Assembly (NCBI GenBank): GCA_964355035.1
Contig: CAYHCU010000001.1
Span: 1-53,638 of the forward strand
DNA length: 53,638 nucleotides
Direction: 5' to 3'
Origin: an uncultured Flavobacteriales bacterium
GTDB taxonomy: Bacteria; Bacteroidota; Bacteroidia; AKYH767-A; 2013-40CM-41-45
Shown here: in pieces, positions 1 to 53,638 of the stretch
Layout of the letters: each line of letters begins with the position of its first letter
Position numbering within the stretch: position 1 is the stretch's first letter
Made by a program: the position numbers and the translations under genes
Notes under the pieces: model-generated
Databases searched by the model: none
Seen by the model: only the letters and a program-made list of their open reading frames with translations
Told to the model about the DNA's origin: nothing

Positions 1-371
1 ATATGATCGAGCAATTCATCGATATAGATCTTGATTTTCTGTTGAGCGCCGGCATAGTCTTTTCCTGCCAGATCATTTCTTACTTTCCCTAGCGTGTCAC
101 GAAAGTGAACATGGTGTTCCAATAATTCAGCGACGATAGAAGTTACTGTTGGTTCATTGGTTTTAAGCAAAGCCGGAAATAGGACTTCCTCCTCTTTATA
201 GTGATGGTATTTATCGGCGTAAAAACGAAAAAAATCAAGTAATTTAATCAAATTTCGCTCATATTCCTCCGGATCCACTTCCCAGGTTTTATCGAGCGAC
301 AGGGTAATTTGAGTGGCTTCAATAACAATAGCATGTTCGCTATACATTATCGTTGAAAGTTGAGAGATCAT
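1..371 (-). CDS. Hemerythrin-like (HHE cation-binding) domain protein, 3-prime end cut by window edge
   Basis: Absent from the ORF track because it runs off the window. Manual translation from ATG at 371-369 gives MISQLSTIMYSEHAIVIEATQITLSLDKTWEV...FFRFYADKYHHYKEEEVLFPALL...AELLEHHVHFRD... The H..EE..LFP and HH.H spacing is typical of hemerythrin HHE domains. Confidence 0.55.
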   Translation of the reverse strand, partial: MISQLSTIMYSEHAIVIEATQITLSLDKTWEVDPEEYERNLIKLLDFFRFYADKYHHYKEEEVLFPALLKTNEPTVTSIVAELLEHHVHFRDTLGKVRNDLAGKDYAGAQQKIKIYIDELLDH

Positions 372-495
372 TGGTTTTTTGTGTAGACTATCAAATGTAA
401 ATTTTGAAAAGCACCTAAACTATGACGATAATCATGCGGGGTTTATGAGATTTAGTGTGTGGGAACGGTTTGAAAAGCATATGAAAGGTTAAGGA

Positions 496-563
496 GTTCA
501 AGGTTCAAAGTTCAGTTCAAAGTTCAAAGTTCAAAGTTCAAAGTTCAAAGTTCAAAGTTTCAG
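496..563. repeat. Heptanucleotide tandem repeat (GTTCAAA), six perfect units at 515-556 plus degenerate flanks
   Basis: Direct reading: gttcaaa x6 in perfect register, flanked by gttcaag, gttcaaagttca and gtttcag variants. Intergenic. Confidence 0.95.
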
Positions 564-770
564 CATCTTGGTTATTGCGGAAGTAAAGTTGGCGGGAATG
601 GGGATTAAGAGGTTAAAAGGAACCGGAAACAAAACGACACACCCCAATAATATCTTGAGCAAATAGCAATTCCACTTTCTTGGCTACACTATTTCAAAAA
701 AGCCAGTTATTTTGCATGACCTCTTGGAATATTAGGGCTGTCTGGATTTACAGAAAGTTTAAGTAGTTTT

Positions 771-997
771 GGAAGCAAAATAAAAAAATTATCCGGTACA
801 ACCGAATACTGACTTATTTTTCTCTACGAAAAATCTGCGGAATCTGCGAGAAATAAATGCAGTTATTTTTTCTCCCGCGGATACGCAGATTAAAACGCAG
901 ATTCAATGTGCACTAAAGTCCATTTACTTTGCTGAAAAATTTCTCCGGAAAAAAAAATTGAAACGCCCTCGCATTAAATCACTCCCCAACTTTTAAT
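771..997. repeat. Dispersed intergenic element, copy A (ATCTGCG-type imperfect hairpin plus conserved tail)
   Basis: Aligns by eye with 48404-48666 and partly with 10424-10510. Shared blocks: ggaagca..aaccgaata..gacttatttt..aaaatctgcg..cgcagatt..caatgtg(c)actaaagtccattt..ctgaaaa..ccgg..aaaaaaaattgaaa.gc.ctc.cattaaat..ccccaact.ttaat. Confidence 0.8.
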
Positions 998-1043
998 CCT
1001 GATCCATTTATTTTCGCGAAAAAAGAACTAAATTTGTGTTACC

Positions 1044-1205
1044 ATGACTATTAAAGAATTAAATAAATCAAAGACACCAATTGTCAGGATCAATAAGAAA
1101 TTAGACAAACTTGCGAAGAAGGTACTTTTCCCTGAAAAATTAGAAGAGGCCAATCGTGTTCTTAAAACTGTTGGGTTGCCAAAGATCAAGAAACGGAAAC
1201 GCTAA
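1044..1205 (+). CDS. Small basic hypothetical protein (53 aa)
   Basis: ORF below the track cutoff, read manually: MTIKELNKSKTPIVRINKKLDKLAKKVLFPEKLEEANRVLKTVGLPKIKKRKR. ATG at 1044, TAA at 1203-1205. No family recognised. Confidence 0.3.
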   Translation: MTIKELNKSKTPIVRINKKLDKLAKKVLFPEKLEEANRVLKTVGLPKIKKRKR

Positions 1206-1371
1206 CTTTTATCCTTATCGAAGCGGAGTAGTTATGTTGATTCTGTTGAAGTACCATAGAGAATATCCACTTCCTCTACAGTTATCAGAAAACGCCTGTT
1301 GAAATGTTCCCTCTCAGCGGATAAAAGATGCTGTGCTAATCCCCGTTTTATGGCTTTCTTGTGCATAAACT

Positions 1372-2805
1372 ATGATCCTCAGTCGCTTTTGGTCTTTCAT
1401 TATTGTGGGCAGCATTATTTACTTGCTTATTATGCTCACTTCCGGACGTTTGTACACCGTTAGCCAAGTGGTGAACGGCAAGCAGAATGATCCCTTGCTC
1501 GTGACTGAAATGCCTGTGAAATATTTTCAAACTGCTGATACAGCCTTTTTTTCTGCACTCGTTCAAGCTGGACCGTCAGGATTTCAACGGGGCGATTCTC
1601 TTTACCAACTGAATGAAGGCGGAATTGTCCAAATCTCTGTTGGCAAACAAGCAGCCGATGGTATTTTTATTACCTGCAAAAATACGCTGATCGATCTCTG
1701 GCTCCCGTTAATAGGCTACCTCACTTTCTTTTGCGGACTGCTTAATTTGCTAAGCGCTTCCAATGCACTTAACAAATTGGCGAAATTAATGACGCCACTA
1801 TTCGTAAAAATATTTCCTGAACTACCCGTCGGTCATCCTGCATACGGATTTATGACAATGAATTTTGCAGCTAATTTTCTTGGTCTCGACAATGCTGCCA
1901 CGCCTTTTGGACTGAAAGCCATGGAAAGTATGCAGGAGGTGAATGAAAACAAATCACGCGCTTCAAACAGTCAGATCATGTTTCTTTGTTTGCATGCTGC
2001 CGGACTTACACTCATACCAACTTCTATCATCGGTTACCGTGCAGCGCAGCATGCTGCTAATCCGGCTGATATTATGTTGCCATGCATTATCACTTCTTTT
2101 GTCGGAACAATTGCAGCTATGGTTTTTGTGAGTATTAAGCAACGGATCAATCTGCTCAATGGTGCTGTCCTTCTTTTTGTAACAGGCATCAGTGCTGTAA
2201 TCGGTTTGTTGATGTATTATATCATGCAACTTGGCGGAATAGAAAAAATACATTTTACCGGCAATCTTAGCAATGCTGTTTTGTTGTTCATTATTCTTGC
2301 TATTGTTTTATATAGTTTGTTGAATGAAAAGATATTCAAACTTAACCAGACAAATATTTTCGATTCATTCGTACATGGCGCAAAAGACGGTTTCACAACA
2401 GGAGTGCGCGTTTTGCCGTATATGATAGCGATGCTTGTTGCCTTGAGTATTTTCCGCAATTCAGGTTTGATGGAAATTGTGATGAAAGGTGTTCGTGCGG
2501 TGATGAGTATTTTCAATGTTGATCCGCAGGTAACAAATGCTATTCCCGTAGCATTGATGCGTCCTTTCAGCGCCGGTGGCTCACGCGGATTTATGCTTGA
2601 TGCCATGAAAACTTACGGCCCTGATAGCTTAACCGGTCAACTGTCTTGTTTGTTTCAGGGAGCCGCCGAAACTACTTTTTATGTTATTGCACTTTACTTT
2701 GGTTCCGTTAATGTAAAGGAAACAAGATACACCTTAGGAGTCATGCTGCTCGTTGATCTCGTTTGTGTGATTGTCGGAGCTGTGGTCTGCAAAATGTATT
2801 TTTAG
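1372..2805 (+). CDS. Nucleoside-recognition (Gate) domain membrane protein, fused SpmA/SpmB-like
   Basis: 477-aa ORF with many hydrophobic segments and two Gate-type halves (FLGLDNAATPFGLKAM, MRPFSAGGSRG). ATG at 1372. Confidence 0.75.
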   Translation: MILSRFWSFIIVGSIIYLLIMLTSGRLYTVSQVVNGKQNDPLLVTEMPVKYFQTADTAFFSALVQAGPSGFQRGDSLYQLNEGGIVQISVGKQAADGIFITCKNTLIDLWLPLIGYLTFFCGLLNLLSASNALNKLAKLMTPLFVKIFPELPVGHPAYGFMTMNFAANFLGLDNAATPFGLKAMESMQEVNENKSRASNSQIMFLCLHAAGLTLIPTSIIGYRAAQHAANPADIMLPCIITSFVGTIAAMVFVSIKQRINLLNGAVLLFVTGISAVIGLLMYYIMQLGGIEKIHFTGNLSNAVLLFIILAIVLYSLLNEKIFKLNQTNIFDSFVHGAKDGFTTGVRVLPYMIAMLVALSIFRNSGLMEIVMKGVRAVMSIFNVDPQVTNAIPVALMRPFSAGGSRGFMLDAMKTYGPDSLTGQLSCLFQGAAETTFYVIALYFGSVNVKETRYTLGVMLLVDLVCVIVGAVVCKMYF

Positions 2806-2885
2806 TTGACTTCCTTTCCTCTTCATCAAATCAATCAACAATAGCCTTACATTCGCATTGAAATTAGTGTTAATTATAAAATTCG

Positions 2886-3257
2886 ATGTCGAAAAAAAAT
2901 ATTCTCCTTTTCGCAGTTAGTCTGCTTCTTTTTTCTAATTCGTGCAGACATGATACCGACCTCACATTATTGAAAGAAGTTTCATATAGTTTGGAGATCC
3001 AACCAATCATTGCAGGCAATTGTACTCAAAGCGGCTGTCACAATAGCCAAGGTGGGGAAGTGTTTTCATTGGTAACTTATACTGATGTAATGGATGGCGG
3101 TGTAAAAGCAGGAGATGCTCACGGAAGCAAATTTTACAATGTCATCAGCAATCACACCCTTGAGAATATTATGCCTCCTCCTCCTCTGCCATCACTATCA
3201 AATGATCAAATCAAATTAATTTACATCTGGATTGAACAAGGCGCTAAAAACAACTAA
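2886..3257 (+). CDS. Lipoprotein with cytochrome-c-like (PSCyt1-like) domain, non-canonical C-x4-CH motif
   Basis: 123 aa. Lipobox LLFSNSC, then CTQSGCH followed by ...IMPPPPLPSLSNDQIKLIYIWIEQGAKN, which follows the pattern of the Planctomycete cytochrome c domain (C..CH ... MPP ... WI.QGA). Confidence 0.5.
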   Translation: MSKKNILLFAVSLLLFSNSCRHDTDLTLLKEVSYSLEIQPIIAGNCTQSGCHNSQGGEVFSLVTYTDVMDGGVKAGDAHGSKFYNVISNHTLENIMPPPPLPSLSNDQIKLIYIWIEQGAKNN

Positions 3258-3260
3258 GAC

Positions 3261-3653
3261 ATGAAACAAATACTTGCCATCTTCTTTGTAATTGCGTTGT
3301 TCAACGGATGCTATTACGATAATGTTGATGAATTGCACCCGGGTGCGCTTCCTTGCGATACGACAAGCGCTGTATCATTTGCTAACGACATTCTTCCAAT
3401 CATGCTTCATAGTTGCGGAAGTGGAAATATGGCTTGCCATAATACTACTGCTGCTGCAGGTCACTATGGATTGGGAACATATTCTGGTGTGATCAATTGC
3501 ATTGATGTCAGCACTACTTTTTTGCAAACAATTACTCATGATCCTGCTATTGCGTCATCGAAATGGATGCCTTTTAATTCACCTGCAAAAATTGATGCTT
3601 GTAGTATTTGGAAAATAGAACGTTGGATCACCGATGGGAAACTCGATAATTAA
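3261..3653 (+). CDS. Lipoprotein, second PSCyt1-like domain protein with C-x6-CH motif
   Basis: 130 aa. Lipobox ALFNGC, then CGSGNMACH ... KWMPFNSPAKIDACSIWKIERWITDGK. Same layout as the upstream ORF and starts 3 nt after its stop. Confidence 0.45.
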   Translation: MKQILAIFFVIALFNGCYYDNVDELHPGALPCDTTSAVSFANDILPIMLHSCGSGNMACHNTTAAAGHYGLGTYSGVINCIDVSTTFLQTITHDPAIASSKWMPFNSPAKIDACSIWKIERWITDGKLDN

Positions 3654-4535
3654 ATGAAACAAATGTATCTGAAAAAAATATTTCCTATTTGCATTCTTGC
3701 GCTAACTTTCTTATCAACTAAAGCGCAAGACTGGCCGAATTCCGCTGATTCTCTTTCAGCCAATTTAACTTTTGAATCAACTCGATTGGTCGATCAACAT
3801 ACTGTTGAAATTCTTGCTCCTCGAACCCTTGATTTTCTAATTTCACATCGATTCGGACCAATCAATTCTATGGCTTATAATGCTTGGGGAATTGATGGAC
3901 CGGCCAATATTCGTTTTGCTCTTGAGTATAGTCCTACAAGCAGACTGATGTTTGGAATCGGACGATGTTCGAACGAAAAAATGGTGGATGGATTTTTGAA
4001 ATTTCGTTTACTTCGCCAAAGTAAAGATACAGGAATGCCACTTAGCTTAACTCTCTTCGCCGGTTCTTATTATACTACAATGAAAGATGGCAACAAAGAA
4101 GCAAACGGTTTTGATAAATATCAATATGCTTCCAGCCGACTTTCTTATTGCTTTGAAGTAATGATTGCTCGTAAATTTTCTTCAGCTTTTTCTTTGCAGA
4201 TTGCTCCATGGTTTGTTCATTATAATCTTGTTGATCACATCACTGATCAGAATGATGCTTTTGGTGTTGCCGGATTGTTACGAATGAAATTCACGAAGCG
4301 TTCTGCAATTACTTTTGAATATGCTTATCGCATCAACAACTATTCTTTAGATGTAAAATATTACGACAGCATGTCAATAGGCTATGAAGTTGAAACCGGA
4401 GGTCACGTTTTTCAAGTGCATTTTACCAATAGTTTTGGACTCAACGAAAGTCAGTTTTTTGCTCATACCGATTCGCAATGGAATAATATGGGTATTCGAT
4501 TAGGGTTTAATATATCGAGGAAGTTTTCACTTTAA
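3654..4535 (+). CDS. Outer-membrane beta-barrel protein (DUF5777-like, assigned from memory)
   Basis: 293 aa. Signal peptide ending TKAQ and an amphipathic beta-strand pattern throughout. The ATG directly abuts the preceding TAA (taaATG), implying co-translation with the two lipoprotein genes. Confidence 0.55.
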   Translation: MKQMYLKKIFPICILALTFLSTKAQDWPNSADSLSANLTFESTRLVDQHTVEILAPRTLDFLISHRFGPINSMAYNAWGIDGPANIRFALEYSPTSRLMFGIGRCSNEKMVDGFLKFRLLRQSKDTGMPLSLTLFAGSYYTTMKDGNKEANGFDKYQYASSRLSYCFEVMIARKFSSAFSLQIAPWFVHYNLVDHITDQNDAFGVAGLLRMKFTKRSAITFEYAYRINNYSLDVKYYDSMSIGYEVETGGHVFQVHFTNSFGLNESQFFAHTDSQWNNMGIRLGFNISRKFSL

Positions 4536-4580
4536 ACAGTCCTTTTGCTATTATAATATACTAATAAAGTATATTTTGAA

Positions 4581-4619
4581 CAATATAGTTGCCTTTTTGG
4601 CAACTATATTGTATCTTTG
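4581..4619 (+). promoter_or_regulatory. Perfect 13-bp inverted repeat (candidate HigA operator) abutting a TAnnTTTG -7 box
   Basis: caatatagttgcc (4581-4593), ttttt, ggcaactatattg (4599-4611), followed immediately by TATCTTTG (4612-4619). This is the Bacteroidota -7 consensus, 13-19 nt upstream of the ATGs at 4632 and 4638. Confidence 0.55.
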
Positions 4620-4631
4620 GTAAATTATTTG

Positions 4632-4940
4632 ATGCATATGAATATCTACAACAAAGGGTCGTTGATAAAATTCTGGAAGAAACATGCTGATTCCAAAAAT
4701 CAACTTGAACTTTGGTATAATGACGTTCAATCAAAAAATTGGCAAAAACCAAGTGATGTAATTCTCGATCTAGCTTTCGCTGACATTCTAGTAAACAACA
4801 GAGTGGTCTTTAATATAAAAGGAAATAAATATAGAATTGTAGCGAGCATCAATTATCAAAAGGGCTGGTTGTTCATTAAATTCATTGGTACTCATGCTGA
4901 ATACAATAAAATTGATGCATTAACAATTGAAGTCTACTAA
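4632..4940 (+). CDS. higB: Type II toxin HigB family (RelE-fold mRNA interferase)
   Basis: M(HM)NIYNKGSLIKFWKKHADSKNQLELWYNDVQSKNWQKPSDV...FNIKGNKYRIVASINYQKGWLFIKFIGTHAEYNKID matches the HigB_toxin pattern. The track start at 4617 is a TTG lying inside the promoter box, so ATG 4632 or 4638 is preferred. Confidence 0.85.
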   Translation: MHMNIYNKGSLIKFWKKHADSKNQLELWYNDVQSKNWQKPSDVILDLAFADILVNNRVVFNIKGNKYRIVASINYQKGWLFIKFIGTHAEYNKIDALTIEVY

Positions 4941-4970
4941 ATCGAATACTATTCTCAAAAATACACTTCT

Positions 4971-5327
4971 ATGGAATTAAAAATAATCAAAACTGAAAAA
5001 GACTATCATAAATCATTGGCTTTGTTTGAGAAATATTTTCATTCAAAAAAAGGAACTCGAGAAAGTGAAATTGCTGATGTCTTAGCCTTACTGATTGAAT
5101 TATATGAAAGTGAGAATTTCAAAATTAACACTCCTGATCCTATCGAAGCTATTAAATTCCGGATGGAACAACAAAATCTAAAGCAAAAAGATCTCGCCAA
5201 ATGTTTAGGTGGGAAAGACAAAGTTTCCAAAATTTTAAACAGAAAAAGAAAGTTGACCCTTGAAATGATCAGAAACCTGAATGAATTCCTGAATATTCCT
5301 TTGAGTTTACTTGTCAAAGATTATTGA
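4971..5327 (+). CDS. higA: HigA family antitoxin, HTH (XRE-like) DNA-binding protein
   Basis: 118 aa. MELKIIKTEKDYHKSLALFEKYF...PDPIEAIKFRMEQQNLKQKDLAKCLG...VSKILNRKRKLTLEMIRNLNEFLNIP. Typical HigA partner, 30 nt downstream of higB. Confidence 0.85.
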   Translation: MELKIIKTEKDYHKSLALFEKYFHSKKGTRESEIADVLALLIELYESENFKINTPDPIEAIKFRMEQQNLKQKDLAKCLGGKDKVSKILNRKRKLTLEMIRNLNEFLNIPLSLLVKDY

Positions 5328-5337
5328 AAAAACAACT

Positions 5338-5730
5338 CTAATGCACCTTTATCTTCAACTCATCAAAAATAAATCCTTTTAGTCCGACGAGTAAACGGTA
5401 GCAAGAGTTGATTTTTTCTTCTCCCAAGCAATATGACATTGAATGATCGTCTGTATGTTCACAACGACAATTAAGAGCAGAGAAATCAAAACTATTGAAT
5501 TTTTCGTTTTGCTGAATAGACAATTTTACCAATTCATCAATACTGTTTGCGTGATTGGTCTCTACATCTTTACTTTCTAAATAAAGTTTCAGTATATTCT
5601 GAATACCACTTTTAGTAGCCAAACAAACTGAAAACTCCACTACATCCTCCTGTGGCTTCGAAAGTTCATTCGTTATCATATTATATGTTCCAAGCACACT
5701 GTCGAGCAATTGTTGATTAACTTGTTTCAT
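5338..5730 (-). CDS. Hypothetical protein, HEPN-like helical pattern
   Basis: 130 aa, ATG 12 nt downstream of the nifJ stop. The segment CLATKSGIQNILKLYLESKDVETNHANSIDELVKL resembles the HEPN core (A..A.EK.LKA.L......K.H.L..L). RCEHTDDH gives a possible R-x6-H. Confidence 0.3.
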   Translation of the reverse strand: MKQVNQQLLDSVLGTYNMITNELSKPQEDVVEFSVCLATKSGIQNILKLYLESKDVETNHANSIDELVKLSIQQNEKFNSFDFSALNCRCEHTDDHSMSYCLGEEKINSCYRLLVGLKGFIFDELKIKVH

Positions 5731-5742
5731 AATTTTTTATTT

Positions 5743-8700
5743 TTAGATCGAGGTTAATACTTTTAGTGAATCCCATTTTTCCTGCACATATGCTTCTGCT
5801 CTATGCAATAATTCTTCTGCCATCTCCGGATTCTGGCGCTGTAAAACACTATACCGTCCTTCTTTATACATGTAATCTTTTAAAGCAAGTGTTGGTTCCT
5901 TCGAGTCAAGTATGAATCTTTTACCATGTGGATTCAACGGATTGTAACGGTAAAGAGGCCAGTAGCCCGATTTAACAGCGTTAGATTGTTGCTCAGCACC
6001 ATGTCCTAAATCAAAACCATGCGCAATACAATGACTGTATGCAATGATCAATGATGTGCCCGGATAAGCTTCTGCTTCTTTGATTGCTCGCAATGTCTGC
6101 GTGTCATTTGCACCGAGAGCAATTTGAGCTACGTATACATTTCCATTGGTAATTGCAATCTGTCCAAGATTTTTCTTCATCGATTTTTTTCCGCCTGAAG
6201 AATATTTTGCAATTGCTCCAATCGGTGTTGACTTAGAGGTTTGTCCGCCGGTATTAGAATATACTTCTGTATCTAATACTAGAATGTTCAGTTTTTCTCC
6301 TGTAGAAAGAACATGATCCAATCCACCATAACCAATATCATACGCCCAACCATCGCCACCGATAATCCAAACAGATTTTTTAATCAGGTTTTCTGATAGA
6401 ATCGAGAGGCGTTTTGCTTCGTCTGATTTAATATCAGTTAATTTCTTGTTCAATTCACTCACATATTCGTGTTGAAGTTTGATTCCATTCTCATTGGATT
6501 CATCGTTGGCAAGAATATTATTCACCAACGTATCTCCTACTTCACCACTCATTTTTTTCAATAGCATCAATGCTGAATCTCTTCTGTGATCAAAAGCTAG
6601 TTTTATTCCTAGTCCAAATTCTGCATTATCTTCGAACAATGAATTCGCCCAAGCCGGACCGTAACCTTCTTTGTTGGTTGTCCAAGGTGTTGTTGGAAGA
6701 TTCGCTCCATAAATAGAAGAGCAACCTGTTGCATTGGCAACAACCATTCTATCACCAAATAATTGCGTAAGTATTTTCAAATACGGAGTTTCACCGCAAC
6801 CGGAACATGCACTTGAAAACTCGAATAATGGCTGAAGAAATTGTGTACTCTTAACACTTGTCATGTTTACTCTTTCACGATCCATCTCAGGGAGATTGAA
6901 GAAGAAATCCCAATTTTTCTTTTCATGTTCAACAAGTGACAAACGATCGTGCATATTAATCGCTTTAACGCCAGGATGTTCTTTACTTTCAATCGGACAT
7001 ACTTCAATACATAAATTACAACCGGTACAATCTTCTACTGCAACTTGCAATGTATAAACTTCTTTTTCTTTATTGAATTCTTTACCAACAGGAGCAACAT
7101 GCTTGAAGCCTTCCGGCGATTTGCTCAATAAATCTTTGTCGTAAATTTTTGCACGAATAGCAGCATGCGGACAAATAATTACACACTTGTTACATTGTGT
7201 ACACATCTCTTCATCCCAAACAGGAACGATTGATGCAATATTTCTTTTCTCCCACTTTGTTGTAGCAGTTGGGTAAGTTCCATCAACCGGAAATGCACTT
7301 ACAGGAAGTTCATCTCCTTCTCCTGAAAGAATTCTTTGTAGTACATTCTTTGCAAAGTCAGGAGCATTTGAATTGAATGAAAACTGTTCTTCTTCTTTGG
7401 CCAAAATAGTCAGAGGATAATCTACTTTTTTAAGATTCTCCAATGCTTTATCAATTGCAGCATAATTTTTATTGATAACCGATTCCCCTTTTGAAGCATA
7501 TGTTTTTGCAAGTGCGCTTTTAATTTTCGTCACCGCCTCTTCTTTTCCGATAATATCTGACATGGCAAAGAAGCAGGTTTGAAGAATGGTATTAATTCTT
7601 GAACCAAGTCCGGCTTCCCTGGCAACACGTGTAGCATCAACCACAAAGAAGTTGATTTTTTTTGCAATGATCTGCTCCTGCATTTTAACAGGCAATTCAT
7701 TCCAGACTTCCTTTTCATCAAAAGGAGCATTCAATAAAAAAGAACATCCTACAGCAGCATTTTTCAACATGTCAAGCTGATTCACAAAATTAAACTGATG
7801 ACAAGCAATAAAATTAGCAGCGTTAACAAGGTATGTTGAGTGAATAGGTTTATGACCAAAACGAAGGTGCGAAACAGTTGACGATCCTGATTTTTTTGAA
7901 TCATAAACAAAATAACCTTGTACAAAAAAATCGGTTGACTCACCAATGATCTTAATTGAATTTTTATTTGCGCTGACAGTTCCATCAGCTCCTAAGCCGA
8001 AAAACAAACCTTGAAATTCGTGAAGGTTTCCCGGCGAAAACAATTTGTCGTATTTAAGGCTGTTAAATGTGACGTCATCATTAATACCAACAGTAAAATG
8101 ATTTTTAGGTGTAGTTGCACCCATTTCATCAAAAACCGCTTTTGCCATTGGCGGAGTAAATTCTTTCGAAGATAAACCATAACGACCACCGGTGATTTTA
8201 GGCATTTTTGAAAAATGTGGTTTATCACTCGCAAGATTCTCAGCAATTGCGGTAATCACATCCTGATATAATGGTTCTCCAATTGCTCCCGGTTCCTTTG
8301 TACGATCCAGTACTGTAATATATTTTACTGTCGACGGAATTGCTTCAATGAAATCAGAAATTGAAAACGGACGGAATAGATGTACAATTAGATAACCTAA
8401 TTTTTCACCTTTACTGTTCAGAAACTGTGTAGTTTCTTCAACAGCACCGGCCCCTGAACCCATGATGATAATAATTTTTTCTGCTTGCGGATGACCTGCA
8501 TATTGAAACAAAGAATAATTTCTGCCGGTTAGTTCAGAAAACTTCTTCATCATTTCTTTTACAATTCCCGGCGTATTTGAATAGAATGTATTGCAAGCTT
8601 CACGATTTTGAAAATACACATCCGGATTTTGTGCTGTTCCTTTCAAAGAAGGATGAGCCGGAGACAAACTGCGACTTCGATGCGCAGCAACATCATCTTC

Positions 8701-9288
8701 ATCAATCATTGTTCTGATCACATCGTCAGTGATAACAGAAACTTTTGCAAGCTCATGTGAAGTTCTGAAGCCATCAAAAGCATTTATAAACGGAATTCTT
8801 GATTTAAGAGTAGCAGCTTGAGTGATTAACGCAAAATCCATTGACTCCTGGACATTACTTGCAAACAACATGGCAAAACCGGTTGAACGAACCGACATTA
8901 CATCTGAATGATCGCCGAAAATAGAAAGCGCATGAGTTGCAATCGTTCTTGCTGCAACATGTAAAACAAAGGGTGTTAACTCACCTGCTATTTTAAACAT
9001 ATCGGGTATCATCAACAGCAATCCTTGTGATGACGTGAAAGAGGTGGCTAATGCTCCACCAACCAATGAGCCATGAATTGCTCCTGCTGCTCCACCTTCA
9101 CTTTGCATTTCCTGAATACGAGGAATTTCTCCCCAGATATTTAACTTTCCGTGAGAGGCCCATTCATCACAATGCTCTCCCATGGTAGACGATGGAGTTA
9201 TCGGATAAATAGCGCATACTCCATTTGTTTTATAAGCAACATGAGCTACCGCCTCGTTACCGTCCATTACTTTCAATACTTCTGACAT
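5743..9288 (-). CDS. nifJ: Pyruvate:ferredoxin (flavodoxin) oxidoreductase
   Basis: 1181 aa, full-length PFOR layout. Two ferredoxin clusters (CTQCNKCVIICP, CTGCNLCIEVCP), a CSGCGETPY Cys motif and the TPP-binding GGDGWAYDIGYGGLDH. Confidence 0.95.
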   Translation of the reverse strand: MSEVLKVMDGNEAVAHVAYKTNGVCAIYPITPSSTMGEHCDEWASHGKLNIWGEIPRIQEMQSEGGAAGAIHGSLVGGALATSFTSSQGLLLMIPDMFKIAGELTPFVLHVAARTIATHALSIFGDHSDVMSVRSTGFAMLFASNVQESMDFALITQAATLKSRIPFINAFDGFRTSHELAKVSVITDDVIRTMIDEDDVAAHRSRSLSPAHPSLKGTAQNPDVYFQNREACNTFYSNTPGIVKEMMKKFSELTGRNYSLFQYAGHPQAEKIIIIMGSGAGAVEETTQFLNSKGEKLGYLIVHLFRPFSISDFIEAIPSTVKYITVLDRTKEPGAIGEPLYQDVITAIAENLASDKPHFSKMPKITGGRYGLSSKEFTPPMAKAVFDEMGATTPKNHFTVGINDDVTFNSLKYDKLFSPGNLHEFQGLFFGLGADGTVSANKNSIKIIGESTDFFVQGYFVYDSKKSGSSTVSHLRFGHKPIHSTYLVNAANFIACHQFNFVNQLDMLKNAAVGCSFLLNAPFDEKEVWNELPVKMQEQIIAKKINFFVVDATRVAREAGLGSRINTILQTCFFAMSDIIGKEEAVTKIKSALAKTYASKGESVINKNYAAIDKALENLKKVDYPLTILAKEEEQFSFNSNAPDFAKNVLQRILSGEGDELPVSAFPVDGTYPTATTKWEKRNIASIVPVWDEEMCTQCNKCVIICPHAAIRAKIYDKDLLSKSPEGFKHVAPVGKEFNKEKEVYTLQVAVEDCTGCNLCIEVCPIESKEHPGVKAINMHDRLSLVEHEKKNWDFFFNLPEMDRERVNMTSVKSTQFLQPLFEFSSACSGCGETPYLKILTQLFGDRMVVANATGCSSIYGANLPTTPWTTNKEGYGPAWANSLFEDNAEFGLGIKLAFDHRRDSALMLLKKMSGEVGDTLVNNILANDESNENGIKLQHEYVSELNKKLTDIKSDEAKRLSILSENLIKKSVWIIGGDGWAYDIGYGGLDHVLSTGEKLNILVLDTEVYSNTGGQTSKSTPIGAIAKYSSGGKKSMKKNLGQIAITNGNVYVAQIALGANDTQTLRAIKEAEAYPGTSLIIAYSHCIAHGFDLGHGAEQQSNAVKSGYWPLYRYNPLNPHGKRFILDSKEPTLALKDYMYKEGRYSVLQRQNPEMAEELLHRAEAYVQEKWDSLKVLTSI

Positions 9289-9703
9289 ACTATTACTTTT
9301 CTATAAAAGTAAAAGCCTCACCGCATTCCAAATATGACACAAATCACTTTAGCTTAGGGATTTGTCATGTTCTTATGTTTTTGGGGGATTTTGGCTCATT
9401 TTTGCGATAGTATTCAGAGGTTTGTTTACAGTTGAGCCATGGGAATAAATAGTGGAAGAAAAATTGTCCGCTCCTTAGAAAATGAAGGTGCCATAAGAAT
9501 TTAATTCCCTTTACTGTCGTGCCTAGAGATCCACGAGATCCCTGCGGGATGACAACCACGTAATTTAATAGGGAAGAGAGAAGGATAAGAACAACAAGAT
9601 TCTTTCAGAATTTTACTGTCTGCTTAAGCAAAATGTCTAAAGCAATGCAAACTAAATACATTTTCTTCATGAAAACAATTGTCACCATTATAAAACACGG
9701 CAA

Positions 9704-9751
9704 CTTCGAACTACGAATACCGAACATCGATTTTCGAACATCGAACATCGA
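9704..9751. repeat. Degenerate heptanucleotide array (CGAACAT/CGAATAC type)
   Basis: cttcgaactacgaataccgaacatcgattttcgaacatcgaacatcgaa, immediately 3-prime of the S4-domain gene. Confidence 0.85.
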
Positions 9752-9759
9752 AAAAACAT

Positions 9760-9966
9760 TTACTCAATCACTACCGCATGCCCATTGAATTCAACTTTAC
9801 AACCGGATACAATTTTATTCCGCTTTCTTAATTCTACCACATCATTTACTTTTACTTCGCCATTTTCTATGGCGACATTCGCCTGACCACCATTTTCACA
9901 CCAACCCATTAGTTTCAATAATTGATTTAGGTGAATATTTTTACCGGATATTTCAAAAGATTCCAT
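9760..9966 (-). CDS. ybcJ: RNA-binding S4 domain protein, YbcJ-like
   Basis: 68 aa. MESFEISGKNIHLNQLLKLMGWCENGGQANVAIENGEVKVNDVVELRKRNKIVSGCKVEFNGHAVVIE is colinear with E. coli YbcJ (L..LLKL.GW.E.G.QA...I..G.VKV.....RKR.KIV.G). Confidence 0.85.
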   Translation of the reverse strand: MESFEISGKNIHLNQLLKLMGWCENGGQANVAIENGEVKVNDVVELRKRNKIVSGCKVEFNGHAVVIE

Positions 9967-10018
9967 TTCTCCTTAATTTTGGGTAAAAGTACAAAACAAT
10001 TATCATTATCTTCAACCG

Positions 10019-10294
10019 ATGAATAAAGATGCACAATACGACAATCTCCGCAATGAACTGAACAAATCCAAAACCTGGCCTATCGTTTATATGTTTAAGT
10101 TTATTATTCCGGCAGACAGTAAAAAACAAGCATTAGTAGAATCAAAATTTTCTGACGATTCGGTGATGACTAAAAAAGAATCGACGAATGGAAAATACAT
10201 GAGCATTACGATCAAAGAAGTAATGCTGGATGCAGATTCGATTATTGCAAAATATATGGAGTTGGAGGGGATTGAAGGGTTGATGTCGTTTTGA
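10019..10294 (+). CDS. DUF493 / YbeD-like small protein
   Basis: 91 aa. WPIVYMFKFIIPAD...KKESTNGKYMSITIKEVMLDADSIIAKYMELEGIEGLMSF follows the YbeD pattern (FP..F.YKV.G ... S.G.Y.S..I ... Y.EL). Confidence 0.6.
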   Translation: MNKDAQYDNLRNELNKSKTWPIVYMFKFIIPADSKKQALVESKFSDDSVMTKKESTNGKYMSITIKEVMLDADSIIAKYMELEGIEGLMSF

Positions 10295-10423
10295 TGACTC
10301 CTATACTTACTCCTCACAAATAAAAAAGTGTCAAATCCATTTTCTGGTGAGCGAACAAAATTTCTCGCCTAATTTATATTTAAATCAGAAAGACTAAAGA
10401 TTTGCTGATGCAATTTTTTATGC

Positions 10424-10510
10424 TGAAAATCTGCGTATTTATCTGCGCCTTTCTGCGGGAAAAACTTAAAAACCAACTCGCATTAAATCACTCCACAACT
10501 TTTAATATTG
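10424..10510. repeat. Dispersed intergenic element, truncated or rearranged copy B
   Basis: gctgaaaatctgcgtatttatctgcgcctttctgcgggaaaaa..aaccaactcgcattaaatcactccacaacttttaat shares the ATCTGCG units and the cgcattaaatcactcc.caacttttaat tail with copy A. Confidence 0.65.
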
Positions 10511-10564
10511 ACATACAAAAAAGAGGATGACCGCCTGAAATGAAAGCGATCATCCTCTGATAAA

Positions 10565-12442
10565 TTACTTTTTGATTACAACAAGTTGCGAATATGAATT
10601 TTCGATTGTTGCTAATTTCAAAGTATAAACTCCTTCAGCTAATGAAGATGTGTTGATCATTTGTTCGTTATTGCTTCTATTATTTCCATCGCCTTGTAAG
10701 CAAATTTTTCCAAGGGCATCTACAATTACCCAAGTTTGAACATTTTCAGTAGTGCTGAATTTAATTCGAATCTCGTCTTTTGCAGGATTAGGATAAACTG
10801 AATAATTTTGACTTTTGAAATCGTTTATACCGGTAACGACAACACCAATTGAACTTGCTGCAACATTCACAGGATAAAATATTTCTTGATTGTGGTTGAA
10901 ATTTCCATTTGAAATCAACTTCACAGCAGGATCGAAACTGAAACTTACTGTACCTGTAACATTCGGACGAAGTATAAAATTCAATTGTGCAATCTCTCCA
11001 TTTCCTGTTACTTTAGTTTGATTTGTTCGTACCATTCCGAAATCTACGTAACCATCTAAAGGGAAATCCTTATATAAAGTTATCATATCTATTCCATTGT
11101 TGCCAATCCAACTATTCATATAAGAAATCGAAACTGATCCGGGAACAATAAAAGTCGGATCATAATAAATTCGCGAAGAAATTCCATAGACATTTTGAAT
11201 AGTAGAAGCTGAAGAGAGTTGGATAGGCAATTGAACTAGACCTCCTGCATTATAAATTCCTGAACCAACAACCTGCAATGTAGGATCCGTTGGTCTTACA
11301 GTTACCGGTGCCATACGGTCATTCAAATTGTAATTTGGCAAATGTCTTCCATAGTTTTGTTGAATTGCAGAGATATCCATTGCATTCACAACACCATCAC
11401 CATTGCAATCTGCATTTTTCTTATCAACCATGTCTTGCAAATACATGATTCCGTTGGACCCGCTCGTGTACCAATCATTTGCCGGTTGGCTACTCCAATT
11501 TGACGAAGCACCTAATCTAGCAGTTCCTCCATCATTATAATAAATTCCAACTGTAAACAGATCTTCCATATTCACCTCTCCGTCTCTGTTTGTATTTCCA
11601 GGCCAAACCGTACAATCGATAATATTCTGAACATTATAAAAAGTATCCGTTTGAATACCGTCTGAAACAATTAAGGTAAGCAAATAAACTCCGATTCCGG
11701 AAAATTGATGGACACCAATCGAGTCTGTAGAAGTATTTGCAGCTCCGGATGCAGGATCGCCAAAATCCCATAGATAAGAAGTTGCTTGTCCGCTTATATA
11801 CGCTGAAATTGTAGTCACATTTTGAACACAGTCACCACCTAATTCATTGTAGAAAGTTACATCCAAACAATTTGTTCCAACTTCAACATTCTGAACGACT
11901 GTGTCAGATTGAGTTCCATCTGTAGTGATCAAAGTAACAGTATAAATTCCGGGAGAAGAATAATAGTGATATGGATTTGTTAAGCTAGAAGTATCACTCG
12001 TTCCTGAAGCGGTATCGCCGAAATTCCAAAATGATGAAATATTATCACCGGTAGATTCATTTGTGAAATCAATGAAACTACTACCGGAGCAAGCAGAAGA
12101 AAAAGCTGCATTAAAACAATCTGTTCCAATATTCAATATCATAGACCTATAATCCCATTGCGACCCAATATTAACAAAAAGTGTTACAAAATAAGTTCCT
12201 GGATTCACAAAGATATGATACGCATCTGTGTCATGCGAGATATTTCCGACACCTGAAGCGGTATCACCAAAATCCCACGTGTAAACTGCATATTGATCAG
12301 TGGCATTGAAAAAAATTGTATCACCCGCACAAGCGTTCGTGTGTGTGAAAGTAGCATAGCATGCTTTTGATTGATTACTTGTTAAAGTGAAAATAAAAAG
12401 CACAATAACAATTCGTAAGACTGAGTTGATTTTGTTTTTCAT
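10565..12442 (-). CDS. T9SS cargo: 3 PKD domains + dockerin-like pair + cohesin-like domain + C-terminal sorting domain
   Basis: 625 aa. Signal peptide; three W.FGD.ASG PKD units; Ca-loop motifs NTNRDGEVNMED and DCNGDGVVNAMD; VQLPIQLSS...YGISSRIYYDPTFIV (cohesin-like); C-terminal YSVYPNPAKDEIRIKF...GVYTLKL (T9SS CTD). Confidence 0.75.
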   Translation of the reverse strand: MKNKINSVLRIVIVLFIFTLTSNQSKACYATFTHTNACAGDTIFFNATDQYAVYTWDFGDTASGVGNISHDTDAYHIFVNPGTYFVTLFVNIGSQWDYRSMILNIGTDCFNAAFSSACSGSSFIDFTNESTGDNISSFWNFGDTASGTSDTSSLTNPYHYYSSPGIYTVTLITTDGTQSDTVVQNVEVGTNCLDVTFYNELGGDCVQNVTTISAYISGQATSYLWDFGDPASGAANTSTDSIGVHQFSGIGVYLLTLIVSDGIQTDTFYNVQNIIDCTVWPGNTNRDGEVNMEDLFTVGIYYNDGGTARLGASSNWSSQPANDWYTSGSNGIMYLQDMVDKKNADCNGDGVVNAMDISAIQQNYGRHLPNYNLNDRMAPVTVRPTDPTLQVVGSGIYNAGGLVQLPIQLSSASTIQNVYGISSRIYYDPTFIVPGSVSISYMNSWIGNNGIDMITLYKDFPLDGYVDFGMVRTNQTKVTGNGEIAQLNFILRPNVTGTVSFSFDPAVKLISNGNFNHNQEIFYPVNVAASSIGVVVTGINDFKSQNYSVYPNPAKDEIRIKFSTTENVQTWVIVDALGKICLQGDGNNRSNNEQMINTSSLAEGVYTLKLATIENSYSQLVVIKK

Positions 12443-12835
12443 CGGGAGATTGATTTTTAGGAAGAACCAAAATTATGATAAAATGTCGATTCCCAACAAA
12501 AATAAAAATATATATTCAGCTAATCTCATAATTATTTACTTAACCAATTGACAATTTCTTTAATAATCCCGTTTCTGAAAAAAAACTGCGTTTTTCTATT
12601 AAATAACGAGGGTCCATTCATAATAAGTGGCCCTCGAAAATCATCAATTAGCACTCGGAGTTGCGCCTGCTTTTTTACTTTCAAAGAAATTATTGAATGG
12701 TTTTAAAATTAAGTATTGCAAGAACTACCTAGTGGGAATTATGAAACATAAAAAGATAATTGTGTAAGATGGATTTATTAGGATGACTGCACCTTTGCAT
12801 AGTAATAATTCAATTACAATAAAAATAATAAGATC

Positions 12836-13024
12836 ATGGCAAACACAACAGAACTAAAAGGAAACTGGAACGAGCAAAAAGGGAAACTTAAACAAAAATT
12901 TGCAACTCTTACTGATAACGATTTAATGTTCGCTGAAGGAAAGAAAGATGAAATGATGGGAAAACTTCAAATTAAGCTTGGTAAAACGAAAGAAGAATTA
13001 CATCAACTCATTTCTGATTTATAA
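12836..13024 (+). CDS. CsbD family general stress protein
   Basis: 62 aa. [49 protein letters not shown] is the CsbD signature. Confidence 0.9.
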
Positions 13025-13036
13025 TACATTTAAAAA

Positions 13037-13081
13037 GGGAATATCGCTTATTGGTTTTCAATTATTGATATTCCCCTTTTT
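13037..13081 (+). terminator. Rho-independent terminator candidate after the CsbD gene
   Basis: gggaatatc (13037-13045) pairs with gatattccc (13067-13075), followed by cttttt. Confidence 0.55.
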
Positions 13082-13096
13082 CGAAGCCGCCTACTC

Positions 13097-13561
13097 ATGA
13101 ACACATCTCCAATAATTCGAACTTTAATTATCGTTATCATTATAGGAATATCTGTGACTAACTTTAATTTTAGCAATTCAAAAGTTAACCCTGAATTGAG
13201 ATCACTTCAAAATTTAAAATTTAGAACAGATGTAATAGCGAAAACTATTATACCAGCCGCAAAAACATTTAAGAGTGACTTTCAAAAGTTCATTATTGAA
13301 GCGAACACTAAAATTAGTTGCAACGAACAAAATATTGCAAATTTAGTCACACAAATAAATAAAAACAAAAAGACTAAAAAAGTAAGTCTGGATAAAATAA
13401 TTGAACTCGAAAAAATCAATATTAACTTAAAAATAAAACTTGACAATTACATTGCCGACGGTAATGGTAACTGGAAATCATTTCAATCAGAATTAAACAA
13501 AAATCTCGCTAAGCTTGAAATAGCCTACAATGATACCAAAATAAAAAACGATGGGCTCTGA
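13097..13561 (+). CDS. Hypothetical membrane-anchored coiled-coil protein
   Basis: 154 aa. N-terminal hydrophobic anchor IIRTLIIVIIIGISV, the rest Lys/Asn-rich helical. No family recognised. Confidence 0.5.
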   Translation: MNTSPIIRTLIIVIIIGISVTNFNFSNSKVNPELRSLQNLKFRTDVIAKTIIPAAKTFKSDFQKFIIEANTKISCNEQNIANLVTQINKNKKTKKVSLDKIIELEKININLKIKLDNYIADGNGNWKSFQSELNKNLAKLEIAYNDTKIKNDGL

Positions 13562-13733
13562 AATTAAAAGCACAAGTACTCTAGGAAAAGTAGTACGCCG
13601 ATACAATATTTCGAAAGCTAAAATTGAGCGGTATTTTATTCCTTCTGAAAACATTGAAGCTTACGAAAAAGCGAAATCAAGACAAGACCTTACAGCATAT
13701 AGTACTTATGGAACCCAATTGCAAGTAAAATAA
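13551..13733 (+). CDS. Hypothetical small protein (60 aa)
   Basis: ATG overlaps the end of the upstream ORF by 11 nt and a terminator follows at 13827-13868. No family recognised. Confidence 0.3.
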   Translation: MGSEIKSTSTLGKVVRRYNISKAKIERYFIPSENIEAYEKAKSRQDLTAYSTYGTQLQVK

Positions 13734-13826
13734 CTCAGAAATCAATCAGTATCTTATTTCTTTGATCAACAATATTTATTCCCCCAATTTTTATTTAAAA
13801 ACTTTTGTTCAATTTCAGTTTCCAAT

Positions 13827-13868
13827 AATATTACCGCTGCCACTTGGTTGCGGTAATATTCTTTTTTC
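13827..13868 (+). terminator. Rho-independent terminator
   Basis: aatattaccgc (13827-13837) pairs with gcggtaatatt (13850-13860), then ctttttt. Confidence 0.7.
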
Positions 13869-14077
13869 GGAAATTTATTAATAGTAGTCAACAATTAGCA
13901 TGTAATCTTTTTAAAATGCGAAAGAAAGTTGCTGCATGTTTTTAACTAAAACGCACAAACCAAAAAACGTAAATATTACAACATTATCATGAAATTATAT
14001 AACAAGTCAATTCATCAACATTCCGACCTTCGATTTAATAATTTCAACCAATTCCAAACAAAATAACAAACTTAAAA

Positions 14078-14905
14078 ATGAAAAAAACAATTAATTTTAT
14101 TCTACTTGCTGTAATAGGAAGTATAGGATCAACTTCAGCACAATCACCTGCTGTAATTACCAGCGATAAAGCCGGATGGCATAAGATTGCAGAAACGACT
14201 GTTGATTTCAAAAAAGAACGAGACGAAATTTCAGTTTTAGTTGCGGATCGATTCGCAGCTGTACAATTTAAAGTGCAAGATGCTCCAATTGATTTAATTT
14301 CTCTCGAGGTTTTCTTTGAAAGCGGAGACAAACAAATTATCGATGTACGAACTCCAATTAAAGCACATAGCGAAAGTAAAGTGATCAATTTAAATGGCGG
14401 AGAACGTAGTTTAAAAAGCATTGTACTTATTTACAAAACACTTGCTAATAGTAAGGATGAAAAAGCTCATGTTGAAATCTGGGGCTTGAAAACTAACACG
14501 GATGAGAAAAAAGCTACCAGAGCGTCAACTATTCAAACACCAAGTTTGATGCTTAGTGACAGTAAAGGATGGCACAAAATTGGTTCAAGAACCGTAGATT
14601 TCGTAAAAGATCATGACGAATTTATTGTTGTTGGCTCCGACCGATTCTCTTCAATAAAATTTAAAGTTATCGATGCATCTGTTGTATTATTAAGTCTTGA
14701 AGTATACTATGAATCCGGTGACAAACAAAATATTAGTTTGAACTCACCTATCTCAGCAGGAACAGAGACTAAATCAATCGATTTGAATGGCGGAGAAAGA
14801 GATTTAAAGAAAATTGCATTTGATTATAAAACTATACCAAATCAGACAGCAGATAAAGCTACAGTTGAAGTTTGGGGACGCAAAACAAATTTAACAGTTA
14901 AGTAA
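14078..14905 (+). CDS. Secreted protein made of two tandem ~135-aa repeats (DUF2541/YaaI-like pattern, unverified)
   Basis: 275 aa with signal peptide. Half 1 is GWHKIAETTVDFKKERDEISV..DRFAAVQFKVQDAPIDLISLEVFFESGDKQ...NLNGGERSLKSI...AHVEIWGLKTN. Half 2 is GWHKIGSRTVDFVKDHDEFIV..DRFSSIKFKVIDASVVLLSLEVYYESGDKQ...DLNGGERDLKKI...ATVEVWGRKTN. Confidence 0.6.
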   Translation: MKKTINFILLAVIGSIGSTSAQSPAVITSDKAGWHKIAETTVDFKKERDEISVLVADRFAAVQFKVQDAPIDLISLEVFFESGDKQIIDVRTPIKAHSESKVINLNGGERSLKSIVLIYKTLANSKDEKAHVEIWGLKTNTDEKKATRASTIQTPSLMLSDSKGWHKIGSRTVDFVKDHDEFIVVGSDRFSSIKFKVIDASVVLLSLEVYYESGDKQNISLNSPISAGTETKSIDLNGGERDLKKIAFDYKTIPNQTADKATVEVWGRKTNLTVK

Positions 14906-14913
14906 ATAGTAAG

Positions 14914-14949
14914 CCGTGCAAATTGTGAGAGCATTTGCACGGTTTTTTT
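14914..14949 (+). terminator. Rho-independent terminator
   Basis: ccgtgcaaat (14914-14923) pairs with atttgcacgg (14933-14942), followed by ttttttt (14943-14949). Confidence 0.8.
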
Positions 14950-14994
14950 ATGCCTAATAAAAAAGCTTTCTATCATCGAAAATCAATCAGAAAC

Positions 14995-15480
14995 ATGAAA
15001 AACCGTACAGTTCCTATAGGTGAAATCGGACTTAAAGCAGGCATTATCATAAGTATTTCACTTATTGTTTATTTTATGATAATGAGAAATTATAACCTCA
15101 CCGAAAGTGCGACAGCTTGGACTTTTAACCTCGTCCTGCTTTTCATTGGCATAGCTTTCACTTTTGCATACTATCGATTACAAATTAAATCAAATATAGA
15201 TTATTTTCAAGGCATTCAATTGGGAGGAACAACGACGACTGTTTGCGCAATTATTTATACTGCCTTCATCTATGCTTATGTATCATCATTGGATCCATTA
15301 CTATTGCAAATACTAAAAGACAACCCTCTCTTTATAGGTAGGCCAATTACTCCTTTCAAAATTGCCGCTACTACTTTGATAGAAGGCATTTGTTCCGGTG
15401 TGATTTTATCTTTCATCGTGATGCAATTATATAAATCAGGATTCCAAAGAACACTTAATGATAAAAGTGTTAGAAGATAA
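14995..15480 (+). CDS. DUF4199-like four-TM membrane protein
   Basis: The track ORF starts at 14935 inside the upstream terminator, so ATG at 14995 (MKNRTVPIGEIGLKAGIIISISLIVYF...) is preferred. Four hydrophobic segments and an SLDP motif as in Bacteroidota DUF4199 proteins. Confidence 0.5.
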   Translation: MKNRTVPIGEIGLKAGIIISISLIVYFMIMRNYNLTESATAWTFNLVLLFIGIAFTFAYYRLQIKSNIDYFQGIQLGGTTTTVCAIIYTAFIYAYVSSLDPLLLQILKDNPLFIGRPITPFKIAATTLIEGICSGVILSFIVMQLYKSGFQRTLNDKSVRR

Positions 15481-15644
15481 GTTCCACTCAATTGGCCATT
15501 TTTAATCGTTTTCGGTATAAAAACATATAAATCATTATGTGAATTATATAAAATCAATTAAAAATTGTGTAACGCATGCAGCTCACAAAACATTCAAATT
15601 TGTCCAAGAAATACATTTCACAGTTAATACTAAAAAATTAAATC

Positions 15645-15797
15645 ATGAGAACCAAAAAAACTATTCCACCACAAAACATCAGTCTATCTAATCGGATTAA
15701 AGTAAGACTGGATCACAAAACAATGATCATTATCAACAAGCTTTCTTCTCTTGAAGTTTGGAGGAAACTTTATCCAGATGCTCACATTATATCCTAA
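15645..15797 (+). CDS. Small hypothetical protein (50 aa)
   Basis: Read manually: MRTKKTIPPQNISLSNRIKVRLDHKTMIIINKLSSLEVWRKLYPDAHIIS. Below the ORF-track cutoff. Confidence 0.25.
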   Translation: MRTKKTIPPQNISLSNRIKVRLDHKTMIIINKLSSLEVWRKLYPDAHIIS

Positions 15798-15823
15798 CTA
15801 CTACGTCTCAAAAAACTGAAATC

Positions 15824-15991
15824 ATGGTTACGAAAAAGAATGAAATGCAAGAAACTATTCGAATTAAAAATGAATTAATCGTTAGGCAAACAAGAAGAAT
15901 ATTGCTTCTTGAAGATAAATTGACTGAAATGAGAAAGCGGTTTTTCCAACTAAAGCATCACTCCTTGGAACATTTACGTGTCAATTCATAG
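15824..15991 (+). CDS. Small hypothetical coiled-coil protein (55 aa)
   Basis: Internal ATG of track ORF 15758-15991: MVTKKNEMQETIRIKNELIVRQTRRILLLEDKLTEMRKRFFQLKHHS... Confidence 0.25.
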   Translation: MVTKKNEMQETIRIKNELIVRQTRRILLLEDKLTEMRKRFFQLKHHSLEHLRVNS

Positions 15992-16312
15992 TGATTTCTG
16001 CGAACTTTTAGAACAATTCAATAAATTTAACACTTTCTGTTTTTGTAAACAATTTATTTTTCTCACCTTTGTGAGACATGGCAATAACCTCGCAAACCCT
16101 CTATTTAAGCCATGTTCAGAAGATTCTAAAATGTGAATTATGTAACATTTTTAAATGACTATGAAACGTTATTGAGACAAAAGCATAGCATCTTTGAATC
16201 GGACTAAAATAAACTCAATATTATTTTATTTCTGCAGAATTAAATGTAAAATAGTTGTAAAATAAAAATAGCTTCATCCTAAAAGTAATCAATCGAGTCA
16301 AATTTACAACAC

Positions 16313-18643
16313 ATGAACAAACTGACATGGTATCTTCGAACCTGCCAACTACTGATACTAATTATTTTATTTAGTTCAGCAATCTCCAGTGCTCAAACTT
16401 TTCAATGGGCAAAAAGTATTAAAAGCGAAGGCTTCGACGAAGGATATGATCTTGCAGTCGACCCTGATGGATATACTTACATTGCCGGAATGATGGAATA
16501 CGATACAGATTTTGGAAATGGTGTGATTTTAAGTTCCGCTGGAATTCACGACATCTTTCTTGCTAAATATACACCAACAGGAAGACTAGTTTGGGCAAAA
16601 AGAGCCGGCGGAAAAGGCGGTGATAAAATACAGTCAATCGTACTAGATGGCAACGGGCATATATATGTTGCAGGTGAATTTGAAGATACTTGTTACTGGG
16701 ATGGAATCATGAAAATAACAACCGGTCTTGGTATCAACAATATGTTCGTTGCAAAGTACGACACTTCCGGCCCTGTAATTTGGGTAAGTGATATTCACGG
16801 TGTAGGTGTATTGCATACTCGTGGATATGGTGTCACTTGTGACGCGCAAGGAAATGTGTATGCATGTGGTGGTACAAAAGGCGATACTTATCATGACTCA
16901 ACTTTTCTATTTACATCGGCAGGAGATTACGATGGTACCGTTGTAAAATTTGACCCCAATGGAAATTTTGTTTGGGCCCGCAGAATGGGTGGAGCTGACA
17001 GTGACAAAGCTTATGGAATCGTAAGCGACAACAACGGATCAATTTACGTGACAGGATATTTTGTAGGTACTGCTGATTTTGCTCCAGGTGTAAACTTAAA
17101 CGGCAATGGACATACTGATATTTTCCTTGCAAAATATAACACTGCCGGCACCTTGCAATGGGCAAAAATGGCAGGTGATACAGGTTTCGATCGTGGTTGG
17201 GATGTAACAATCAACGTAAATGGAGACATACTAATCACAGGAGAATTTCAAACCGGATATTTCGGACCAAATCTTGTATACTCTCGTGGTAATGAAGATA
17301 TGTTTTTAGCTTCCTATGACAGTAATGGAAATAATAACTGGGCACTCTCCGGTGGTGGACCGGAAGATGATATTGGTAGAGGAGTTTCACACGATACAGC
17401 TGGGAATATTTTTGTTGTTGGTGATTATGCCAGTGAAGGAATTTTTCAACCTGACACAGTTATCGCAAACGGCTATGCAGATGTCTTTCTTGCAAGCTAT
17501 AAATCTGATGGCTCAGCAATCAATTGGGTGCGTTCTATAGGCGGACTCGACAGTGATCGCGGACGTGGAGTTGGAACAGATCTTGCTGGTAATGTTTATA
17601 TCTGTGGAGAGTTCATTGATTCGATAAGATTTGATAACACGAATATGATTGGTGATACGTTGCTGGATATTTTTATTTCACGAGTGATACAATGTAATGC
17701 ACAATTATCGGCAACTGCAGAAAGTAAATGTAATGGTCAATGTGATGGCACCGGAGTTGCAATAGCGAGCGGTCAAAGTCCGTTTACTTACAATTGGTCA
17801 ACTACTCCCCCGCAATCAGGAGATGTGGCCACAGGTTTATGTGCAGGAAATTATATTGTAACAATTACGGATGCCGGCGGATGTACCGCTACAGCATATG
17901 TTAACTTAATTGATCCGCCTTTACTTCAGACTACAACATCCATTACAAATTCGCTTTGTGCAGGAGCATGTGATGGCATTGCAAATGTATCAGCAAACGG
18001 GAATGGGCCTTTTACTTATTTTTGGTCTACAACACCACCTCAAACAAATTCGACAGCTACTGCATTGTGTCAAGGAAATTATATTGTCATTACAACAGAT
18101 ATAGAAGGTTGCGCCAATACTTCTTCTGTATCATTGACCGATCCACTACCGCTTCAGATGACTTCAGTTATCACCAATTCTAATTGTGTAGGCTGTAATG
18201 ATGGAAGCATTAATCTATCAGTGAACGGAGGAACAACTTTATATCAATATCTTTGGTCTGATGGAAGCATTACAGAAGACTTGCAAAATATTCTTGCCGG
18301 CACATATAACATTTGTGTGACAGATGCGAACAATTGCACACTATGTGATACGTACATTGTTTTAGATTCAGGAAACGGAATAACAATAAACAACAATCAA
18401 GGCTATTCTATTTTCCCGAATCCATTTAACACCTTTACAACAATTCACCTGAACATTCCTGCAGGAGAAACTACAAAGGTTGTTTTATTTACCGCAACAG
18501 GACAAATTGCTTATCAAACCGAATTCAACGGTAATGAATTTCGATTGCCGGCAAACGATTTATCAAGTGGTGTTTATTTTTTGCAATTGAATAACAAAAT
18601 GTTCAATGGGATGAAGATGGTGCCGGTGATTGTTGGGAATTGA
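16313..18643 (+). CDS. T9SS cargo: SBBP beta-propeller repeats + 3 SprB-type repeats + C-terminal sorting domain
   Basis: 776 aa. Repeated W(A)K..GG...D.GY...D..G..Y..G.....DIFLAKY units (SBBP). Three C.G.CDG......G..PFTY.WS......TA..LC.GNYIV..TD..GC units (SprB repeat). C-terminal YSIFPNPFNTFTTIHL...GVYFLQL. Confidence 0.8.
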   Translation: MNKLTWYLRTCQLLILIILFSSAISSAQTFQWAKSIKSEGFDEGYDLAVDPDGYTYIAGMMEYDTDFGNGVILSSAGIHDIFLAKYTPTGRLVWAKRAGGKGGDKIQSIVLDGNGHIYVAGEFEDTCYWDGIMKITTGLGINNMFVAKYDTSGPVIWVSDIHGVGVLHTRGYGVTCDAQGNVYACGGTKGDTYHDSTFLFTSAGDYDGTVVKFDPNGNFVWARRMGGADSDKAYGIVSDNNGSIYVTGYFVGTADFAPGVNLNGNGHTDIFLAKYNTAGTLQWAKMAGDTGFDRGWDVTINVNGDILITGEFQTGYFGPNLVYSRGNEDMFLASYDSNGNNNWALSGGGPEDDIGRGVSHDTAGNIFVVGDYASEGIFQPDTVIANGYADVFLASYKSDGSAINWVRSIGGLDSDRGRGVGTDLAGNVYICGEFIDSIRFDNTNMIGDTLLDIFISRVIQCNAQLSATAESKCNGQCDGTGVAIASGQSPFTYNWSTTPPQSGDVATGLCAGNYIVTITDAGGCTATAYVNLIDPPLLQTTTSITNSLCAGACDGIANVSANGNGPFTYFWSTTPPQTNSTATALCQGNYIVITTDIEGCANTSSVSLTDPLPLQMTSVITNSNCVGCNDGSINLSVNGGTTLYQYLWSDGSITEDLQNILAGTYNICVTDANNCTLCDTYIVLDSGNGITINNNQGYSIFPNPFNTFTTIHLNIPAGETTKVVLFTATGQIAYQTEFNGNEFRLPANDLSSGVYFLQLNNKMFNGMKMVPVIVGN

Positions 18644-18837
18644 TAATTGAAAGTTGATAATGGACAGTTGATAATGGACAATTGATAATGGACAATTGAT
18701 AATGGACAGTTGATAATGGACAATTGATAATGGACAATTTATAATGGACAATGGATGAATGCTTACATCGCGTCAATTGTCAATTGTCAATTGTCAATTG
18801 TCCACTGTCCACTGTCCACTGTCCATTATCAATTATC
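18644..18837. repeat. Long imperfect hairpin built from heptamer-based repeats (TGATAATGGACAAT units versus AATTGTCAATTGTCC/ACTGTCC units)
   Basis: The left arm holds about seven ttgataatggaca(a/g)t units up to about 18755. The loop is tgaatgcttacatcgcg. The right arm is caattgtcaattgtcaattgtcaattgtccactgtccactgtccactgtccattatcaattatc. It fills the whole gap between two convergent genes. Confidence 0.9.
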
Positions 18838-18838
18838 T

Positions 18839-19600
18839 TCAACGGTTGACCAACACTTTTTTAATAGAAACGAAATCTTTTCCTGCAATTCGAACGAAGT
18901 ACATTCCTTGTGCAAAACTTTCAGAACTAATTACTAAATTTTTATTTTCAAACACTTCTGTTTCTGAAACAACTTCTTTTCCGGTAAAATCTCTAATGCA
19001 AATATTTACATTTTCCTTTGATGAAATATTTATAACGTCTGTTGCCGGATTTGGAAATACCTGAATCAGATCATTCGAATTCTCAATATCCGAAACTGAA
19101 TTTATAACACAATTGATTACTCGTGATGAACATAGATCACCATTCAGATAAGTAATAATTTCCGAAATATCCGGAGTACATAGTTGACCGGACAATACGG
19201 TAAACCGAACCTTCACTAATGGAGTATTATTTGGAATCGCCTGCAAACTGTTTGACGTGAAACGAAGTGTTGAATCGCCGGTATTGAAATAGGACATGAC
19301 TTGTAAATTAAAAGTCAAATTCAAAACAGTGTCAAATACAAATTTTGACTGATCATATTTCAAGGAAAAATCAACAGCGTTAATTGTATCGTCAGAACTA
19401 AAAAACAATGGAAACTCTACAGTGCTTCCAAAAACTACTGCCTGAGACAAATCAAATACAATGCTATCTGATGCATTAATTGTTTCTGTTTTATCTGTCA
19501 AAATTGGACTAGTTTCTTTATCCCCTTGAATTCCTTTTGAAGTGCCCGGAATAAAACTTCCCGCAATTGACAAAATTAGAATTGTAATTATTTTTTTCAT
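18839..19600 (-). CDS. T9SS cargo: single cohesin-like domain + C-terminal sorting domain
   Basis: 253 aa. Signal peptide; IVFDLSQAVVFGSTVEFPLFFSSDDTINAVDFSLKYDQSKFVFDTV...STLRFTSNSL; C-terminal IQVFPNPATDVINISS...GMYFVRI. Homologous to the C-terminal third of the upstream 1135-aa protein. Confidence 0.7.
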   Translation of the reverse strand: MKKIITILILSIAGSFIPGTSKGIQGDKETSPILTDKTETINASDSIVFDLSQAVVFGSTVEFPLFFSSDDTINAVDFSLKYDQSKFVFDTVLNLTFNLQVMSYFNTGDSTLRFTSNSLQAIPNNTPLVKVRFTVLSGQLCTPDISEIITYLNGDLCSSRVINCVINSVSDIENSNDLIQVFPNPATDVINISSKENVNICIRDFTGKEVVSETEVFENKNLVISSESFAQGMYFVRIAGKDFVSIKKVLVNR

Positions 19601-19702
19601 TTCCCGATTTTTTAATTAACCCAAATTTACAAATAACATTTTTTCTTATTGTCACTGCTAAATTAATTTAATGTAAACAATGAGTTAAGGCAGAGTAGTC
19701 TA

Positions 19703-19732
19703 AATAAAAAAGCCCCGGTTTTGGCCGGGGCT
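19703..19732 (-). terminator. Rho-independent terminator of the 1135-aa gene
   Basis: On the minus strand: agccccggccaaaaccggggct followed by tttttat. Plus-strand stem is 19711-19718 with 19725-19732. Confidence 0.8.
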
Positions 19733-19752
19733 AGTAATAGAAAATAAATTAA

Positions 19753-22700
19753 TTATCTGTTTAAAACAATTTTCTTTAAAGAAACAAAATTGTCATTATA
19801 AATCTTCATCATGTAAATACCATTTGATACTGACTGAAGGCTTACTTCTTGTTTTTGACCTGCATTTAAATTTGCTTGTACATAAACAATGCTTCCATTG
19901 ATATCCATTAATTGAACAATAGCGTCTTCACTTGTAAGTACGTTAATTATTCCACTTGTTGGATTTGGATAAACACTTACCTGTTGTTCGTCGGTACTGA
20001 TAGAAGAATTACGACTAGTCAATAATTCAGCATTCACTTTTTCTCCATTAAGGAAGCACTCTAATGAGCTGAAATCAGCTTCATCAAGAACACCATTAAG
20101 AGCAGAAACACGAATTGAAACCAACGATTTATTTACTTCATAGTTATTTAGGCTATAAGATGTAAATCGAAGTGTTTTGTCTTCTGTGTTTAAGTTCGAA
20201 AGTGATTGCATGTAACCTGTGTGATCAACTACTGAATTGAATTCCATATTGTCATTTCCAAATTGCATTGAAAAGTCAAGTGAATTAACAACCTCATCAG
20301 AAATTACAGACACCGGAATATTGATGTAACCATCTACAACTGTAGATTTAGTAAGATCAAAAATTACGCGATCGGATGAATTTTCTCTAAGCAATCCACC
20401 TGAACCAACAGTTGAAAAGTTACCATTTATATCACCTAACAATACTCCTTTATACGATTCCTGACTAATGATCGGGCAGTTTGCTGTTGTTGTAACAGGA
20501 ACTTCTAAACAGAAAGGAATTTGCGGAACATGAGCTTTTGAGAATCCAACTCCATCATTCGACGGGTATGTTGAAGATATCCGATAACCTACATTTGTAG
20601 CTACTGTTGTTGCATCAATAAATAACCAGTCTTTTGAAGGCTGACCATTAGATACACCGGCTGAATTATAATTCCATGCTTGACGGAATTCAGGTGTTAA
20701 CAAAATAGCTCTTTGATTAATCTGTGAAAGATCACCGGCACTTACTACACCGTCAAGATTTACATCCATTCCGATAATTTGAAATACAGAAGGAGTAAAA
20801 GTTGCATCGTTAATAAGAACACGGCGGGTAAGGAAAGCATCGAATCCGTTTATCACAGACTGAACACTGCTTGACCCAAGGATATCTCTGGAGATACTAA
20901 CAGAAGAACCATTGTGAACATTGTAATCGAATGATCCACCAAGATCCGGCTGAACTGCAACAGAAGAAAGACTTGAACAACTTGAATTGTTTCCATAGAT
21001 GTTTGAAATCAAATACGAACTTGGATTTAAAGCATCATAACGAAGTGGGCTATTGTCTAACCAGAATTTCAAACTTCCTTTGAAAGATGAATCAGCAAAA
21101 GAAATTTGTTTTCCCGGATCAGCAAGTTGTGATAACACTCCACTGAAATAACTTTCTTGAATAAACGGTAGACTAAAGTTTGCTGTATCAGCTGCGCCAA
21201 AACCAGATGTTTTGCTATATTCCACACAGAACACATTTCCTGTTCCTGTAAATTTGGTATTTGCCGGAGCTGAACCATTGAAATATAAAGAAAGGCTGAT
21301 TGAACCATTTGCAGTATCAATGCTATTGGCAACATCAACATATGAAGGATTAATCAAATCACCATATATGGTAACCATGCCTGTTGGTGATACTTTAGTT
21401 TTATCATAAAGCATAACAACATCATATCCGATAACATTCGATACAGGATTCACCGCCTGAACAGGAACACAAAGAATCGAAGACGAGCAACTGCTGATAG
21501 CAGTTGCTATTTTGTAAGGTAGAATAGTGCTTACGATATTCAATGAAACCGGAGAAGAAGTTGTTTGAGCTCCTAAGTTATCAGTTGCACGTGCAGTAAC
21601 AGAATGTAAACCTAAAACACCTGTATAACTTGCAGCATAAGGAGATGTGTTGTCTAATCCAACTGAAACTCCGTCAACAAAAAACTCAACCGATGCAACC
21701 GAACCATTGTCACTTGCATTTGCAGCAATCGCTACTACAGTACCAACAATAAAACTAGAACCGTTTGAAGGTGAAGTAATCGTTACAACAGGAGCCGGAT
21801 TGTTTGCTACTGAAATTGCTATTGCAGCCGAAGTTGTTTGAGCAGCCTGATCATCTGTTGCGCGTGCTGTTAAATTATGATTTCCTGCAACGCTGGTATA
21901 ATTTGCTGTATAAGGCGAAGTCAAATCAATTCCGATTGAAACACCATCCACAAAAAATTCCACTGAAGCAACTGAAACGTTATCAGCAGCAACAGCTGTA
22001 ACAGGAACAACTGTACCGGTAATGAAACTTGCACCATTTGAAGGAGAAGTAATTGCAACAGTTGGTGGCGGATTATTAGCAACCGTAATGGCAACAACTG
22101 CAGAAGTTGTTTGAGCACCAACGTTATCAGTTGCTCTTGCTGTTAAGTTATGACTTCCTACTATACTTGTATAGTTTGCAGTATAAGGCGATGTATTGTC
22201 AACACCTACTGAAACACCATCTACAAAAAATTCAACTGAAGAAACAGTTCCATCTGCATCAGCAGCAGTGGCAGCAATTGCTACAACTGAACCTGTAATG
22301 AAACCTGAACCACTTGCGGGTGACGTAATACTAATTGTTGGTGCAATGTTTAATGCACCAAGCGTTCCCGACAAACTTGGAATAGATAACTCACCTGCAA
22401 TTGGATTTAAAGCAACATAATTCTGAGTGCCACCACCCGGTGTTCCAATCTGAATGTTTAATTCATAATGAAATACACCATTTGTTGTCATTTGAGCAAT
22501 CAAAATACGATTTGAAGCAAGTGGTCCTGTTGAACCGGCTAATGATGCCCAAGATCCATTGCTTGTTGTCAATAAATTTCCCAAGGTTCCTGAGTTACTT
22601 AAAAAATCTAAGTCAGCTGTTGAGATACCAACAAAGGTTACCGCTTCCGGTGCTCCTGCATAAAGTCCATCTTGAGTTGTTAAAGGAATACCTGCTGAAG

Positions 22701-23160
22701 CATCTGTATTTGCAAGAATACCACTTAAATTTATTACTGTTGCTCCACCTCCCGCTACTGCATCTTCACTTTTCAAAACTCCGAAATTACCTGCACAACC
22801 TGCGCCGACAGATAACCATGAATCAAGCATTACTGTATTCAAACGTGCGTTCAATTTTGAATATGCCGGTGTAACATCTCCTCTATCTGTATTTGTATAG
22901 AATGATGTTGTTGTCGACAATGTCAAGGCATGATCAGTAACGCCATAAGCTGCCTGAAATTTATACCCCGGTAACATATCTGCATAAATACGATAAGTAA
23001 CTGAACCGATTGGAAGATTGCTTCCCATTCCGATCGCACCAATTGAATCTGCCGCATTAGATACATAATACTTTTCGACAACGATATTCTCTAACCCATT
23101 TTGTGCATGGGCGAAAAATCCTGTCATAAGAAGGCCAAAGCCTAATAATATTTTTTTCAT
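19753..23160 (-). CDS. Large T9SS cargo: unnamed N-terminal paralogous domain + 3 Ig-like repeats + 2 cohesin-like domains + dockerin-like loop + CTD
   Basis: 1135 aa. Signal peptide; residues ~21-262 shared with ORFs 30403-31485, 31644-32450 and 25854-27203; residues 274-543 are three ~90-aa repeats (ITSP.NG.SFI.G..V...A.A.D...VASVEFFVDGVS.G.D.TSPY.A.YT...G.H..TARATD); VIGYDVVMLYDKTKV and SLDFSMQFGNDNMEF cohesin-like cores; MDVNLDGVVSAGD; C-terminal VSVYPNPTSGIINVL...GIYMMKI. Confidence 0.8.
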   Translation of the reverse strand: MKKILLGFGLLMTGFFAHAQNGLENIVVEKYYVSNAADSIGAIGMGSNLPIGSVTYRIYADMLPGYKFQAAYGVTDHALTLSTTTSFYTNTDRGDVTPAYSKLNARLNTVMLDSWLSVGAGCAGNFGVLKSEDAVAGGGATVINLSGILANTDASAGIPLTTQDGLYAGAPEAVTFVGISTADLDFLSNSGTLGNLLTTSNGSWASLAGSTGPLASNRILIAQMTTNGVFHYELNIQIGTPGGGTQNYVALNPIAGELSIPSLSGTLGALNIAPTISITSPASGSGFITGSVVAIAATAADADGTVSSVEFFVDGVSVGVDNTSPYTANYTSIVGSHNLTARATDNVGAQTTSAVVAITVANNPPPTVAITSPSNGASFITGTVVPVTAVAADNVSVASVEFFVDGVSIGIDLTSPYTANYTSVAGNHNLTARATDDQAAQTTSAAIAISVANNPAPVVTITSPSNGSSFIVGTVVAIAANASDNGSVASVEFFVDGVSVGLDNTSPYAASYTGVLGLHSVTARATDNLGAQTTSSPVSLNIVSTILPYKIATAISSCSSSILCVPVQAVNPVSNVIGYDVVMLYDKTKVSPTGMVTIYGDLINPSYVDVANSIDTANGSISLSLYFNGSAPANTKFTGTGNVFCVEYSKTSGFGAADTANFSLPFIQESYFSGVLSQLADPGKQISFADSSFKGSLKFWLDNSPLRYDALNPSSYLISNIYGNNSSCSSLSSVAVQPDLGGSFDYNVHNGSSVSISRDILGSSSVQSVINGFDAFLTRRVLINDATFTPSVFQIIGMDVNLDGVVSAGDLSQINQRAILLTPEFRQAWNYNSAGVSNGQPSKDWLFIDATTVATNVGYRISSTYPSNDGVGFSKAHVPQIPFCLEVPVTTTANCPIISQESYKGVLLGDINGNFSTVGSGGLLRENSSDRVIFDLTKSTVVDGYINIPVSVISDEVVNSLDFSMQFGNDNMEFNSVVDHTGYMQSLSNLNTEDKTLRFTSYSLNNYEVNKSLVSIRVSALNGVLDEADFSSLECFLNGEKVNAELLTSRNSSISTDEQQVSVYPNPTSGIINVLTSEDAIVQLMDINGSIVYVQANLNAGQKQEVSLQSVSNGIYMMKIYNDNFVSLKKIVLNR
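21532..22341. repeat. Intragenic triplication (three ~270-nt units encoding the Ig-like repeats)
   Basis: Protein residues 274-543 form three near-identical units. The repetition also generates the string of low-complexity antisense ORFs in the track (21647-22874). Confidence 0.85.
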
Positions 23161-23194
23161 ACTAAGTGTTTTTAGATTGATTTAGATTGATAAA

Positions 23195-24880
23195 TTAATT
23201 ACAAGTTTGATTGAATTTACCAAGTAGAATCAAAAAGTCAACATTATTAGTTGTACCATCAGCATTGATATCTGTAGGACATGGTTGAAGACCTGTTGTT
23301 ACATTCAATACTTGTGTATAAGACCAATCTGATAACCAGTTTTTACCTGAACTTGCAAATGCACCTCTGTATGGAGCAATTGAATAGAAACCATCTGCAG
23401 GTGCTGTAGGACAACCTGCTGTTGACAAAGCCGGATTTGGAATTCCGTCGTACTGTGCAGTTACAATGTTTGTGCTGCTATTCATTGTCCATGTAGAACT
23501 AAATCCCGGAATTGTAGCTGCATGAGTATTTAAATCTGTAGTATAGAATTGAGCTGTATCAGTAGTAAGTAATGTACCTGCTGCATTTTTATCAATTGCA
23601 ATATCTTTGTCCATACCTACGAATGTATTACATTTCACTTTCAAACTATTTGAACCATTACCACCTGTATTCGCCCAGTTATGATATGCTTCACTTCCAC
23701 CTGTTCTTGTACCAAATGCTTTGATAAGGTTTAAACCATATCTGAAGTTTGCGAATACAGAATTGTAAATTTCACCTTCAGTAAGTTCTTTTGCTTCGAT
23801 TGCTGCAATACCACTGTTATCACTTGTTAATATTTTTTTACCATTACCAATCATTGTTACATTGTAAATGAAAGGATGAGAACGCACAAGAAGGTTTGAT
23901 TTTTGATCATCAGCATCCATTTCGAATCCATTATCAGCATCAGGACTAGTACTGATTGTATCGTTAGTAGAAGATTTAATACCGAAAGCAAATTGTATTC
24001 TTCCACTGTAACCATCATCCCAATCTAACATGTCATCATTTCCAAATAATGTAGCATAGTATTTAACATCTACCGTTCCACCAAAGAATTCAATAGCATC
24101 ATCTGCACAAGAAACAACTTCAATGTGCTCAATTGATGTACCTCTTCCAACTGATCCAAGTGTCAAGCCGTTGATTTCACCACCAACTTGTAAGTTTGCT
24201 CCTGAATGACGAATAGATACATATTTCAGAATTCCTGAATTATCGTTATCATCAAAAGTCTCACCTGCAGTTAAGTTAGCTCCAAATTGATCTTTTGAGT
24301 TTGAACTTGCAAATCCCTCGAAAGTTCCAAGACCATTTGCAACACAAAGTTTACCATCACCAACACCCGGTTGGAATGGACCGTTTGCTGCTAAAGTTAA
24401 ATTGTTTGATGCTTTTCCGGCTAACAATAAACCACCCCATTTTCCTTTGTTTGAAACAGGATATGTTCCGTCTAAATTATCAGCTTCTGCTGTAAATACA
24501 ATTTGACAAGTAGAAGAACCACTTGCGAAAATTTTACCTCCACGTTCTACTGTCAAAGCTACTGCCGAATCTGCAGTTGATCTTAAACGACCTTTGATTA
24601 CAGTTCCCGGATTAATCGTTAGTGTTTTTCCACTTGGAACGTAAATCTTTTTGTCTAATATCCATGTATGTGCGCAATCAAAAATTGTGTTAAGTGCTGT
24701 AAGTTCACCATCTGCTGCTCCTCCTGAAGTTGCAAGTGTTGAAACTAAAACCGTTGGTCTGGACGACACAGGTGTCGGACAACCGCAATCGGTTCCTAAA
24801 TTCGTTTGGGCAAATCCCGTTAGAACAGAAGCGAAGACTACTGATGCAGTCGCAACCATTTTAGTAAATGTGTTTTTCAT
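23195..24880 (-). CDS. Secreted protein of unknown family (possible parallel beta-helix) with one C-terminal dockerin-like Ca loop
   Basis: The track start at 24919 is GTG. ATG at 24880 gives MKNTFTKMVATASVVFASVLTGFAQ (signal peptide). Contains EINGLTLGSVGRGTSIEHIEVVSCADDAIEFFGGTVDVKYY...DDMLDWDDGYSGRIQF and a C-terminal CPTDINADGTTNNVDFLILLGKF. Confidence 0.55.
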   Translation of the reverse strand: MKNTFTKMVATASVVFASVLTGFAQTNLGTDCGCPTPVSSRPTVLVSTLATSGGAADGELTALNTIFDCAHTWILDKKIYVPSGKTLTINPGTVIKGRLRSTADSAVALTVERGGKIFASGSSTCQIVFTAEADNLDGTYPVSNKGKWGGLLLAGKASNNLTLAANGPFQPGVGDGKLCVANGLGTFEGFASSNSKDQFGANLTAGETFDDNDNSGILKYVSIRHSGANLQVGGEINGLTLGSVGRGTSIEHIEVVSCADDAIEFFGGTVDVKYYATLFGNDDMLDWDDGYSGRIQFAFGIKSSTNDTISTSPDADNGFEMDADDQKSNLLVRSHPFIYNVTMIGNGKKILTSDNSGIAAIEAKELTEGEIYNSVFANFRYGLNLIKAFGTRTGGSEAYHNWANTGGNGSNSLKVKCNTFVGMDKDIAIDKNAAGTLLTTDTAQFYTTDLNTHAATIPGFSSTWTMNSSTNIVTAQYDGIPNPALSTAGCPTAPADGFYSIAPYRGAFASSGKNWLSDWSYTQVLNVTTGLQPCPTDINADGTTNNVDFLILLGKFNQTCN

Positions 24881-25026
24881 TTGTTGGTTTGTTTTAGAGT
24901 TTGTAATTATTGAATGCACAAATATCTATCTTCGGTATTAGTACATCAAAAACTAAAACTTAACAAATGATTACTATAATGTTTACTGCATGTATAGCAA
25001 ATGTCAACTACATGTTAATGGGAATT

Positions 25027-25061
25027 AATGAAAAATGAATAATGGAGAATGGAAAATCTGA
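25027..25061. repeat. Degenerate heptamer array (AATGRAN x5)
   Basis: aatgaaa aatgaat aatggag aatggaa aatctga in register, inside the 215-nt gap between the FISUMP gene and the next gene. Confidence 0.7.
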
Positions 25062-25095
25062 ACACATTATTTGTTTTTTTGTAAAATATTTTCTT

Positions 25096-25842
25096 TTAGT
25101 CTTTTACGCATCGGATGCTGAGGCCGTATGATTTAAGAACGTGGGAGCGAAAAACTTCAGACCTTTTATAATCCAAATAACGATACCAAGCTTCATTTCC
25201 GGAATATTCGGTTGAGGACCACCAAAATCCCATATATACTTTTCCGGTTGGTGAACTTATTGAGCCATCAAATAATCTGCATCCTCCGGCAAGTGCAGTA
25301 AAACCACTTTCATTTGTCGCCCACACTTCCCCATAAGCTTTCCAATTATCCGGTCCGGTGATTTTTAGTTTATCTCCTTCATTTGTTCCTCTCCAACTTG
25401 TTTTATCGGCCGATTCAATGCTCATACCTAAATAAATTTCCAGCTCTTTCCATTCCTGATCTGTAGGAATATGCCATCCTTCAGGTGCTAAATTATTGCT
25501 GTTATGTACAGCATACATATTATACAGAAGACCTGAATTATTGGCATTGTTATCATATTGTGAACAAGCTCCTGTTGTATCACTAGACCATGACAAATTA
25601 TCTGTTGTCGGAATAAAGTTAAGCGAATTTCCATTTCTGTATTTTGTAGTCTTCAAGTCTTCTGCCATCCACCATTGATTTCCAATTTTAATGGTCTTGT
25701 AAACATTGTTCTCAATATCTACTACAGTAGATGTTTCCGCCAAAATAATTTCTTTCTCTTTTTTACAACTGCTACTACAAATCGTAACTAAAGATAAAAC
25801 AAGAATAATAAATGAAGGTATGCTATAAATTCCTTTTTTCAT
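25096..25842 (-). CDS. FISUMP (Fibrobacter succinogenes major paralogous) domain lipoprotein
   Basis: 248 aa. Lipobox-like ICSSSC. DIENNVYKTIKIGNQWWMAEDLKTTKYRNG...GLLYNMYAV...APEGWHIPTDQEWKELEIYLG...NESGFTALAGG.R...GFWWSSTE...YGLSIRCVKD matches the TIGR02145-type pattern. Confidence 0.85.
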   Translation of the reverse strand: MKKGIYSIPSFIILVLSLVTICSSSCKKEKEIILAETSTVVDIENNVYKTIKIGNQWWMAEDLKTTKYRNGNSLNFIPTTDNLSWSSDTTGACSQYDNNANNSGLLYNMYAVHNSNNLAPEGWHIPTDQEWKELEIYLGMSIESADKTSWRGTNEGDKLKITGPDNWKAYGEVWATNESGFTALAGGCRLFDGSISSPTGKVYMGFWWSSTEYSGNEAWYRYLDYKRSEVFRSHVLKSYGLSIRCVKD

Positions 25843-25853
25843 GTGACGACTAT

Positions 25854-27203
25854 TTACTTTTTAATAATTTCAGAGGTCTGCAATGTTGCTCCGTCATTCA
25901 AAATAAAGAAATAAATACCCGAAACTAAATCACCCAAATTAATTTGACCTACATAATATCCGCTCACAACCCCAAGACTGTTTTCTAAAACCAACTCCCC
26001 AATCGAATTATAAACTGAATATTTATACTCTTTCTCCTTCTCTGCCGTAAATTGAAATATGAGTTCATTATTTACCGGATTTGGGTGAAGGTTCACAAAT
26101 TGACTTGAACTTCTACCAATACTTAGTTCCGGACAAACCATACTAATGTCTCGGTCACTACAATTGCCGGGATAGCAGCATAATCCGGGCAAATTAAAAT
26201 TTGAATTCGGATCATAATTACAAGCAAGTGTATCAGTACAACCAAAAACAATTTTCGTTTTACAGGAATCTACATTATTGCAAGTAAACGAAGCATTGTA
26301 TTCAAGAAAGCTTGCATCTACACATCCACAACTTGCAGGATATTTTAAAAATGGACTTAGTTTTACTGTATCACTATTTGTTTCTCCATCTGCAAAGACA
26401 GAAACATATTTCACAATTACAGGATTAGGGAAAGCAGGGACTTCAACTTCGATATTAAATTCAAAAGAAATATCTCCCTTAGTAGTTATCTGTGCTATAA
26501 GAACCTGGTTGCTATCAGGATTAACACCGGACACACCGGAATTCTGCAAAGCAGCATCATAACTTACAAACTCAGTACCCTGTTTTTTTGAACCAAATAT
26601 AGTTGAATCAACTCCTGAAACATCATTTACAAATCCATAATCTGCCCACGATGTTGGGATCGTAGTCATCGTATCCATACCATCTGACATTGTTAATGGA
26701 ATACCGGCATCAGGATTATTATTTGTAAGAAGACCTCCCGAGATTCCTTCACTTCCACCATCGCTGTTTATTCCACCAATGAAGGAACCACTAACATCTG
26801 CTCTCTTCAATACACCAAAATAAGTTTTCGTTGCAATTCTTGTCGTTTGTCCTAATGTCAACCATGAATCAAGAGCAACAGTATTTTCTCTTAATCGTGT
26901 TTTGGAAAAATCTTTTGCAAAACTAAGTCCATCAGCAGTATTATTAAAAATAAAATCACTGCTGGATATTTTCAGTGGATGGTTTTGATCGCCATATATT
27001 TTCCTGAGTTTAGTTCCGGGAGCCAAATCTACATAAACACGATAAGTTATTGACCCAATCTCTAATCTGCCTCCGGTAGTATCCGTAGCATCAAGACTAT
27101 CTGAAATATAATATGTCTCCACAATTACATTTTCCACTTGAGAAAATGCAAATTGAAAACTAAATAAACTTATCATTAACGTTATAAAATATTTTTTGCT
27201 CAT
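25854..27203 (-). CDS. T9SS cargo: divergent copy of the unnamed paralogous domain + Cys-rich linker + CTD
   Basis: 449 aa. VENVIVETYYISD...GSITYRVYVDLAPG...NTVALDSWLT...AGIPLTMSDG...VLIAQITTKGDISFEFNIEV. Then GCTDTLACNYDP...CCYPGNC. C-terminal VNLHPNPVNNELIFQF...GIYFFIL. Confidence 0.75.
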   Translation of the reverse strand: MSKKYFITLMISLFSFQFAFSQVENVIVETYYISDSLDATDTTGGRLEIGSITYRVYVDLAPGTKLRKIYGDQNHPLKISSSDFIFNNTADGLSFAKDFSKTRLRENTVALDSWLTLGQTTRIATKTYFGVLKRADVSGSFIGGINSDGGSEGISGGLLTNNNPDAGIPLTMSDGMDTMTTIPTSWADYGFVNDVSGVDSTIFGSKKQGTEFVSYDAALQNSGVSGVNPDSNQVLIAQITTKGDISFEFNIEVEVPAFPNPVIVKYVSVFADGETNSDTVKLSPFLKYPASCGCVDASFLEYNASFTCNNVDSCKTKIVFGCTDTLACNYDPNSNFNLPGLCCYPGNCSDRDISMVCPELSIGRSSSQFVNLHPNPVNNELIFQFTAEKEKEYKYSVYNSIGELVLENSLGVVSGYYVGQINLGDLVSGIYFFILNDGATLQTSEIIKK

Positions 27204-27236
27204 TGTATGATTTTTTTATATGCTTACTAATTCTAA

Positions 27237-30200
27237 TCAGATCTTATATGTTAGTCCAACAATAAAATTTGTTCCGTAACGATAATTATCATAATTAAGG
27301 TCCCATCCACTCTCATAATTATAAGAGCGACGAATGGGAGAATTAAAAATATCTCTAACTGTTAAGCTCATACTAAAATGCTTGCCAATTGATTTTGATA
27401 TTTTCAAATCAAACAAATGTCTTGGTAGCTCATAGATATCCGGCACTTCTTTCACATCTGCTGCCACTACCAGGCGTGGACCTTGCACATTATAGCTTAA
27501 TGTTACAGCCAATCCTATACTATCTGAAGTATATGTAACCATACTATTCACAACAAAAGGTGCTTGCCCAAACATTGATCGACTAACAGTGTCTTGTGGA
27601 ATATAGTTTTTCACGCCACCGGATATATCCAACCTGGTTCTGATAAATTCCGTTTGAGAATAAATAAGTGAAAGATTAGCTCTGAAATCAAAATGTTTCC
27701 CAATTTTTTTTCTGCCCTCCAACTCAACTCCTGCTACTTTTGACTTATCTACATTCTGCCAACTATAGCCAACTGATTTTACTAATTCAATATGATTCTT
27801 GAATTTCTTGTAAAAGAAACTTATGGAAACATTGTTACCTGATTTTAAATAAGACTCCAAACGCAAATCGTAATTGTCAACATGAACCATTTTTAAATCC
27901 GAATTTCCAAAGACGAAAGCTCTGTATTCATAGTCAAATACCGCTACGTCTGAAAGCTCTCTGATACTTGGTCTGGCAATTGTCTGACTAAAATTAAATC
28001 TTGCATTCACCGTATTGATTTCTGAATTCTTAAGTTTATAAATAAAACTTACAGACGGTAAAAAACTAATTTCATTTAATTCACCTGCATTGGCAAGAGG
28101 CAATCCATCGCGATAATTTCTTCTTGGATCATTCTCCTGATAGTTTAAAGAATCAAACTTCACGACATCAGTTAAAATATCCGCTTTCTCTATTCTTAGG
28201 CCACCTGAAATACGCATTTTGTCAGTAATTGAATAATCAGACATGGCATATCCTGCTAAAATACTGCTATTCCCAAAGGTGTGATTCGCATCTGACAATA
28301 ATTCATTATAAAAAATATCGATAGTGTGATGCTCAACAGCATAGATATCTGTAAATGAATAAATGTTAAAATTATTAAAATCAAAAAGTTTCTCCAAATT
28401 ATCATTTTGCAATGTTAAACTTGAATAATTCCCAAAGTCAATAGAGTAATCGTATTGATCATTTTTTCGATCATTTCGTTGATATGCACTGCCGAATTTT
28501 AACTTCCTGACCAAGTCAGCCTTGTGAAAAACAGGAATTTCAAATGAAATTTGCGAATCAAATAAATTATCTGATAAATATCGATAGTATCGATGTATGC
28601 CATCTCTGATTTCAGGCCCTATTTGATACTGATCGGTAAACGGATCTTTTAAATACTGAACGTTTTTAAAATCTGGTGCGCTGCTCTTTCCGTTCGTATA
28701 AGATGCACTAAATTCTATTTTAGATTTAGACCTAGGTAAATAATGTTCAGACCTGACTTGATAGATTAATTGTTTACGTTGCTCATAGAATTGACTCTTA
28801 GAGATTACAAAATTTGATGAGTCACGATTGTCAATGGAACTTAACACATTATTTACCCCCGTGAAATTTGGCATGAACAGTAAAGAGAAACTATTATTCG
28901 TATTCAATTTATAAGATGCATTTATTAAAGCACTCCATCCATTTGTTTCTTTACTTACTTCCTGACTCATATAAGAAGAAACTACGTTAACTAGATTTCC
29001 AAAACCATCCGATGCAACACCGGCGCGATTAGAAACTGAATTAGCATCATATTGAGTAGAGCTTCCATAACGATAACCAACCATAAAGCCTAACTCGCGT
29101 TTAAATAACTTTGTTTGGTTTCCAAAAGTGAAACTCTGACTGAAATTAAGTGGCGCCTTTCTCAAAGTCGTATTCCAATTGTTTGGAAAAGATTGGCCTG
29201 ACTTTGGAACATCTGCATTCAGCACATCAAAAGCCTGATTTCTATAGGGTCCGTTATTGTAAAGTAATTTTGCGCTGTTAAAAGCATCCGGATCATTGAT
29301 CTGTGCTGGTGCTAAAAGTCCAAGTTGAACTAAACCTAATTTAAAATATGTTTCACCGGTAATTGTGCCTTCTCCCCAATTCTCTTGTGTAACTCCTAAA
29401 GAATTATAATACGAACCCAAACCTAAAGCAACAAATTCCTGATACTGGCTCGGGTTAGCTACCGAAGTTGCAAAACCGGTATGACTATGTTCTCTAAATG
29501 TATTATCAAATCCAACCCAATCTGTTGAACTTCTCTGTGAACTCAAGATATCCTTAAATGTTGATTGGCTATTATATCCAATCGAAGTTTCCACAATTAC
29601 ATTGAGCTGCTCCGGAAAATCTTTTGTTTGAACTGAAAGATATGCACCTGACCAGTCGCCGGATAAATCCGGGCTCGCAGTTTTGGTGATAATAATGTTG
29701 TCTACTAAACTTGCAGGAAACAAATCCAACTTAATATTATTTGTGAAAGGATCTAATGTTGGTATTCGCAATCCGTTAATTGCCGTTTTTACATATCTGT
29801 CTCCAATTCCACGTACTGTAATGAAACTTCCATTCGTTGATACTCCACTTACTCTGGAAATTGCAGCAGAGACGCTTGCATCACCTGTTTTTTTTATTGT
29901 TTCTGAAGAAATAAAGTCAAGTGTAGTTGCTGAATTTCTTTTCATGCTTTCAACATAATACTCTCTCGCTTTCACTGCTTTTGATGTAATGACAACTTCA
30001 TTGATCTCTTTTGAAGATGACTTAAGTACAAAATTTCTAATTACTACTTGACCTTTAACAGGATTTACTGTTTCTTCTACTTTCAAATAACTTATCGAAG
30101 AAATTATTAGCTCTTGAGAAGTACTGTCAACAATTTTTAATGAGTAATTTCCATCGAAATCTGTTATTGCACCAACCGTTGGCTTGGACTTTAAAATAAC

Positions 30201-30320
30201 AGCTGCGCCAATCACTGTTTCACCATTTTCATCAGTAATCTTACCCCTAATGGTGCCTTGGCTAAAAATTAAATTAGCAAAAATTAAATTTACCAGAATG
30301 ACAAGAAGTGCCTTTTTCAT
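27237..30320 (-). CDS. TonB-dependent receptor with N-terminal carboxypeptidase-regulatory-like domain (no SusD partner)
   Basis: 1027 aa. Signal peptide; GTIRGKITDENGETVIGAAVILK...ITDFDGNYSLKI (CarboxypepD_reg-like); plug region TLDFISSETIKKTGDASVSAAISRVSGVS...ITVRGIGDRY; long beta-barrel ending ...GLTYKI. Confidence 0.9.
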   Translation of the reverse strand: MKKALLVILVNLIFANLIFSQGTIRGKITDENGETVIGAAVILKSKPTVGAITDFDGNYSLKIVDSTSQELIISSISYLKVEETVNPVKGQVVIRNFVLKSSSKEINEVVITSKAVKAREYYVESMKRNSATTLDFISSETIKKTGDASVSAAISRVSGVSTNGSFITVRGIGDRYVKTAINGLRIPTLDPFTNNIKLDLFPASLVDNIIITKTASPDLSGDWSGAYLSVQTKDFPEQLNVIVETSIGYNSQSTFKDILSSQRSSTDWVGFDNTFREHSHTGFATSVANPSQYQEFVALGLGSYYNSLGVTQENWGEGTITGETYFKLGLVQLGLLAPAQINDPDAFNSAKLLYNNGPYRNQAFDVLNADVPKSGQSFPNNWNTTLRKAPLNFSQSFTFGNQTKLFKRELGFMVGYRYGSSTQYDANSVSNRAGVASDGFGNLVNVVSSYMSQEVSKETNGWSALINASYKLNTNNSFSLLFMPNFTGVNNVLSSIDNRDSSNFVISKSQFYEQRKQLIYQVRSEHYLPRSKSKIEFSASYTNGKSSAPDFKNVQYLKDPFTDQYQIGPEIRDGIHRYYRYLSDNLFDSQISFEIPVFHKADLVRKLKFGSAYQRNDRKNDQYDYSIDFGNYSSLTLQNDNLEKLFDFNNFNIYSFTDIYAVEHHTIDIFYNELLSDANHTFGNSSILAGYAMSDYSITDKMRISGGLRIEKADILTDVVKFDSLNYQENDPRRNYRDGLPLANAGELNEISFLPSVSFIYKLKNSEINTVNARFNFSQTIARPSIRELSDVAVFDYEYRAFVFGNSDLKMVHVDNYDLRLESYLKSGNNVSISFFYKKFKNHIELVKSVGYSWQNVDKSKVAGVELEGRKKIGKHFDFRANLSLIYSQTEFIRTRLDISGGVKNYIPQDTVSRSMFGQAPFVVNSMVTYTSDSIGLAVTLSYNVQGPRLVVAADVKEVPDIYELPRHLFDLKISKSIGKHFSMSLTVRDIFNSPIRRSYNYESGWDLNYDNYRYGTNFIVGLTYKI

Positions 30321-30341
30321 GTTGACTATGATGATCTAAAT

Positions 30342-30389
30342 CTACAAAGCCAGCAGGTTTTTGATTAGAATTACCTGCTGATCTTGTAG
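30342..30389 (-). other. Intercistronic stem-loop between paralog B and the TonB-dependent receptor gene
   Basis: ctacaa-agc-cagcaggt ... acctgctg-atc-ttgtag: 6 + 8 bp with a 3-nt internal mismatch. No U-run follows, so it is not a clear terminator. Confidence 0.4.
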
Positions 30390-30402
30390 CCCTTTCACTA
30401 AT

Positions 30403-31485
30403 TTAGTTTTTAATTATTTTTTTATAACTTTCAATTCCATTTACGGATACTTTAACAAAATACTGTCCGACAGGCAATTTAGAAATATCGACTTTCTCCA
30501 CTTGAATACCGGAAATTTTTCCAATGTTTTTAGAAATGACTTCTGTACCAAGAATATTATAAATTGAATAAAATGCATCACCCTTATTTTCTACTGATTT
30601 AATTTCAAGACTGAAGCTATTCATTGTAGGATTAGGGAAAACATTAATTTCCGGATAAGTTATTGGTTTAGTAGTACTAATGCTGTTAAGCACAGAATAT
30701 GTCAGAAACGCTTCTTGAATTTCAGCACCTACAGGATTACTTGCAACATAATTCTCGACACCTCCATTAGGAGTTCCAACTTGAATATTTAATTCAAAAG
30801 AAAAATCTCCGTTCGTTGTTATTTGTGCGATTAACACTTTATTATCAATTGTATCCGGACCGATTGAACCATTTAATGATGCCCATGAACCATTGATTGT
30901 TGAAAATACAGGGCCATTTGTTCCATCATTTTGAGCATCGAACATTGCCATCTCAGTAGAAATACCTACGGCAGTTAATGCTTCAGGAGTACCGGCTAAA
31001 AGTCCATCCTGAATTGTCAAAGGAATGCCGGCAGTTGCATCATTATTTTGCAATACTCCATCCGCATTTACAACATTATTGTCTCCATCATCTAATGACT
31101 TAAGGATACCAAAATTACCGGTACAGGCTGCGCCTACCGATAACCATGAATCAAGCATTACAGTATTTTGTGAAGCCTGATTTTTATTGTATGTCGGTGA
31201 AGTTGCTCCGCGATCTTCGTTATTAAAAAACAAGGTAGTTGTTGCGATTCGAAGTTCGTGATCAGGAACACCATAAGCAGCCTGAAATTTATATCCTTGG
31301 AGTAAGTCTGCGTAAATTCTATAGGTTACAGAGCCAATTGGCAAAACTCCGCCTGTTAAATTTTGAGTAGCATCATTTGCATCTGAAACGTAATATTTTT
31401 CTACAATTACGTTTTCTAATCCATTTTGAGAATGGGCAGAATATGCAGATAAAAGAAAAAAGAAAGCTGGTATAATTTTTTTCAT
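30403..31485 (-). CDS. T9SS cargo: unnamed paralogous domain + CTD
   Basis: 360 aa. GLENVIVEKYYVSDANDA...GSVTYRIYADLLQGYKFQAAYGV...NTVMLDSWLSVGA...AGIPLTIQDGL...NGSWASL...VLIAQITTNGDFSFELNIQVGTPNGGVENYVASNP. C-terminal INVFPNPTMNSFSLEI...GQYFVKV. Confidence 0.8.
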   Translation of the reverse strand: MKKIIPAFFFLLSAYSAHSQNGLENVIVEKYYVSDANDATQNLTGGVLPIGSVTYRIYADLLQGYKFQAAYGVPDHELRIATTTLFFNNEDRGATSPTYNKNQASQNTVMLDSWLSVGAACTGNFGILKSLDDGDNNVVNADGVLQNNDATAGIPLTIQDGLLAGTPEALTAVGISTEMAMFDAQNDGTNGPVFSTINGSWASLNGSIGPDTIDNKVLIAQITTNGDFSFELNIQVGTPNGGVENYVASNPVGAEIQEAFLTYSVLNSISTTKPITYPEINVFPNPTMNSFSLEIKSVENKGDAFYSIYNILGTEVISKNIGKISGIQVEKVDISKLPVGQYFVKVSVNGIESYKKIIKN

Positions 31486-31643
31486 GTTTTGATTTTTTTT
31501 TAATTTAAACTTTAATACGGTTCTAATTATTTCACAAAAGTCAGAATTGTAATCTGCACTTAATTGATTTTCGTGTTATGATTATGTTAGGTCTGGATTA
31601 TTACTATTTTAATAAATTAATAAATTAATAACTTTCTCCTTTT

Positions 31644-32450
31644 CTAATTCAATTCACGACTATTATAAATTAATTTCTTAAATTGAATTTCAGCTCCGAT
31701 TGGATTTTTTGCCACATAATTCTCGACTCCACCAAAAGGAGTTCCTAATTGAATATTCAATTCAAAACTAAATTCACCATCAGTGGTAACCTGAGCTATT
31801 AAAACTTTATTTGTTGAATCGAGACCAACGGAACCTCCAAAAGATGCCCACGATCCATTCTCAGTAAAGAAAGTTTGTCCTTTACTGTCAGGTGCATTTA
31901 TCCCAAATGCTGCTAATTGTGTACTATCTAATCCAAAAACAGAAACAACTGAAATTGGAGAGGCGCGATATAAGCCATCTTTTGAACTAATCGAAATACC
32001 ACACAACGGATCTGAATTTTGTAATAACCCATCTACATTGACAATAGCACTAGTTGTATCTTTTGATTTTAAAACAGCAATATTAGCTTCCGAACCTGCG
32101 CAAACTGATACCCACGAATCAAGCATGACCGTGCTTTTCGTCAATCGAATATTGGGTATATCATTTGCTGTAAATCCGCCGAATTCTTCATTGTTAAAAA
32201 AATAAGTAGACGTTGAAAGCTTTAAAGGGTGGCCGGTTACACCATATGCTGCTTGAAATCGATACCTGGGAAGCATGTCCACAAAAATCCGATACGTTAC
32301 CGAACCGGCATGCAAGGCCTCGTTGCTCCCTATCTCATCAGCTTTATCAGAAATGTAGTATTTTTCAATAAAAATGCCTTCCAGACCTTGCTGTGCTTTT
32401 GCTAAAGCACCTTGCATTAATATTAATACCCCGACTAAATAGATTTTCAT
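31644..32450 (-). CDS. Secreted protein consisting only of the unnamed paralogous domain (no CTD)
   Basis: The track start at 32489 is TTG. ATG at 32450 gives MKIYLVGVLILMQGALAKAQ (signal peptide). GLEGIFIEKYYISDKADE...GSVTYRIFVDMLPRYRFQAAYGV...STVMLDSWVSV...NGSWASF...VLIAQVTTDGEFSFELNIQLGTPFGGVENYVAKNP. Confidence 0.75.
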   Translation of the reverse strand: MKIYLVGVLILMQGALAKAQQGLEGIFIEKYYISDKADEIGSNEALHAGSVTYRIFVDMLPRYRFQAAYGVTGHPLKLSTSTYFFNNEEFGGFTANDIPNIRLTKSTVMLDSWVSVCAGSEANIAVLKSKDTTSAIVNVDGLLQNSDPLCGISISSKDGLYRASPISVVSVFGLDSTQLAAFGINAPDSKGQTFFTENGSWASFGGSVGLDSTNKVLIAQVTTDGEFSFELNIQLGTPFGGVENYVAKNPIGAEIQFKKLIYNSRELN

Positions 32451-32536
32451 GAACTTCACTTTTTGATTGAACGCAAATTCATCAATCAAAAAGTGGTGAA
32501 CGTAAAATTTGGGTTATCGTTAGGTTAAATTTAGAA

Positions 32537-32680
32537 AATGGACAATGGACAATGGACAATGGACACCTGTCAGCGGTCAGCTATCCATTGTCCACTATCC
32601 ACTATCCACTATCCACTATCCATTGTCAATTGTCCACTATCCATTGTCCTTTATCAGTTGTTAATTGTCAGTTGTTAATT
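32537..32680. repeat. Heptamer-repeat hairpin, copy L (AATGGAC arm, tgtcagcggtcagc core, TATCCAC/TTGTCC arm)
   Basis: aatggacaatggacaatggacaatggacacc-tgtcagcggtcagc-tatccattgtccactatccactatccactatccactatccattgtcaattgtccactatccattgtcc... Overlaps the last codons of the four-helix-bundle gene. Confidence 0.9.
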
Positions 32681-33027
32681 TTTTTCGCTGTTTTTATACT
32701 TGCAGTCAGTATCCGAATTAACTCAACAACCTTACTCTTGAGAGCTTCATAAACCTCAACATTAATATAGCCGGTTCTCACTAACAGTTCTATCCAGTAT
32801 TCGGATTCACACGCTTCTTTTAATGAAATAGATAGCTTGTTTATGAAATCCGCTTTGCTTTGAGCCTGTTCTGCTTCACAAACATTTGCTCCGATTGAAG
32901 TGCCTGACCTTATGAGCTGCTTCGAAAGAATATATTCTCTTCTTATTTCTTGTAAATTTCTTCCCTGCTTAACTATTTCTAAAGCAAAGTCAAAACTTTT
33001 TGTTTTTAAAATATTCTTCTTTTCCAT
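32668..33027 (-). CDS. Four-helix-bundle protein (23S rRNA intervening-sequence protein family)
   Basis: ATG at 33027 gives MEKKNILKTKSFDFALEIVKQGRNLQEIRREYILSKQLIRSGTSIGANVCEAEQAQSKADFINKLSISLKEACESEYWIELL. This is the characteristic Q(L/I)(I/L)RS.TSIGANI.EA....S..DF..K..I..KE..E..YWL pattern of the family. Confidence 0.85.
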   Translation of the reverse strand: MEKKNILKTKSFDFALEIVKQGRNLQEIRREYILSKQLIRSGTSIGANVCEAEQAQSKADFINKLSISLKEACESEYWIELLVRTGYINVEVYEALKSKVVELIRILTASIKTAKKINN

Positions 33028-33184
33028 TGATCCTCTATTTAAAGAGTCGCAATCTAACAAATGTTTCCTCTGAAAAATTTCAAAAAACAATTTTCACTAA
33101 CGTAACATCCATCAAAGAATAGAATTTTATCAAACAAATTATGAGTGCTTACCCAACCACTTTCAATTTGCCGGTAGCTACAAT

Positions 33185-33334
33185 ATTGTCCATTATGCAC
33201 TGTCAATTGATAATGGATAGTGGATAATGGATAATGGATAATGGACAATTGATAATGGACATGTGTCAGCAGTCAGCTATCCATTGTCAATTATCAATTG
33301 TCCATTATCCATTGTCCTTTGTCAATTGTCAATT
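33185..33334. repeat. Heptamer-repeat hairpin, copy R (same orientation and same core as copy L)
   Basis: ...cactgtcaattgataatggatagtggataatggataatggataatggacaattgataatggaca-tgtgtcagcagtcagc-tatccattgtcaattatcaattgtccattatccattgtcctttgtcaattgtcaatt. Overlaps the stop codon of the 33329-35233 gene. Confidence 0.9.
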
Positions 33335-35233
33335 CTTCACCAACCGAGTCACTGCTGATTTCTCTCCTGAAATAAATTGCAATAAATAAATTCCGGATGA
33401 AAGCGATTTTAAATCGACTACTTTACTTCCGTTCATCATTTCGGTGATTACCACTTTTCCTAAAGCATCAATAACGTTTACGGTAACCGCTCCTGTTGAA
33501 AATTTATTGACATCTATGGTAATGAATTCTGAAGACGGATTAGGAAAGAAATGAATGCCTTGACTTTCTAAATCATTTACACCATTTACATTTACAAATA
33601 TAGACGATGATGTGCCTACGCATCCATTAAGATCTGTTACAGCTACTGAATAATCTCCATCCACTAAGGCTGTATAAGATTGAGCATTTGCTCCACCAAT
33701 TAAAACACCATTTAAGTACCACTGAAATGCTGCATATCCTTGCGTGCTTACTACATTTCCTACTGCACTAATCGCCGGAAATGGATTTGATAATTCTGTC
33801 AAGGACAACGTTGTTGTACTATCAAGACCATTGCTTGCTGTGGCTGGAAAATCATATGTTCCTGCTGTATAGCTATTCCCAAAATAAGTATAAACGGTTC
33901 CATTGCAATATTCACCATTTATTGTATTCGTGTACGGCTGAATAAAAGAATACTCAGCATCAAAATAAGCAACTTGATTTCCTCCTTCTAAACGACTCCA
34001 TGCAAATGCTGCTTGATTGACAACCGGATTAATTACCACTTTAGGCTGGGGATTTGTGAGCCCTGAATAATTATCTACATAGGTATAAAACAAATAATTC
34101 CAAGAAAATGGACTAGCCAAATTGAAATTATTATAACAATATGGCAAAATAGAATTCGTGCTGTCAAGGTAGGTTACCAAAAAATTGTTGTTTGCCGGAT
34201 CATAAGAAATATCAGGTTGAATATCATTCGTACTGTTGTCAATTATAGCCAAATAATTCCAATAATCTGAATAATGTGCGACCATATTATAGTACCCCAA
34301 AATGTCATAGTCAGTTCCATCACCTAAATAATCCCGCTCTAATAAAATTACTGCAGTCAGTCCTGAACTATCATTGTCTATTACATTTGACTGAACAGAA
34401 ATTTTAGGGTTTCTGCAAATATTATTGCTTGTAGCAAGACTAAACGAATCTACTCTTACCGGAGTTGTAAAATAATTATTTACTATCGCTTGATTGTGAC
34501 AAGAGTAAATATGCCCATTTCTATCCTCAGGGAAAGCTAGTTGTTCGTAAGCAATAAAGTAACGTCCATTTGATGCTGAGGCACTTTTTCCATAAGCTAT
34601 TGACAAATTTCTATAGTACGAGGAAGTGTTAGCTACCGGTAATTGACTAAAACTTGTTCCTCCATCAATAGAAATGTAATAACCAATGGAATCTTGCAAT
34701 GGACTAGTTTGAGAATAAGCTAACGCAATTGAATATGGCGAAGAAGCAAGGGAAGGATTACGATAATCTGTCGCCATTACAACATTATATGTTTGATTAG
34801 GAGAAACGCCTGTGTTTAATGGTGAATCAATATAAGAATAGCTATTAGCGTCATATCTATCAATAAAAATTAAATAGGTAGAATTTATTAAATCATGACG
34901 TACACCTACTAAAAACAAAGTAAGGTTAGCGGCGTCAGTTCCTGCAACAACAAGGTCCAGGGAACTATATTCTACACCTGAAAATGAATAGGAATCTACA
35001 GTCTCCCAAAATTCACCATTTGATTTCGAACAACGAATGGTTATGCCTCCTTCGCCTAAGCCTGCATCGTAAGTAGCAAAAGTTTCATAGACCCAGCCAT
35101 TGAAAGCTACGTCTAATTGCACTTTAGACTGATCAACTGTTGGATCGGGTTTTGGTTTAGTATCAGAGCCATTACCCATAACACTAAAAGTAGAAATCAA
35201 TGCAATAAAAAATAAGTAGATGTTCCTTTTCAT
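33329..35233 (-). CDS. T9SS cargo with possible BNR/Asp-box beta-propeller region
   Basis: ATG at 35233 gives MKRNIYLFFIALISTFSVMG (signal peptide). Asp-box-like SKSNGEFWE and SIDGGTSFS. An Ig-like unit (FQWYLNGVLIGGANAQSYTALVDGDYSVAVTDLNGC). C-terminal IHFFPNPSSEFITIDV...GIYLLQF. Confidence 0.6.
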   Translation of the reverse strand: MKRNIYLFFIALISTFSVMGNGSDTKPKPDPTVDQSKVQLDVAFNGWVYETFATYDAGLGEGGITIRCSKSNGEFWETVDSYSFSGVEYSSLDLVVAGTDAANLTLFLVGVRHDLINSTYLIFIDRYDANSYSYIDSPLNTGVSPNQTYNVVMATDYRNPSLASSPYSIALAYSQTSPLQDSIGYYISIDGGTSFSQLPVANTSSYYRNLSIAYGKSASASNGRYFIAYEQLAFPEDRNGHIYSCHNQAIVNNYFTTPVRVDSFSLATSNNICRNPKISVQSNVIDNDSSGLTAVILLERDYLGDGTDYDILGYYNMVAHYSDYWNYLAIIDNSTNDIQPDISYDPANNNFLVTYLDSTNSILPYCYNNFNLASPFSWNYLFYTYVDNYSGLTNPQPKVVINPVVNQAAFAWSRLEGGNQVAYFDAEYSFIQPYTNTINGEYCNGTVYTYFGNSYTAGTYDFPATASNGLDSTTTLSLTELSNPFPAISAVGNVVSTQGYAAFQWYLNGVLIGGANAQSYTALVDGDYSVAVTDLNGCVGTSSSIFVNVNGVNDLESQGIHFFPNPSSEFITIDVNKFSTGAVTVNVIDALGKVVITEMMNGSKVVDLKSLSSGIYLLQFISGEKSAVTRLVKN

Positions 35234-35404
35234 GATCTTTTTTTTTGTAAAAGTAGATAATTGTAAATAGGAAAATAATCTCTTTGAAATAAATTGCAAC
35301 TTAAAAATGTTAATATCTGTCGAAAAAATAAATCAAGTCAAAAAAATCACATGACATCAGTCATGCTAAAAACAAAAGGCCCTATTTGCCTTAAGAAAAC
35401 ATCA

Positions 35405-36313
35405 TCACGCCACTAAACAACGCTTATTTTCAAAATGTAACTGATGAACAATTCCGTCTGATAAACCAATTTGGGGAACAATAATTTCTTCCGCATTTGC
35501 AGCCTTCATCATACTAAGATATATTTTTGCCGCAGGAACAATTACATCTGCACGATCCGGACTTAATCCCCAAATCTCCATTCGGTCATCAATCGAATGA
35601 ATCTTTAATTCTCCGTAAAGCTCTTTCAATTTTTCAAAAGGCAAAGACTTGCTTTTTCGGCCAATCATTTTAAATATTTTATTGATATTCCCACCTGAAC
35701 CAATTGCTGTCATTGGCTGATGGTTAACTGTATTCACTCTCGTCCATTCTTTCATTTCTTCCCACAGCTCTTTACTAACTTTTCCTCCTAACCAACGTAA
35801 TGTTCCAACATCAAATGAATTTGAGGCCACTACTTCTCCTTTATCAAATACTGTTAATTCAGTACTTCCGCCACCAACATCAATATATAAATACGAATGG
35901 TCATTATTCAAAAACTCTTCAACATGATTTGAATAAATTAATTCAGCCTCATCTTTGCCTGAAATGATTTCAATTTGCAAGCCACATTGCTTTTTTACTT
36001 TGTCAACTAGTTCTTGTCCATTGATTGCTTCTCGCATTGATGCAGTTGCACAAGCTCGAAATGCTACAGGCTCGAAAACATCAATCAAAAGTTTAAACGC
36101 TTTCATTGTCTTTACAAAACGTTCTGCTTTCTCTTCATATATTCGCCCGGCTTTAAAAACATCTTCTCCCAATCTTAGTGGAATTCTTATCAACTCGGAC
36201 TTTTTAAAATGCACTACACCATGCTCCTCTATTGCATTACACAATAGCAGCCGAACGGCATTTGAGCCAATATCAATAGCAGCGTATTTCAATATTTTGT
36301 TTCTGGTTGTCAT
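35405..36313 (-). CDS. ppx: Exopolyphosphatase (Ppx/GppA family)
   Basis: ATG at 36313 gives MTTRNKILKYAAIDIGSNAVRLLL... with DVGGGSTEL and GSGGN motifs of the ASKHA-fold Ppx/GppA family. The track start at 36331 is GTG. Confidence 0.85.
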   Translation of the reverse strand: MTTRNKILKYAAIDIGSNAVRLLLCNAIEEHGVVHFKKSELIRIPLRLGEDVFKAGRIYEEKAERFVKTMKAFKLLIDVFEPVAFRACATASMREAINGQELVDKVKKQCGLQIEIISGKDEAELIYSNHVEEFLNNDHSYLYIDVGGGSTELTVFDKGEVVASNSFDVGTLRWLGGKVSKELWEEMKEWTRVNTVNHQPMTAIGSGGNINKIFKMIGRKSKSLPFEKLKELYGELKIHSIDDRMEIWGLSPDRADVIVPAAKIYLSMMKAANAEEIIVPQIGLSDGIVHQLHFENKRCLVA

Positions 36314-36330
36314 TTTCAAAAATACAATCA

Positions 36331-38463
36331 CTAAACAGAACTCCGTCTGCCGGTTTTTGGTTGTTTTAAAGTTGTCTTGTTAATAACCTTCGGACTTCCA
36401 AGCTTTGACGGCATTGTTTGAATCATTTTGTAAATTTCATCTTGTGCCTTAACAGATCGTCCTTTCTTCGCTACATACTCATTTGAACTGTCCTTTGAAT
36501 GAATTCTCGCCTTTGTATTGTCTCGAAATTGAATCATTACATATTCTAAAAGCTGAGCCTGCAATTGTGGATCATATATTGGAACAGAAACCTCTGAACG
36601 AAAATCCAAATTTCTGTTCATCCAATCACCGGAAGAAATAAAATATTTTTCATTGCCACCATGACAAAAAATAAATATTCTGCTATGTTCTAAAAATTTA
36701 TCGACAATACTGATTGCTTCAATATTTTCGCTCAACTCTTTTATTCCGGGAATTAATGAACAAATGCCTCGAATGATCAATCGAATTTTTACACCTGCTG
36801 AACTTGCTTCATACAATTTTGCAATCATGTCTTCATCCACCAGACTGTTCATTTTTAAAATAATCCATGCCTCTTTCCCTGCTTTAACATTCTCAATTTC
36901 TTTATTGATAAGGGTAACGAATCGCTTTCTGGTATTAAATGGTGAAACGATCAAATGCTTGAAATGGCCGGTCTTATAATTATTCTGATAAAATAAAAAC
37001 AGCTTTTCAATTTCACGCGTGATTGATTTATCCGAAGTCAGCAATGAATGATCACAATAAATTTTTGCTGTTTTTTCATTGAAGTTTCCTGTTCCGATAT
37101 GAGCATAATGAACAGTCTTATTTTCTTCTCTTCTGGTAATTAAAAATAGCTTTGAATGAACTTTCAATCCGGGCACACCAAAAATTACTTGTGCACCTGC
37201 CTCTTGTAATTTATCGGCATAATATATGTTCGTCTCTTCATCAAATCTTGCTTGTAGCTCTAAAACAGCCGTTACCTGTTTACCGTTTCTTACGGCATTG
37301 ATCAAAGCATTAATGATACTACTATTCACAGAAGCTCTATATAAAGTAATTTTAATTGAACTTACCTTTGGATCAATCGATGCTTCTCTGAGTAAATCTA
37401 TAATATGCAGAAATGATTGATACGGAAAAGCAAGTAGAATATCTTGTTTACGAATTACGGTAAACAAACTTTTTTGTCCGACAAAAGCAGGATGATCTAG
37501 CGGCGGAGGAATTTTATACCACAATTCTTTTCTTCCGATTTTTGGAAAATTTATAAAGTCTTTGAAGTTGTGATATTTCCCGCCGGGAATCAAATACTCT
37601 CGATCTTTCAACTTAATTTTCTTGACAATAAAATCAAGCAACTCTTTTGGTATGCGTTCATCGTAAACCAATCTTACCGGCTCACCCCGTTTCCTTTGCT
37701 TCACACTTTTTAAAACTTTCTCCACCCAACTTTTTGAAACATCTGTGTCGATGTCCAACTCTGCATCTCGGGTCATTTTAATAATATATCCTTCGATGGT
37801 TTCATAATCAAAAATTGAATAAATATCGTTCAAACAAAATCGTACAATATCCTCCAATAAAATTATACTCTTCTTTTCGGTTGTGGACGGCAAAACAATA
37901 ATTCGCGGCAATACATCTGTCGGTATCTCTATCAGTGAAAATAAATTTTTCTTTCCTGACTTCTGACTGGATTTAATCCTTACAGCTAAATAAATCATCC
38001 GATCTTTCAAATATGGAAAGTGCGGAGCCGAATCGATCATGATGGGAACTAAATTCGGATAAACATTCAAATGAAAATATTCCCTAACAAATAGCTCCTG
38101 AATAGGATTTAATTGCTTGTCACTGATAAAATAAATGTTTTCCTTTTCAAGTTGCCGAAGAATTTCATGAAAAAGCAAATCAAATTTTTTCTGTTGCTGA
38201 ATAACGATATGTTGAACTTTCTCAATTAACGCATTTGGATCAGTACCGATAATTTCCTTACCGTGTTTCCCGAATTTCATCATTCGGCGAATAGTCGCTA
38301 CACGAACTTTAAAAAATTCATCGCGATTATTGCTAAAAATGCCAAGAAAACGCAATCGTTCCAATAATGGAACCGTTTCATCTTCTGCCTCCTGTAACAC
38401 ACGCGCATTAAACGACAACCAACTCAGATCGCGGTTGATCAAAGTACTGTCTTTCTTTTTCAT
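36331..38463 (-). CDS. ppk1: Polyphosphate kinase 1
   Basis: 710 aa. INRDLSWLSFNARVLQEA, FLGIFSNNRDEFF.VRV and two PLD-like HSK/H.. motifs (LKVHSKLFLI..., EHSRIFIF). Full-length PPK1 layout. Confidence 0.95.
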   Translation of the reverse strand: MKKKDSTLINRDLSWLSFNARVLQEAEDETVPLLERLRFLGIFSNNRDEFFKVRVATIRRMMKFGKHGKEIIGTDPNALIEKVQHIVIQQQKKFDLLFHEILRQLEKENIYFISDKQLNPIQELFVREYFHLNVYPNLVPIMIDSAPHFPYLKDRMIYLAVRIKSSQKSGKKNLFSLIEIPTDVLPRIIVLPSTTEKKSIILLEDIVRFCLNDIYSIFDYETIEGYIIKMTRDAELDIDTDVSKSWVEKVLKSVKQRKRGEPVRLVYDERIPKELLDFIVKKIKLKDREYLIPGGKYHNFKDFINFPKIGRKELWYKIPPPLDHPAFVGQKSLFTVIRKQDILLAFPYQSFLHIIDLLREASIDPKVSSIKITLYRASVNSSIINALINAVRNGKQVTAVLELQARFDEETNIYYADKLQEAGAQVIFGVPGLKVHSKLFLITRREENKTVHYAHIGTGNFNEKTAKIYCDHSLLTSDKSITREIEKLFLFYQNNYKTGHFKHLIVSPFNTRKRFVTLINKEIENVKAGKEAWIILKMNSLVDEDMIAKLYEASSAGVKIRLIIRGICSLIPGIKELSENIEAISIVDKFLEHSRIFIFCHGGNEKYFISSGDWMNRNLDFRSEVSVPIYDPQLQAQLLEYVMIQFRDNTKARIHSKDSSNEYVAKKGRSVKAQDEIYKMIQTMPSKLGSPKVINKTTLKQPKTGRRSSV

Positions 38464-38476
38464 AAAATAAACAGAA

Positions 38477-38722
38477 CTATCTTCTCTTCTTAGCTACTAC
38501 AGCCTTTTTCTTTTTCTTCACAACACTAACCTCTTTTTGCACGCGCTTTTTCTCTTTTTCAATTGCTTTCAATGTCTTAGAAAACTTGCGTACTATAAGC
38601 TTTGCTGTTTCACTAATCGTTTTTCCCGTCTTTTCAATAACAATTTTCTGTTCGCCGGGTAATGCGCTCACAATCGCTGAAACGATTTTTTTTTCGAGCT
38701 CTTTGCGTAAGTCCTTTTTCAT
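38477..38722 (-). CDS. Small lysine-rich hypothetical protein (81 aa)
   Basis: MKKDLRKELEKKIVSAIVSALPGEQ...KEKKRVQKEVSVVKKKKKAVVAKKRR. Sits 13 nt upstream of ppk1 on the same strand. Confidence 0.45.
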   Translation of the reverse strand: MKKDLRKELEKKIVSAIVSALPGEQKIVIEKTGKTISETAKLIVRKFSKTLKAIEKEKKRVQKEVSVVKKKKKAVVAKKRR

Positions 38723-38814
38723 GTTAAATTTTTATGAATGAGTAATATTTCCCTATTTTTTTGATATAGGCAACTTTAATATATAAACTTAATGTTAATT
38801 TAACATAGCGAGTC

Positions 38815-39309
38815 CTAAATTGGAAGGTGTTTAGGAGATAATATCTGTAACAAAACTACATTTTCATGAGATAGCATTGACCATTTATCGACTGAAATCT
38901 GAAGTTGTACCACGGCGCAAGTCGGCATTTCAATTGTTTTTACTGTTAAAAAACTACTCAAATCACTTACAATTGGGTTATGACCATAGATTGCCACAGA
39001 TTGGATATCGTCATTTAATGATTTGAGAATTTTCAGATAGTCCAATTTAGAGGTGTCATAAAATAAAGGCTCAATGAGTAGTTTTTGTTTTGGGAACTCC
39101 AATTCTTCTGCAATAATCAACGCTGTACTGAGTGCACGAATCGCCGGACTGCTGATCATTGCTTGAGGAATATGACCTTTCGATTTCAACACTTTCCCTA
39201 TTTTATGTGCATCAGTATACCCGCGCTCATTTAATGGGCGATCAATATCTGCCATTCCCTCAATTGACCAGTCCGATTTGGCATGTCGGACAATATAAAT
39301 CATTTTCAT
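38815..39309 (-). CDS. sixA: Histidine phosphatase superfamily protein, SixA-like
   Basis: ATG at 39309 gives MKMIYIVRHAKSDW...DRPLNERG... (RHG-type catalytic motif) and IYGHNP near the C-terminus. Short SixA-like length. Confidence 0.7.
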   Translation of the reverse strand: MKMIYIVRHAKSDWSIEGMADIDRPLNERGYTDAHKIGKVLKSKGHIPQAMISSPAIRALSTALIIAEELEFPKQKLLIEPLFYDTSKLDYLKILKSLNDDIQSVAIYGHNPIVSDLSSFLTVKTIEMPTCAVVQLQISVDKWSMLSHENVVLLQILSPKHLPI

Positions 39310-39387
39310 AGTGCAAAGATAACCTAATACAATTGACATTTAGTGCTTAAAGAACTTGAAGCCGTTCATTAAACTCTAAAATCTTTT

Positions 39388-41967
39388 TCAATTCTTTATC
39401 AAAATACGCTGAATCTTTCCTTTATCTGTAATAACGCTAACAATATAAATTCCCGGATTTAATTTTTCGAGATTCAATTTAGCTTCAACTGATGGTTGCT
39501 GAGATTGAGAAACCACCAATTTACCAAGCATATCATGTACGCTGAGCTGATGTATTTTTCCTTTTCTCACCACCACATTTAACTCTGCTGTTGTAGGATT
39601 TGGATAAACGGACAAATCCTCAGAAAGCAGAATATTGTTATCGATTCCGGCAACAATTGAAACTGTACTAGAAACTGTATTCGTTACCAACGGTGCATTG
39701 AAATCAAAATAAATGTAAGCTGTATTAGTAATAACTGTTCCAACTCCGGAACCGATTCTTCTATTCATTCGATAATTCACAAATCCCCGACTCAAAGTAG
39801 AATTACTTGCGCTGTCCGGCAAATTGATGCTGTTGAAATTAAAACGTAACACTCGTCCGGGAAGCAATTGCGTAACTACTGCATGACTTGATGAAATGAA
39901 TTCAAAAGTAGAAATATCCAAATCATCATCAAGTGTATCGAGTATATACAGATTCTCCGCGGGAACACTGCCTGTGTTTTGAAAATTGATGGCGAAAGTG
40001 AAAGAGTAATCCGAAGTATCAGCGTACTCAGGACTTACCCATTTTTCATTTGGCCCAAAAGATGAGAGTACATAATAACAATTTGAAATACTATTATTGG
40101 ATGAATCCAACTCACCAACAATAGGAATACTCAAGGTGAGACAAACTGTATCATTCTGTACTGCTGCAGGATCTGTTTGCAAAATAATATTGAAATCGGA
40201 ATTTAAATTCACTGCCGGGAAATCCCCGATAATCCAATGAATCGTATCCCCTGAAATATAAGTTGGCGTCAAAGCGCCTGGTGCAGGACTAACATAAGAA
40301 ACATTTCCGGAAGTGATTACATACACGTCACCTGAAACATTAAAACATTCTCCACCAAATCGCATAAAATTATCGCCTGCAGAGAAATCTACTCTCGTAT
40401 TACCACCCGGAATAAATTCACCCGGATGTATTGAATTTGCAATCAAATCAAAATCCGAAGAGCAGCTCAGACCAAAATCCATGATGTCAAAAATAGAATC
40501 CGATAATGTTAAATCTGTTGTATAAACTCCGCCAACAAGACAAGTCATACGAAATGGAATCAAATTCGTATCCACATTAACAGTGTATAATCCTAATGGT
40601 GCTCTGAAAAAATATTCACCGTTACTATTTGTATAACTAATTTGCACAGTGATTCCGGCAGAATTTAAATGAACAGGAATGTTTCGCAAACCATTTTCTC
40701 CACTATCAAATATGCAATTCTGATTGATATCAAAATAAGCTCGACCTGATATACTCCAATCAATCGGACATCCTGATGATGGTTCACACAATGGCAAGTC
40801 TGCAAGAAGTACATCTGAACTGTCATTGATAAATCGATTTGCCAAACAATGAATGCCTGTAAGCTGAATTTCTAAACTACCGATTGTATCAAATGCCGGT
40901 AAACAATTAATCGGATTAAAAGCTAACGACAAAACATCTAAACTAGATGGCATTGCGTTTAGAGTTTGAATGTTATTACCGGAGGCCAACAAAAATCGTA
41001 ATGTATTCGGACAATCCGGAATACTTGCTAATTGATTAAACATACAATTCAATGTTACCAGTTGCTTTGGTAACGAATCAATTATTGTAACAAAATTATC
41101 GTTAAAACTTAAGTACGTTAAACTATCAGGCAGAGGTGACAATGATGCTAGCTGGTTCATCCCAACCTTTAACGTTTTTAACGTGCTTGGTACTTGAGTT
41201 AATGATGTTAGCTGATTTTGCTCAAGCTCTATACTGTTCAAATTAGAACCAAAGGAAGCTATTCCCCCGATTAAATTAGTATTTGCATTTAAGTAAACCA
41301 AAGATGAAGGCATAAGCGGCAATGTGACCAAATTATTCGAAAAGCAAGACAAATAAGATAAGTTTGCAGGAAGCAACGGAAGTACACTTAAACTATTATC
41401 GCCTAATTTCAAATTTACCAAAGAAGACGGCAAAGTTCCCAGTGAATCAATTTGATTATGTTCAAATTCAGCATTTACAATTCCTGATGGAAGAACTACT
41501 GTGCCCAATACTAAATTGCTATTCAACTTTAACGTAGTCAGCGTACTTGGTAAGGTAGGAACAGACACTATCAAGTTAGAATTACAATTCAATGTCTCAA
41601 GACTATCCGGAAGATTTGTTATTGTGTCAATTTGATTTAATCCTGCATAGAGATTTCGCAAACTTGTCGGTAACACAGGAATTGAAGTTAAATTATTATT
41701 AGAACAATCTAACGATATAAGATTTGTAAAATATTCAAGACCTTCAATTTGATTGATTGACCATCCATTGCAACTAATTGAAGCTACTATCGGCAATACA
41801 GGACAAGTTATATCCAAAGAATCTCCGATTAAACAAAGGTCTAACCCTTCATTGATCAAATAATTTCTCCAATTTGCATCTGAGAGATAAACGTTTTGAG
41901 ATATCGATCTTTGAGTTCCAGATAATATGCACAAGAATGTTAGTGCAAATAATATTTTCTTTTTCAT
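39388..41967 (-). CDS. T9SS cargo: leucine-rich repeat protein + SdrD-B-like/CARDB-like domains + CTD
   Basis: ATG at 41967 gives MKKKILFALTFLCILSG. About 15 units of L..L.c..N.L.s.P.LP.sL. GRAYFDINQNCIFDSGENGLRNIPVHL (SdrD B-like). C-terminal LSVYPNPTTAELNVVV...GIYIVSV. Confidence 0.8.
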   Translation of the reverse strand: MKKKILFALTFLCILSGTQRSISQNVYLSDANWRNYLINEGLDLCLIGDSLDITCPVLPIVASISCNGWSINQIEGLEYFTNLISLDCSNNNLTSIPVLPTSLRNLYAGLNQIDTITNLPDSLETLNCNSNLIVSVPTLPSTLTTLKLNSNLVLGTVVLPSGIVNAEFEHNQIDSLGTLPSSLVNLKLGDNSLSVLPLLPANLSYLSCFSNNLVTLPLMPSSLVYLNANTNLIGGIASFGSNLNSIELEQNQLTSLTQVPSTLKTLKVGMNQLASLSPLPDSLTYLSFNDNFVTIIDSLPKQLVTLNCMFNQLASIPDCPNTLRFLLASGNNIQTLNAMPSSLDVLSLAFNPINCLPAFDTIGSLEIQLTGIHCLANRFINDSSDVLLADLPLCEPSSGCPIDWSISGRAYFDINQNCIFDSGENGLRNIPVHLNSAGITVQISYTNSNGEYFFRAPLGLYTVNVDTNLIPFRMTCLVGGVYTTDLTLSDSIFDIMDFGLSCSSDFDLIANSIHPGEFIPGGNTRVDFSAGDNFMRFGGECFNVSGDVYVITSGNVSYVSPAPGALTPTYISGDTIHWIIGDFPAVNLNSDFNIILQTDPAAVQNDTVCLTLSIPIVGELDSSNNSISNCYYVLSSFGPNEKWVSPEYADTSDYSFTFAINFQNTGSVPAENLYILDTLDDDLDISTFEFISSSHAVVTQLLPGRVLRFNFNSINLPDSASNSTLSRGFVNYRMNRRIGSGVGTVITNTAYIYFDFNAPLVTNTVSSTVSIVAGIDNNILLSEDLSVYPNPTTAELNVVVRKGKIHQLSVHDMLGKLVVSQSQQPSVEAKLNLEKLNPGIYIVSVITDKGKIQRILIKN

Positions 41968-42187
41968 AGTGATGGGTATAGCATTAAGTAATAATTCCGA
42001 ACCTAAAATATAAAAATATTTCAATTTCCAAGAAATCAAAAATCAGCAGATGAAACATTTTAAATCAATAGCGGCATTCTGTTGATTCATGCTTTTCTTT
42101 CGTTTTGGAGGCAAAACCTGTATTAATGCACAGGAAAGTCAATTTTTTTGCACATAATTGCCTACTTTCGCACCTCAATTTCAAACA

Positions 42188-42823
42188 ATGCACGAAATAA
42201 TTTCATTAACCATTGGTTATCTGGCATCCATTTTATTAGCCTGCTCGTTATTGGCCAAAAACGACATCCGCTTTCGCTGGCTGAGTGGCTCCGGAAACAT
42301 CATATTCATTATATATGGCTTCACAATTCACGCTTTCCCTGTTTTGATAACGAATAGCATCTTATTATGCATTAACACTTATTCCTTAATAAAACTTTAC
42401 CGCAAAGATGAGCATTTTGAATTACTGGAATTTGAATTAAAAGATATGATCATCCGAAAATTTCTTAAATTCTACAAAAAAGACATTGCACATTATTTTC
42501 CGAAATACACCATCGATGAAAATAAAAATGAAATTCATTTTGTTGTTTTGCGTGATCTTGTAATTGCAAATATTTTTATTGCACACCTCTCCGAAAATGG
42601 AACTGCTTATGTAAATATAAATTATACTGTCCCAAGATTTCGCGACTTTAAAGTTGGTAGATTTATCTTCGATACAGAAAAACAATACTTAATCCGTAAG
42701 GGAATTAAACAAATCGCCTATAGAGAAGTACTAAACAAAGACCATGAATATTTTTTGAAAGTTATGGGATTTGAAAAAGCAATGTTGCCGGAAGGGGAAT
42801 GTTATTTGAAGAAACTTGACTAA
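42188..42823 (+). CDS. Hypothetical protein: N-terminal 3-TM segment + C-terminal soluble domain (possibly GNAT-like)
   Basis: The track start at 42158 is TTG. ATG at 42188 gives MHEIISLTIGYLASILLACSLL... A TACTTTCG near-consensus -7 box lies at 42162-42169. The functional call is weak. Confidence 0.4.
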   Translation: MHEIISLTIGYLASILLACSLLAKNDIRFRWLSGSGNIIFIIYGFTIHAFPVLITNSILLCINTYSLIKLYRKDEHFELLEFELKDMIIRKFLKFYKKDIAHYFPKYTIDENKNEIHFVVLRDLVIANIFIAHLSENGTAYVNINYTVPRFRDFKVGRFIFDTEKQYLIRKGIKQIAYREVLNKDHEYFLKVMGFEKAMLPEGECYLKKLD

Positions 42824-42988
42824 TATTAACCGACATTTGAAAAAACTCGTCGCTCTTTAATAACAGTGGTTTAAAAAATGTGACAGTAATTCAAAAGAGG
42901 CCTTATACCCTATTTACAATACTGTAGAGAAACCTTGTTATGGAAATTCTTTTTGAAAACGGTTTTAATAAAATTGCTACCTTTAATC

Positions 42989-43381
42989 ATGAATAAAATC
43001 TCTGTAGTTCTAACACTACTTATTCTATGCATAGCAAATCATGCTTCCTGCCAAACCAATGAAATCCCTTTCCTCAACTGCCAGGTACATATTGACCAGG
43101 ACACAAATACCACATTCAGAAAGCAAGAACTATTAAATGCCAAAGGTCTCACAGTTGATTCCTCAGATATATCAATAACTTCTTTTAGATTCGCTATTAT
43201 TTGTAAAGGCAAAAAAGAAAAAAATGTTTCCAATTCGAAAAATGGCGACTTTACTCATGAAATGAAACAATTAATCTTAAACAACTGTATTGAAGGAAGA
43301 ATCTTTTTAGAATATATTAAGTGTATTGATAAAAATAATAAGCAATTTAATTTATCTCCGAAACAATTAAAATTCAAGTAA
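42989..43381 (+). CDS. Hypothetical secreted protein
   Basis: ATG at 42989 gives MNKISVVLTLLILCIANHASCQ (signal peptide). No family recognised. Confidence 0.45.
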   Translation: MNKISVVLTLLILCIANHASCQTNEIPFLNCQVHIDQDTNTTFRKQELLNAKGLTVDSSDISITSFRFAIICKGKKEKNVSNSKNGDFTHEMKQLILNNCIEGRIFLEYIKCIDKNNKQFNLSPKQLKFK

Positions 43382-43574
43382 TCATCTTCAAAAATTAGCA
43401 GGTGATTTCCTTTTGGGAAAAAAATTTTTGAAAAAAATGGCTGGAAATCACTCTTAGATGCGCCTTTTAATTGAAATTTTAGAAGTTACTTGTATAAATG
43501 AAATCTATTTACTACTTTGTCATTAGGAAGATTAGCAGGGAACATTTACACACACACAATCAGCAAAATATTAT

Positions 43575-46500
43575 ATGAAGAAATTATTTTCTGCGGCAAT
43601 TCTATTGCTCATGTCCTGGACATCTAGTGCACAAACATTCTACTGGAATGGGAATTCCCCGATTTTTGATAATACTACAGATACAGTTCCAATTGTGGTT
43701 TCTGGTTTACCAACAGTGATTGATACAAGTTTTGGAGTTGCTCATATTTGCATGAATATTACTCATACTTACAAAGCCGATTTGTTGATCAAATTAGTTT
43801 CACCAAGTGGTTTATCCGTTACTCTTATTTCCGGTATTGGTGGATCTGCTGATAATTTCTTGGGTACATGCGTGGGAATGGACGGAACATCGTTTAGTAA
43901 TTCACAAGCTCCATACACAGGAATATTTCTTCCAACGGGTGATGTAAGTTTATTTAACAACGGACAAAATCCAAACGGAACATGGCTCTTCATTGTGAAA
44001 GATCAGGCAACTGCAGATACGGGTTCTATCCATCAGGCAAGTATTGTTTTCGTAAATAATCCTCCTGTGAACGGAAACACCGGTGGTGGTGGTGGCCCAA
44101 CAGGAACTTACAATTGTCCGACTTGTGTTTGTCCGGGTGGAGCTGCAGGATGCGATCTTCTTCCTGACATGACATCTTCTGCAAAAGAAATTTTGGTGAA
44201 TCATAATGAAACCCCCGGAGCACTATACATTTCTAATGCTACTCCTAATATCGGTTATGGTCCAATCGACATCTTTGGAATTGACTCTTGCTTTTGCGGA
44301 ACAACCTATGTACCCTGCGGAACTGTTTGTCCGAATGGTCAGGACATAAAGCATATAGTTAAACAACGTATCTACCAAAAAATTCCGGGACAAGATACAC
44401 TGGGATTCTATGATCGCATAGCTGGCGCAATGACTTATCATGCAACGCATGGTCACTTACATGTTGATCATTGGGCAAATTATACATTGCGAACTGCAAC
44501 ATCTAATCCTGATGCAACCACATGGCCTATCGTTGGTACGGGTGTGAAACAAAGTTTTTGTCTAATTAATCTTGGAACATGTTCAGGAAATCCCGGAGAA
44601 TGTGTAGACAATAACGGAAATACACTAACAACTTTCCCGAATAACAATCTCGGTTTTCATACCGGTTGCGGACTTACGCAAGGAATTTATCCGGGTAATT
44701 ATGATGTTTACAGTATTTCACTTAACGATCCTATTCCATTAGTCAACGTTTGCAACGGACTTTACTACATTGTCTCTATTACTGACCCCGATAATAATTT
44801 CCTGGAAAGCGATGAAACAAATAATTGGGTCGCTGTTCCAATTACACTTACACAACAAAACAATTCACCAACTATCACCGCAAGTGGTTCAACATTAATT
44901 TGCCAGGGTAGCAGCGTCACACTTACTTCAAATACTGCGAGTAATTATCTGTGGTCAACCGGCGCAACAACTCAATCAATTGTGGTTTCTTCTGCAGGAT
45001 CTTATACAGTGTCTTCGAATTGCGGTACTTCGGTTGCAACTTCTTCTCCGGTTATTGTATCAATTATTCCATTAAACACAACTGCAACTGCAAGTCCAAC
45101 ACCTGTTTCCTGCAATGGTAATTCAATACAATTAAATGCAAATGCAACTTCCGGAGGAACACAGAATGTTCCGCTTACATTTAGCAGTAATTTGCAAGTT
45201 GTAATTCCTGATAACAATGCTACAGGAGTTACTTCTGCTATTACGGTTTCCGGAATTAATCCTGCAACGTTAACTGCGTCTTCTGTAGTTTCAGTAAAAC
45301 TTAATCTTACTCATACTTATGACGGCGATCTTGCTGTCTCTTTAATTTCTCCTTCCGGAAATACTATTTTTCTTAGTAACCGTCGGGGAAGTGGAGGTGA
45401 TAATTTTATCAATACCGTTTTTTCAATGTCTGCTGCAACATTGGTAAGCGCCGGCACTGCTCCTTTCACTGGTTCATACAAACCTGATGGAACTTTTAGT
45501 TCGCTGACAGGAAATGCAAATGGAACCTGGCTATTGAAAGTACAGGATCTTGCCGGTGTTGACACAGGAAGAATTCAAAATTGGAATATAATTATCAATA
45601 CAGCAGTCCCGGAGACATTCAATTATTCCTGGACAAGCATTCCTGCGGGATTTACTTCTTCATTACAAAATCCAACTGATATTCCAATAATATCAAGCAC
45701 TTATTCTGTTGTAGTAACAAGTACCGGAACAGGTTGCACAACTACAAATTCGGTTTTAGTATCTGTACCGGAAGTTCTAACAATTTCCGGTTTCACTCCG
45801 GCAAGTGGTGTACCTGGAACATTAGTTGTAATTAATGGTTCCGGATTTACTTCTGCATCATCGGTTAGTTTCGCCGGAATAAATGCAAGTAGTTTCACAG
45901 TAATCAGTCCAACACAAATTGAAGCAATCGTTCCCAATAGCGTAGCAACAAGTGGTGTTATTTGCATAACCAATAACACTGGCTGTACTGTTTGCAGTAT
46001 TTCCAATTTCACTATCAATTCCGGAATAACATTAAACCTGAAATTATACCTCGAAGGATTTTATATTTCAAGCGGAATTATGCAAGCCTCTGTTGATCCA
46101 ATTAGCTATCCAACTTTGTGCGATACTATTGTTGTTGAATTGCATCAGGCGACTTCGCCTTACAGCTTTGTTCAGAGTTTTAAAAGTACGATCAATACTG
46201 CCGGTGAAGGAAGTTTTGTTTTCCCATCTAATCTTTTGAATAATTCATATTTCATCAGTGTACATCACCGGAACTCTATTGAAACATGGAGTGCCTCACC
46301 GGTAACATTTACAACGGCAATAACAACCTATATCTTCAGCGATGCAATTACCAAAGCACAAGGAAACAATATGCGAAATCTTGGTGATGGTAATTTCGCC
46401 CTTTTCTCAGGCGATGTAAACCAGGAAGGCACTGTTGAATTTATCGACATGAATAGCGTACAAAGTGCATCTTTGATCAACTTAATCGGCTATCAACCAC

Positions 46501-46586
46501 AAGACCTCAATGGCGATGGTATTGTTGAATCTGCAGATTATAGCTTAGTAGAAAATAATTTGCTGAAGTTTAAGGTTCGGCCGTAG
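43575..46586 (+). CDS. Secreted multidomain protein: P domain + lysyl-oxidase-like catalytic domain + P domain + IPT/TIG + dockerin-like pair
   Basis: 1003 aa. Two proprotein-convertase P-domain patterns (ITHTYKADLLIKLVSPSG...NGTWLFIVKD.A..DTG; LTHTYDGDLAVSLISPSG...NGTWLLKVQDLAGVDTG). YHATHGHLHVDHW, VKQSFCL and GIYPGNYDVY...ITDPDNNFLESDETNNW are colinear with the LOX catalytic domain. ISGFTPASGVPGTLVVINGSGF (IPT). GDVNQEGTVEFID and DLNGDGIVESAD. Confidence 0.7.
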   Translation: MKKLFSAAILLLMSWTSSAQTFYWNGNSPIFDNTTDTVPIVVSGLPTVIDTSFGVAHICMNITHTYKADLLIKLVSPSGLSVTLISGIGGSADNFLGTCVGMDGTSFSNSQAPYTGIFLPTGDVSLFNNGQNPNGTWLFIVKDQATADTGSIHQASIVFVNNPPVNGNTGGGGGPTGTYNCPTCVCPGGAAGCDLLPDMTSSAKEILVNHNETPGALYISNATPNIGYGPIDIFGIDSCFCGTTYVPCGTVCPNGQDIKHIVKQRIYQKIPGQDTLGFYDRIAGAMTYHATHGHLHVDHWANYTLRTATSNPDATTWPIVGTGVKQSFCLINLGTCSGNPGECVDNNGNTLTTFPNNNLGFHTGCGLTQGIYPGNYDVYSISLNDPIPLVNVCNGLYYIVSITDPDNNFLESDETNNWVAVPITLTQQNNSPTITASGSTLICQGSSVTLTSNTASNYLWSTGATTQSIVVSSAGSYTVSSNCGTSVATSSPVIVSIIPLNTTATASPTPVSCNGNSIQLNANATSGGTQNVPLTFSSNLQVVIPDNNATGVTSAITVSGINPATLTASSVVSVKLNLTHTYDGDLAVSLISPSGNTIFLSNRRGSGGDNFINTVFSMSAATLVSAGTAPFTGSYKPDGTFSSLTGNANGTWLLKVQDLAGVDTGRIQNWNIIINTAVPETFNYSWTSIPAGFTSSLQNPTDIPIISSTYSVVVTSTGTGCTTTNSVLVSVPEVLTISGFTPASGVPGTLVVINGSGFTSASSVSFAGINASSFTVISPTQIEAIVPNSVATSGVICITNNTGCTVCSISNFTINSGITLNLKLYLEGFYISSGIMQASVDPISYPTLCDTIVVELHQATSPYSFVQSFKSTINTAGEGSFVFPSNLLNNSYFISVHHRNSIETWSASPVTFTTAITTYIFSDAITKAQGNNMRNLGDGNFALFSGDVNQEGTVEFIDMNSVQSASLINLIGYQPQDLNGDGIVESADYSLVENNLLKFKVRP

Positions 46587-46610
46587 CATCCGGCAAGGAT
46601 TTCGTCATAT

Positions 46611-46768
46611 TCTAGGCACGACAGTAAACCGAATTTCGGAATGCGGATTTCGGATTTCGGATTAGGCGGGAGTTTTTATTCTCAGCCTGGTAAATGAATG
46701 TGACCTTTTTATATTCATAGCTTATGCAGTATGAAAATCCGCAATCACCAAAGCGAAATCCGAAATCA
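46611..46768. repeat. CGGATTT-family heptamer arms bracketing a ~70-nt spacer, preceded by an 18-nt motif shared with 9510-9527
   Basis: tctaggcacgacagtaaa (46611-46628), then gaatttcggaatgcggatttcggatttcggatt (46631-46663), a spacer, then aaaatccgcaatcaccaaagcgaaatccgaaatc (46734-46768). Confidence 0.8.
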
Positions 46769-46821
46769 TTCCTCCTTTTGCCTTAACTTTTCGTATCTTC
46801 GTAGCCGATTAAAAAATACGA

Positions 46822-48057
46822 ATGGAAGAATCAGGATTTGATGCATTTAATTTTAGTGACGACTTACTAGATGGTCTTTATACCATGGGTTATGACAAGC
46901 CTACACCAATTCAAAATAGTGTAATTCCTGCTATTTTAGCTCGAAAAGACGTTATTGCTTGCGCACAAACAGGAACAGGAAAAACTGCTGCTTACTTACT
47001 GCCGACTTTACAGCAGATTTCCGATAGCAAAACTCCCCATACAGCAGCCCTTATTTTAGCACCGACACGCGAACTTGCTGTTCAAATAGACCAGGCTTTT
47101 CAAGGTTTCGCATACTTCACTCATGCCAGTTCAATTGCCGTTTATGGTGGAAATGACGGTTTCTCATTTGATCGCGAAAAGAAAGCGCTCATGCAAGGTA
47201 CCTCTGTTATTATTGCCACTCCCGGTCGTTTACTCAGTCATTTGAAATTGGGCTATGTGAAAATGGATCAACTTGAAACTCTCATTCTCGACGAAGCAGA
47301 TAAAATGCTCGACATGGGTTTCTATGATGACATCATGCTGATCAATAAATTTTTGCCGGCGAAAAAACAAATTCTATTGTTTAGTGCTACCATGCCTGTG
47401 AAAATTCGTCCGCTGGCAAAAAAATTATTGCATGATCCTGTCGAAATAAATATTGCTATCAGTAAACCTGCAAGTGGTGTTGATCAAAAAGCGTATGTTC
47501 TTTTCGATGATCAAAAAAATAATTTGATAATTCATCTTTTAGCTGAACGGAAAATAAGTACAGCCTTAATATTTGCTTCAACAAAAATATCTGTTAAAAC
47601 GCTGGAGAAGGAATTGCAAAAACGAAACCTTCCTGCTGCAGCAATTCATAGTGACCTCACACAGGAAATGCGCGAAAGCGTTTTACTGAATTTCAAAAAC
47701 AGAAAAGTTCCTGTTCTTATTGCTACAGATATTTTATCGAGAGGAATTGACATTGAAAACATCGGACTTGTTATCAATTACGATGTGCCTGCAGATGCAG
47801 AAGATTATGTGCATCGTGTGGGTAGGACTGCACGAGCAGAAACTACAGGAGAAGCAATTACATTCATCAGTCAGAAGGATCAGGCAAAATTTGTACAGAT
47901 AGAAACTTTCATTGAAAGTGAAATCCCAAAAATTCCTTTACCGGAATCAGTAGGTGTTGGTCCGGTCTGGAACCCGACTGAAAAAAAGAAAACAGGTTTC
48001 GGTGGTCGAAGGAACTTTTCGAACAAGAAAAAATCTAATCACGGTCCGAAAAAATAA
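46822..48057 (+). CDS. DEAD-box ATP-dependent RNA helicase
   Basis: 411 aa. Q-motif GYDKPTPIQ, AQTGTGKT, PTRELA, DEAD, SAT, HRVGRTAR and a basic C-terminal tail. Confidence 0.95.
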   Translation: MEESGFDAFNFSDDLLDGLYTMGYDKPTPIQNSVIPAILARKDVIACAQTGTGKTAAYLLPTLQQISDSKTPHTAALILAPTRELAVQIDQAFQGFAYFTHASSIAVYGGNDGFSFDREKKALMQGTSVIIATPGRLLSHLKLGYVKMDQLETLILDEADKMLDMGFYDDIMLINKFLPAKKQILLFSATMPVKIRPLAKKLLHDPVEINIAISKPASGVDQKAYVLFDDQKNNLIIHLLAERKISTALIFASTKISVKTLEKELQKRNLPAAAIHSDLTQEMRESVLLNFKNRKVPVLIATDILSRGIDIENIGLVINYDVPADAEDYVHRVGRTARAETTGEAITFISQKDQAKFVQIETFIESEIPKIPLPESVGVGPVWNPTEKKKTGFGGRRNFSNKKKSNHGPKK

Positions 48058-48071
48058 TCATTCAATCGCTT

Positions 48072-48305
48072 ATGTTAACCAACAACGACATTTTCAAAAA
48101 GCTCCGCGTTGCTCTTGAATTAAAAGACGACGATATCGTTAAAATTCTAAAGCTCGTCGATTACGAAATCGGCAAAACCGAATTAAGTGCAATTTTTCGA
48201 AATGAAGACCATCCAAACTATAAAATTTGCGGAGATCAGTTGCTCAGAAACTTTCTGAATGGACTGGTGATTTATAAGAGAGGTCCGAGGCCGGAGAAAA
48301 AGTAG
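48072..48305 (+). CDS. DUF1456 (YehS-like) family protein
   Basis: 77 aa. NDIFKKLRVALELKDDDIVKILKL...ELSAIFRNEDHPNYKICGDQLLRNFLNGLVIYKRG matches the DUF1456 repeat pattern. Confidence 0.75.
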   Translation: MLTNNDIFKKLRVALELKDDDIVKILKLVDYEIGKTELSAIFRNEDHPNYKICGDQLLRNFLNGLVIYKRGPRPEKK

Positions 48306-48310
48306 GCTGA

Positions 48311-48716
48311 ATGATTTCGGAATTCGGATTGGGGATTTCGGATTGACCACAACACGAATTCTTGGTCACATTCATAAATTCCGAGAGTGAGTTCATTGGT
48401 TGCGGAAGCACTATAATTTTTTTGTCCCACAGAAACCGAATATAGACTTATTTTCTCATTGTAAAATCTGCGTTTGATCTGCGTATTCCGCGATATCTGC
48501 GGGAGAAAATTAAACTGCATTTATTTCCCGCAGATATCGCGGAATACGCAGATCAAACGCAGATTCAATGTGACTAAAGTCCATTTTCTCTTCTGAAAAT
48601 TTTCCGGGTATTCTCAGGAAAAAAAATTGAAATGCTCTCACATTAAATTGCGCCCCAACTATTAATACTGCCCTCGATTAAGCGCAATCCGAATTCCAAA
48701 ATCCGAAATCCGAAAT
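48311..48716. repeat. Composite element: inverted CGGATTT-family heptamer arms enclosing ~340 nt of cargo (includes dispersed-element copy C)
   Basis: Left arm atgatttcggaattcggattggggatttcggatt (48311-48344). Right arm aatccgaattccaaaatccgaaatccgaaat (48686-48716). Lies between convergent genes. Confidence 0.8.
48404..48666. repeat. Dispersed intergenic element, copy C, containing a perfect 40-bp inverted repeat
   Basis: 48465-48504 (aatctgcgtttgatctgcgtattccgcgatatctgcggga) is the exact reverse complement of 48526-48565, with a 21-nt loop. The tail caatgtgactaaagtccatttt...ctgaaaattttccggg...aaaaaaaattgaaatgctctcacattaaattgcgccccaactattaat aligns with copy A. Confidence 0.9.
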
Positions 48717-48751
48717 AAAAATTACTCCCGCAACTTAACTACCTACATCTC

Positions 48752-49219
48752 CTACATCTCCCCCAACTCCTTCTGAAAATCAAATTGTAAATCCTCATGT
48801 AATTTAGAAATTGCTATACCAATTTTCTTTTGCTGATTGGCAACCATATTCACTAAAACCTGACTGTCATAATATGGAATATCGGAGGCTTTCAATGTTT
48901 TGCAAAAATGAATTAAAAGAATAGCTTCAGTTTCTTTATTGCCGGAAAAACGACAGTTCTTATTGATGGTACGTAAAATTTTACGCAGACTTTTTTTTGC
49001 TAAATATAAATTACTGCGATTCATTTCGAGAAACTGTTGTTCGGTCTCGGCTTTTATCTTTTCACGAAAACCATCTTCATCGTCCGATTCATTCAGCAAA
49101 TAATCAAGTAACTCTTTATTTTCTTTTTTGTGTTTGGAAATTCGAATACAGATCTCGGTAACTTTCTTTGGCGGAAGTTTTTGAAGTTGCTTGTTAAGAT
49201 CGGATATTGAATTCGTCAT
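48752..49219 (-). CDS. Hypothetical protein, last gene of the gltX-glnS-folB string
   Basis: 155 aa, ATG 14 nt after the folB stop. Helical, charged; no family confidently recognised. Confidence 0.5.
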   Translation of the reverse strand: MTNSISDLNKQLQKLPPKKVTEICIRISKHKKENKELLDYLLNESDDEDGFREKIKAETEQQFLEMNRSNLYLAKKSLRKILRTINKNCRFSGNKETEAILLIHFCKTLKASDIPYYDSQVLVNMVANQQKKIGIAISKLHEDLQFDFQKELGEM

Positions 49220-49233
49220 GGATTTAAAACAGA

Positions 49234-49587
49234 TTAGTCGCGATTCACCATCACTGAAACTTCTGCTACATCACCATTTATTGGAGGCGCTATCTTTATC
49301 AGCTCAACTTCAAGATAATCAATCTGCGGGATTTCTTTTTTCAGCGCATCTGCAATTCGCGCGGCTGCATGTTCAATCAACTTCGAACGAATCTTCATTT
49401 CACGAACTACGATCCGATGGACATCACAATAATCTACCGTCGCAGACAGCTTATCCTTTTTTTCAGCCTCCGAAAAATCTGTCTCTATCTGAATATTGAT
49501 ATTATAATGTCCTCCTATCTTTGCTTCTTCTGCAAGACAGCCATGATACGCATAAACACGGATTGGACCCACTCTGATTATTCCCAT
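49234..49587 (-). CDS. folB: Dihydroneopterin aldolase
   Basis: 117 aa. IRVYAYHGCLAEEAKIGGHYNINIQIE...LSATVDYCDVHRIV...SKLIEHAAARIA is the FolB pattern (G.H....E...GQ.f.vd......D.l..tv.Y). Confidence 0.85.
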   Translation of the reverse strand: MGIIRVGPIRVYAYHGCLAEEAKIGGHYNINIQIETDFSEAEKKDKLSATVDYCDVHRIVVREMKIRSKLIEHAAARIADALKKEIPQIDYLEVELIKIAPPINGDVAEVSVMVNRD

Positions 49588-49608
49588 TTTCTATCTGATA
49601 AATCTAAA

Positions 49609-51279
49609 TTATTTTTTTGCTGCTTCTTTCGCCCAAGAATCTTTCAACGTAACTGTTCTGTTCAAAACAATATTATTATCTGTTGAATCCGGATCGACAC
49701 AGAAATATCCTTTGCGGACAAACTGGAATTTATCTCCGCTCTTTGCTGTTTTCAAAATTGGTTCGGCATAAGCGACCTTTATTACCTCCAGACTTTTCGG
49801 ATTCAGATGATCTTTGAAATCTCCTTCTGCATTGGAGGGGTCTTCAGGTAGAAATAATCTGTCGTACATACGCAATTCACATTGTACTGCCTGCGGAACA
49901 CTTACCCAATGAAGAGTTCCCTTCACACTTACACCACTTGTGTCATTTCCACTTTTGCTTTCAGGAATATAATTACAATGTATCTCTGTAACATTTCCAT
50001 TGTCATCTTTTTTGAAGGAAACACATTCGACAATATATGCATGTTTCAACCGAACTTTTAATCCCGGGCCTAAACGAAAATATTTCTTTGTCGGCTCCTC
50101 CATAAAATCATCCCGTTCAATCCACAACTCTTTGGAGAATGGAATTTCACGCATACCGCCTTTGTCTTCAGCTTCCGGATTATTTTCGCCGTGCAACATT
50201 TCAACATGACCATCAGCGTAATTATCGATGATCAATTTAATCGGATCCGTTACTACCATCACGCGGTTTGAACGTTTGTTCAGATCTTCGCGAATGAAAT
50301 ATTCCAGCAGGCCAACATCGATCATATTCTCTCGTCTTGCTACTCCAATGCGATCGCAAAATTCGCGTATACTTTCAGGAGTATAACCACGACGACGATA
50401 ACCGCTGATCGTTGGCATTCGTGGATCGTCCCAACCGTTTACATGTTTTTCATTTACTAACTGAAGTAATTTACGTTTACTCATCACAGTGTACGTGAGA
50501 TTCAAACGCGCAAATTCATACTGATTACTTGGAAAAATATTCAGCTTCTCAATAAACCATTCGTACACCGGACGATGGACTTCAAACTCTAATGTGCAAA
50601 TTGAATGTGTAATGTTTTCTATGGAATCGCATTGTCCATGTGCGTAATCGTACATAGGATAAATGCACCATTTGTCACCCGTGCGATGATGTTTTACATG
50701 ACGAATACGATACATCAACGGATCACGAAAATGCATATTCGGAGAAGTCATGTCGATCTTTGCGCGTAATGTTTTCTCGCCATCTTTGAATTCTCCTCCG
50801 CGCATACGAGCGAATAGCGAAAGATTTTCTTCAACACTTCTGTCACGATACGGACTATTTTTTCCCGGCTCAGTAGGCGTTCCTTTCATTGAAGCAATTT
50901 CCTCCGCAGAAGAATCATCAACATAAGCAAAACCTTTTTTGATAAGATCGCAAGCGTAATCATATAGCTGCTCAAAATAATCCGAAGCATAAAATTCATT
51001 GCTCCATTCAAAACCTAACCAGCGAATATCATTTTTTATACTCTCAACATATTCTGTATCTTCAGTTACCGGATTTGTATCATCGAAACGAAGATTTGTT
51101 TTTCCACCAAACTGTTGCGCTAAACCAAAATTGAGGCAAATCGATTTTGAATGACCAATATGTAAATATCCATTTGGCTCCGGAGGGAAGCGTGTGAGTA
51201 CACGTCCGCCATGCTTTCCATTTTTTACATCTTCGGCAACAATCTCCTCAAGAAAATTTTGACTTTTTTCAATTGACAT
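49609..51279 (-). CDS. glnS: Glutamine--tRNA ligase
   Basis: 556 aa, colinear with E. coli GlnRS: [72 protein letters not shown]. Confidence 0.95.
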
Positions 51280-51280
51280 A

Positions 51281-52849
51281 TTAATTCGATTTTGCAGACA
51301 TTGACTGCATTATTTTATTTACTCCATTATTTAATCTGGCAATCACTTCTTCTTTACCCAGCAATTCAATTGTTCCTGAAAGTTCCACGCCTGTACCTAA
51401 TCCGCTGAGTAAAACTCTGAATAATTGCAATACATCGCCTGGCTTAAGTTGATGAGCTGCCGCTGTCTCTTTAAATTTCAAATCGACATCTGCTCCGGAG
51501 AAAGAATCCATCTGCTTTAAAACATCAGATAATGCTATAAAGAAACTCTCAAATCCGGGTTTCCATTTTTTAGCAATAACTTGTTCGTCGTAAGTGGTTG
51601 GCGCAATGAATAAGTATGTTTCCTTTTCAACAAATTCATTTTCAAATTGAACTCGCTCCAGTAATAATGAAACTACTTTAGACAAATATTCGCGTGAAAG
51701 TCTTTTGTCGCTGTCATTAAATTTATAAGTAGCCGCAACCATTGGTTTTAACAACGCCACCAAGTTTTCAATTGGTTGAAGACGCAGGTAATGCTGATTA
51801 AACCATTTTGTTTTCTCGGGATCAAATTTTGCTCCGCTTTTATTTACTCTTTCCAAAGAAAAATCGTGAATTAATTCGTCTAAGGAAAAAATTTCCTGAT
51901 CACCACTCGGATGCCAGCCTAATAAAACTAACATATTTATAAAAGCAGCAGGAATGTAATTTTTCTCTCTGTAACCTGACGACAACTCTCCTGTAACCGG
52001 ATCTGTCCAATTCAAAGGAAAGACAGGAAATCCTAAACGATCACCATCGCGTTTGCTTAACTTTCCATTTCCATCAGGTTTTAATAACAATGGAAGATGC
52101 GAAAATTTCGGCATCACTTTTTCCCAACCTAAATATCGATATAACAAAACATGCAATGGTGCCGATGGCAACCACTCTTCTCCGCGAATAACATGTGTGA
52201 TCTGCATTAAGAAATCATCGACTACATTTGCTAAATGATACGTCGGCATTCCATCACTCTTGAAAAGCACTTTGTCGTCGAGTTGTGATGTATGAACTCT
52301 AACTTCACCGCGAATCAAATCATGCACCAACACTTCTTCATCAGCCGGAATCTGCAACCGAATTACAAATGAATCACCTGCATGAATTCTTCTTTCAACT
52401 TCATCAGGTGAAAGAGTTAGTGAATTGACTAATTGTTTTCTGGTGATTGCATTGTATGAGAAAGCCGATTTCTCCGCTTCCATTTTTTTTCTTAACGCAT
52501 CTAATTCCATTTCACTATCGAAAGCATAATAAGCATGACCGGTTTGTACCAACTTCTCAGCATACTGCCGATAAATCGCCATCCGTTCGCTTTGCCGATA
52601 AGGTGCATGCGGCCCATCGCCGAAACCAACACCTTCATTCGGACAAATGCCACACCATTTCAATGAATCAATGATGTATTGCTCCGCTCCAGGCACATAA
52701 CGATTTTGATCAGTATCTTCGATTCGCAGAATGAAATCACCATTATGCTTTTTTGCAAACAGATAATTATACAATGCTGTTCTCACTCCACCCATATGAA
52801 GAGGCCCGGTTGGACTGGGAGCAAAACGTACGCGAACTTTTCTTTCCAT
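51281..52849 (-). CDS. gltX: Glutamate--tRNA ligase
   Basis: 522 aa. [46 protein letters not shown] (KMSKS-type). Confidence 0.95.
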
Positions 52850-53375
52850 TTTTTGGGGTTATTCAGGAGGCAAAGATAGGATTTTGAGGGAGAAATGAGA
52901 GCCAAATAGAATCTAGTGTCGTGCTTCATTCTGAATATTTGGCAACTGTGTAAGAAAAGAACCAGCATTTGTGCGGTAACGTTTGTCATTTAATATTTGG
53001 TCATTGTGACATTTATTCGTTCTGCCCATAGTGGCAGCCTGTAAGAGGGGAAAAGTATGGGGTATATCCTTACAGGGGGCGAAAGCCTTCCTATTTAACC
53101 ATGAAATTTTATTGTTTATTATGATTGAGAAATTTGGGAACAATTTTATTTAAATTTTCCCCGGGGCGTGCTTTGTCTAAGAAAATCAATATGATTTCGA
53201 AATGCAAATTGGTTTTTGTTGTCGATTTAAAAAAATGCAATGCCAATTCACATACGACCCCTCCCGGGTCGCATCGACAATACTGCGTTTGTGCTATAAA
53301 CATGTAACTCCTCTGGAGTCATTTGGGGTAAATTATTAGAGGCAATTTTTCAATATTATCCTAAAGCGCAAAAAT

Positions 53376-53471
53376 GGAAATTTGGTTTTGGGAATTTCGG
53401 ATATCGAATTTAAAACTCAGAATTTGGAAAAGGTTAGCTGCAAAGCACAAAAATCCGCATTCCGAAATTTC
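53376..53471. repeat. Third CGGATTT-family inverted arm pair
   Basis: ggaaatttggttttgggaatttcggatatcgaattt ... aaaatccgcattccgaaatttc, with a ~38-nt spacer. Confidence 0.7.
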
Positions 53472-53638
53472 TAAAAATTCTCAACCGGCCGTATGGCAAA
53501 ACCTCCCAAAAACCCCCAACGGCAAATTCAATCCCGTCGTTGATTTCAAAAATAATTCGCCGGTTTGAACATCTTTAAAATCTCGTAGCATATTTTCCTC
53601 AACTAGAGTAGAAAAATAGAGTGAATAAGTAATGAAAA

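Follow-up and report, generated by a model that had tools for sequence, protein, structure and literature searches.

Divergent cohesin-fold and dockerin-type modules on predicted T9SS cargo of a TonB-receptor cassette in an uncultured Flavobacteriales bacterium

We analyzed a window of 53,638 nucleotides from an uncultured Flavobacteriales bacterium, in which three adjacent genes, here termed P3 (23195..24880), P2 (19753..23160), and P1 (18839..19600), form the 3′ end of an eight-gene cassette on the minus strand. In order, the cassette encodes a head-domain protein without a C-terminal sorting domain (CTD) (31644..32450), a 360-aa head-domain protein with a CTD (30403..31485), a TonB-dependent receptor without a SusD partner (27237..30320), a 449-aa head-domain protein with a CTD (25854..27203), a FISUMP-domain lipoprotein with a lipobox-like N-terminus (25096..25842; PF09603, 1.6e-43), P3, P2, and P1. 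The clustering with a TonB receptor pointed out in an earlier note on this DNA reflects membership of a conserved receptor cassette, which is kept in at least 165 uncultured Bacteroidota species, with identical genes in identical order at L001, L002, and most of the 80 genome loci. A literature search for the cassette found no published description. Within the window's own genome, the head domain (N-dom) is confined to four proteins, all encoded in the cassette.

P2 is a 1135-aa protein that begins with an N-terminal head domain of about 250 aa (22336..23103), common to three further cassette proteins, and continues with three Big_7 Ig-like repeats (21526..22335; PF17957, 4.9e-51; PDB 9x9r and 3pdd). 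These are followed by cohesin A (residues 548–705; 21046..21519), a dockerin-type module (residues 757–830; 20671..20892), cohesin B (residues 927–1055; 19996..20382), and a T9SS type-A CTD (19756..19974; PF18962, 2.6e-13). In the 253-aa P1 protein, a signal peptide precedes a single cohesin B-type module (residues 45–165; 19106..19468) and a T9SS type-A CTD (18842..19060; Por_Secre_tail PF18962, 2.2e-13; TIGR04183, 46.3 bits). All of these features lie on the minus strand, as do the motifs quoted in the earlier note, each of which was found at the position given for it. P1 may be a transcription unit of its own, since a terminator-like GC-rich hairpin (19711..19732, minus strand; eight pairs, seven of them G-C) followed by the T-run TTTTTATTT separates it from P2; in other genomes the two genes are up to about 5 kb apart.

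The description of P1 as a single cohesin plus CTD agrees with both profile and fold evidence. Residues 57–139 score 24.3 bits against Pfam Cohesin (cut-off 24.1), and the profile is matched by 25 of 48 P1 family members, at best with 4e-8. The AF2 model of P1 (pLDDT 87) retrieved almost exclusively cohesins as top PDB matches in Foldseek, including 2w1n (1.3e-8), 2jh2, 4dh2, 5k39, and 2xdh. The two cohesin-like cores proposed for P2 likewise hold. Cohesin B is a paralogue of the P1 module (32% identity; BLASTP 1e-34; HMM 121 bits). Cohesin A of the window's own P2 remains below the Pfam Cohesin gathering score, and nine of 15 orthologues match the profile (best 4.8e-5). The AF2 model of P2 residues 541–1062 (pLDDT 87.6, pTM 0.77) matches clostridial cellulosome cohesins of type I (5NRM, 4UYP, 3UL4, 6KGC, 1G1K) with TM 0.74–0.77 and rmsd 3.1–3.5 Å. 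Its best match is the CohI9-X-DocII fragment of CipA (4fl4_C, 2.9e-10), with 3kcp_A also retrieved. When the PDB was searched with sequence profiles of cohesin A and of the P1 family, cohesins were not reached at significance.

Between cohesins A and B, P2 carries a complete dockerin-type module, and the calcium loop previously noticed in this protein, MDVNLDGVVSAGD, is its second repeat. As an isolated segment, the module aligns with Dockerin_1 over profile positions 10–54 of 57 at 21.8 bits, a score under the Pfam gathering threshold. The profile covers both repeats in all 15 P2 orthologues (best 1.2e-6), and the top matches of a PDB profile search were dockerins only. The first calcium loop is degenerate, and the second (DVNLDGVVSAGD; 20743-20781, minus strand) is canonical and invariant. 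The dockerin is also the most conserved part of P2 (majority fraction 0.79, 28% invariant), with invariant helix positions SQINQR, and cohesin B is the least conserved module (0.51). P1 and P2 carry genuine, very divergent cohesin-fold modules together with T9SS type-A sorting domains. The cohesin and dockerin matches exceed chance, because they are supported by family-wide conservation and fold matches rather than by single motifs.

P3 is a 574-aa secreted beta-helix protein (Beta_helix_4 family in relatives) with a type-I signal peptide; neither a CTD nor a lipobox was found in its sequence. The single loop recognized earlier at its C-terminus belongs to one dockerin-type repeat, which makes up the last 28 residues (CPTDINADGTTNNVDFLILLGKFNQTC; 23198..23281, minus strand) and aligns with Dockerin_1 at profile positions 36–53 only (17 bits). 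Two Cys flank this repeat, which is kept in 66 of 66 orthologues examined, is conserved above the P3 body (0.77 vs 0.63), and equals repeat two of double Cys-clamped dockerins at other loci. P3 ends in half a dockerin; a single repeat is, by definition, not a dockerin. Some members of the beta-helix family have a T9SS CTD or a lipobox instead of this tail, and the beta-helix gene adjoins a homologous TonB receptor in 16 of 16 loci. The only export signal of P3 is its Sec signal peptide, which does not account for passage through the outer membrane. The window's own genome holds one copy each of cohesin A, the P2-type dockerin, and the P3-type tail, and two copies of cohesin B (in P2 and P1).

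Two-loop dockerin pairs had also been proposed for two proteins elsewhere in the window. This is borne out for the LOX-like protein, which ends in a support domain plus a two-repeat dockerin (“X-Doc” tag; 46017..46583, plus strand, outside the cassette) matching Dockerin_1 over profile positions 2–57 (23.6 bits). For the protein at 10565-12442 the profile (25.5 bits) aligns with a single repeat, and the two loops are about 64 residues apart. The assignment of the cohesin carriers as T9SS cargo is supported by their type-A CTDs and by the presence of a T9SS in the genome, with SprA, GldM, and at least 150 CTD proteins.

The closest known parallel to P2 is the Clostridium thermocellum scaffoldin CipA (CohI9-X-DocII; PDB 3KCP, 4FL4), where a single anchored scaffold polypeptide likewise carries a cohesin and, after it, a dockerin; in P2, too, the second calcium loop and its helix are canonical. 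P2 differs from CipA in its degenerate first loop, in the placement of the dockerin between two cohesins, in lacking both the Ig-like X module and Pro/Thr linkers, and in its Gram-negative setting, where a T9SS CTD replaces SLH or sortase anchoring. Unlike cellulosomal loci, this locus is without glycoside hydrolases and is centered on a TonB receptor, and the sequence similarity of P1 and P2 lies at or under Pfam thresholds. Divergent cohesins are also found outside cellulolytic systems, often with a dockerin in the same protein; the P1 model has several of these among its closest structural matches, namely those of Archaeoglobus fulgidus (2XDH) and of Clostridium perfringens GH84C and GH33 (2W1N, 2JH2, 2VO8). 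In contrast to such modules, P1 and P2 supplement a defined uptake cassette as a constant pair of genes that are inherited together, and they are predicted to be exported by T9SS; the locus adds a Cys-clamped half-dockerin subtype.

The cassette most likely captures a nutrient for import, possibly phosphate esters. A gene pairing comparable to that of the P3 gene with a TonB receptor is found in Caulobacter crescentus, where the surface-attached, secreted outer-membrane lipoprotein ElpS (CC0170) is encoded beside the TonB-dependent receptor CC0171, is induced by phosphate starvation, is linked to extracellular phosphatase activity, and is released with the aid of T2SS (PMC2996285). The likeness is one of gene pairing; P3, unlike ElpS, lacks a lipobox and ends in a half-dockerin. 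The best NCBIfam match of the cassette receptor is the TonB-Xanth-Caul subfamily model, under its cut-off, and one cassette variant (G498) has a PhoX domain (27.1 bits) on the protein at the P2 position. With SusC/SusD loci and the “utilisome” the cassette shares a Bacteroidota TonB-dependent transporter amid genes for surface accessory proteins. However, it has no SusD, its receptor scores 69.6 bits against the SusC/RagA cut-off of 368, and its accessory proteins, rather than being lipoproteins, are carried by T9SS and share an unnamed head domain.

To follow inheritance, we used 146 genomes of the window organism's order. The P2 mid-region is present in 66 and cohesin B in 70, namely the same 66 plus four, usually in exactly two copies; in the organism's own genus the two genome sets are identical. 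P1 and P2 have been gained and lost jointly; the pair is an add-on that only some of the cassettes have. We consider it about an even bet that this add-on is a self-contained cohesin–dockerin scaffold, bound in cis or to its small partner, and that the uptake cassette to which it belongs probably scavenges phosphate. In favor of this reading are the joint inheritance, the low copy number of each module in the window's own genome, the conservation of the dockerin, the compact model of P2 (pTM 0.77 over 522 residues), and an anchoring route through T9SS, with a CTD on 143 of 168 cohesin proteins of related loci. The conserved P2 dockerin would engage a cohesin. If that cohesin belongs to P2 itself, a rigid stalk would form; if it belongs to P1 or to a second P2, the outcome would be a small lattice on the surface. 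The head domain would then be presented next to the TonB receptor by the T9SS-anchored scaffold. Such a set would be closed and cassette-specific rather than an open docking network, and other partners would serve the P3 half-dockerin and the LOX-type tags. Several observations weigh against this reading: the degenerate first calcium loop, the sub-threshold Pfam scores that this P2 obtains for its dockerin and for cohesin A, the failure of the PDB profile searches with cohesin A and the P1 family to reach cohesins at significance, and the low conservation of cohesin B, one candidate partner. Moreover, the cassettes of G497, G498, and G520 are without cohesin or dockerin at the P2 position, so these modules are dispensable for core function.

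These same module-free cassettes would fit an explanation without cohesin–dockerin binding, in which the sandwiches are stalks, spacers, or CBM/Ig-like ligand-binding modules and the DxNxDG loops are stiffening calcium sites. The marginal similarity to cohesins and dockerins, the weak conservation of cohesin B, and the position of the P2 modules among Ig-like repeats point in this direction. So do the absence of Pro/Thr linkers and the compact predicted arrangement, a multi-domain model of 522 residues without long low-confidence linkers. Non-cellulosomal cohesin- and dockerin-like modules are, moreover, reportedly mostly without known partners. Nevertheless, 63 to 71 orthologues share an unvarying dockerin helix surface (SAGDxSQINQR), which exceeds what a calcium site alone would need; P1, which is only a cohesin on an anchor, is strictly co-inherited with P2; and nine loci encode, between P2 and P1, a small Ig protein bearing a double Cys-clamped dockerin. 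We regard the absence of binding as unlikely.

For P3 alone, the Cys-clamped half-dockerin might bind the anchored N-dom or the TonB receptor, and no cohesin, so that P3 is held at the receptor. All loci of the tail type contain N-dom (the 66 orthologous ones as well as L083–L085, L100, L101, L103, and L105), and it occurs in none of 13 loci whose beta-helix protein bears a CTD or lipobox. In G103 the tail also ends two head-domain proteins, and the higher conservation of the tail than of the P3 body is in keeping with a binding role. The P3 half-dockerin tracks the cassette head domain, not the cohesins. This support is, however, co-occurrence among related loci; N-dom has the top covariation score with the tail among P2 domains only marginally (0.141 vs 0.105–0.131), and the export of P3 is no better explained. 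We judge this possibility to be rather doubtful.

The earlier note had envisaged a wider partner network, in which T9SS-anchored P1 and P2 cohesins recruit CTD-less dockerin proteins (P3, the LOX-like protein, and others) to the surface. Among 81 related loci, a CTD is present in 143 of 168 cohesin proteins and in none of the 80 adjoining proteins with a C-terminal module of the dockerin type, and the swapping of the P3-family tail with a CTD or lipobox resembles an anchoring device. The double-dockerin Ig proteins would also suit such a network, as would an in-cassette head-domain protein that ends in a LOX-type tag (L014, L033), a LOX orthologue adjoining P1 (L043), and the 10 LOX-type tags but few cohesins of the window's own genome. 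Yet tail-bearing P3 is kept in three genomes of 100% completeness (G103, G497, and G498) and in the 94% complete G520, in all of which we found no cohesin A, cohesin B, or P2 mid-region, and no Pfam Cohesin where tested. Covariation of the tail with P2 domains is flat (0.105–0.141), with no enrichment for cohesins. The LOX-type tag is phyletically independent of the cohesins: it occurs in 92 of the 146 genomes, 43 of them without cohesin proteins, and is absent from 17 that bear P2. With the half-repeat nature and Sec-only export of P3 added, the network appears improbable; among the other species of the organism's own genus, the LOX-type tag is present in 19 of 19 and P2 in nine of 19, leaving 10 of 19 with the tag and no cohesins.

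The three genes at the centre of this analysis lie on the minus strand, as do all genes of the cassette to which they belong. P1, a cohesin followed by a T9SS type-A C-terminal sorting domain (CTD), spans positions 18839–19600 (253 aa); the scaffold protein P2 spans 19753–23160 (1135 aa); and the beta-helix protein P3 spans 23195–24880 (561 aa from its ATG, in a frame opened by a GTG at 24919). The cassette is ordered as a head-domain protein, a head domain with CTD, a TonB-dependent receptor, a second head domain with CTD, a FISUMP lipoprotein, P3, P2 and P1. This order is conserved in two long contigs and in the majority of the 80 loci examined in species-representative genomes, and the cassette search matched 165 genomes, all MAGs of uncultured Bacteroidota. 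The source genome is itself a Bacteroidota MAG (3.6 Mb, 545 contigs, 76% complete). Between P2 and P1 lies a strong hairpin resembling a terminator, and in other genomes P1 may be found at a distance of up to about 5 kb.

Every cohesin or dockerin motif quoted in the earlier note was located in the proteins of the window. P1 marginally exceeds the cut-off of the Pfam Cohesin family PF00963 (24.3 against 24.1 bits, and 26.2 bits in a six-frame search). Its family comprises at least 55 proteins of about 250 aa, and Cohesin is matched in 25 of 48 (best 4e-8). An AF2 model built on this family (pLDDT 87) returned almost exclusively cohesins as top PDB matches in Foldseek, including the non-cellulosomal cohesins of Clostridium perfringens and Archaeoglobus fulgidus, with TM scores normalised to the target of 0.5–0.63 for this predicted structure. 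The predicted structures of both P1 and P2 show the nine-stranded beta-sandwich (jelly-roll) fold of about 140 residues. PDB searches with sequence profiles gave no significant cohesin for the P1 family (A1; 2ccl/1ohz at E 0.5) and no cohesin for the first cohesin of P2, cohesin A (A3); the relationship of both to cohesins is drawn solely from fold comparison and per-orthologue Pfam scans.

P2 is built from the head domain, three Big_7 domains, cohesin A, a dockerin, cohesin B and a CTD. Cohesin A (residues 548–705) matches Pfam Cohesin at E ≤ 1 in 9 of 15 orthologues, the best at 4.8e-5, but not in the P2 of the window itself. Cohesin B, the C-terminal core, is paralogous to P1 (32% identity, 1e-34) and has no direct Pfam Cohesin match. 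The AF2 model of residues 541–1062 (pLDDT 87.6, pTM 0.77) superposes on type I cohesins with TM scores of 0.74–0.77 and an rmsd of 3.1–3.5 Å.

The Ca loop MDVNLDGVVSAGD of P2 is part of a dockerin-type module rather than an isolated loop. Type I dockerins consist of two tandem repeats of about 22 residues, each with a 12-residue Ca loop and a helix. The P2 segment aligns with positions 10–54 of the 57 in Dockerin_1 (PF00404) at 21.8 bits, below the cut-off of 22.9, and the region matches this profile in all 15 orthologues (best 1.2e-6). In a PDB profile search the top matches were dockerins only, with both repeats aligned and residues 3–74 of 4dh2_B covered. Loop 1 is degenerate, having lost ligand positions 1 and 5 (GSSSVQSVINGFD), while loop 2 is canonical and invariant. 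Conservation within P2 is highest in the dockerin, at a majority fraction of 0.79 with 28% invariant positions, among them the helix SQINQR. The modules proposed in the earlier note are genuine, though by sequence those of P1 and P2 sit at or below the Pfam cut-offs; the P3 tail described below is half a dockerin.

The closest structural relative is the Coh-X-Doc end of CipA, and the best overall PDB match of the 541–1062 model is CipA CohI9-X-DocII (4fl4_C, 3kcp_A). Aligned to 4fl4_C, the model gains little over a single cohesin (TMq 0.30 versus 0.23–0.24). An X module before the dockerin was considered and rejected, as this segment is too short, with about 50 residues and three short strands compared with an Ig-like fold of about 100. 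P2 therefore does not contain the type II X-dockerin dyad of CipA.

Both cohesin carriers bear the T9SS sorting domain (TIGR04183/PF18962), at 46.3 bits for P1 and 41.4 bits for P2 against a cut-off of 23. The secretion system is present in the same genome (SprA, 521.8 bits; GldM, 59.7 bits), together with at least 150 type-A CTD proteins, so the adjacency of CTD proteins alone means little and we discarded neighbouring T9SS cargo genes as a meaningful signal. Across 81 loci, the CTD is present in 143 of 168 cohesin proteins, whereas it is absent from all proteins that end in a dockerin-type module.

Given the conservation of the P2 dockerin, together with the high pTM and lack of long linkers in the 522-residue AF2 stretch, we hypothesize that this dockerin is held in fixed contact with a cohesin, in cis or in trans, and displays the head domain by the TonB receptor; we see about an even chance that this is correct. 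Contact in cis would produce a rigid stalk, and contact in trans, be it with P1 or with a second P2 molecule, a small lattice. Either the stalk or the lattice would present the head domain next to the receptor.

The cohesin folds could instead be mere spacers or ligand binders, which we consider possible but rather unlikely. G497 and G498, both 100% complete, keep the entire cassette apart from P1, including a P3 with its tail, and have SprB repeats, or PhoX with HYR and SprB, in place of the cohesins and dockerin of P2. The G498 protein (L100:10512-14444) comprises a head domain, Big_7, PhoX (27.1 bits, cut-off 24), HYR, SprB and a CTD, but neither cohesins nor a dockerin. Dockerin clients inside cassette loci, together with the division of CTDs between cohesin proteins and dockerin-ended proteins, hint that cohesin sockets are locally in use. 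Nine loci encode proteins with a double Cys-clamped dockerin, most of them between P2 and P1. Eight are small secreted proteins of 143–297 aa with an Ig-like domain (L007:11913-12737, L009:3184-4077, L011:5801-6385, L012:5264-5830, L013:11927-12505, L021:7461-8015, L027:1762-2454 and L057:15473-15904), and one has 1360 aa (L051:3558-7640); the window has no such gene. At two further loci a head-domain protein with a LOX-type tag (a support domain plus a two-repeat dockerin) lies between P3 and P2, and at one locus an orthologue of the LOX-like protein follows P1.

P3 gave no match in the Pfam and NCBIfam libraries scanned, including for a named C-terminal dockerin-type anchor, and a PDB search with a profile of 18 relatives also gave none. 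Its relatives are annotated as Beta_helix_4. The last 28 residues, CPTDINADGTTNNVDFLILLGKFNQTC, align as one dockerin repeat with Dockerin_1 positions 36–53 (17 bits), and nothing dockerin-like lies upstream. Since it has a single repeat only, the tail is a half-dockerin and not a member of Dockerin type I; it matches repeat 2 of the double Cys-clamped dockerins at the nine loci. The tail is kept in all 66 orthologues examined, and both cysteines were lost together in five, which suggests a disulfide clamp. P3 carries a Sec signal peptide only and no CTD, and this peptide alone does not explain passage across the outer membrane.

A search of representative sequences with P3 found close Bacteroidota relatives only. 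The beta-helix family forms 6453 clusters at 50% identity and has a relative in 244 of 401 sampled Bacteroidota genomes. In all 16 loci fetched, the gene adjoins a homologous TonB receptor; in the phylum sample (L086–L098), the best NCBIfam match of these receptors is the TonB-Xanth-Caul model. The putative means of attachment varies among the 16 loci, with a T9SS CTD in 11, a lipobox in 2 and the Cys-clamped tail in 3, and the lipobox variants carry an acidic export signal. This alternation with CTD and lipobox suggests that the P3-type tail is some attachment or sorting device. A new lead, still unlikely in our estimation, is that the tail contacts the head domain of about 250 aa: that domain occurs in all tail-type loci and in 0 of 13 CTD-type or lipobox-type loci. 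The mutual information between variable P3 tail columns and all P2 columns (63 paired orthologues) is flat across the domains and points to no partner. In L084 (G103:C43:198000-217999), the Cys-clamped tail terminates three products, namely the beta-helix protein and two proteins (492 and 382 aa) with head domains; the gene that follows encodes a protein of 2358 aa comprising a pair of head domains, EF-hand/TSP3 repeats, two MAM domains and a CTD.

The LOX-like protein (43575–46586) lies outside the cassette. It matches Dockerin_1 at 23.6 bits over profile positions 2–57 and so contains both repeats, which form, with a support domain, a C-terminal tag of about 185 aa (46017–46583). The genome encodes 10 LOX-type tags, none on a CTD protein, the others being on contigs C358, C5, C99, C33, C26, C81, C124, C3 and C182; relatives have up to 23 or more copies. 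Family-specific HMMs applied to the same genome found one cohesin A, two copies of cohesin B (P2 and P1), one P2-type dockerin and one P3-type tail.

P1 and P2 are co-inherited: cohesin B occurs in all 66 P2-positive genomes, usually in exactly two copies, and the P2 and cohesin B sets are identical within the genus of the source genome. Across the order, 146 genomes were compared: the LOX-type tag was found in 92, the P2 mid-region in 66 and cohesin B in 70. The tag was present in 49 and absent in 17 of the genomes with P2, and present in 43 and absent in 37 of those without. In other species of the genus it occurs in 19 of 19, against 9 of 19 for the cohesins. Because the tag is so widespread without them, the P1/P2 cohesins cannot be its obligatory receptors. 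G103, which is 100% complete, has a tail-bearing P3 and head-domain proteins ending in the same tail, with no Pfam Cohesin, cohesin A or P2 mid-region; its one cohesin B match (E 0.074) is spurious, falling inside a cytoplasmic decarboxylase-like ORF. In G520 the cassette stops at P3, and G497 and G498 keep the tail without these cohesins. Both the P3 tail and the LOX-type tag are thus distributed independently of the P1/P2 cohesins, and the recruitment of P3 and the LOX-like protein to these anchored cohesins, as the earlier note had proposed, is quite improbable even with dockerin clients present at some loci.

This negative result matters equally, as it leaves the neighbouring dockerin-like tags unexplained by the P1/P2 cohesins: if these cohesins fail to account for them, the half-dockerin and the 10 to 23 or more tags per genome must have other receptors. 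The fixed dockerin–cohesin contact that we favor concerns a small, closed and strictly co-inherited set: the T9SS-anchored proteins bear two types of cohesin and a single dockerin, which leaves few possible pairings. The hosts are abundant, uncultured Bacteroidota of freshwater, soil and sludge.

In a cellulosome, a CBM-bearing cohesin scaffoldin gathers glycoside hydrolases through their dockerins. We rejected this reading, as no glycoside hydrolase or CBM family turned up in the cassette proteins and the context is that of a TonB receptor. The closest conceptual relatives of the cassette are non-cellulosomal cohesin and dockerin modules, which Peer et al. reportedly surveyed in 2009. To our knowledge, detailed accounts of cohesin–dockerin assembly come almost entirely from the cellulosomes and amylosomes of Gram-positive bacteria, and partners are not known for the many "orphan" modules found elsewhere. 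Our literature search found no description of T9SS-anchored cohesin–dockerin proteins in a TonB cassette and no paper on a "GC-type dockerin".

The pairing of a TonB receptor with a beta-helix gene recalls ElpS/CC0171 of Caulobacter. ElpS, an outer-membrane lipoprotein, is linked to phosphatase activity, and phosphate starvation induces it (PMC2996285). The PhoX domain in the G498 variant hints that the cassette may serve phosphate acquisition, and by analogy phosphorus scavenging is a reasonable guess at its function. A wider combination, in which a T9SS-anchored cohesin–dockerin scaffold upgrades ElpS-like TonB-dependent phosphate scavenging while the disulfide-clamped half-dockerin recognises the head domain instead of a cohesin and so anchors the beta-helix protein, is doubtful as a whole. 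If true, the dockerin repeat would have a second use that does not involve cohesins, and the half-dockerin would be a third mode of surface fixing in Bacteroidota, besides the CTD and the lipid anchor.

Elsewhere in the window, 10565–12442 encodes T9SS cargo rich in PKD domains, in which two dockerin-type loops precede a cohesin-like segment that neither Pfam nor the cassette cohesin HMMs recognise. The protein scores 25.5 bits against Dockerin_1, but only profile positions 30–53 align and the loops are about 64 residues apart, so that of the two complete two-loop dockerins suggested earlier outside the cassette, only that of the LOX-like protein holds in full. The stretch between its loops, NWSSQPANDW, resembles NGQPSKDW after the P2 dockerin. 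Finally, a GGACAAT/TGGACA heptamer repeat array at 18644–18837 fills the gap between the convergent genes 16313–18643 and P1, and gives rise to a run of spurious promoter-like matches.

Follow-up and report, generated by a model that had tools for sequence, protein, structure and literature searches.

The closest described relatives of the locus analysed here are the PUL/SusCD utilisomes and the binder-receptor pairs HasA-HasR, HmuY-HmuR, BtuG-BtuB and XusB-XusA. In classical PULs, enzymes of the same family act on both sides of the outer membrane, and surface lipoproteins also sit with receptors in other Bacteroidota TonB systems. TonB-dependent receptors (TBDRs) without SusD classically import metals, heme or vitamins, often with extracellular binders (HasA/HasR, HmuY/HmuR, BtuG/BtuB). 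The characterised members of the TIGR01782 (TonB-Xanth-Caul) TBDRs import carbohydrates.

The locus lies in a 53,638-nucleotide stretch of DNA (the window) from a member of the uncultured order AKYH767-A, and combines a TBDR with several copies of an N-terminal domain that we call Ndom. The receptor resembles those of PUL/SusCD utilisomes in combining a CarboxypepD_reg extension of the SusC type at its N-terminus with a TonB-box-like motif and a plug. Genes for a predicted surface lipoprotein and other predicted surface proteins flank its own in a single string on one strand, and the beta-helix, Ig-stalk and lectin-like folds of its neighbours are typical of glycan systems. Unlike utilisomes, the cassette lacks SusD, and neither a CAZyme nor a regulator nor an inner-membrane transporter can be recognised in it; the receptor barrel falls outside the SusC family, and the accessory proteins are T9SS cargo with an unnamed domain rather than lipoproteins. 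With the hemophore-type pairs it shares a predicted extracellular or surface protein encoded beside a SusD-less TBDR, in a conserved pairing. However, Ndom is unrelated by sequence or fold to HmuY, HasA, BtuG and XusB, and the cassette differs from these systems in its three to five slot-fixed paralogs, its T9SS export and its retained tail-less copy, and by lacking metal or vitamin regulatory or transport genes. The SusD-independent TIGR01782 TBDRs provide the best barrel match, but the score of the cassette receptor falls well short of the family cut-off, its N-terminal extension is of the Bacteroidota type, and its partner is a Beta_helix_4 protein.

Two further comparisons concern the accessory proteins. 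The 360-, 449-, 1135- and 253-aa proteins share exactly the head/spacer/CTD layout of T9SS type A cargo: once the signal peptide is removed they start with Gln, and their CTDs exceed the family cut-offs. Their head, however, is undescribed, and the CTD is conspicuously missing from one paralog and from the beta-helix partner. The cassette resembles cohesin-dockerin assemblies, both cellulosomal and non-cellulosomal, in having a cohesin-like module on CTD-anchored proteins (Pfam Cohesin just above cut-off) and Ca-loop dockerin-like segments on the beta-helix and 1135-aa proteins. In contrast to those assemblies, the beta-helix loop is single and Cys-bracketed instead of a duplicated 22-residue segment and scores below cut-off, the host is Gram-negative, and an outer-membrane route for the dockerin-bearing partner is not evident.

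Results

Positions 19753-32450 hold seven collinear minus-strand genes with intergenic gaps of 11-215 bp (Table 1), which encode four Ndom paralogs, a TBDR without SusD, a FISUMP lipoprotein and a 561-aa secreted protein. All seven ORFs were found where the original prediction had placed them, although its delimitation of the string omitted an eighth conserved neighbour, the gene for the 253-aa protein. A terminator-like hairpin 21 bp past the stop codon of the 1135-aa gene is likely to mark the end of the transcription unit. The absence of a SusD-like neighbour also held, as no such protein was found within the window or in 70 related loci. The cassette contains no CAZyme, inner-membrane transporter, regulator or riboswitch that would point to a substrate. 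Other dockerin-bearing proteins are encoded elsewhere in the window.

Table 1. Positions of the cassette genes and associated features in the window.
Feature	Position	Strand	Description
268-aa protein	31644..32450	-	signal peptide, cleavage AKA|QQ; bare Ndom without T9SS tail; slot up2
360-aa protein	30403..31485	-	signal peptide, Ndom, T9SS type A CTD (residues 282-358); slot up1, adjoins TBDR
Ndom of 360-aa protein	30691-31428	-	residues ~20-265
TBDR, 1027 aa	27237..30320	-	signal peptide, CarboxypepD_reg-type N-terminal extension (23-111), TonB-box-like NEVVITS, Plug (127-221), barrel
449-aa protein	25854..27203	-	signal peptide, Ndom, Cys-rich linker, T9SS CTD; slot down1
FISUMP (Fib_succ_major) lipoprotein, 248 aa	25096..25842	-	predicted surface-exposed
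Beta_helix_4 (PF28492) secreted protein, 561 aa	23195..24880	-	no T9SS CTD; GTG at 24919 would extend ORF to 574 aa
1135-aa protein	19753..23160	-	signal peptide, Ndom, 3x Big_7, unassigned region ~540-790
1135-aa protein, C-terminal part			weak dockerin-like loop ~795-816, cohesin-like ~927-1050, T9SS CTD 1063-1132
Intrinsic-terminator-like hairpin	19711..19732	-	8 bp stem, 7 GC pairs, then T-run
253-aa protein	18839..19600	-	cohesin-like domain, T9SS CTD; conserved downstream neighbour

Ndom spans ~245 aa and is common to four proteins of the string, with 38-61% pairwise identity and 63 invariant columns. An HMM built from 130 homologs recovered exactly four full-length copies in the window (E 6e-86 to 4e-117), in agreement with the alignment and with the four paralogs originally proposed. 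The conserved blocks listed at that time are present, except that the 449-aa protein, which carries the most divergent copy, has degenerate versions of the last two. The claim that the domain fits no named family stands as well: no match was found in Pfam (a newer precomputed release included), NCBIfam, PHROGs or PDB sequences, and a Foldseek search of PDB and BFVD with a high-confidence AlphaFold model of the 360-aa copy (pLDDT 93.5) found no match, the nearest and non-significant fold neighbours being Ig-type Gram-positive adhesin domains and the copper-binding YcnI (TMt 0.41-0.45). The family comprises about 1270 clusters at 50% identity. Across its paralog groups 20 columns are invariant, as would fit a single ligand common to the paralogs. 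The many invariant polar residues (E, D, R, D, W, D, D, N, Q and N) and the nearly invariant H, K and Y recur in paralogs whose identity is just ~40%. There is a single nearly invariant His, and a conserved Cys pair is absent. Ndom always directly follows the signal peptide or occurs in tandem copies, and its fusion partners in 39 long relatives are limited to Ig-like spacers, Ca-binding repeats and CTDs, with no catalytic domain among them; it looks like a dedicated functional head.

The four paralogs differ mainly in what follows this head. The 268-aa protein lacks a T9SS type A tail, and each of the other three has one that passes the cut-off. The linker of the 449-aa protein packs 10 Cys into ~70 residues, and the 1135-aa protein has three Big_7 Ig repeats (E 5e-51). 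The escalating C-terminal decoration that had been described (bare, CTD only, Cys-rich linker plus CTD, three Ig repeats) was thus recovered, save that only one of the two cohesin-like domains assigned to the 1135-aa protein is supported. This series is not peculiar to the host genome and is kept slot by slot across loci: the up1 position adjoining the TBDR encodes proteins of ~361 aa with a CTD in 40/41 loci, down1 proteins of ~446 aa with a CTD in 40/43, and the distal downstream slots long stalked forms (up to about 1131-1168 aa in other loci) with a CTD in 17/22, whereas none of the 29 proteins in up2, upstream of up1, has one. Since these up2 orthologs combine the missing CTD with plain SPI-type signal peptides and no lipobox, the tail-less copy is probably periplasmic rather than surface-exposed, a placement that we adopt as a default assumption only.

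The receptor barrel matched TIGR01782 best (residues 575-1026, E 2.7e-46, 158 bits versus a cut-off of 310), and the SusC family model TIGR04056 matched residues 23-163 only (69.6 bits versus 368). The FISUMP assignment proved sound, with 149.6 bits for PF09603 (cut-off 33.9) and 106 bits for TIGR02145. Orthologs keep the lipobox Cys, followed by a K/D/E-rich acidic, surface-export-like stretch, and the domain falls, beside CLec2-type DUF1566/DUF823 domains, into a C-type-lectin-like group that includes a surface lipoprotein. On these grounds the FISUMP lipoprotein is a more conventional choice than Ndom for a surface partner in the manner of SusD, and as a SusD analogue it is no less suitable.

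The remaining protein of the string had been reported as a 560-aa protein of unknown family; it now belongs to PF28492 (Beta_helix_4), has invariant acidic motifs and ends in a single, invariant dockerin/EF-hand-like loop closed by a Cys pair. With a median identity of 71% across species it is the most conserved partner. In a second locus, which has no Ndom, a Beta_helix_4 relative stands with a TBDR of this type; receptor and beta-helix protein may therefore form the core, to which Ndom would be an addition. That relative carries a CTD and is therefore T9SS cargo. In the cassette protein the position of the CTD is taken by the dockerin-like loop, and two CTD-anchored cohesin-like modules are encoded nearby. 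One of these is the 253-aa protein, which matches Por_Secre_tail and, barely, Pfam Cohesin (E 4e-5, 24.3 bits versus 24.1); its gene was detected by tblastn in 20/70 loci, with an ORF cluster spanning 14. It is a paralog of residues 927-1135 of the 1135-aa protein (32% identity over 212 aa, E 1e-34), which supports the C-terminal cohesin-like domain proposed there. The other putative cohesin (~540-720) has no detectable similarity to that domain or to PDB. The dockerin-like loop proposed in the 1135-aa protein is weak and stays below the Pfam cut-off (17-18 bits versus 22.9).

Order counts were made in the 28 informative related loci, those of at least 18 kb. In 26 of the 28, gene order and strand (N-N-T-N-F-B-N; N, Ndom; T, TBDR; F, FISUMP; B, Beta_helix_4) are kept together with an orthologous TBDR; the FISUMP gene is likewise present in 26/28 and the Beta_helix_4 gene in 24/28. 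An independent JGI contig has the same arrangement, and the cassette occurs in dozens of uncultured Bacteroidota species of AKYH767-A and its relatives, with three to five Ndom copies per locus in fixed slots and no further conserved gene around it in the 70 loci. Tight and specific linkage of the Ndom genes to one orthologous SusD-less TBDR is therefore strongly supported. Median identity is 55% for the TBDR and 70% for the up1 Ndom, the most conserved of the copies.

Discussion

We tentatively propose, with a probability of about 0.45, that the locus is a conserved, envelope-spanning cassette for TonB-dependent acquisition in uncultured Bacteroidota. Three T9SS-exported proteins would display the Ndom head at the cell surface on stalks of rising length, with the spacer absent, a ~90-aa Cys-rich linker, or ~800 aa of Ig and cohesin-like modules. 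There, we infer, Ndom would bind an extracellular ligand (a polymer or glycan-derived molecule more likely than a metal); it may also feed the TBDR in the SusD- or hemophore-like role of the original prediction. The highly conserved Beta_helix_4 protein, perhaps docked by its dockerin-like loop on the cohesin-like modules, may process the ligand, the surface FISUMP lipoprotein (C-type-lectin-like) would sit with the receptor, the SusD-less TBDR would import the product in a TonB-energised step, and the fourth, tail-less Ndom copy would receive or handle the same ligand in the periplasm.

Several observations argue against this model. The up1 copy is more conserved than the TBDR and rich in invariant polar residues, as is more usual for enzymes or specific binders of small ligands than for proteins that bind glycans; the Beta_helix_4 protein has no T9SS tail, which leaves its route to the surface cohesins unexplained; the dockerin and cohesin assignments reach family cut-offs at best; and the gene content gives neither CAZyme, inner-membrane transporter, regulator nor riboswitch. 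High conservation among such distant paralogs would suit a hitherto undescribed catalytic domain such as a depolymerase of polysaccharide, protein or another polymer, in a PUL-like degradative system where surface paralogs would cut the polymer, the TBDR would import fragments, and the tail-less copy and beta-helix protein would finish in the periplasm, an arrangement that parallels classical PULs. The conserved tail-less copy fits a periplasmic enzyme, and the lack of fusions to other catalytic domains is as expected of a catalytic head. We nevertheless regard this as rather unlikely, because Ndom resembles no enzyme family by sequence or fold and has no recognisable catalytic motif, its weak fold neighbours are adhesin-type Ig domains and YcnI but not hydrolases or lyases, and three tether lengths are less obviously useful for an enzyme than for a capture module.

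Strict conservation could also suggest an invariant small ligand, with Ndom as a high-affinity extracellular binder passing a scarce micronutrient (of hemophore, siderophore, vitamin or metal type) to the TBDR and the periplasmic copy as a periplasmic binding protein. A SusD-less TBDR with dedicated candidate binders does resemble the classical metal, heme and vitamin systems, invariant Asp, Asn and Glu residues, which could bind cations, abound in both Ndom and the beta-helix protein, and there is the weak, non-significant likeness to copper-binding YcnI. This seems improbable, however, given that no cobalamin, TPP or other riboswitch was found anywhere in the window, and genes for a Fur-type regulator, ABC transporter, PepSY or reductase are absent in and near the cassette in the 70 loci. 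With a single nearly invariant His and without a conserved Cys pair, Ndom is unlikely to hold a transition-metal or heme site; the beta-helix, lectin-like lipoprotein, Ig stalks and cohesin/dockerin-like modules typify polymer-degrading systems, and the barrel lies nearest to a family whose characterised members import carbohydrates. The adhesin-type neighbours and the stalked, CTD-anchored architectures, which resemble T9SS adhesins, are also compatible with an adhesin or surface-layer component for particles, prey or flocs, assembled via T9SS and cohesin-dockerin-like contacts beside a structural or unrelated, co-inherited TBDR; both the window and the host lineage encode much T9SS cargo, and the order is reported to have gliding genes. 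We consider this very improbable, as strict collinearity with an orthologous TBDR across species at only ~50% identity speaks for functional coupling, the receptor retains its TonB-box-like motif and plug, and the conserved, probably periplasmic copy would have no role. Altogether, the conserved cluster of a TBDR and four Ndom proteins points to an undescribed nutrient-capture machine.

Results

A cassette of seven genes with four copies of one domain

All seven minus-strand ORFs that the original prediction had placed in the cassette were recovered at the predicted positions, and its observation as a whole was confirmed with minor corrections. In the 268-, 360-, 449- and 1135-aa proteins the first ~260 residues could be aligned with 38-61% identity and 63 invariant columns. 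The proposed set of four paralogs was borne out by a profile built from 130 homologs, which found exactly four full-length copies (E 6e-86 to 4e-117) of this ~245-aa N-terminal domain, here called Ndom, and no further copy elsewhere in the window. Every copy begins directly after a type I signal peptide, with Gln or a Gln-like residue as mature N-terminus.

To be counted as T9SS type A cargo, a protein had to combine a Por_Secre_tail (PF18962 / TIGR04183) above cut-off with an N-terminal signal peptide. The 360-, 449- and 1135-aa proteins are accordingly predicted to be bona fide T9SS type A substrates, as is a 253-aa protein encoded by a conserved neighbour that the original gene string had omitted (tail scores of 44.6, 35.8, 50.5 and 50.7 bits, respectively, against a cut-off of 27). 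Pfam and NCBIfam searches agreed with the predicted tails on the first three and with their absence from the 268-aa protein; the 561-aa protein of the cassette had no tail above cut-off either. Also present were the Cys-rich linker of the 449-aa protein (10 Cys in ~70 residues between Ndom and tail) and the three Ig-like repeats of the 1135-aa protein, which Pfam and NCBIfam identify as Big_7. A strong terminator-like hairpin lies 3' of the 1135-aa gene. Coordinates of the cassette and of other features of the window and of related loci (L-numbers) are collected in the table below.

Coordinates of the cassette and of other features in the window and in related loci
Feature	Position	Strand	Remarks
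Cassette	window 19753-32450	-	seven ORFs
253-aa neighbour	window 18839-19600	-	cohesin-like, T9SS tail
140-aa four-helix-bundle / 23S_rRNA_IVP gene	window 32668-33090		flanked by two tandem-repeat arrays
656-aa T9SS cargo protein	window 33329-35299	-	upstream of cassette; family not named
Ppx/GppA phosphatase, polyphosphate kinase 1, histidine phosphatase	window 35405-36331, 36331-38463, 38815-39339	-	just upstream of cassette
625-aa PKD protein	window 10565-12442	-	weak dockerin match, T9SS tail
1003-aa protein	window 43575-46586	+	two proprotein-convertase P-domains; full C-terminal Dockerin_1 (E 6e-5); no T9SS tail
Class I Glu/Gln-type aminoacyl-tRNA synthetase pair, back to back	window 49609-52849	-	556 aa with GlnRS-type C-terminal domains; 522 aa, GluRS type
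Intergenic tandem-repeat arrays (7- or 14-nt units)	window 495-559, 9702-9752, 18638-18834, 32537-32680, 33204-33334, 46633-46663, 48686-48716		units such as AATGGAC, AATTGAT, CTATCCA
Second TBDR and Beta_helix_4 relative	L067 2806-8771		965 and 954 aa
OMP_b-brl_2 barrel and glycosyltransferase	L056 7277-9814; L067 17357-19933		inserted after FISUMP gene
Palindrome before first Ndom gene	L022, L028, L033, L034, L038, L041-L043, L048, L051, L053, L054, L057, L060
Palindrome before beta-helix gene	L028, L037, L040-L042, L044		144-145 bp or ~302 bp upstream
Variant cassettes with up3 slot	L016, L027, L031, L043, L048, L051, L053, L054, L060		~700-aa Ndom protein

Ndom matches no named family

The claim that this domain could not be named has held: Ndom had no match in Pfam or NCBIfam, even at E<=10, none in PHROGs, and none among PDB sequences, where the profile gave only a chance match at E 0.33. 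On Ndom homologs, a newer precomputed Pfam release that already includes PF28492 annotated the T9SS tail alone. For the 360-aa protein as a whole, AlphaFold gave a mediocre model (pLDDT 77), with Foldseek matches from the T9SS tail only. When the domain was modelled by itself (130 sequences, two paralog groups), pLDDT rose to 93.5 with a pTM of 0.92, and Ndom is predicted to be a beta-sandwich into which a loop-rich segment of ~80 residues, conserved and modelled with confidence, is inserted. Neither the PDB (best E 0.037, TMq <=0.28) nor BFVD gave a Foldseek match to this model at E<=0.001; the absence of a match is claimed for these two libraries, and a new fold is not claimed. The profile searches, structure prediction and Foldseek comparison that had been proposed for Ndom thus gave no named family and no structural match. 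Its weak structural neighbours were Ig-type adhesin domains and the small copper-binding protein YcnI; homology to either was not accepted.

Public sources label all proteins of the family "hypothetical". Word-index searches with two Ndom paralogs returned 1813 and 1500 matches, and an exhaustive profile search yielded 1270 clusters at 50% identity, 570 of these at E<=1e-30. Ndom, which has only one nearly invariant His, occurs in up to four tandem copies per protein, in proteins of up to 2182 aa. Its partners in 39 long members were T9SS tails (33/39), Ig-like modules (Big_7, Ig_7, Big_2, PKD), Ca-binding repeats and a few other non-catalytic modules, and none of the 39 fuses Ndom to a catalytic domain. 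We therefore consider a generic CBM unlikely and rejected it: with non-catalytic partners throughout these long members, Ndom would be the functional head of T9SS cargo proteins rather than a CBM attached to an enzyme.

The receptor and its lipoprotein neighbour

From its sequence, the 1027-aa protein is predicted to have the Plug, TonB box and 22-strand barrel of a TonB-dependent receptor (TBDR). Pfam and NCBIfam identified CarboxypepD_reg and Plug domains (Plug 42.9 bits, cut-off 23.9), a TonB-box-like NEVVITS lies between the N-terminal extension (NTE) and the Plug, and barrel region 575-1026 aligns to TIGR01782 (E 2.7e-46). The protein remains below the cut-off of that TonB-Xanth-Caul family (158.3 versus 310 bits), and the Pfam barrel model did not match it at E<=0.01. 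Against SusC/RagA (TIGR04056) it scored 69.6 bits, with a cut-off of 368.25, and residues 23-163, that is the NTE, alone matched; this SusC-type NTE was also the sole part of the receptor matched in the PDB. The absence of SusD was upheld, as the SusD family is missing from all cassette and window proteins and no SusD-like cluster was found in 70 related loci.

The 248-aa protein was correctly named as a FISUMP lipoprotein (149.6 bits versus 33.9 for PF09603; 106.1 versus 41.65 for TIGR02145). In all of its orthologs a lipobox Cys precedes a stretch rich in Lys/Asp/Glu, an arrangement that we take to resemble the surface-export signal of Bacteroidota lipoproteins (Lauber et al. 2016). The FISUMP domain falls into a group with DUF1566/DUF823, which are C-type-lectin-like, and this group includes one surface lipoprotein.

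A conserved beta-helix protein beside cohesin-like modules

The 561-aa protein, thought at first to be of unknown family, belongs to PF28492 Beta_helix_4, which precomputed Pfam annotation assigns to this exact protein and to 120/120 listed homologs. It is 66-86% identical across species and has invariant acidic motifs (FDDNDNSG, DD..E..GGTV, GNDD..D.D.G, D.DN..E.D.DD..S and AKE.TEGE) as well as an invariant C-terminal loop, C-P-x-D-x-N-x-D-G ... D-F-L ... C. Neither the single sequence nor a profile found a relative among PDB sequences. The loop has a weak likeness to one dockerin segment (E 0.63 to a PDB dockerin); a dockerin is defined by a duplicated Ca-binding segment, and the beta-helix protein has one loop only.

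Beside its gene, two CTD-anchored cohesin-like modules are encoded, that is, modules followed by a T9SS type A C-terminal tail: the C-terminus of the 1135-aa protein, and the 253-aa neighbour, which scores barely above the Pfam Cohesin (PF00963) cut-off (24.3 versus 24.1 bits). The former is a clear paralog of the latter and is supported through that paralogy only. Two cohesin-like domains had been predicted in the 1135-aa protein; the C-terminal one stands on this paralogy, and the first found no support, as no similarity to the second or to the PDB was seen. Dockerin (PF00404) stayed below cut-off in the 1135-aa protein (17.1-17.9 versus 22.9 bits). Elsewhere in the window, dockerin matches occur in the 1003-aa and 625-aa proteins, and this organism may use cohesin/dockerin-like modules more generally for assembly at its surface.

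One related locus, L067, contains a second TBDR of the same type (NTE, Plug and a TIGR01782-like region scoring 196.7 bits, cut-off 310) beside a tandem-duplicated Beta_helix_4 relative with 35% identity that ends in a T9SS tail. The cluster map of L069 likewise has a second pair of TBDR and beta-helix-type ORFs (unannotated). These pairs suggest that TBDR plus Beta_helix_4 is a wider unit, independent of Ndom. They also suggest that the beta-helix protein works at the cell surface and that, in the Ndom cassette, the dockerin-like loop has taken the place of its T9SS tail.

The cassette is conserved gene by gene

Scanning one genome per species, we found 518 Ndom-encoding stretches and fetched 70 loci, all from Bacteroidota-type MAGs of lakes, soil and activated sludge. 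Two of these MAGs are named Bifidobacterium breve (L048) and Bifidobacterium sp. (L063) in public records; their Bacteroidota-type cassette with T9SS tails indicates that they are probably mislabelled or mis-binned. Searches by tblastn with the window proteins showed the same neighbours recurring across the fetched loci. In the 28 loci of at least 18 kb, an orthologous TBDR was found in 26, FISUMP in 26 and the beta-helix protein in 24; a lack of enrichment beside TBDRs, named in advance as speaking against the prediction, is clearly not what we observed. Ndom is linked to one particular orthologous receptor rather than to TBDRs at large. With N for an Ndom gene, T for TBDR, F for FISUMP and B for the beta-helix protein, the commonest same-strand orders were N-N-T-N-F-B-N (13 loci) and N-T-N-F-B-N (9 loci), and an independent JGI contig is arranged in the same way around an Ndom protein with two tandem copies. 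When all ORFs were clustered without bias, no other widely conserved neighbour emerged, and no regulator, inner-membrane transporter, SusD or CAZyme is conserved around the cassette in the 70 loci, the flanks of which vary between clades. Median identity to the window proteins over 21 complete loci was 71% for the beta-helix protein, 70% for Ndom360, 60% for Ndom449, 60% for Ndom1135, 57% for Ndom268, 55% for TBDR and 52% for FISUMP (Ndom numbers give protein length).

The escalating decoration of the Ndom proteins proved to be conserved slot by slot across loci.

Ndom gene slots relative to the TBDR gene
Slot	Typical protein length	T9SS tail
up2 (second upstream)	258-291 or 359-369 aa	0/29
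up1 (immediately upstream)	~361 aa	40/41
down1 (first downstream)	~446 aa	40/43
Distal downstream (down2 and down3 pooled)	up to ~1135-1168 aa	17/22

The tail-less Ndom proteins have ordinary signal peptides and no lipobox, and consist of the bare domain with a short basic tail or of the domain with one Ig module. Signal-peptide proteins with neither tail nor lipobox stay periplasmic by default, and the tail-less copy is probably located in the periplasm.

Variations on the cassette were also seen. In the variant cassettes, the non-Ndom region of the up3 (third upstream) protein is weakly similar (26-35% over 100-165 aa) to the 656-aa T9SS cargo protein and to the 776-aa SBBP/SprB protein. The glycosyltransferase inserted in L056 and L067 (PMT_2/TMTC-like, TPR-containing, membrane, ~611-630 aa) comes with an OMP_b-brl_2 barrel of ~228 aa, an insertion that may hint at glycosylation of cassette proteins. 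In two clades a palindrome, TGTTAACA (often AATGTTAACATT), precedes the first cassette gene at a fixed distance of 145-158 bp and recurs upstream of the beta-helix gene; the window has no copy at the corresponding positions. The palindrome may serve as operator or promoter, in which case two transcription units would be co-regulated. Directly upstream of the cassette in the window, GGACAAT/GGATAGT repeats are followed by inverted GTCCATT x4, so that a long hairpin is possible; ATTTCGG and AATCCGA arrays form an inverted pair flanking a DEAD-box helicase gene.

Discussion

Almost all that is understood of TonB-dependent uptake in Bacteroidota comes from SusCD-type PULs, together with a few micronutrient systems that are assisted by lipoproteins. 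The cassette is PUL- or hemophore-like in outline and lacks the defining features of both. In contrast to a canonical PUL, it has no SusD-like (RagB/SusD) gene, its barrel is not of the SusC family, and Pfam and NCBIfam matched no GH, PL or CE family and no HTCS, ECF or other regulator in it. Unlike hemophore systems, it has no protein of hemophore family or fold. We rate it as a TonB-dependent uptake locus assisted by accessory proteins, with an undescribed protein family at its centre; in the literature searched, neither the cassette nor the Ndom family nor Beta_helix_4 was described.

The best-supported reading is that the cassette encodes an envelope-spanning TonB-dependent acquisition machine. 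T9SS would display Ndom heads on three tether lengths, the surface lectin-like FISUMP lipoprotein would partner the receptor, the conserved beta-helix protein would probably serve as processing enzyme, and the tail-less Ndom copy would act in the periplasm. We lean towards a polymer or glycan-derived substrate because of the partner folds and because there are no riboswitches (Rfam, whole window) and no metal or vitamin genes. The difficulty of this model lies in how the tail-less beta-helix protein would reach the surface cohesins. The original interpretation is borne out in part: evidence is strong for the linkage and for the graded architecture, a binding or SusD-like role of Ndom is a candidate one, and no less weight than to Ndom should be given to the FISUMP lipoprotein and to the beta-helix protein. 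Two genomic clues to the substrate were discarded. A link to phosphate was dropped since ppk1/ppx neighbours adjoin the cassette in only 2/70 loci (L002, L058), the Ppx adjacency probably being coincidental, and a GH1 gene near some cassettes was judged a bystander, as its side and orientation change.

The main rival to an acquisition machine with Ndom as its binding head is that Ndom itself is a new enzyme, a view favoured by its strong conservation and many invariant polar residues. A role as hemophore-like binder of a micronutrient is less likely. Ndom matched no hemophore family or fold (HmuY, HasA, HusA) in Pfam and NCBIfam at E<=10, among PDB sequences or with Foldseek. A role as pure adhesin, to which the weak Ig-type neighbours might point, is also less likely. 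A more far-reaching version of the acquisition machine would set Ndom alongside SusD-type lipoproteins and secreted hemophores as a third class of capture protein feeding TBDRs, with a new fold, T9SS export to graded heights, a periplasmic twin and a beta-helix protein recruited by cohesin and dockerin. In this version, the twin, stripped of its sorting signal, would bring the ligand-binding module to the inner side of the outer membrane as well, and a minimal cohesin-dockerin pair would stand in for the T9SS tail of the beta-helix enzyme and recruit it to the surface. Taken jointly, these proposals have roughly one chance in five.

According to the activated-sludge MAG catalogue, the nearest MAGs fall within the uncultured order AKYH767-A (families 2013-40CM-41-45 and OLB10), which is known from genomes only; an AKYH767 genome is present at 115x in a Lake Zurich amoeba/Planktothrix enrichment (PMC9583780). 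Several features set the cassette apart from the SusCD-type and micronutrient systems: a non-SusC barrel bearing a SusC-type NTE, T9SS-anchored paralogs of an unnamed domain without structural match, a surface lipoprotein of lectin-like type, and a beta-helix protein whose conservation is very strong. Its gene order is fixed across many species of an abundant uncultured lineage of freshwater, soil and activated sludge. Concrete targets for structural and biochemical work are Ndom, as residues 20-265 of the 360-aa protein, and the Beta_helix_4 protein. If the cassette is a nutrient-capture machine, it would represent a new accessory-protein solution, with a new family of ~1270 clusters at 50% identity, and a direct link of T9SS to TonB-dependent import. 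It may also explain part of the ecological success of AKYH767-A in wastewater treatment plants and lakes.

Follow-up and report, generated by a model that had tools for sequence, protein, structure and literature searches.

A four-helix-bundle gene bracketed by heptamer-repeat hairpins in an uncultured Flavobacteriales bacterium and the complementary arrays around its relatives

The 4HB gene and its flanking hairpins

The stretch of DNA analyzed here (the window; 53,638 nucleotides, from contig CAYHCU010000001.1 of an uncultured Flavobacteriales bacterium) carries a small gene on the minus strand at positions 32668 to 33027. It encodes 119 amino acids followed by a TGA stop codon, and its product, starting with MEKKN, belongs to the four-helix-bundle (4HB) family PF05635/TIGR02436, also known as S23p or 23S rRNA intervening sequence (IVS) protein. 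The homology search recovered gene calls of 119 and 130 amino acids for this locus, and the 119-amino-acid product is 100% identical to P0002. Profile HMM scores were 93.9 bits for PF05635 (cut-off, 33.8; profile positions 2 to 105 of 106 covered) and 106.4 bits for TIGR02436 (cut-off, 24). All 27 columns that are invariant among the window protein and 29 relatives are kept in the window protein, and the motifs RSGTSIGAN, SKxDF, and KEAxExxYW are present. At the level of sequence comparison only, the family profile matched the PDB entries 2RLD (five chains; E = 1e-55) and 2GSC (E = 9e-4). Profile searches revealed no recognizable nuclease, recombinase, or transposase domain in the product. Furthermore, the protein matched no family of the PADLOC defence-system models and gave only weak, meaningless matches to PHROGs.

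The gene is surrounded by genes for T9SS-sorted proteins, Ppx, and PPK. No rRNA gene lies around it; both flanks are protein coding, and Rfam was negative across the whole window. No further 4HB genes or remnants were found within the window. A weak match at 14203 to 14322 (E = 0.07), considered as a possible remnant, has no Pfam support and was rejected.

The gene is bracketed by a composite hairpin that is present twice in direct orientation, on the left (32537 to 32680) and on the right (33201 to 33334). This confirms the preliminary description with respect to the identity of the gene, the direct repeats, and the cores facing the same way. All parts are described here on the minus strand, the sense strand of the gene. 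The upstream hairpin starts with an outer purine-rich heptamer arm, P1 (33278 to 33334), composed of AATTGAC/AATGGAY units, the first of which contains the TGA stop codon (33329 to 33331) of the upstream T9SS gene, as already noted in the preliminary description. The placement of P1 is that of the usual upstream arm of relatives, and its repeats generate sigma-70-like sites (TTGACA-N17-GATAAT). P1 is followed by a core that forms the loop (33262 to 33277; plus strand, TGTGTCAGCAGTCAGC; two GTCAGCN units) and by a pyrimidine-rich arm, Y1 (33201 to 33261), with ATTATCC/ATTGTCC units. Part of Y1 pairs locally with P1, and for the remainder pairing with P2, the array on the other side of the gene, is predicted. 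The region separating the upstream hairpin from the start codon (33028 to 33200) has a short extra stem (33185 to 33226) and a single sigma-70-like site (33166 to 33138, minus strand), and it may hold the gene's own putative promoter. Since the upstream hairpin ends ~160 nt before the start codon (in relatives, the gap is usually 0 to 50 nt), such a promoter may lie inside the stem.

Directly 3' of the gene, the purine-rich array P2 (32582 to 32680) extends over the final four codons and the TGA stop, in line with the previously noted overlap of the left copy with the end of the gene. It begins with AATTAAC/AACTGAC units, continues with AAAGGAC AATGGAT AGTGGAC and further units, and is a direct copy of P1 in which an (AGTGGAT)n run is expanded. 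The downstream core (loop, 32566 to 32581; plus strand, CCTGTCAGCGGTCAGC) is oriented like the upstream one, and the outer pyrimidine-rich arm Y2 (32537 to 32565) reads (ATTGTCC)4 in sense, i.e., (AATGGAC)4 on the plus strand. The next co-oriented gene downstream is a 268-amino-acid call starting at 32450, ~87 nt past Y2.

The left and right elements share 82% identity over 110 nt without gaps, and their arms open with the identical variant order AAAGGAC AATGGAT ARTGGAC AATTGAY. Because core and unit order are common to both, the two elements are true duplicates. The core motif GTCAGCNGTCAGC had been regarded as conserved; its common orientation in both copies stands, but it consists itself of two heptamer units (GTCAGCN, twice). 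A search of metagenomes with the hairpin core gave eight matches. All were (GTCAGCT)n-type arrays that lie in GC-rich DNA, are unrelated to the hairpins, and have no 4HB gene in their vicinity; the core is therefore not the marker of a dispersed family. Rfam returned only sub-threshold resemblances to microRNA precursors for the hairpins, and no intrinsic terminator-like sites or T-runs were found between 32300 and 33600.

A third, lone hairpin without a gene, also announced in the preliminary description, was found at 18638 to 18837 (no strand assigned) and has the structure (AATTGATAATGGAC)n, loop, (GTCAATT/GTCCACT)n, with units of the same kinds. It exactly occupies the gap between two convergent T9SS genes. 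Other heptamer arrays or hairpins with no 4HB gene nearby, some with different units, are located at 495 to 559, 9702 to 9752, 46633 to 46770, and 48313 to 48716.

Folding and layout of the window variant

Folding of both copies, proposed earlier as a check, gave energies far beyond those of shuffled sequences. The left element reached -55.7 kcal/mol on the sense strand (z = -6.9) and -36.8 kcal/mol on the opposite strand (z = -3.2), and the right element reached -57.0 (z = -7.4) and -69.2 kcal/mol (z = -9.9), respectively. For the lone hairpin, -84.4 kcal/mol was obtained (z = -8.1). In the predicted minimum-energy fold of the sense RNA (-243.7 kcal/mol; z = -9.2), a four-way junction encloses the 4HB gene.

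The preliminary description had the gene flanked by two hairpins. Among relatives, a single gene-enclosing stem with inverted arms is normal; the nearest parallel to the two-hairpin layout was 1 of 73 loci, in which the hairpins are inverted copies. The window thus shows a rare layout, with a hairpin in place of each arm. At its outer borders it conforms to the common pattern, with the host stop codon followed by P1 at one end and Y2 followed by the host gene at the other. The composite arm-core-arm is duplicated in direct orientation, and the inner arms have a polarity reversed relative to the usual layout. As a consequence of the direct duplication, each side can fold alone, or Y1 and P2 can pair across the gene.

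Complementary arms, gain, and loss among relatives

The homology search with the 4HB protein yielded at least nearly 8,000 cluster representatives. The flanks of the 80 best-scoring loci were analyzed; these are 47 to 64% identical, are partly located at orthologous sites and therefore not fully independent, and represent the best-scoring part rather than the whole of the Pfam family. Arrays of period 7 were called by TRF within 200 nt upstream of the gene in 62 of 76 loci from about ten phyla and downstream in 62 of 76, with both sides occupied in 54 and neither in 6. Degenerate array remnants were seen by eye in three loci without a TRF call (L010, L020, and L049). Period-7 arrays covered 17.1% of the ±200-nt flanks of the 80 relatives versus 0.49% of the remaining 729 kb, a 35-fold enrichment. 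The association of gene and hairpins suggested in the preliminary description thus goes well beyond chance.

The arm units are locus specific (consensus across loci, A[AG]T[GT][GAC]AN) yet complementary to each other. With up to one mismatch allowed, complementarity was found for 85% of arm pairs within a locus versus 17% for arms from different loci, and exact complementarity for 49% versus 2.7%. Duplexes of matched arms had a median energy of -52.8 kcal/mol, compared with -35.5 kcal/mol when the arms were mismatched (p = 1.5e-13). The median stem length was 30 bp, with 89% Watson-Crick pairs; G-U wobble pairs showed a marginal asymmetry (69 sense versus 46 antisense, p = 0.04; 23 versus 19 loci). 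Arms so close to perfect Watson-Crick pairing fit a palindrome at the DNA level equally well. In the dominant polarity, the gene follows a purine arm and precedes a pyrimidine arm; the plain opposite, with a single pyrimidine-rich arm upstream and a single purine-rich arm downstream, never occurred among the sampled loci. Stop codons in the arm units were as frequent as expected from shuffled letters, and selection on stops was rejected; NTG triplets were enriched (78% versus 37%). In the literature searched, we found no link between the PF05635/TIGR02436 family and flanking heptamer arrays outside the Coxiella IVS.

The usual layout runs from the host stop codon through the purine-rich arm, the gene, and the complementary arm to the host start codon. 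Both neighbors are co-oriented with the 4HB gene in 46 of 60 loci, and the 4HB start codon follows the host stop codon at a median distance of 53 nt. In two loci (L034 and L076), tRNA genes directly follow the element; Rfam searches of 12 related loci returned tRNAs only. The same arms flank 4HB genes on plasmids of Nostoc/Anabaena (three loci) and occur in 12 of 16 viral-contig loci.

In the case of the window, the neighboring T9SS gene has closest relatives that are at most 50% identical, not syntenic, and located in unrelated contexts, and the loci returned from the representative-genome collection did not include the window's organism. The proposal that the cassette is gained and lost is supported at the family level by the junction of argC and argD. 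In Bacteroides xylanisolvens, an arm-gene-arm unit lies between the two genes (L031), four related lineages with 89 to 97% identical ArgD have an empty spacer of 12 to 13 nt (L099, L102, L108, and L109-112), and a fifth lineage has a lone heptamer hairpin (L103-107). No clear target-site duplication was visible between L031 (filled) and L108 (empty), the sole junction pair compared. The empty spacer contains AAAGAAT and the arm unit is GAAGAAT, which is suggestive, in this one case, of an arm unit copied from the target site. Lone hairpins with the unit of the local 4HB arms occur in relatives too; exact unit matches between lone arrays and local 4HB arms amounted to 25%, versus 2.4% across loci. 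Because most sampled relatives lie in the same kind of repeat stem, the arrangement does not look like an isolated curiosity; gene and repeats appear to be gained and lost together as one unit. Judged by these sequence comparisons, gene and arms form one unit, and the arms flank most sampled relatives.

One Flavobacterium 4HB protein, seen on 76 contigs, occupied a fixed site between the same two mevalonate-pathway genes in each of the 24 contigs that were read (10 places shown). This is what would be expected of a stable, perhaps useful gene, not of one that is actively moving.

A proposed IVS-type module outside rRNA genes and its alternatives

We consider it somewhat probable that the 4HB gene of the window is an IVS-type module outside rRNA genes, i.e., a PF05635/TIGR02436 gene for ~115 amino acids enclosed by complementary heptamer arrays whose double-stranded RNA arms are cut by RNase III. 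Such a module would be transcribed by read-through from the host gene, and the arms in the read-through RNA would form a double-stranded stem of ~30 bp or more that hides the start region. Cleavage of the stem by RNase III would then excise the module from the host transcript or insulate it within that transcript. Tolerance of this kind would explain how the module survives in rRNA, beside tRNA genes, and in operon spacers. In addition, recombination between the direct hairpin copies could remove the gene, with a lone hairpin similar to that at 18.6 kb staying behind, and the reverse reaction could insert the gene. Several observations speak against this reading: the distance between the upstream hairpin and the start codon, with a possible promoter inside the stem; the reversed polarity of the inner arms in the window; the marginal G-U asymmetry, which is weak as a sign of a sense-strand RNA stem; and the fixed site of the Flavobacterium copy. 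Moreover, no mobility enzyme or target-site duplication was found.

The model for this reading is the IVS of 23S rRNA with an S23p/4HB open reading frame, as in Leptospira, Coxiella burnetii, Brucella, and Xanthomonas, with which the window has the protein family in common. In both, the reading frame lies within stem-forming inverted repeats and in sense to the host transcript. In the Coxiella IVS, tandem heptameric repeats with strain-variable copy number lie directly upstream of the start codon, and the RNase III cut falls where the first repeat begins, within the stem formed by the inverted repeats (PMC4990558). Tandem heptamers adjoin the reading frame in the window too, and by analogy with Coxiella, processing by RNase III would be the most likely mechanism for the non-rRNA copies. 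In contrast to the rRNA cases, the window copy sits between protein-coding genes and not in helix 25 or 45 of 23S rRNA, its arms are much longer (57 to 99 nt), and it has two direct composite hairpins instead of one stem.

A role for the protein is suggested by the accessory protein Avd of diversity-generating retroelements (DGRs), a positively charged barrel of five subunits that binds to stem-loops in the DGR RNAs (bioRxiv 10.1101/2023.10.23.563531). The 4HB protein would likewise be a homologous pentameric four-helix-bundle barrel whose partner is a structured RNA encoded beside its own gene, corresponding to the Avd-binding stem-loops and distal-sequence duplex of DGRs. From this homology, we infer that it may act on the repeats, probably as a pentameric, Avd-like nucleic-acid binder that recognizes the heptamer stems.

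Other known systems resemble the window in part. In the fold-back inhibition element of hok mRNA, long-range pairing of the 5' and 3' ends closes the mRNA around its reading frame; by analogy only, the 3' end of the 4HB transcript would pair with the start region and so conceal it, although the window has neither an antisense RNA nor a toxin. The short tandemly repeated repetitive (STRR) sequences of cyanobacteria, like the arrays described here, are heptamers repeated in tandem between genes, and they often fold into hairpins; arrays of this kind flank the three Nostoc/Anabaena plasmid genes. However, the unit sequences differ and the window organism belongs to the Bacteroidota; a published connection between STRR and 4HB genes was not found in the literature searched. 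MITEs, minimal insertion sequences, and REP/BIME elements share with the 4HB element a compact size, intergenic location, presence/absence variation, inverted terminal sequences, and a surplus of copies without a reading frame. Unlike MITEs and insertion sequences, the 4HB element has no transposase fold or clear target-site duplication, and its arms are locus-specific tandem repeats.

We regard the foremost alternative, which is compatible with the RNA model, as possible but rather doubtful. Here, the element would function at the DNA level, with the arms as terminal inverted repeats or as cruciform/hairpin DNA for insertion or recombination, the 4HB pentamer as a DNA-binding mobility or maintenance factor, and the lone hairpins as non-autonomous forms. 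In the window, a circular gene-plus-hairpin molecule would have recombined into a resident lone hairpin and so produced the direct copies seen there. Arms of ~30 bp with little G-U excess agree with this, as do the argC/argD junction, which holds the whole unit, an empty spacer, or (in another lineage) a lone hairpin, the exact matches of part of the lone arrays to local arm units, the direct hairpin repeats in the window, and the hypothesis of a mobile element put forward by Ralph and McClelland (quoted in PMC4990558). However, the 4HB product has no nuclease, recombinase, or transposase domain, the junction pair compared lacks a clear target-site duplication, arm sequences vary between copies in a manner unlike the inverted repeats of insertion sequences, and the identical protein was found in one genomic context only.

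That the gene came to lie by chance between two hairpins, in a genome rich in intergenic heptamer hairpins of REP, STRR, or terminator-like type, is very improbable. Several arrays and hairpins of the window do lack a nearby 4HB gene, and hairpins outnumber 4HB genes; nevertheless, the 35-fold enrichment, fixed polarity, and locus-specific complementarity across 80 relatives from many phyla contradict mere adjacency at the family level, and in the window the core and unit order common to both copies mark them as true duplicates without terminator-like T-runs. We give very little credence to the gene being an Avd accessory gene with the repeats as part of a template/variable repeat system. PF05635 proteins do resemble Avd, but none of 14 open reading frames scanned encodes a reverse transcriptase, the neighbors are T9SS-sorted proteins, Ppx, and PPK, and relatives are located between housekeeping genes; moreover, instead of a template/variable repeat pair, 7-nt tandem arrays lie on both sides of the gene. 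An assembly artefact, with short repeats collapsed or misjoined in a metagenome-assembled genome, is conceivable for short-read metagenome data, which are error prone at repeats, but very unlikely given three assemblies from different samples that are identical over 2.4 to 8.4 kb (two others of the same organism being 100% identical across this region) and the same layout in isolate genomes and complete plasmids.

Beyond the window, the IVS-type reading can tentatively be extended. 4HB genes with inverted heptamer arrays might constitute a widespread, undescribed class of compact IVS-like elements that can occupy any transcribed spacer, with hairpins lacking a reading frame, including those of STRR type, as non-autonomous relatives and the pentameric 4HB protein as a trans-acting factor that binds, maintains, or spreads the hairpins.

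Structures have been solved for PF05635/TIGR02436, a very large family for which, to our knowledge, no function is known outside DGRs. For decades, it has been an open question where rRNA IVSs and bacterial heptamer repeats come from and what role they have. A locus-specific complementary stem around the gene, together with the coming and going of the unit at operon junctions, turns these three puzzles into one testable system. The 4HB protein gains a candidate ligand in its own arms, RNase III is a candidate for the processing step, and tractable hosts exist in Bacteroides, Flavobacterium, and Nostoc.

Among the CRISPR-associated proteins of one large-scale clustering study is an entry "23S rRNA IVP." One of the 4HB copies sits between cas2 and cas1, and heptamer arrays could be mistaken for CRISPR repeats.

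The four-helix-bundle gene and its paired hairpins

The window locus belongs to the PF05635/TIGR02436 protein family. Its four-helix-bundle (4HB) gene (32668-33027, minus strand) encodes a protein of 119 amino acids that begins MEKKN and equals the public gene call P0002. The protein matches PF05635 over the full length (93.9 bits; cutoff, 33.8) and scores 106.4 bits against TIGR02436 (cutoff, 24). When aligned with 29 relatives, it conserves every one of the 27 invariant columns; a profile of this alignment matched PDB 2RLD (five chains) at an E value of 1e-55. Two related gene calls showed irregularities: P0106 overruns the normal C terminus into a repeat arm (tail ...FTIHYPLF), and P0003 contains an internal duplication of the segment RSGTSIGAN. 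Annotated ends of 4HB genes may often be distorted by heptamer arms.

Read in gene direction, the locus opens with a purine-rich arm, P1 (33334 down to 33278), of AATTGAC/AATGGAY units, the first of which contains the TGA stop codon (33329-33331, minus strand) of a gene for a T9SS-sorted protein. The core GCTGACTGCTGACACA connects P1 to a pyrimidine-rich arm, Y1, of ATTATCC/ATTGTCC units (down to 33201), and a spacer of ~170 nt leads to the 4HB gene. The second purine-rich arm, P2 (32680 down to 32582), overlaps the last four 4HB codons and is followed by the core GCTGACCGCTGACAGG and by Y2, (ATTGTCC)4, down to 32537; the next co-oriented gene lies ~87 nt further on. The two arm-core-arm composites share 82% identity in an ungapped stretch of 110 nt, have their cores in the same orientation, and share the order of variant units at the arm starts; they are true direct duplicates. 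When folded, as the preliminary description had suggested, each was far more stable than shuffled sequence (z, -3.2 to -9.9). That description had reported a 4HB gene flanked by two same-orientation hairpins and a related third one lacking the gene, and both observations are confirmed. The third hairpin (18638-18837; z, -8.1) is built of the same kinds of unit and takes up exactly the space that separates two convergent T9SS genes. The structure is not an assembly artifact, since the region has an identical sequence in two additional assemblies of this organism.

At least six genes with a T9SS C-terminal sorting domain lie at 16313-35299, and genes of this kind directly precede both the armed 4HB gene and the hairpin without cargo. 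The arrays at 32600-33335 also contain 16 sigma-70-like sites, against 4.9 expected (for example, TTGACA-N17-GATAAT, matching at 11 of 12 positions), although this is not the promoter consensus of Bacteroidota. Since TTGACAA/TTGATAA arrays automatically generate near-consensus sigma-70 promoters with 17-nt spacing, these sites may be a by-product of period 7.

Association and anatomy of heptamer arms across relatives

We compared 80 loci, each from a different species genome, encoding relatives 47 to 64% identical to the window protein, from Bacteroidota, Acidobacteriota, Campylobacterota, Bacillota, Spirochaetota, Cloacimonadota, Pseudomonadota, Chlorobi, Verrucomicrobiota, and Fusobacteriota; as the best-scoring relatives they represent one subfamily, and some occupy orthologous sites. 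Period-7 arrays were called by Tandem Repeats Finder (TRF), on whose thresholds the calls depend, and counted at the 76 loci whose flanks were each 200 nt or longer. An array was present within 200 nt upstream at 62/76 loci and downstream at 62/76, on both sides at 54 and on neither at 6; in three loci without a TRF call (L010, L020, and L049), decayed inverted heptamers were seen by eye. Such arrays cover 17.1% of flank bases versus 0.49% of the other 729 kb, an enrichment of ~35-fold. Arms of the same kind accompany more distant 4HB genes (42 to 50% identical) on Nostoc and Anabaena plasmids (n = 3), for example, (TAATTCG)4.7 with (AATTACG)4.7 or AAGTCGG with ACTTCCG, and 12 of 16 4HB loci on viral contigs were armed.

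The arm unit varies from locus to locus, and the two arms within one locus are complementary. With at most one mismatch, this applies to 85% of loci versus 17% for arms paired across loci, and exact matches amount to 49% versus 2.7%. Matched arms have a median duplex energy of -52.8 kcal/mol, compared with -35.5 kcal/mol for mismatched ones (p = 1.5e-13), and form stems with a median of 30 bp. The consensus A[AG]T[GT][GAC]AN fits 77% of arm units; the corresponding shares are 36% for the remaining heptamer arrays of these loci and 8% for random 7-mers. Polarity is fixed: the mean purine fraction is 0.68 in the upstream, purine-rich arm and 0.37 in the downstream, pyrimidine-rich one; a simple reversal was never seen among the loci compared. 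Array enrichment, complementarity, polarity, and the wider occurrence clearly speak against the possibility, allowed for in the preliminary description, that gene and repeats are associated no more than by chance; the link is real and general.

As to coding potential, an NTG triplet (ATG, GTG, or TTG) occurs in 78% of upstream-arm units versus 37% after letter shuffling (L009-L088). As 7 is not divisible by 3, the arrays offer starts and stops in every frame; in the inward direction, 58/76 upstream and 55/76 downstream flanks have stops in all three. Unlike the NTG enrichment, the stop-codon frequency is explained by base composition.

In a typical locus, the upstream arm starts at or within the host gene stop codon and finishes 0 to 50 nt ahead of the 4HB start codon. 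The downstream arm adjoins the 4HB stop codon or overlaps with it, and a few bases on the next host gene begins. Both neighbors are co-oriented with the 4HB gene in 46/60 loci, and the median distance from host stop to 4HB start is 53 nt, so that a promoter for the 4HB gene alone would scarcely fit. At two loci from Bacillota, the downstream arm is followed by a tRNA gene after 7 to 8 nt (L034, 4494-4574; L076, 6385-6464), placing the module in stable-RNA transcription units outside rRNA as well. The 4HB gene is thus usually embedded in sense orientation in a host transcription unit, as it is in rRNA intervening sequences. On Anabaena cylindrica pANACY.01 (L123, 1015-3106), one armed copy separates cas2 from cas1 within a CRISPR-Cas locus and may bear on a large-scale clustering study that listed "23S rRNA IVP" among CRISPR-associated proteins; the 30-nt repeat arrays of 4HB loci might also be taken for CRISPR repeats.

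The window locus has the usual outer borders (host stop codon, P1 ... Y2, host gene), and inside them each arm is a complete P-core-Y hairpin. Among 73 loci, hairpins on both sides recur only in L037, where they are inverted copies, loops included, whereas those of the window are direct copies; about three loci (L016, L048, and L074) have a full hairpin after the 4HB gene only. The minimum-energy and centroid folds predicted for the 821-nt sense RNA are a four-way junction (-243.7 kcal/mol; z, -9.2) in which Y1 base-pairs with P2 on the far side of the gene, the two cores form the tips of local hairpins, and the structure as a whole is closed by the ends of P1 and Y2. The two-hairpin layout described earlier is present in the window but is a rare elaboration of the single-stem design of the family.

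Presence and absence of the module

The interpretation of the window locus as a ~0.8-kb cassette is partly supported: presence and absence between argC and argD argue for it in the 4HB family, but the window's own site has no informative relatives, and the comparison was thus made on family member L031 (Bacteroides xylanisolvens XB1A). There, the filled site reads TAA, (TGAAGAA)n, 4HB gene, (TTCTTCA)n, ATG. Empty sites, in contigs with ArgD 97%, 95%, 93%, and 89% identical, have a 12- to 13-nt spacer, TAAaaacaaagaattATG, and the DNA flanking the closest one is 93 to 96% identical to L031. Arm-gene-arm therefore behaves as one insertion/deletion unit. In a lineage with ArgD 85% identical (L103-L107), a 112-nt lone heptamer hairpin (1889-2000; -46 kcal/mol) forms exactly the argC-argD spacer; its ATTGACG/CGTAAAT units are unlike that of L031, and the spacer was occupied independently by this empty hairpin.

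Some other copies are old and stable, as seen from a fixed Flavobacteriaceae site: in 24/24 contigs read (10 places shown), one Flavobacterium copy has the gene for mevalonate diphosphate decarboxylase on one side and that for mevalonate kinase on the other, and, judging by the sequences upstream and downstream of them, L009, L012, and L025 occupy this site in further Flavobacteriaceae. Lone heptamer arrays share the exact arm unit of the local 4HB gene in 25% of cases, versus 2.4% across loci (p = 2e-5), which points to genome-specific "dialects" and suggests that empty hairpins and armed genes are connected. Neither a mobility enzyme, nor a clear target-site duplication, nor the same 4HB protein in several genomic contexts was found. 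Given the direct repeats around the window gene, we infer that homologous recombination would delete the gene and leave a lone hairpin like that at 18.6 kb; the reverse event would insert a 4HB gene into a lone hairpin.

Possible function of the arms and further arrays in the window

By analogy with known systems, the most likely reading is that read-through transcripts form a long double-stranded RNA (dsRNA) stem from the 4HB arms, which would hide the 4HB start region and be cut by RNase III. The module would thereby be released from, or insulated in, the host RNA with little harm, which would explain its presence in rRNA, by tRNA genes, and in operon spacers. The precedent comes from published experiments on Coxiella burnetii: a gene of the 4HB family lies in an intervening sequence within 23S rRNA helix 45, with tandem heptameric GACAGAT repeats directly upstream of the start codon that vary in number between strains, and RNase III cuts where the first repeat begins, within the stem of the inverted repeats (PMC4990558). 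Avd, the closest functionally studied relative of the 4HB protein, is a pentameric, positively charged barrel; DGR RNAs have stem-loops to which Avd binds, and base pairing joins distal sequences around the template (bioRxiv 10.1101/2023.10.23.563531). From this likeness, a 4HB pentamer binding its own arms is a reasonable candidate idea.

A serious rival, which may coexist with an RNA role, is that the arms act at the DNA level, as terminal repeats or a cruciform. It is favored by their almost perfect Watson-Crick pairing (89% of arm stem pairs), and G-U pairs favor the sense strand only weakly (69 versus 46; p = 0.04). The locus shares the defining cis-layout of rRNA intervening sequences but, being outside rRNA, is not one in the strict sense. 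Classification as a DGR accessory gene, a known defense gene, an insertion sequence, or, for the hairpins, an intrinsic terminator was rejected. No Rfam family covers the heptamer arms, and full-text searches of the literature yielded no description of them around non-rRNA 4HB copies, although one may still exist. The finding brings the very large 4HB protein family together with the intervening sequences of rRNA and the heptamer repeats of bacteria, as a single system that experiments can approach.

Further heptamer arrays were observed in the window. At 48313-48716, (ATTTCGG)n (48313-48345) and complementary (AATCCGA)n (48684-48716) enclose a 340-nt noncoding insert. Nested in the insert, at 48459-48570, is an almost perfect palindrome of ~50 bp, rich in "ctgcg". 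In the predicted fold (-166.6 kcal/mol), the outer arms are paired, indicating that a heptamer stem can carry cargo other than a 4HB gene. A second hairpin (46633-46770), in which (ATTTCGG)n pairs with AAATCCG units around a loop of ~95 nt, separates a proprotein-convertase/dockerin gene from a DEAD-box helicase gene (46822-48057), so that two hairpins of the same unit bracket the helicase gene and a small downstream open reading frame. Two single arrays, (AGTTCAA)9 at 495-559, which fits the family consensus, and (AACATCG)n at 9702-9752, have no complementary partner anywhere in the window. Finally, the motif "atctgcg...tctgcggga" occurs in two intergenic regions (10420-10470 and 48459-48570) and may belong to another small family of repeats in this genome.

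Follow-up and report, generated by a model that had tools for sequence, protein, structure and literature searches.

The gene at positions 43575-46586 (+) of the window, the whole stretch of 53,638 nucleotides that was analysed, comes from an uncultured Bacteroidota bacterium and codes for a large exported protein built of many domains. Its core, as sequence comparison supports, is a divergent but real relative of animal lysyl oxidase (LOX) with all catalytic residues present. The gene product is read here, with a probability of roughly 0.7, as a modular amine oxidase of the LOX family that depends on copper, is exported by Sec and is probably attached through a dockerin to a cohesin-like, T9SS-anchored surface protein. 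Its homology, residue conservation, fold and domain architecture are established.

Lysyl oxidases are important in animal matrix biology and fibrosis; we know of no lysyl oxidase structure in the active state and of no role for the bacterial relatives. The LOX subfamily is large in Bacteroidota, and it keeps the catalytic residues throughout and the calcium site nearly so. Bacterial LOX as a class are already known from a 2015 survey that counted Bacteroidetes among the LOX-bearing phyla (Grau-Bove et al. 2015, PMC4448552); new here is that public annotation labels a large Bacteroidota subfamily by its accessory domains only ('P-domain', 'T9SS sorting domain'). Re-annotation would bring to light a class of putative extracellular copper oxidases that is common among bacteria of freshwater, soil and wastewater. 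It would also give structural and mechanistic studies of how the lysine tyrosylquinone (LTQ) cofactor forms many small bacterial LOX domains stabilised by disulfides. The recurrent fusion to P domains and the possible cohesin-dockerin docking are leads to substrates.

Domain architecture and relatives

The gene is a single open reading frame with an ATG start that encodes 1003 aa, and its end coordinate includes the stop codon. Its parts are as follows.

43575..46586, +: whole gene, exported multi-domain LOX-family protein of 1003 aa, single ORF
43575..43634, + (aa 1-20): predicted Sec-type signal peptide MKKLFSAAILLLMSWTSSAQ, read from sequence (basic n-region, hydrophobic core, small-residue c-region)
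43635..44072, + (aa ~21-166): P domain 1 (proprotein-convertase-type), by PF01483 and our own HMM
44073..44114, +: Gly/Pro-rich linker NGNTGGGGGPTGTYN, by sequence composition
44115..44867, + (aa 181-431): LOX-like catalytic domain, by PF01186, family profile against 5ZE3, AF2 and Foldseek
44868..45176, + (aa ~432-534): Ig-like spacer domain, no confident family
45177..45614, + (aa 535-680): P domain 2, by PF01483 and our own HMM
45780..45980, + (aa ~736-802): IPT/TIG domain, by Pfam PF01833
46002..46409, + (aa 810-945): module X2, no family assigned, always precedes the dockerin
46410..46565, + (aa 946-997): dockerin type I-like module with two calcium-type loops, by Pfam PF00404

Both P domains, TIG and the dockerin, all named in the initial annotation, score above their Pfam thresholds. 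In fragment scans, P domain 1 reaches 40.1 bits against PF01483 P_proprotein (E 4.1e-10, aa ~59-157) and P domain 2 reaches 63.6 bits (E 1.8e-17, aa 571-673), the cut-off being 21 bits; our own P-domain HMM matches the first at 4e-65 (aa 21-166) and the second at 7.8e-45. Each copy is 37-42% identical to the orthologs of the other. The TIG domain scores 34.9 bits (cut-off 20.9, E 1.6e-8), and the NCBIfam model CoaZ_rpt_PGGG matches the same stretch at 32.6 bits. The Dockerin_1 model scores 31.6 bits (cut-off 22.9) on aa 946-997 in a fragment scan. The Ig-like spacer, which is kept in the 34 closest relatives, has only a weak PKD match in Pfam (E 0.36), and module X2, which accompanies the dockerin in all 11 relatives that end in one, has no match in Pfam or PDB searches. 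Both P domains may serve for binding or as spacers, and so may the Ig-like and TIG domains.

Relatives are encoded in 159 stretches of the genome collection, and a full-length LOX domain is present in 109 of the best 150 representative clusters (50% identity); the earlier view that prokaryotic LOX homologs are rare is therefore wrong for this subfamily. Residue and architecture counts given here cover 80 genome relatives (loci), and the profile alignment comprises 47 sequences. A signal peptide, an N-terminal P domain, a Gly/Pro linker and the LOX domain form a core common to all 80, with the P1 piece lying upstream of the LOX domain in every case (80/80, BLASTP). Most relatives have an equivalent N-terminus ending in A-Q-T/S-F, and the linker varies in length and sequence across the alignment.

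The same eight-module order recurs in orthologs at six Bacteroidota MAG loci (L001-L005, L007), whose LOX domains are 84-89% identical. Of the 109 representative clusters, P0170 (1006 aa) alone has P domains flanking the LOX domain on both sides. Proteins with two P domains and a dockerin end are rare, and P domains recur beside the LOX domain in the subfamily. Other Bacteroidota forms include a protein of about 440 aa with PF01483 and PF01186 (P0071, 'lysyl oxidase family protein [Ferruginibacter sp.]') and a P-LOX-PKD-T9SS CTD protein of about 607 aa. The window protein shares the common core with these proteins, whereas it adds the Ig-like domain, the second P domain, TIG, X2 and the dockerin, and has no T9SS CTD.

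Lysyl oxidase homology and conserved residues

The HMMER comparison proposed in the initial annotation is clear for both P domains and divided for PF01186 Lysyl_oxidase, which scores 16.6 bits on the whole protein, below its cut-off of 20.4, and 20.6 bits (E 3.6e-4) when aa 181-431 are scanned by themselves. The model is matched by 9 of 12 close homologs, with a best E of 1.4e-8. NCBIfam scans of the window protein gave no match to a LOX model, and phmmer with the single sequence gave no match in PDB. The 47-sequence family profile finds human LOXL2 (5ZE3) in PDB at E 1.9e-13 in one colinear stretch, and it reaches proteins named 'lysyl oxidase family protein' by NCBI in Flavobacteriales (6.5e-72), Ferruginibacter (7.6e-39) and Actinosynnema (5.8e-9). 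Membership in the LOX family is supported by these searches, borderline for the single sequence and secured through the family: the resemblance is beyond chance, weak alone and decisive together with the homologs.

An AlphaFold (AF2) model of the LOX domain (pLDDT 93.6, pTM 0.89) has significant Foldseek matches in PDB (E <= 0.001) only to chains A and B of 5ZE3 (E 4e-6 and 6e-6, probability 1.00), with a moderate TMq of 0.42-0.49 and 15-16% identity. The domain as modelled has the LOX catalytic-domain fold, including the beta-sandwich core of LOXL2, and its identification as a LOX-family catalytic domain is supported. Colinearity with animal LOX, proposed initially for aa ~195-425, holds by sequence over the C-terminal two thirds (aa ~285-430), whereas for the N-terminal third the match is one of structure alone. 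The residues of interest are listed below.

44154-44159, + (D194-L195 in CDLLPD): calcium-site partner, matched by eye to LOXL2 D549-L550
44436..44462, + (aa 288-296): copper-site motif YHATHGHLH (H289, H292, H294, H296), by alignment with LOXL2 and conservation
44547..44549, +: K325, predicted LTQ lysine, in VKQSFCL (aa 324-330), by alignment with LOXL2 K653
44709..44711, +: Y379, predicted LTQ tyrosine, last Y of GIYPGNYDVY (aa 370-379), by alignment with LOXL2 Y689
44805..44825, +: calcium-site motif ESDETNN (E411, D413, N416, N417) within ITDPDNNFLESDETNNW (aa 402-418), by alignment with LOXL2

All four motifs quoted in the initial annotation (YHATHGHLH, VKQSFCL, GIYPGNYDVY and ITDPDNNFLESDETNNW) lie at the residues it gave, and the copper-site histidines and both LTQ positions that it assigned align residue for residue with LOXL2, as does the calcium site. 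In the family profile alignment to 5ZE3 (construct residues 318-774), H292/H294/H296 correspond to LOXL2 H626/H628/H630 and E411/D413/N416/N417 to E722/D724/N727/N728; the LOXL2 calcium ligands are D549, L550, E722, D724, N727 and N728 (PMC5899467, which also gives the residue roles and the numbering). Shared with LOXL2 are the HxHxH copper site on a beta-hairpin, the LTQ Lys in a K-x-S-F-C-L strand, the Tyr in a G-x-x-D-x-Y strand, and a six-ligand calcium site made of D-L near the N-terminus and E-x-D-x-x-N-N. As in segment ES2 of LOXL2, the copper-site histidines sit at the hairpin tip in the model, between strands that span domain residues 96-109 and 114-126. The Lys/Tyr distance in a static model cannot decide the LOX question, because even the crystal structure of LOXL2 (5ZE3; PMC5899467) has its two precursor residues separated by 16.6 A.

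All 80 loci keep the histidine triad unchanged, as do 108 of the 108-109 representative clusters that were aligned. K325 is likewise invariant (80/80 loci, 110/110 representatives, alignment A5 and the 47-sequence alignment, which includes NCBI-named LOX family proteins), and Y379 is present in 80/80 loci, invariant in the diverse 25-sequence alignment (A5) and conserved in at least 90% of the 47 sequences. That 47-sequence alignment, which extends down to 26% identity, has H292, H294, H296, K325 and C329 as its sole invariant columns; C329 is also kept in all 80 genome relatives. At the calcium site, N416, N417 and L195 are found in 80/80 loci, D194 in 79/80 and E411 in 78/80, and position 413 alternates between Asp (49) and Asn (31). 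An upstream fourth histidine, H289, is shared with human LOX (also H289) and present in 77/80 relatives.

The domain differs from LOXL2 in its low identity (about 15%, TM-score about 0.45), in extra Cys-rich loops (aa 239-252 and 336-365) and in its cysteine pattern, of which only C329 (= LOXL2 C657) is invariant. The animal-type five-disulfide pattern is absent from the family profile alignment, where T291 and N375 stand opposite LOXL2 C625 and C685; the only LOXL2 disulfide cysteines with counterparts are C657 and C663 (= C336, by eye). Disulfides are reported to vary normally across LOX lineages (PMC6452851), so the five-disulfide pattern marks the animal clade and not the LOX family. P domains, Ig/TIG domains and a dockerin stand in place of SRCR domains and a BMP-1-type propeptide, and the host is a bacterium with no known collagen or elastin substrate, in contrast with animal LOX.

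Prokaryotic LOX (PMC4448552; HTU-LOX of Haloterrigena turkmenica, PMC6452851; NCBI 'lysyl oxidase family protein') share the family, the His triad, the Lys and the Tyr with the window protein. In the 2015 survey, all but three prokaryotic LOX consisted of the LOX domain alone and the first histidine (H289) was absent in bacteria (PMC4448552), whereas the window subfamily is multi-domain and retains H289. Identity to named actinobacterial LOX members is 28-31% only.

Proposed mechanism and cellular location

The mechanism that we infer covers copper binding, LTQ, activity, substrate, location and partner. The domain at aa 181-431 would fold as a disulfide-rich beta-sandwich stabilised by the calcium site (D194/L195, E411, D413, N416, N417), and H292/H294/H296 at the tip of the beta-hairpin would bind Cu(II). 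Y379 would then be oxidised by copper and O2, and addition of K325 would yield LTQ autocatalytically. The mature enzyme is predicted to deaminate primary amines oxidatively to aldehydes, NH3 and H2O2. The likeliest substrates would be lysine side chains of extracytoplasmic peptides or proteins; free amines are also possible, given the promiscuity of the single prokaryotic LOX that has been characterised. An archaeal LOX, produced recombinantly, is active as an amine oxidase, sensitive to BAPN and relaxed in its specificity (PMC6452851).

The initial reading of a signal peptide without a T9SS CTD stands: Pfam and NCBIfam scans of the window protein gave no match to Por_Secre_tail, CHU_C or an NCBIfam T9SS CTD. 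The C-terminal module is interchangeable across the 80 relatives, of which 43 end in a T9SS CTD (type A), 11 in X2-dockerin and 26 otherwise. A conserved module of about 70 aa forms a third C-terminal ending in the subfamily. The X2-dockerin unit would occupy the slot held by the T9SS CTD in most relatives, and through it the protein is probably tethered, in a calcium-dependent manner, to a cohesin-like surface protein anchored by T9SS, for example the following.

18839..19600, -: cohesin-like protein with T9SS CTD, 252 aa, by Pfam Cohesin and Por_Secre_tail; putative link to the LOX gene

The dockerin has two 12-residue calcium-type loops, DVNQEGTVEFID and DLNGDGIVESAD, both kept in orthologs, and in PDB it matches cellulosomal type I dockerins best, at a weak E of 0.02-0.1. 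The ORF at 18839-19600 lies 24 kb from the LOX gene in the same window; its Pfam Cohesin match is marginal (24.3 bits, cut-off 24.1) and its Por_Secre_tail match scores 50.8 bits. Among the 27 members of the cohesin-like family, 15 match Cohesin (best E 4e-8), and the family profile gave no significant match to solved cohesins (E 0.37). A cohesin-like ortholog and the L001 LOX ortholog share one 224-kb contig. From its sequence, this cohesin-like T9SS cargo is a candidate docking partner of the dockerin, and the predicted surface docking through the dockerin is plausible.

The proposed pair shares with the cellulosomal type I dockerin-cohesin pairs of Clostridia a C-terminal module (~60 aa) that contains two calcium-type loops and exceeds the Dockerin_1 cut-off, and a cohesin-like domain (a marginal assignment) elsewhere in the same genome. 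It differs in that there is no cellulosome context, the cargo is an oxidase and not a glycoside hydrolase, and the cohesin would be carried by a T9SS cargo of 252 aa and not by a multi-cohesin scaffoldin. A bolder and rather doubtful proposal is that the cohesin-dockerin pair is a Bacteroidota alternative to direct T9SS sorting, in which the cohesin-like protein (ORF 18839-19600), anchored by its T9SS CTD, captures or even carries out dockerin-ended enzymes such as the LOX-type oxidase, as a minimal non-cellulosomal display of an H2O2-generating or cross-linking enzyme. If so, the T9SS CTD, X2-dockerin and the third conserved ~70-aa module would be alternative localisation tags.

The periplasm is the default stop for a Bacteroidota protein with a Sec signal and without a T9SS CTD, so the window protein would by default be arrested there, which counts against a surface location. 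The same enzyme may then be an oxidase with a scavenging or antimicrobial role that stays in the periplasm or is released, and not a surface-docked cross-linker. Its substrates would be free amines (polyamines, amino sugars, free lysine, peptide antibiotics) and its products ammonium and H2O2, with the dockerin-like module as a calcium-binding stabiliser only. This alternative is possible, at well under even odds. Dockerin-like modules are common in organisms lacking cellulosomes, and the neighbourhood comparison found neither a gene for a collagen- or elastin-like substrate nor a conserved neighbour that hints at a substrate, copper chaperone or partner. The sole characterised prokaryotic LOX, moreover, oxidises many small amines and some antibiotics (PMC6452851). 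However, the T9SS CTD on most relatives (43/80) argues that the family acts outside the cell or at its surface, five putative binding or spacer modules would be superfluous for a soluble small-molecule oxidase, and the cohesin-like T9SS cargo is encoded by the same genome. An oxidase docked at the surface is the preferred reading.

Inactive-domain and proprotein convertase readings

Part of the LOX domain resembles CARDB: its C-terminal 50 residues match PF07705 (E 6e-4) in 12/12 members, the PDB profile search matched the CARDB domains 2KL6 and 3IDU, and the family profile also retrieves giant proteins with 13-26 CARDB-type repeats that carry the E-x-[DN]-x-x-N-N motif. The domain might accordingly be a catalytically dead LOX/CARDB-like beta-sandwich, serving only as an adhesion or structural module of a surface protein. 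Such a role is very improbable, as the CARDB-like part includes neither the copper histidines nor K325 nor Y379, and the fold of the whole domain matches LOXL2 and not CARDB alone. Without selection for catalysis, the invariance of these residues across 80/80 relatives and 108-110 representative clusters would be unexpected. A LOX-family amine oxidase is favoured over an inactive module.

Databases name the orthologs 'proprotein convertase P-domain-containing protein' and 'subtilisin-like proprotein convertase family protein', not LOX, and the two P domains are genuine, but a subtilisin/kexin-like proprotein convertase can be dismissed, since Pfam and NCBIfam scans found no peptidase S8 or other protease domain in the 1003 aa and the region between the P domains is occupied by the LOX-like domain and the Ig-like spacer.

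Gene and modules of the 1003-residue protein

A single open reading frame with an ATG start occupies 43575..46586 (+) and encodes a protein of 1003 residues. In a full-length Pfam scan, P_proprotein (two stretches, 91.9 bits, cut-off 21) and Dockerin_1 (23.6 bits, cut-off 22.9) are detected, and CARDB (17.5 bits, cut-off 22.7) and Lysyl_oxidase (16.6 bits, cut-off 20.4) score below their cut-offs. Scanned as fragments, the two P domains, the TIG domain and the dockerin-like C-terminus proposed in the initial annotation each exceed their own Pfam cut-off.

Modules of the protein encoded at 43575-46586 (+), with bit scores from the Pfam fragment scan
aa ~59-157, P domain 1, 40.1 bits
aa 181-431, lysyl oxidase-type domain
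aa 571-673, P domain 2, 63.6 bits
aa ~736-802, TIG domain, 34.9 bits
aa 810-945, module X2, without a match in Pfam and PDB searches
aa 946-997, Dockerin_1, 31.6 bits

The dockerin contains two 12-residue calcium-type loops that are kept in orthologs. The N-terminus, MKKLFSAAILLLMSWTSSAQ, looks by eye like the Sec-type signal peptide that had been described, and Pfam and NCBIfam scans likewise agree with the reported lack of a T9SS C-terminal sorting domain (CTD). The protein terminates in ...VRP (46566-46583) and its relative at locus L003 in ...QRP; nearly all dockerin-ended orthologs (loci L001-L035) terminate in a conserved ...(V/A/L/E)HP or ...IAP.

The middle domain and the lysyl oxidase family

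The motifs on which the lysyl oxidase (LOX) assignment was originally based are located at residues 288-296 (YHATHGHLH), 324-330 (VKQSFCL), 370-379 (GIYPGNYDVY), and 402-418 (ITDPDNNFLESDETNNW). The proposed catalytic domain stays below the cut-off of the Lysyl_oxidase profile (PF01186) in the whole protein, falls just at threshold when residues 181-431 are scanned alone (20.6 bits, E 3.6e-4), and is recognized in homologs, with 9 of 12 full-length homolog domains matching (best E 1.4e-8). Single-sequence phmmer searches of the PDB with the whole protein or the domain return chance matches only (kallikrein and a Fab), and no NCBIfam model matches the domain. The single sequence is therefore insufficient, and the LOX identity is settled by the addition of homologs.

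A first homolog search recovered 39 relatives, many with a precomputed PF01186 match. A genome scan revealed relatives encoded in 159 stretches, from which 80 loci were retained, all with Bacteroidota or Bacteroidetes titles; the closest belong to 'Bacteroidota bacterium' and Ferruginibacter/Chitinophagaceae MAGs (68-89% identity). A profile of 50 domains extends to entries called 'lysyl oxidase family protein' by NCBI, from Flavobacteriales (6.5e-72), Ferruginibacter (7.6e-39), Actinosynnema (5.8e-9), and Saccharothrix (8.6e-8). The profile of a 47-sequence alignment matches human LOXL2 (5ZE3) in a single colinear stretch (E 1.9e-13), in which the copper-site histidines and both positions of the lysine tyrosylquinone (LTQ) cofactor coincide with their LOXL2 counterparts, as had been claimed.

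Residues aligned with LOXL2 by the family profile (LOXL2 numbering from the 5ZE3 chain index; construct, residues 318-774; PMC5899467)
H292/H294/H296: LOXL2 H626/H628/H630, copper ligands in LOXL2 (zinc in the crystal)
K325: LOXL2 K653, LTQ precursor lysine
Y379: LOXL2 Y689, LTQ precursor tyrosine
E411/D413/N416/N417: LOXL2 E722/D724/N727/N728, calcium ligands

The remaining LOXL2 calcium ligands, D549-L550, are matched by eye to D194-L195 in a conserved CDLLPD motif. Across the 47 sequences, with identities as low as 26%, no column is invariant except H292, H294, H296, K325, and C329, and Y379 is conserved at >=90%; a trimmed 25-sequence alignment adds D377, Y379, E411, and N417 to the invariant set. 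The three histidines, K325, C329, D377, Y379, N416, N417, and L195 are each present in all 80 genome relatives, and among representative clusters the histidines are kept in 108 of 108-109 and K325 in 110 of 110.

An AlphaFold model built from a low-diversity 12-sequence alignment (pLDDT 42) was discarded, and the 47-sequence alignment was used instead, giving a mean pLDDT of 93.6 and a pTM of 0.89. A Foldseek search of the PDB with this model returns only two matches at E <= 0.001, both of them 5ZE3 chains (E 4e-6 and 6e-6, probability 1.00, TMq 0.42-0.49, identity 15-16%), every other match having E >= 0.02. The histidine motif lies at the turn of a long predicted beta-hairpin (domain residues 96-109 and 114-126) that resembles segment ES2 of LOXL2, K325 is placed in the next strand, comparable to beta8, and Y379 closes a short strand, comparable to beta10 (PMC5899467). 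A long Lys-Tyr distance in a model, proposed in the initial annotation as a refutation, would not be decisive against LOX, because a gap of 16.6 A separates this pair even in the crystal of the LOXL2 precursor (PMC5899467). Sequence and fold comparisons support membership of the middle domain in the LOX family.

The domain is nevertheless divergent, with ~15% identity to animal LOX and LOXL2. The disulfide framework differs from that of LOXL2: T291 and N375 occupy the alignment positions of LOXL2 C625 and C685, and the equivalent of C657 (C329) is the sole invariant cysteine in the family; such variability across LOX lineages has been described as normal in a study of HTU-LOX, the enzyme of the archaeon Haloterrigena turkmenica (PMC6452851). 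An upstream histidine, H289 of human LOX, was reported to be missing in bacterial LOX (PMC4448552), but its equivalent is found in this protein and in 77 of the 80 relatives.

Over its final ~50 residues (44709-44867, aa ~379-431), calcium motif included, the domain also matches CARDB (PF07705), and the CARDB structures 2KL6 and 3IDU are matched in the PDB profile search. Giant proteins containing 13-26 CARDB-type repeats and retaining the E-x-[DN]-x-x-N-N motif are also drawn in by the family profile, which suggests common ancestry of CARDB and the LOX beta-sandwich core. As these repeats align with the final ~50 positions of the profile, the raw representative-search counts (14031, 7088, and 1278) are unusable as family sizes, and family counts were restricted to full-length single-stretch matches.

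Module arrangement and annotation of relatives

In all 80 genome relatives, the LOX domain is preceded by a P domain. The endings at the C-terminus vary: 43 relatives, mostly P-LOX-PKD-CTD proteins of ~607 aa, end in a T9SS type A CTD, 11 in the X2-dockerin unit, and 26 otherwise. Many of this last set (L010, L013, L019, L029, L033) have a third conserved C-terminal module of ~70 aa, without Pfam assignment and with the pattern ...NWxxxxNW..PP..C.EI.I.P...EC.L...Q....GAKITV...KKFRV.GNL.IQ, that may be a further sorting or anchoring tag. The exact eight-module order of the protein studied here occurs at six loci (84-89% identity).

A broader representative set comprised 109 full-length LOX domains among the top 150 clusters (50% identity). 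The LOX domain directly follows the signal peptide in 77 of the 109, and a P domain is found upstream only in 25, downstream only in 13, and on both sides in one (P0170, 1006 aa). The reported placement of the LOX domain between two P domains is a rare variant, and P domains recur in this clade as accessories on either side of the LOX domain. An N-terminal pro-domain role, by comparison with the LOX propeptide, is weakened by the 77 and 13 clusters, since occurrence in either position argues against a strict pro-domain.

Orthologs carry database names such as 'proprotein convertase P-domain-containing protein', 'T9SS type A sorting domain-containing protein', and 'subtilisin-like proprotein convertase family protein'; Pfam scans of the whole protein and its fragments detect no protease domain. 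Bacterial LOX homologs, including those of Bacteroidetes, were reported in 2015 (PMC4448552), an archaeal LOX has been demonstrated to be active (PMC6452851), and some P-domain-plus-LOX proteins are already named LOX family by NCBI. The protein is hence a divergent, under-annotated member of the LOX family with an unusual module set and not a new class. The literature searched, with incomplete coverage, holds no description of the P-domain association, the dockerin-ended form, any role of Bacteroidota LOX, or its combination with T9SS. The original observation is confirmed and its LOX interpretation supported with corrections, which soundly improves the annotation and offers a useful way into bacterial LOX biology.

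Putative activity and genomic setting

Beyond the homology, residue conservation, fold, and modules established for the protein, its activity can be projected from LOXL2 and HTU-LOX. It would be exported by Sec, bind copper through H292, H294, and H296, form LTQ autocatalytically from Y379 and K325, and oxidatively deaminate primary amines to aldehydes, NH3, and H2O2. The substrate may be peptidyl lysine, so that proteins of the surface, the matrix, or prey would be cross-linked or modified, or it may be free amines, in which case the enzyme would scavenge nitrogen or produce H2O2. A macromolecular setting at the cell surface is favoured by the number of binding-type modules and by the fact that most relatives are sorted to the outside of the cell. 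A scavenging or periplasmic oxidase is the less likely alternative, for which the missing CTD and the promiscuity of archaeal LOX (PMC6452851) speak.

In the cell-surface setting, a candidate docking partner of the dockerin is the 252-aa product of the ORF at 18839-19600 (-), in which a cohesin-like domain (PF00963, 24.3 bits, cut-off 24.1) precedes a T9SS type A CTD. Within the family of this product, 15 of 27 sequences match PF00963 (best E 4e-8), and the family profile yields no significant match to solved cohesins (E 0.37). In MAG JADKIH01, a cohesin-like ortholog and the L001 LOX ortholog share one 224-kb contig, ~78 kb apart. The product may serve as a minimal T9SS-anchored scaffoldin to which dockerin-ended proteins attach; a cohesin-dockerin system displaying the dockerin-ended LOX-type enzyme is considered improbable.

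The neighbouring genes are housekeeping genes (PPX, PPK1, histidine phosphatase, YgjV-like membrane protein, DEAD-box helicase, GlnRS, and GluRS), and synteny of PPK, histidine phosphatase, YgjV-like protein, and helicase is limited to the four closest MAGs. All-against-all clustering of neighbour ORFs at the 80 loci reveals no family accompanying the LOX gene as an operon partner, such as a copper chaperone or substrate. Promoter and terminator counts around the gene equal the shuffle expectation, in a scan whose coverage excludes Bacteroidota promoters.

Other genes in the window
5743-9288 (-), single-polypeptide pyruvate:ferredoxin/flavodoxin oxidoreductase, 1180 aa (POR_N, POR, EKR, 4Fe-4S, TPP_enzyme_C)
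25096-25842 (-), 247-aa protein made up of a Fib_succ_major domain (PF09603, E 1.6e-43)
27237-30320, TonB-dependent receptor
35405-38463 (-), Ppx/GppA phosphatase beside polyphosphate kinase 1 (four PPK domains), then histidine phosphatase
49609-52849 (-), adjacent same-strand genes for a glutaminyl-tRNA synthetase-like protein and a glutamyl-tRNA synthetase
10565-12442 (-), T9SS cargo
16313-18643 (+), T9SS cargo
19753-23160 (-), T9SS cargo
25854-27203 (-), T9SS cargo
30403-31485 (-), T9SS cargo
33329-35299 (-), T9SS cargo
39388-42039 (-), T9SS cargo

The oxidoreductase hints at an anaerobic or microaerobic metabolism of the host, and the polyphosphate metabolism cluster is retained in the closest MAGs. 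The Fib_succ_major gene adjoins a T9SS cargo gene and the TonB-dependent receptor. Cargo genes with a T9SS type A CTD are unusually dense in the window; their modules include PKD repeats with a single dockerin-type loop, SBBP/SprB repeats, Big_7 repeats, and LRR with DUF7619, and the ORFs starting at 10565 and 19753 each contain one dockerin-like calcium-type loop.
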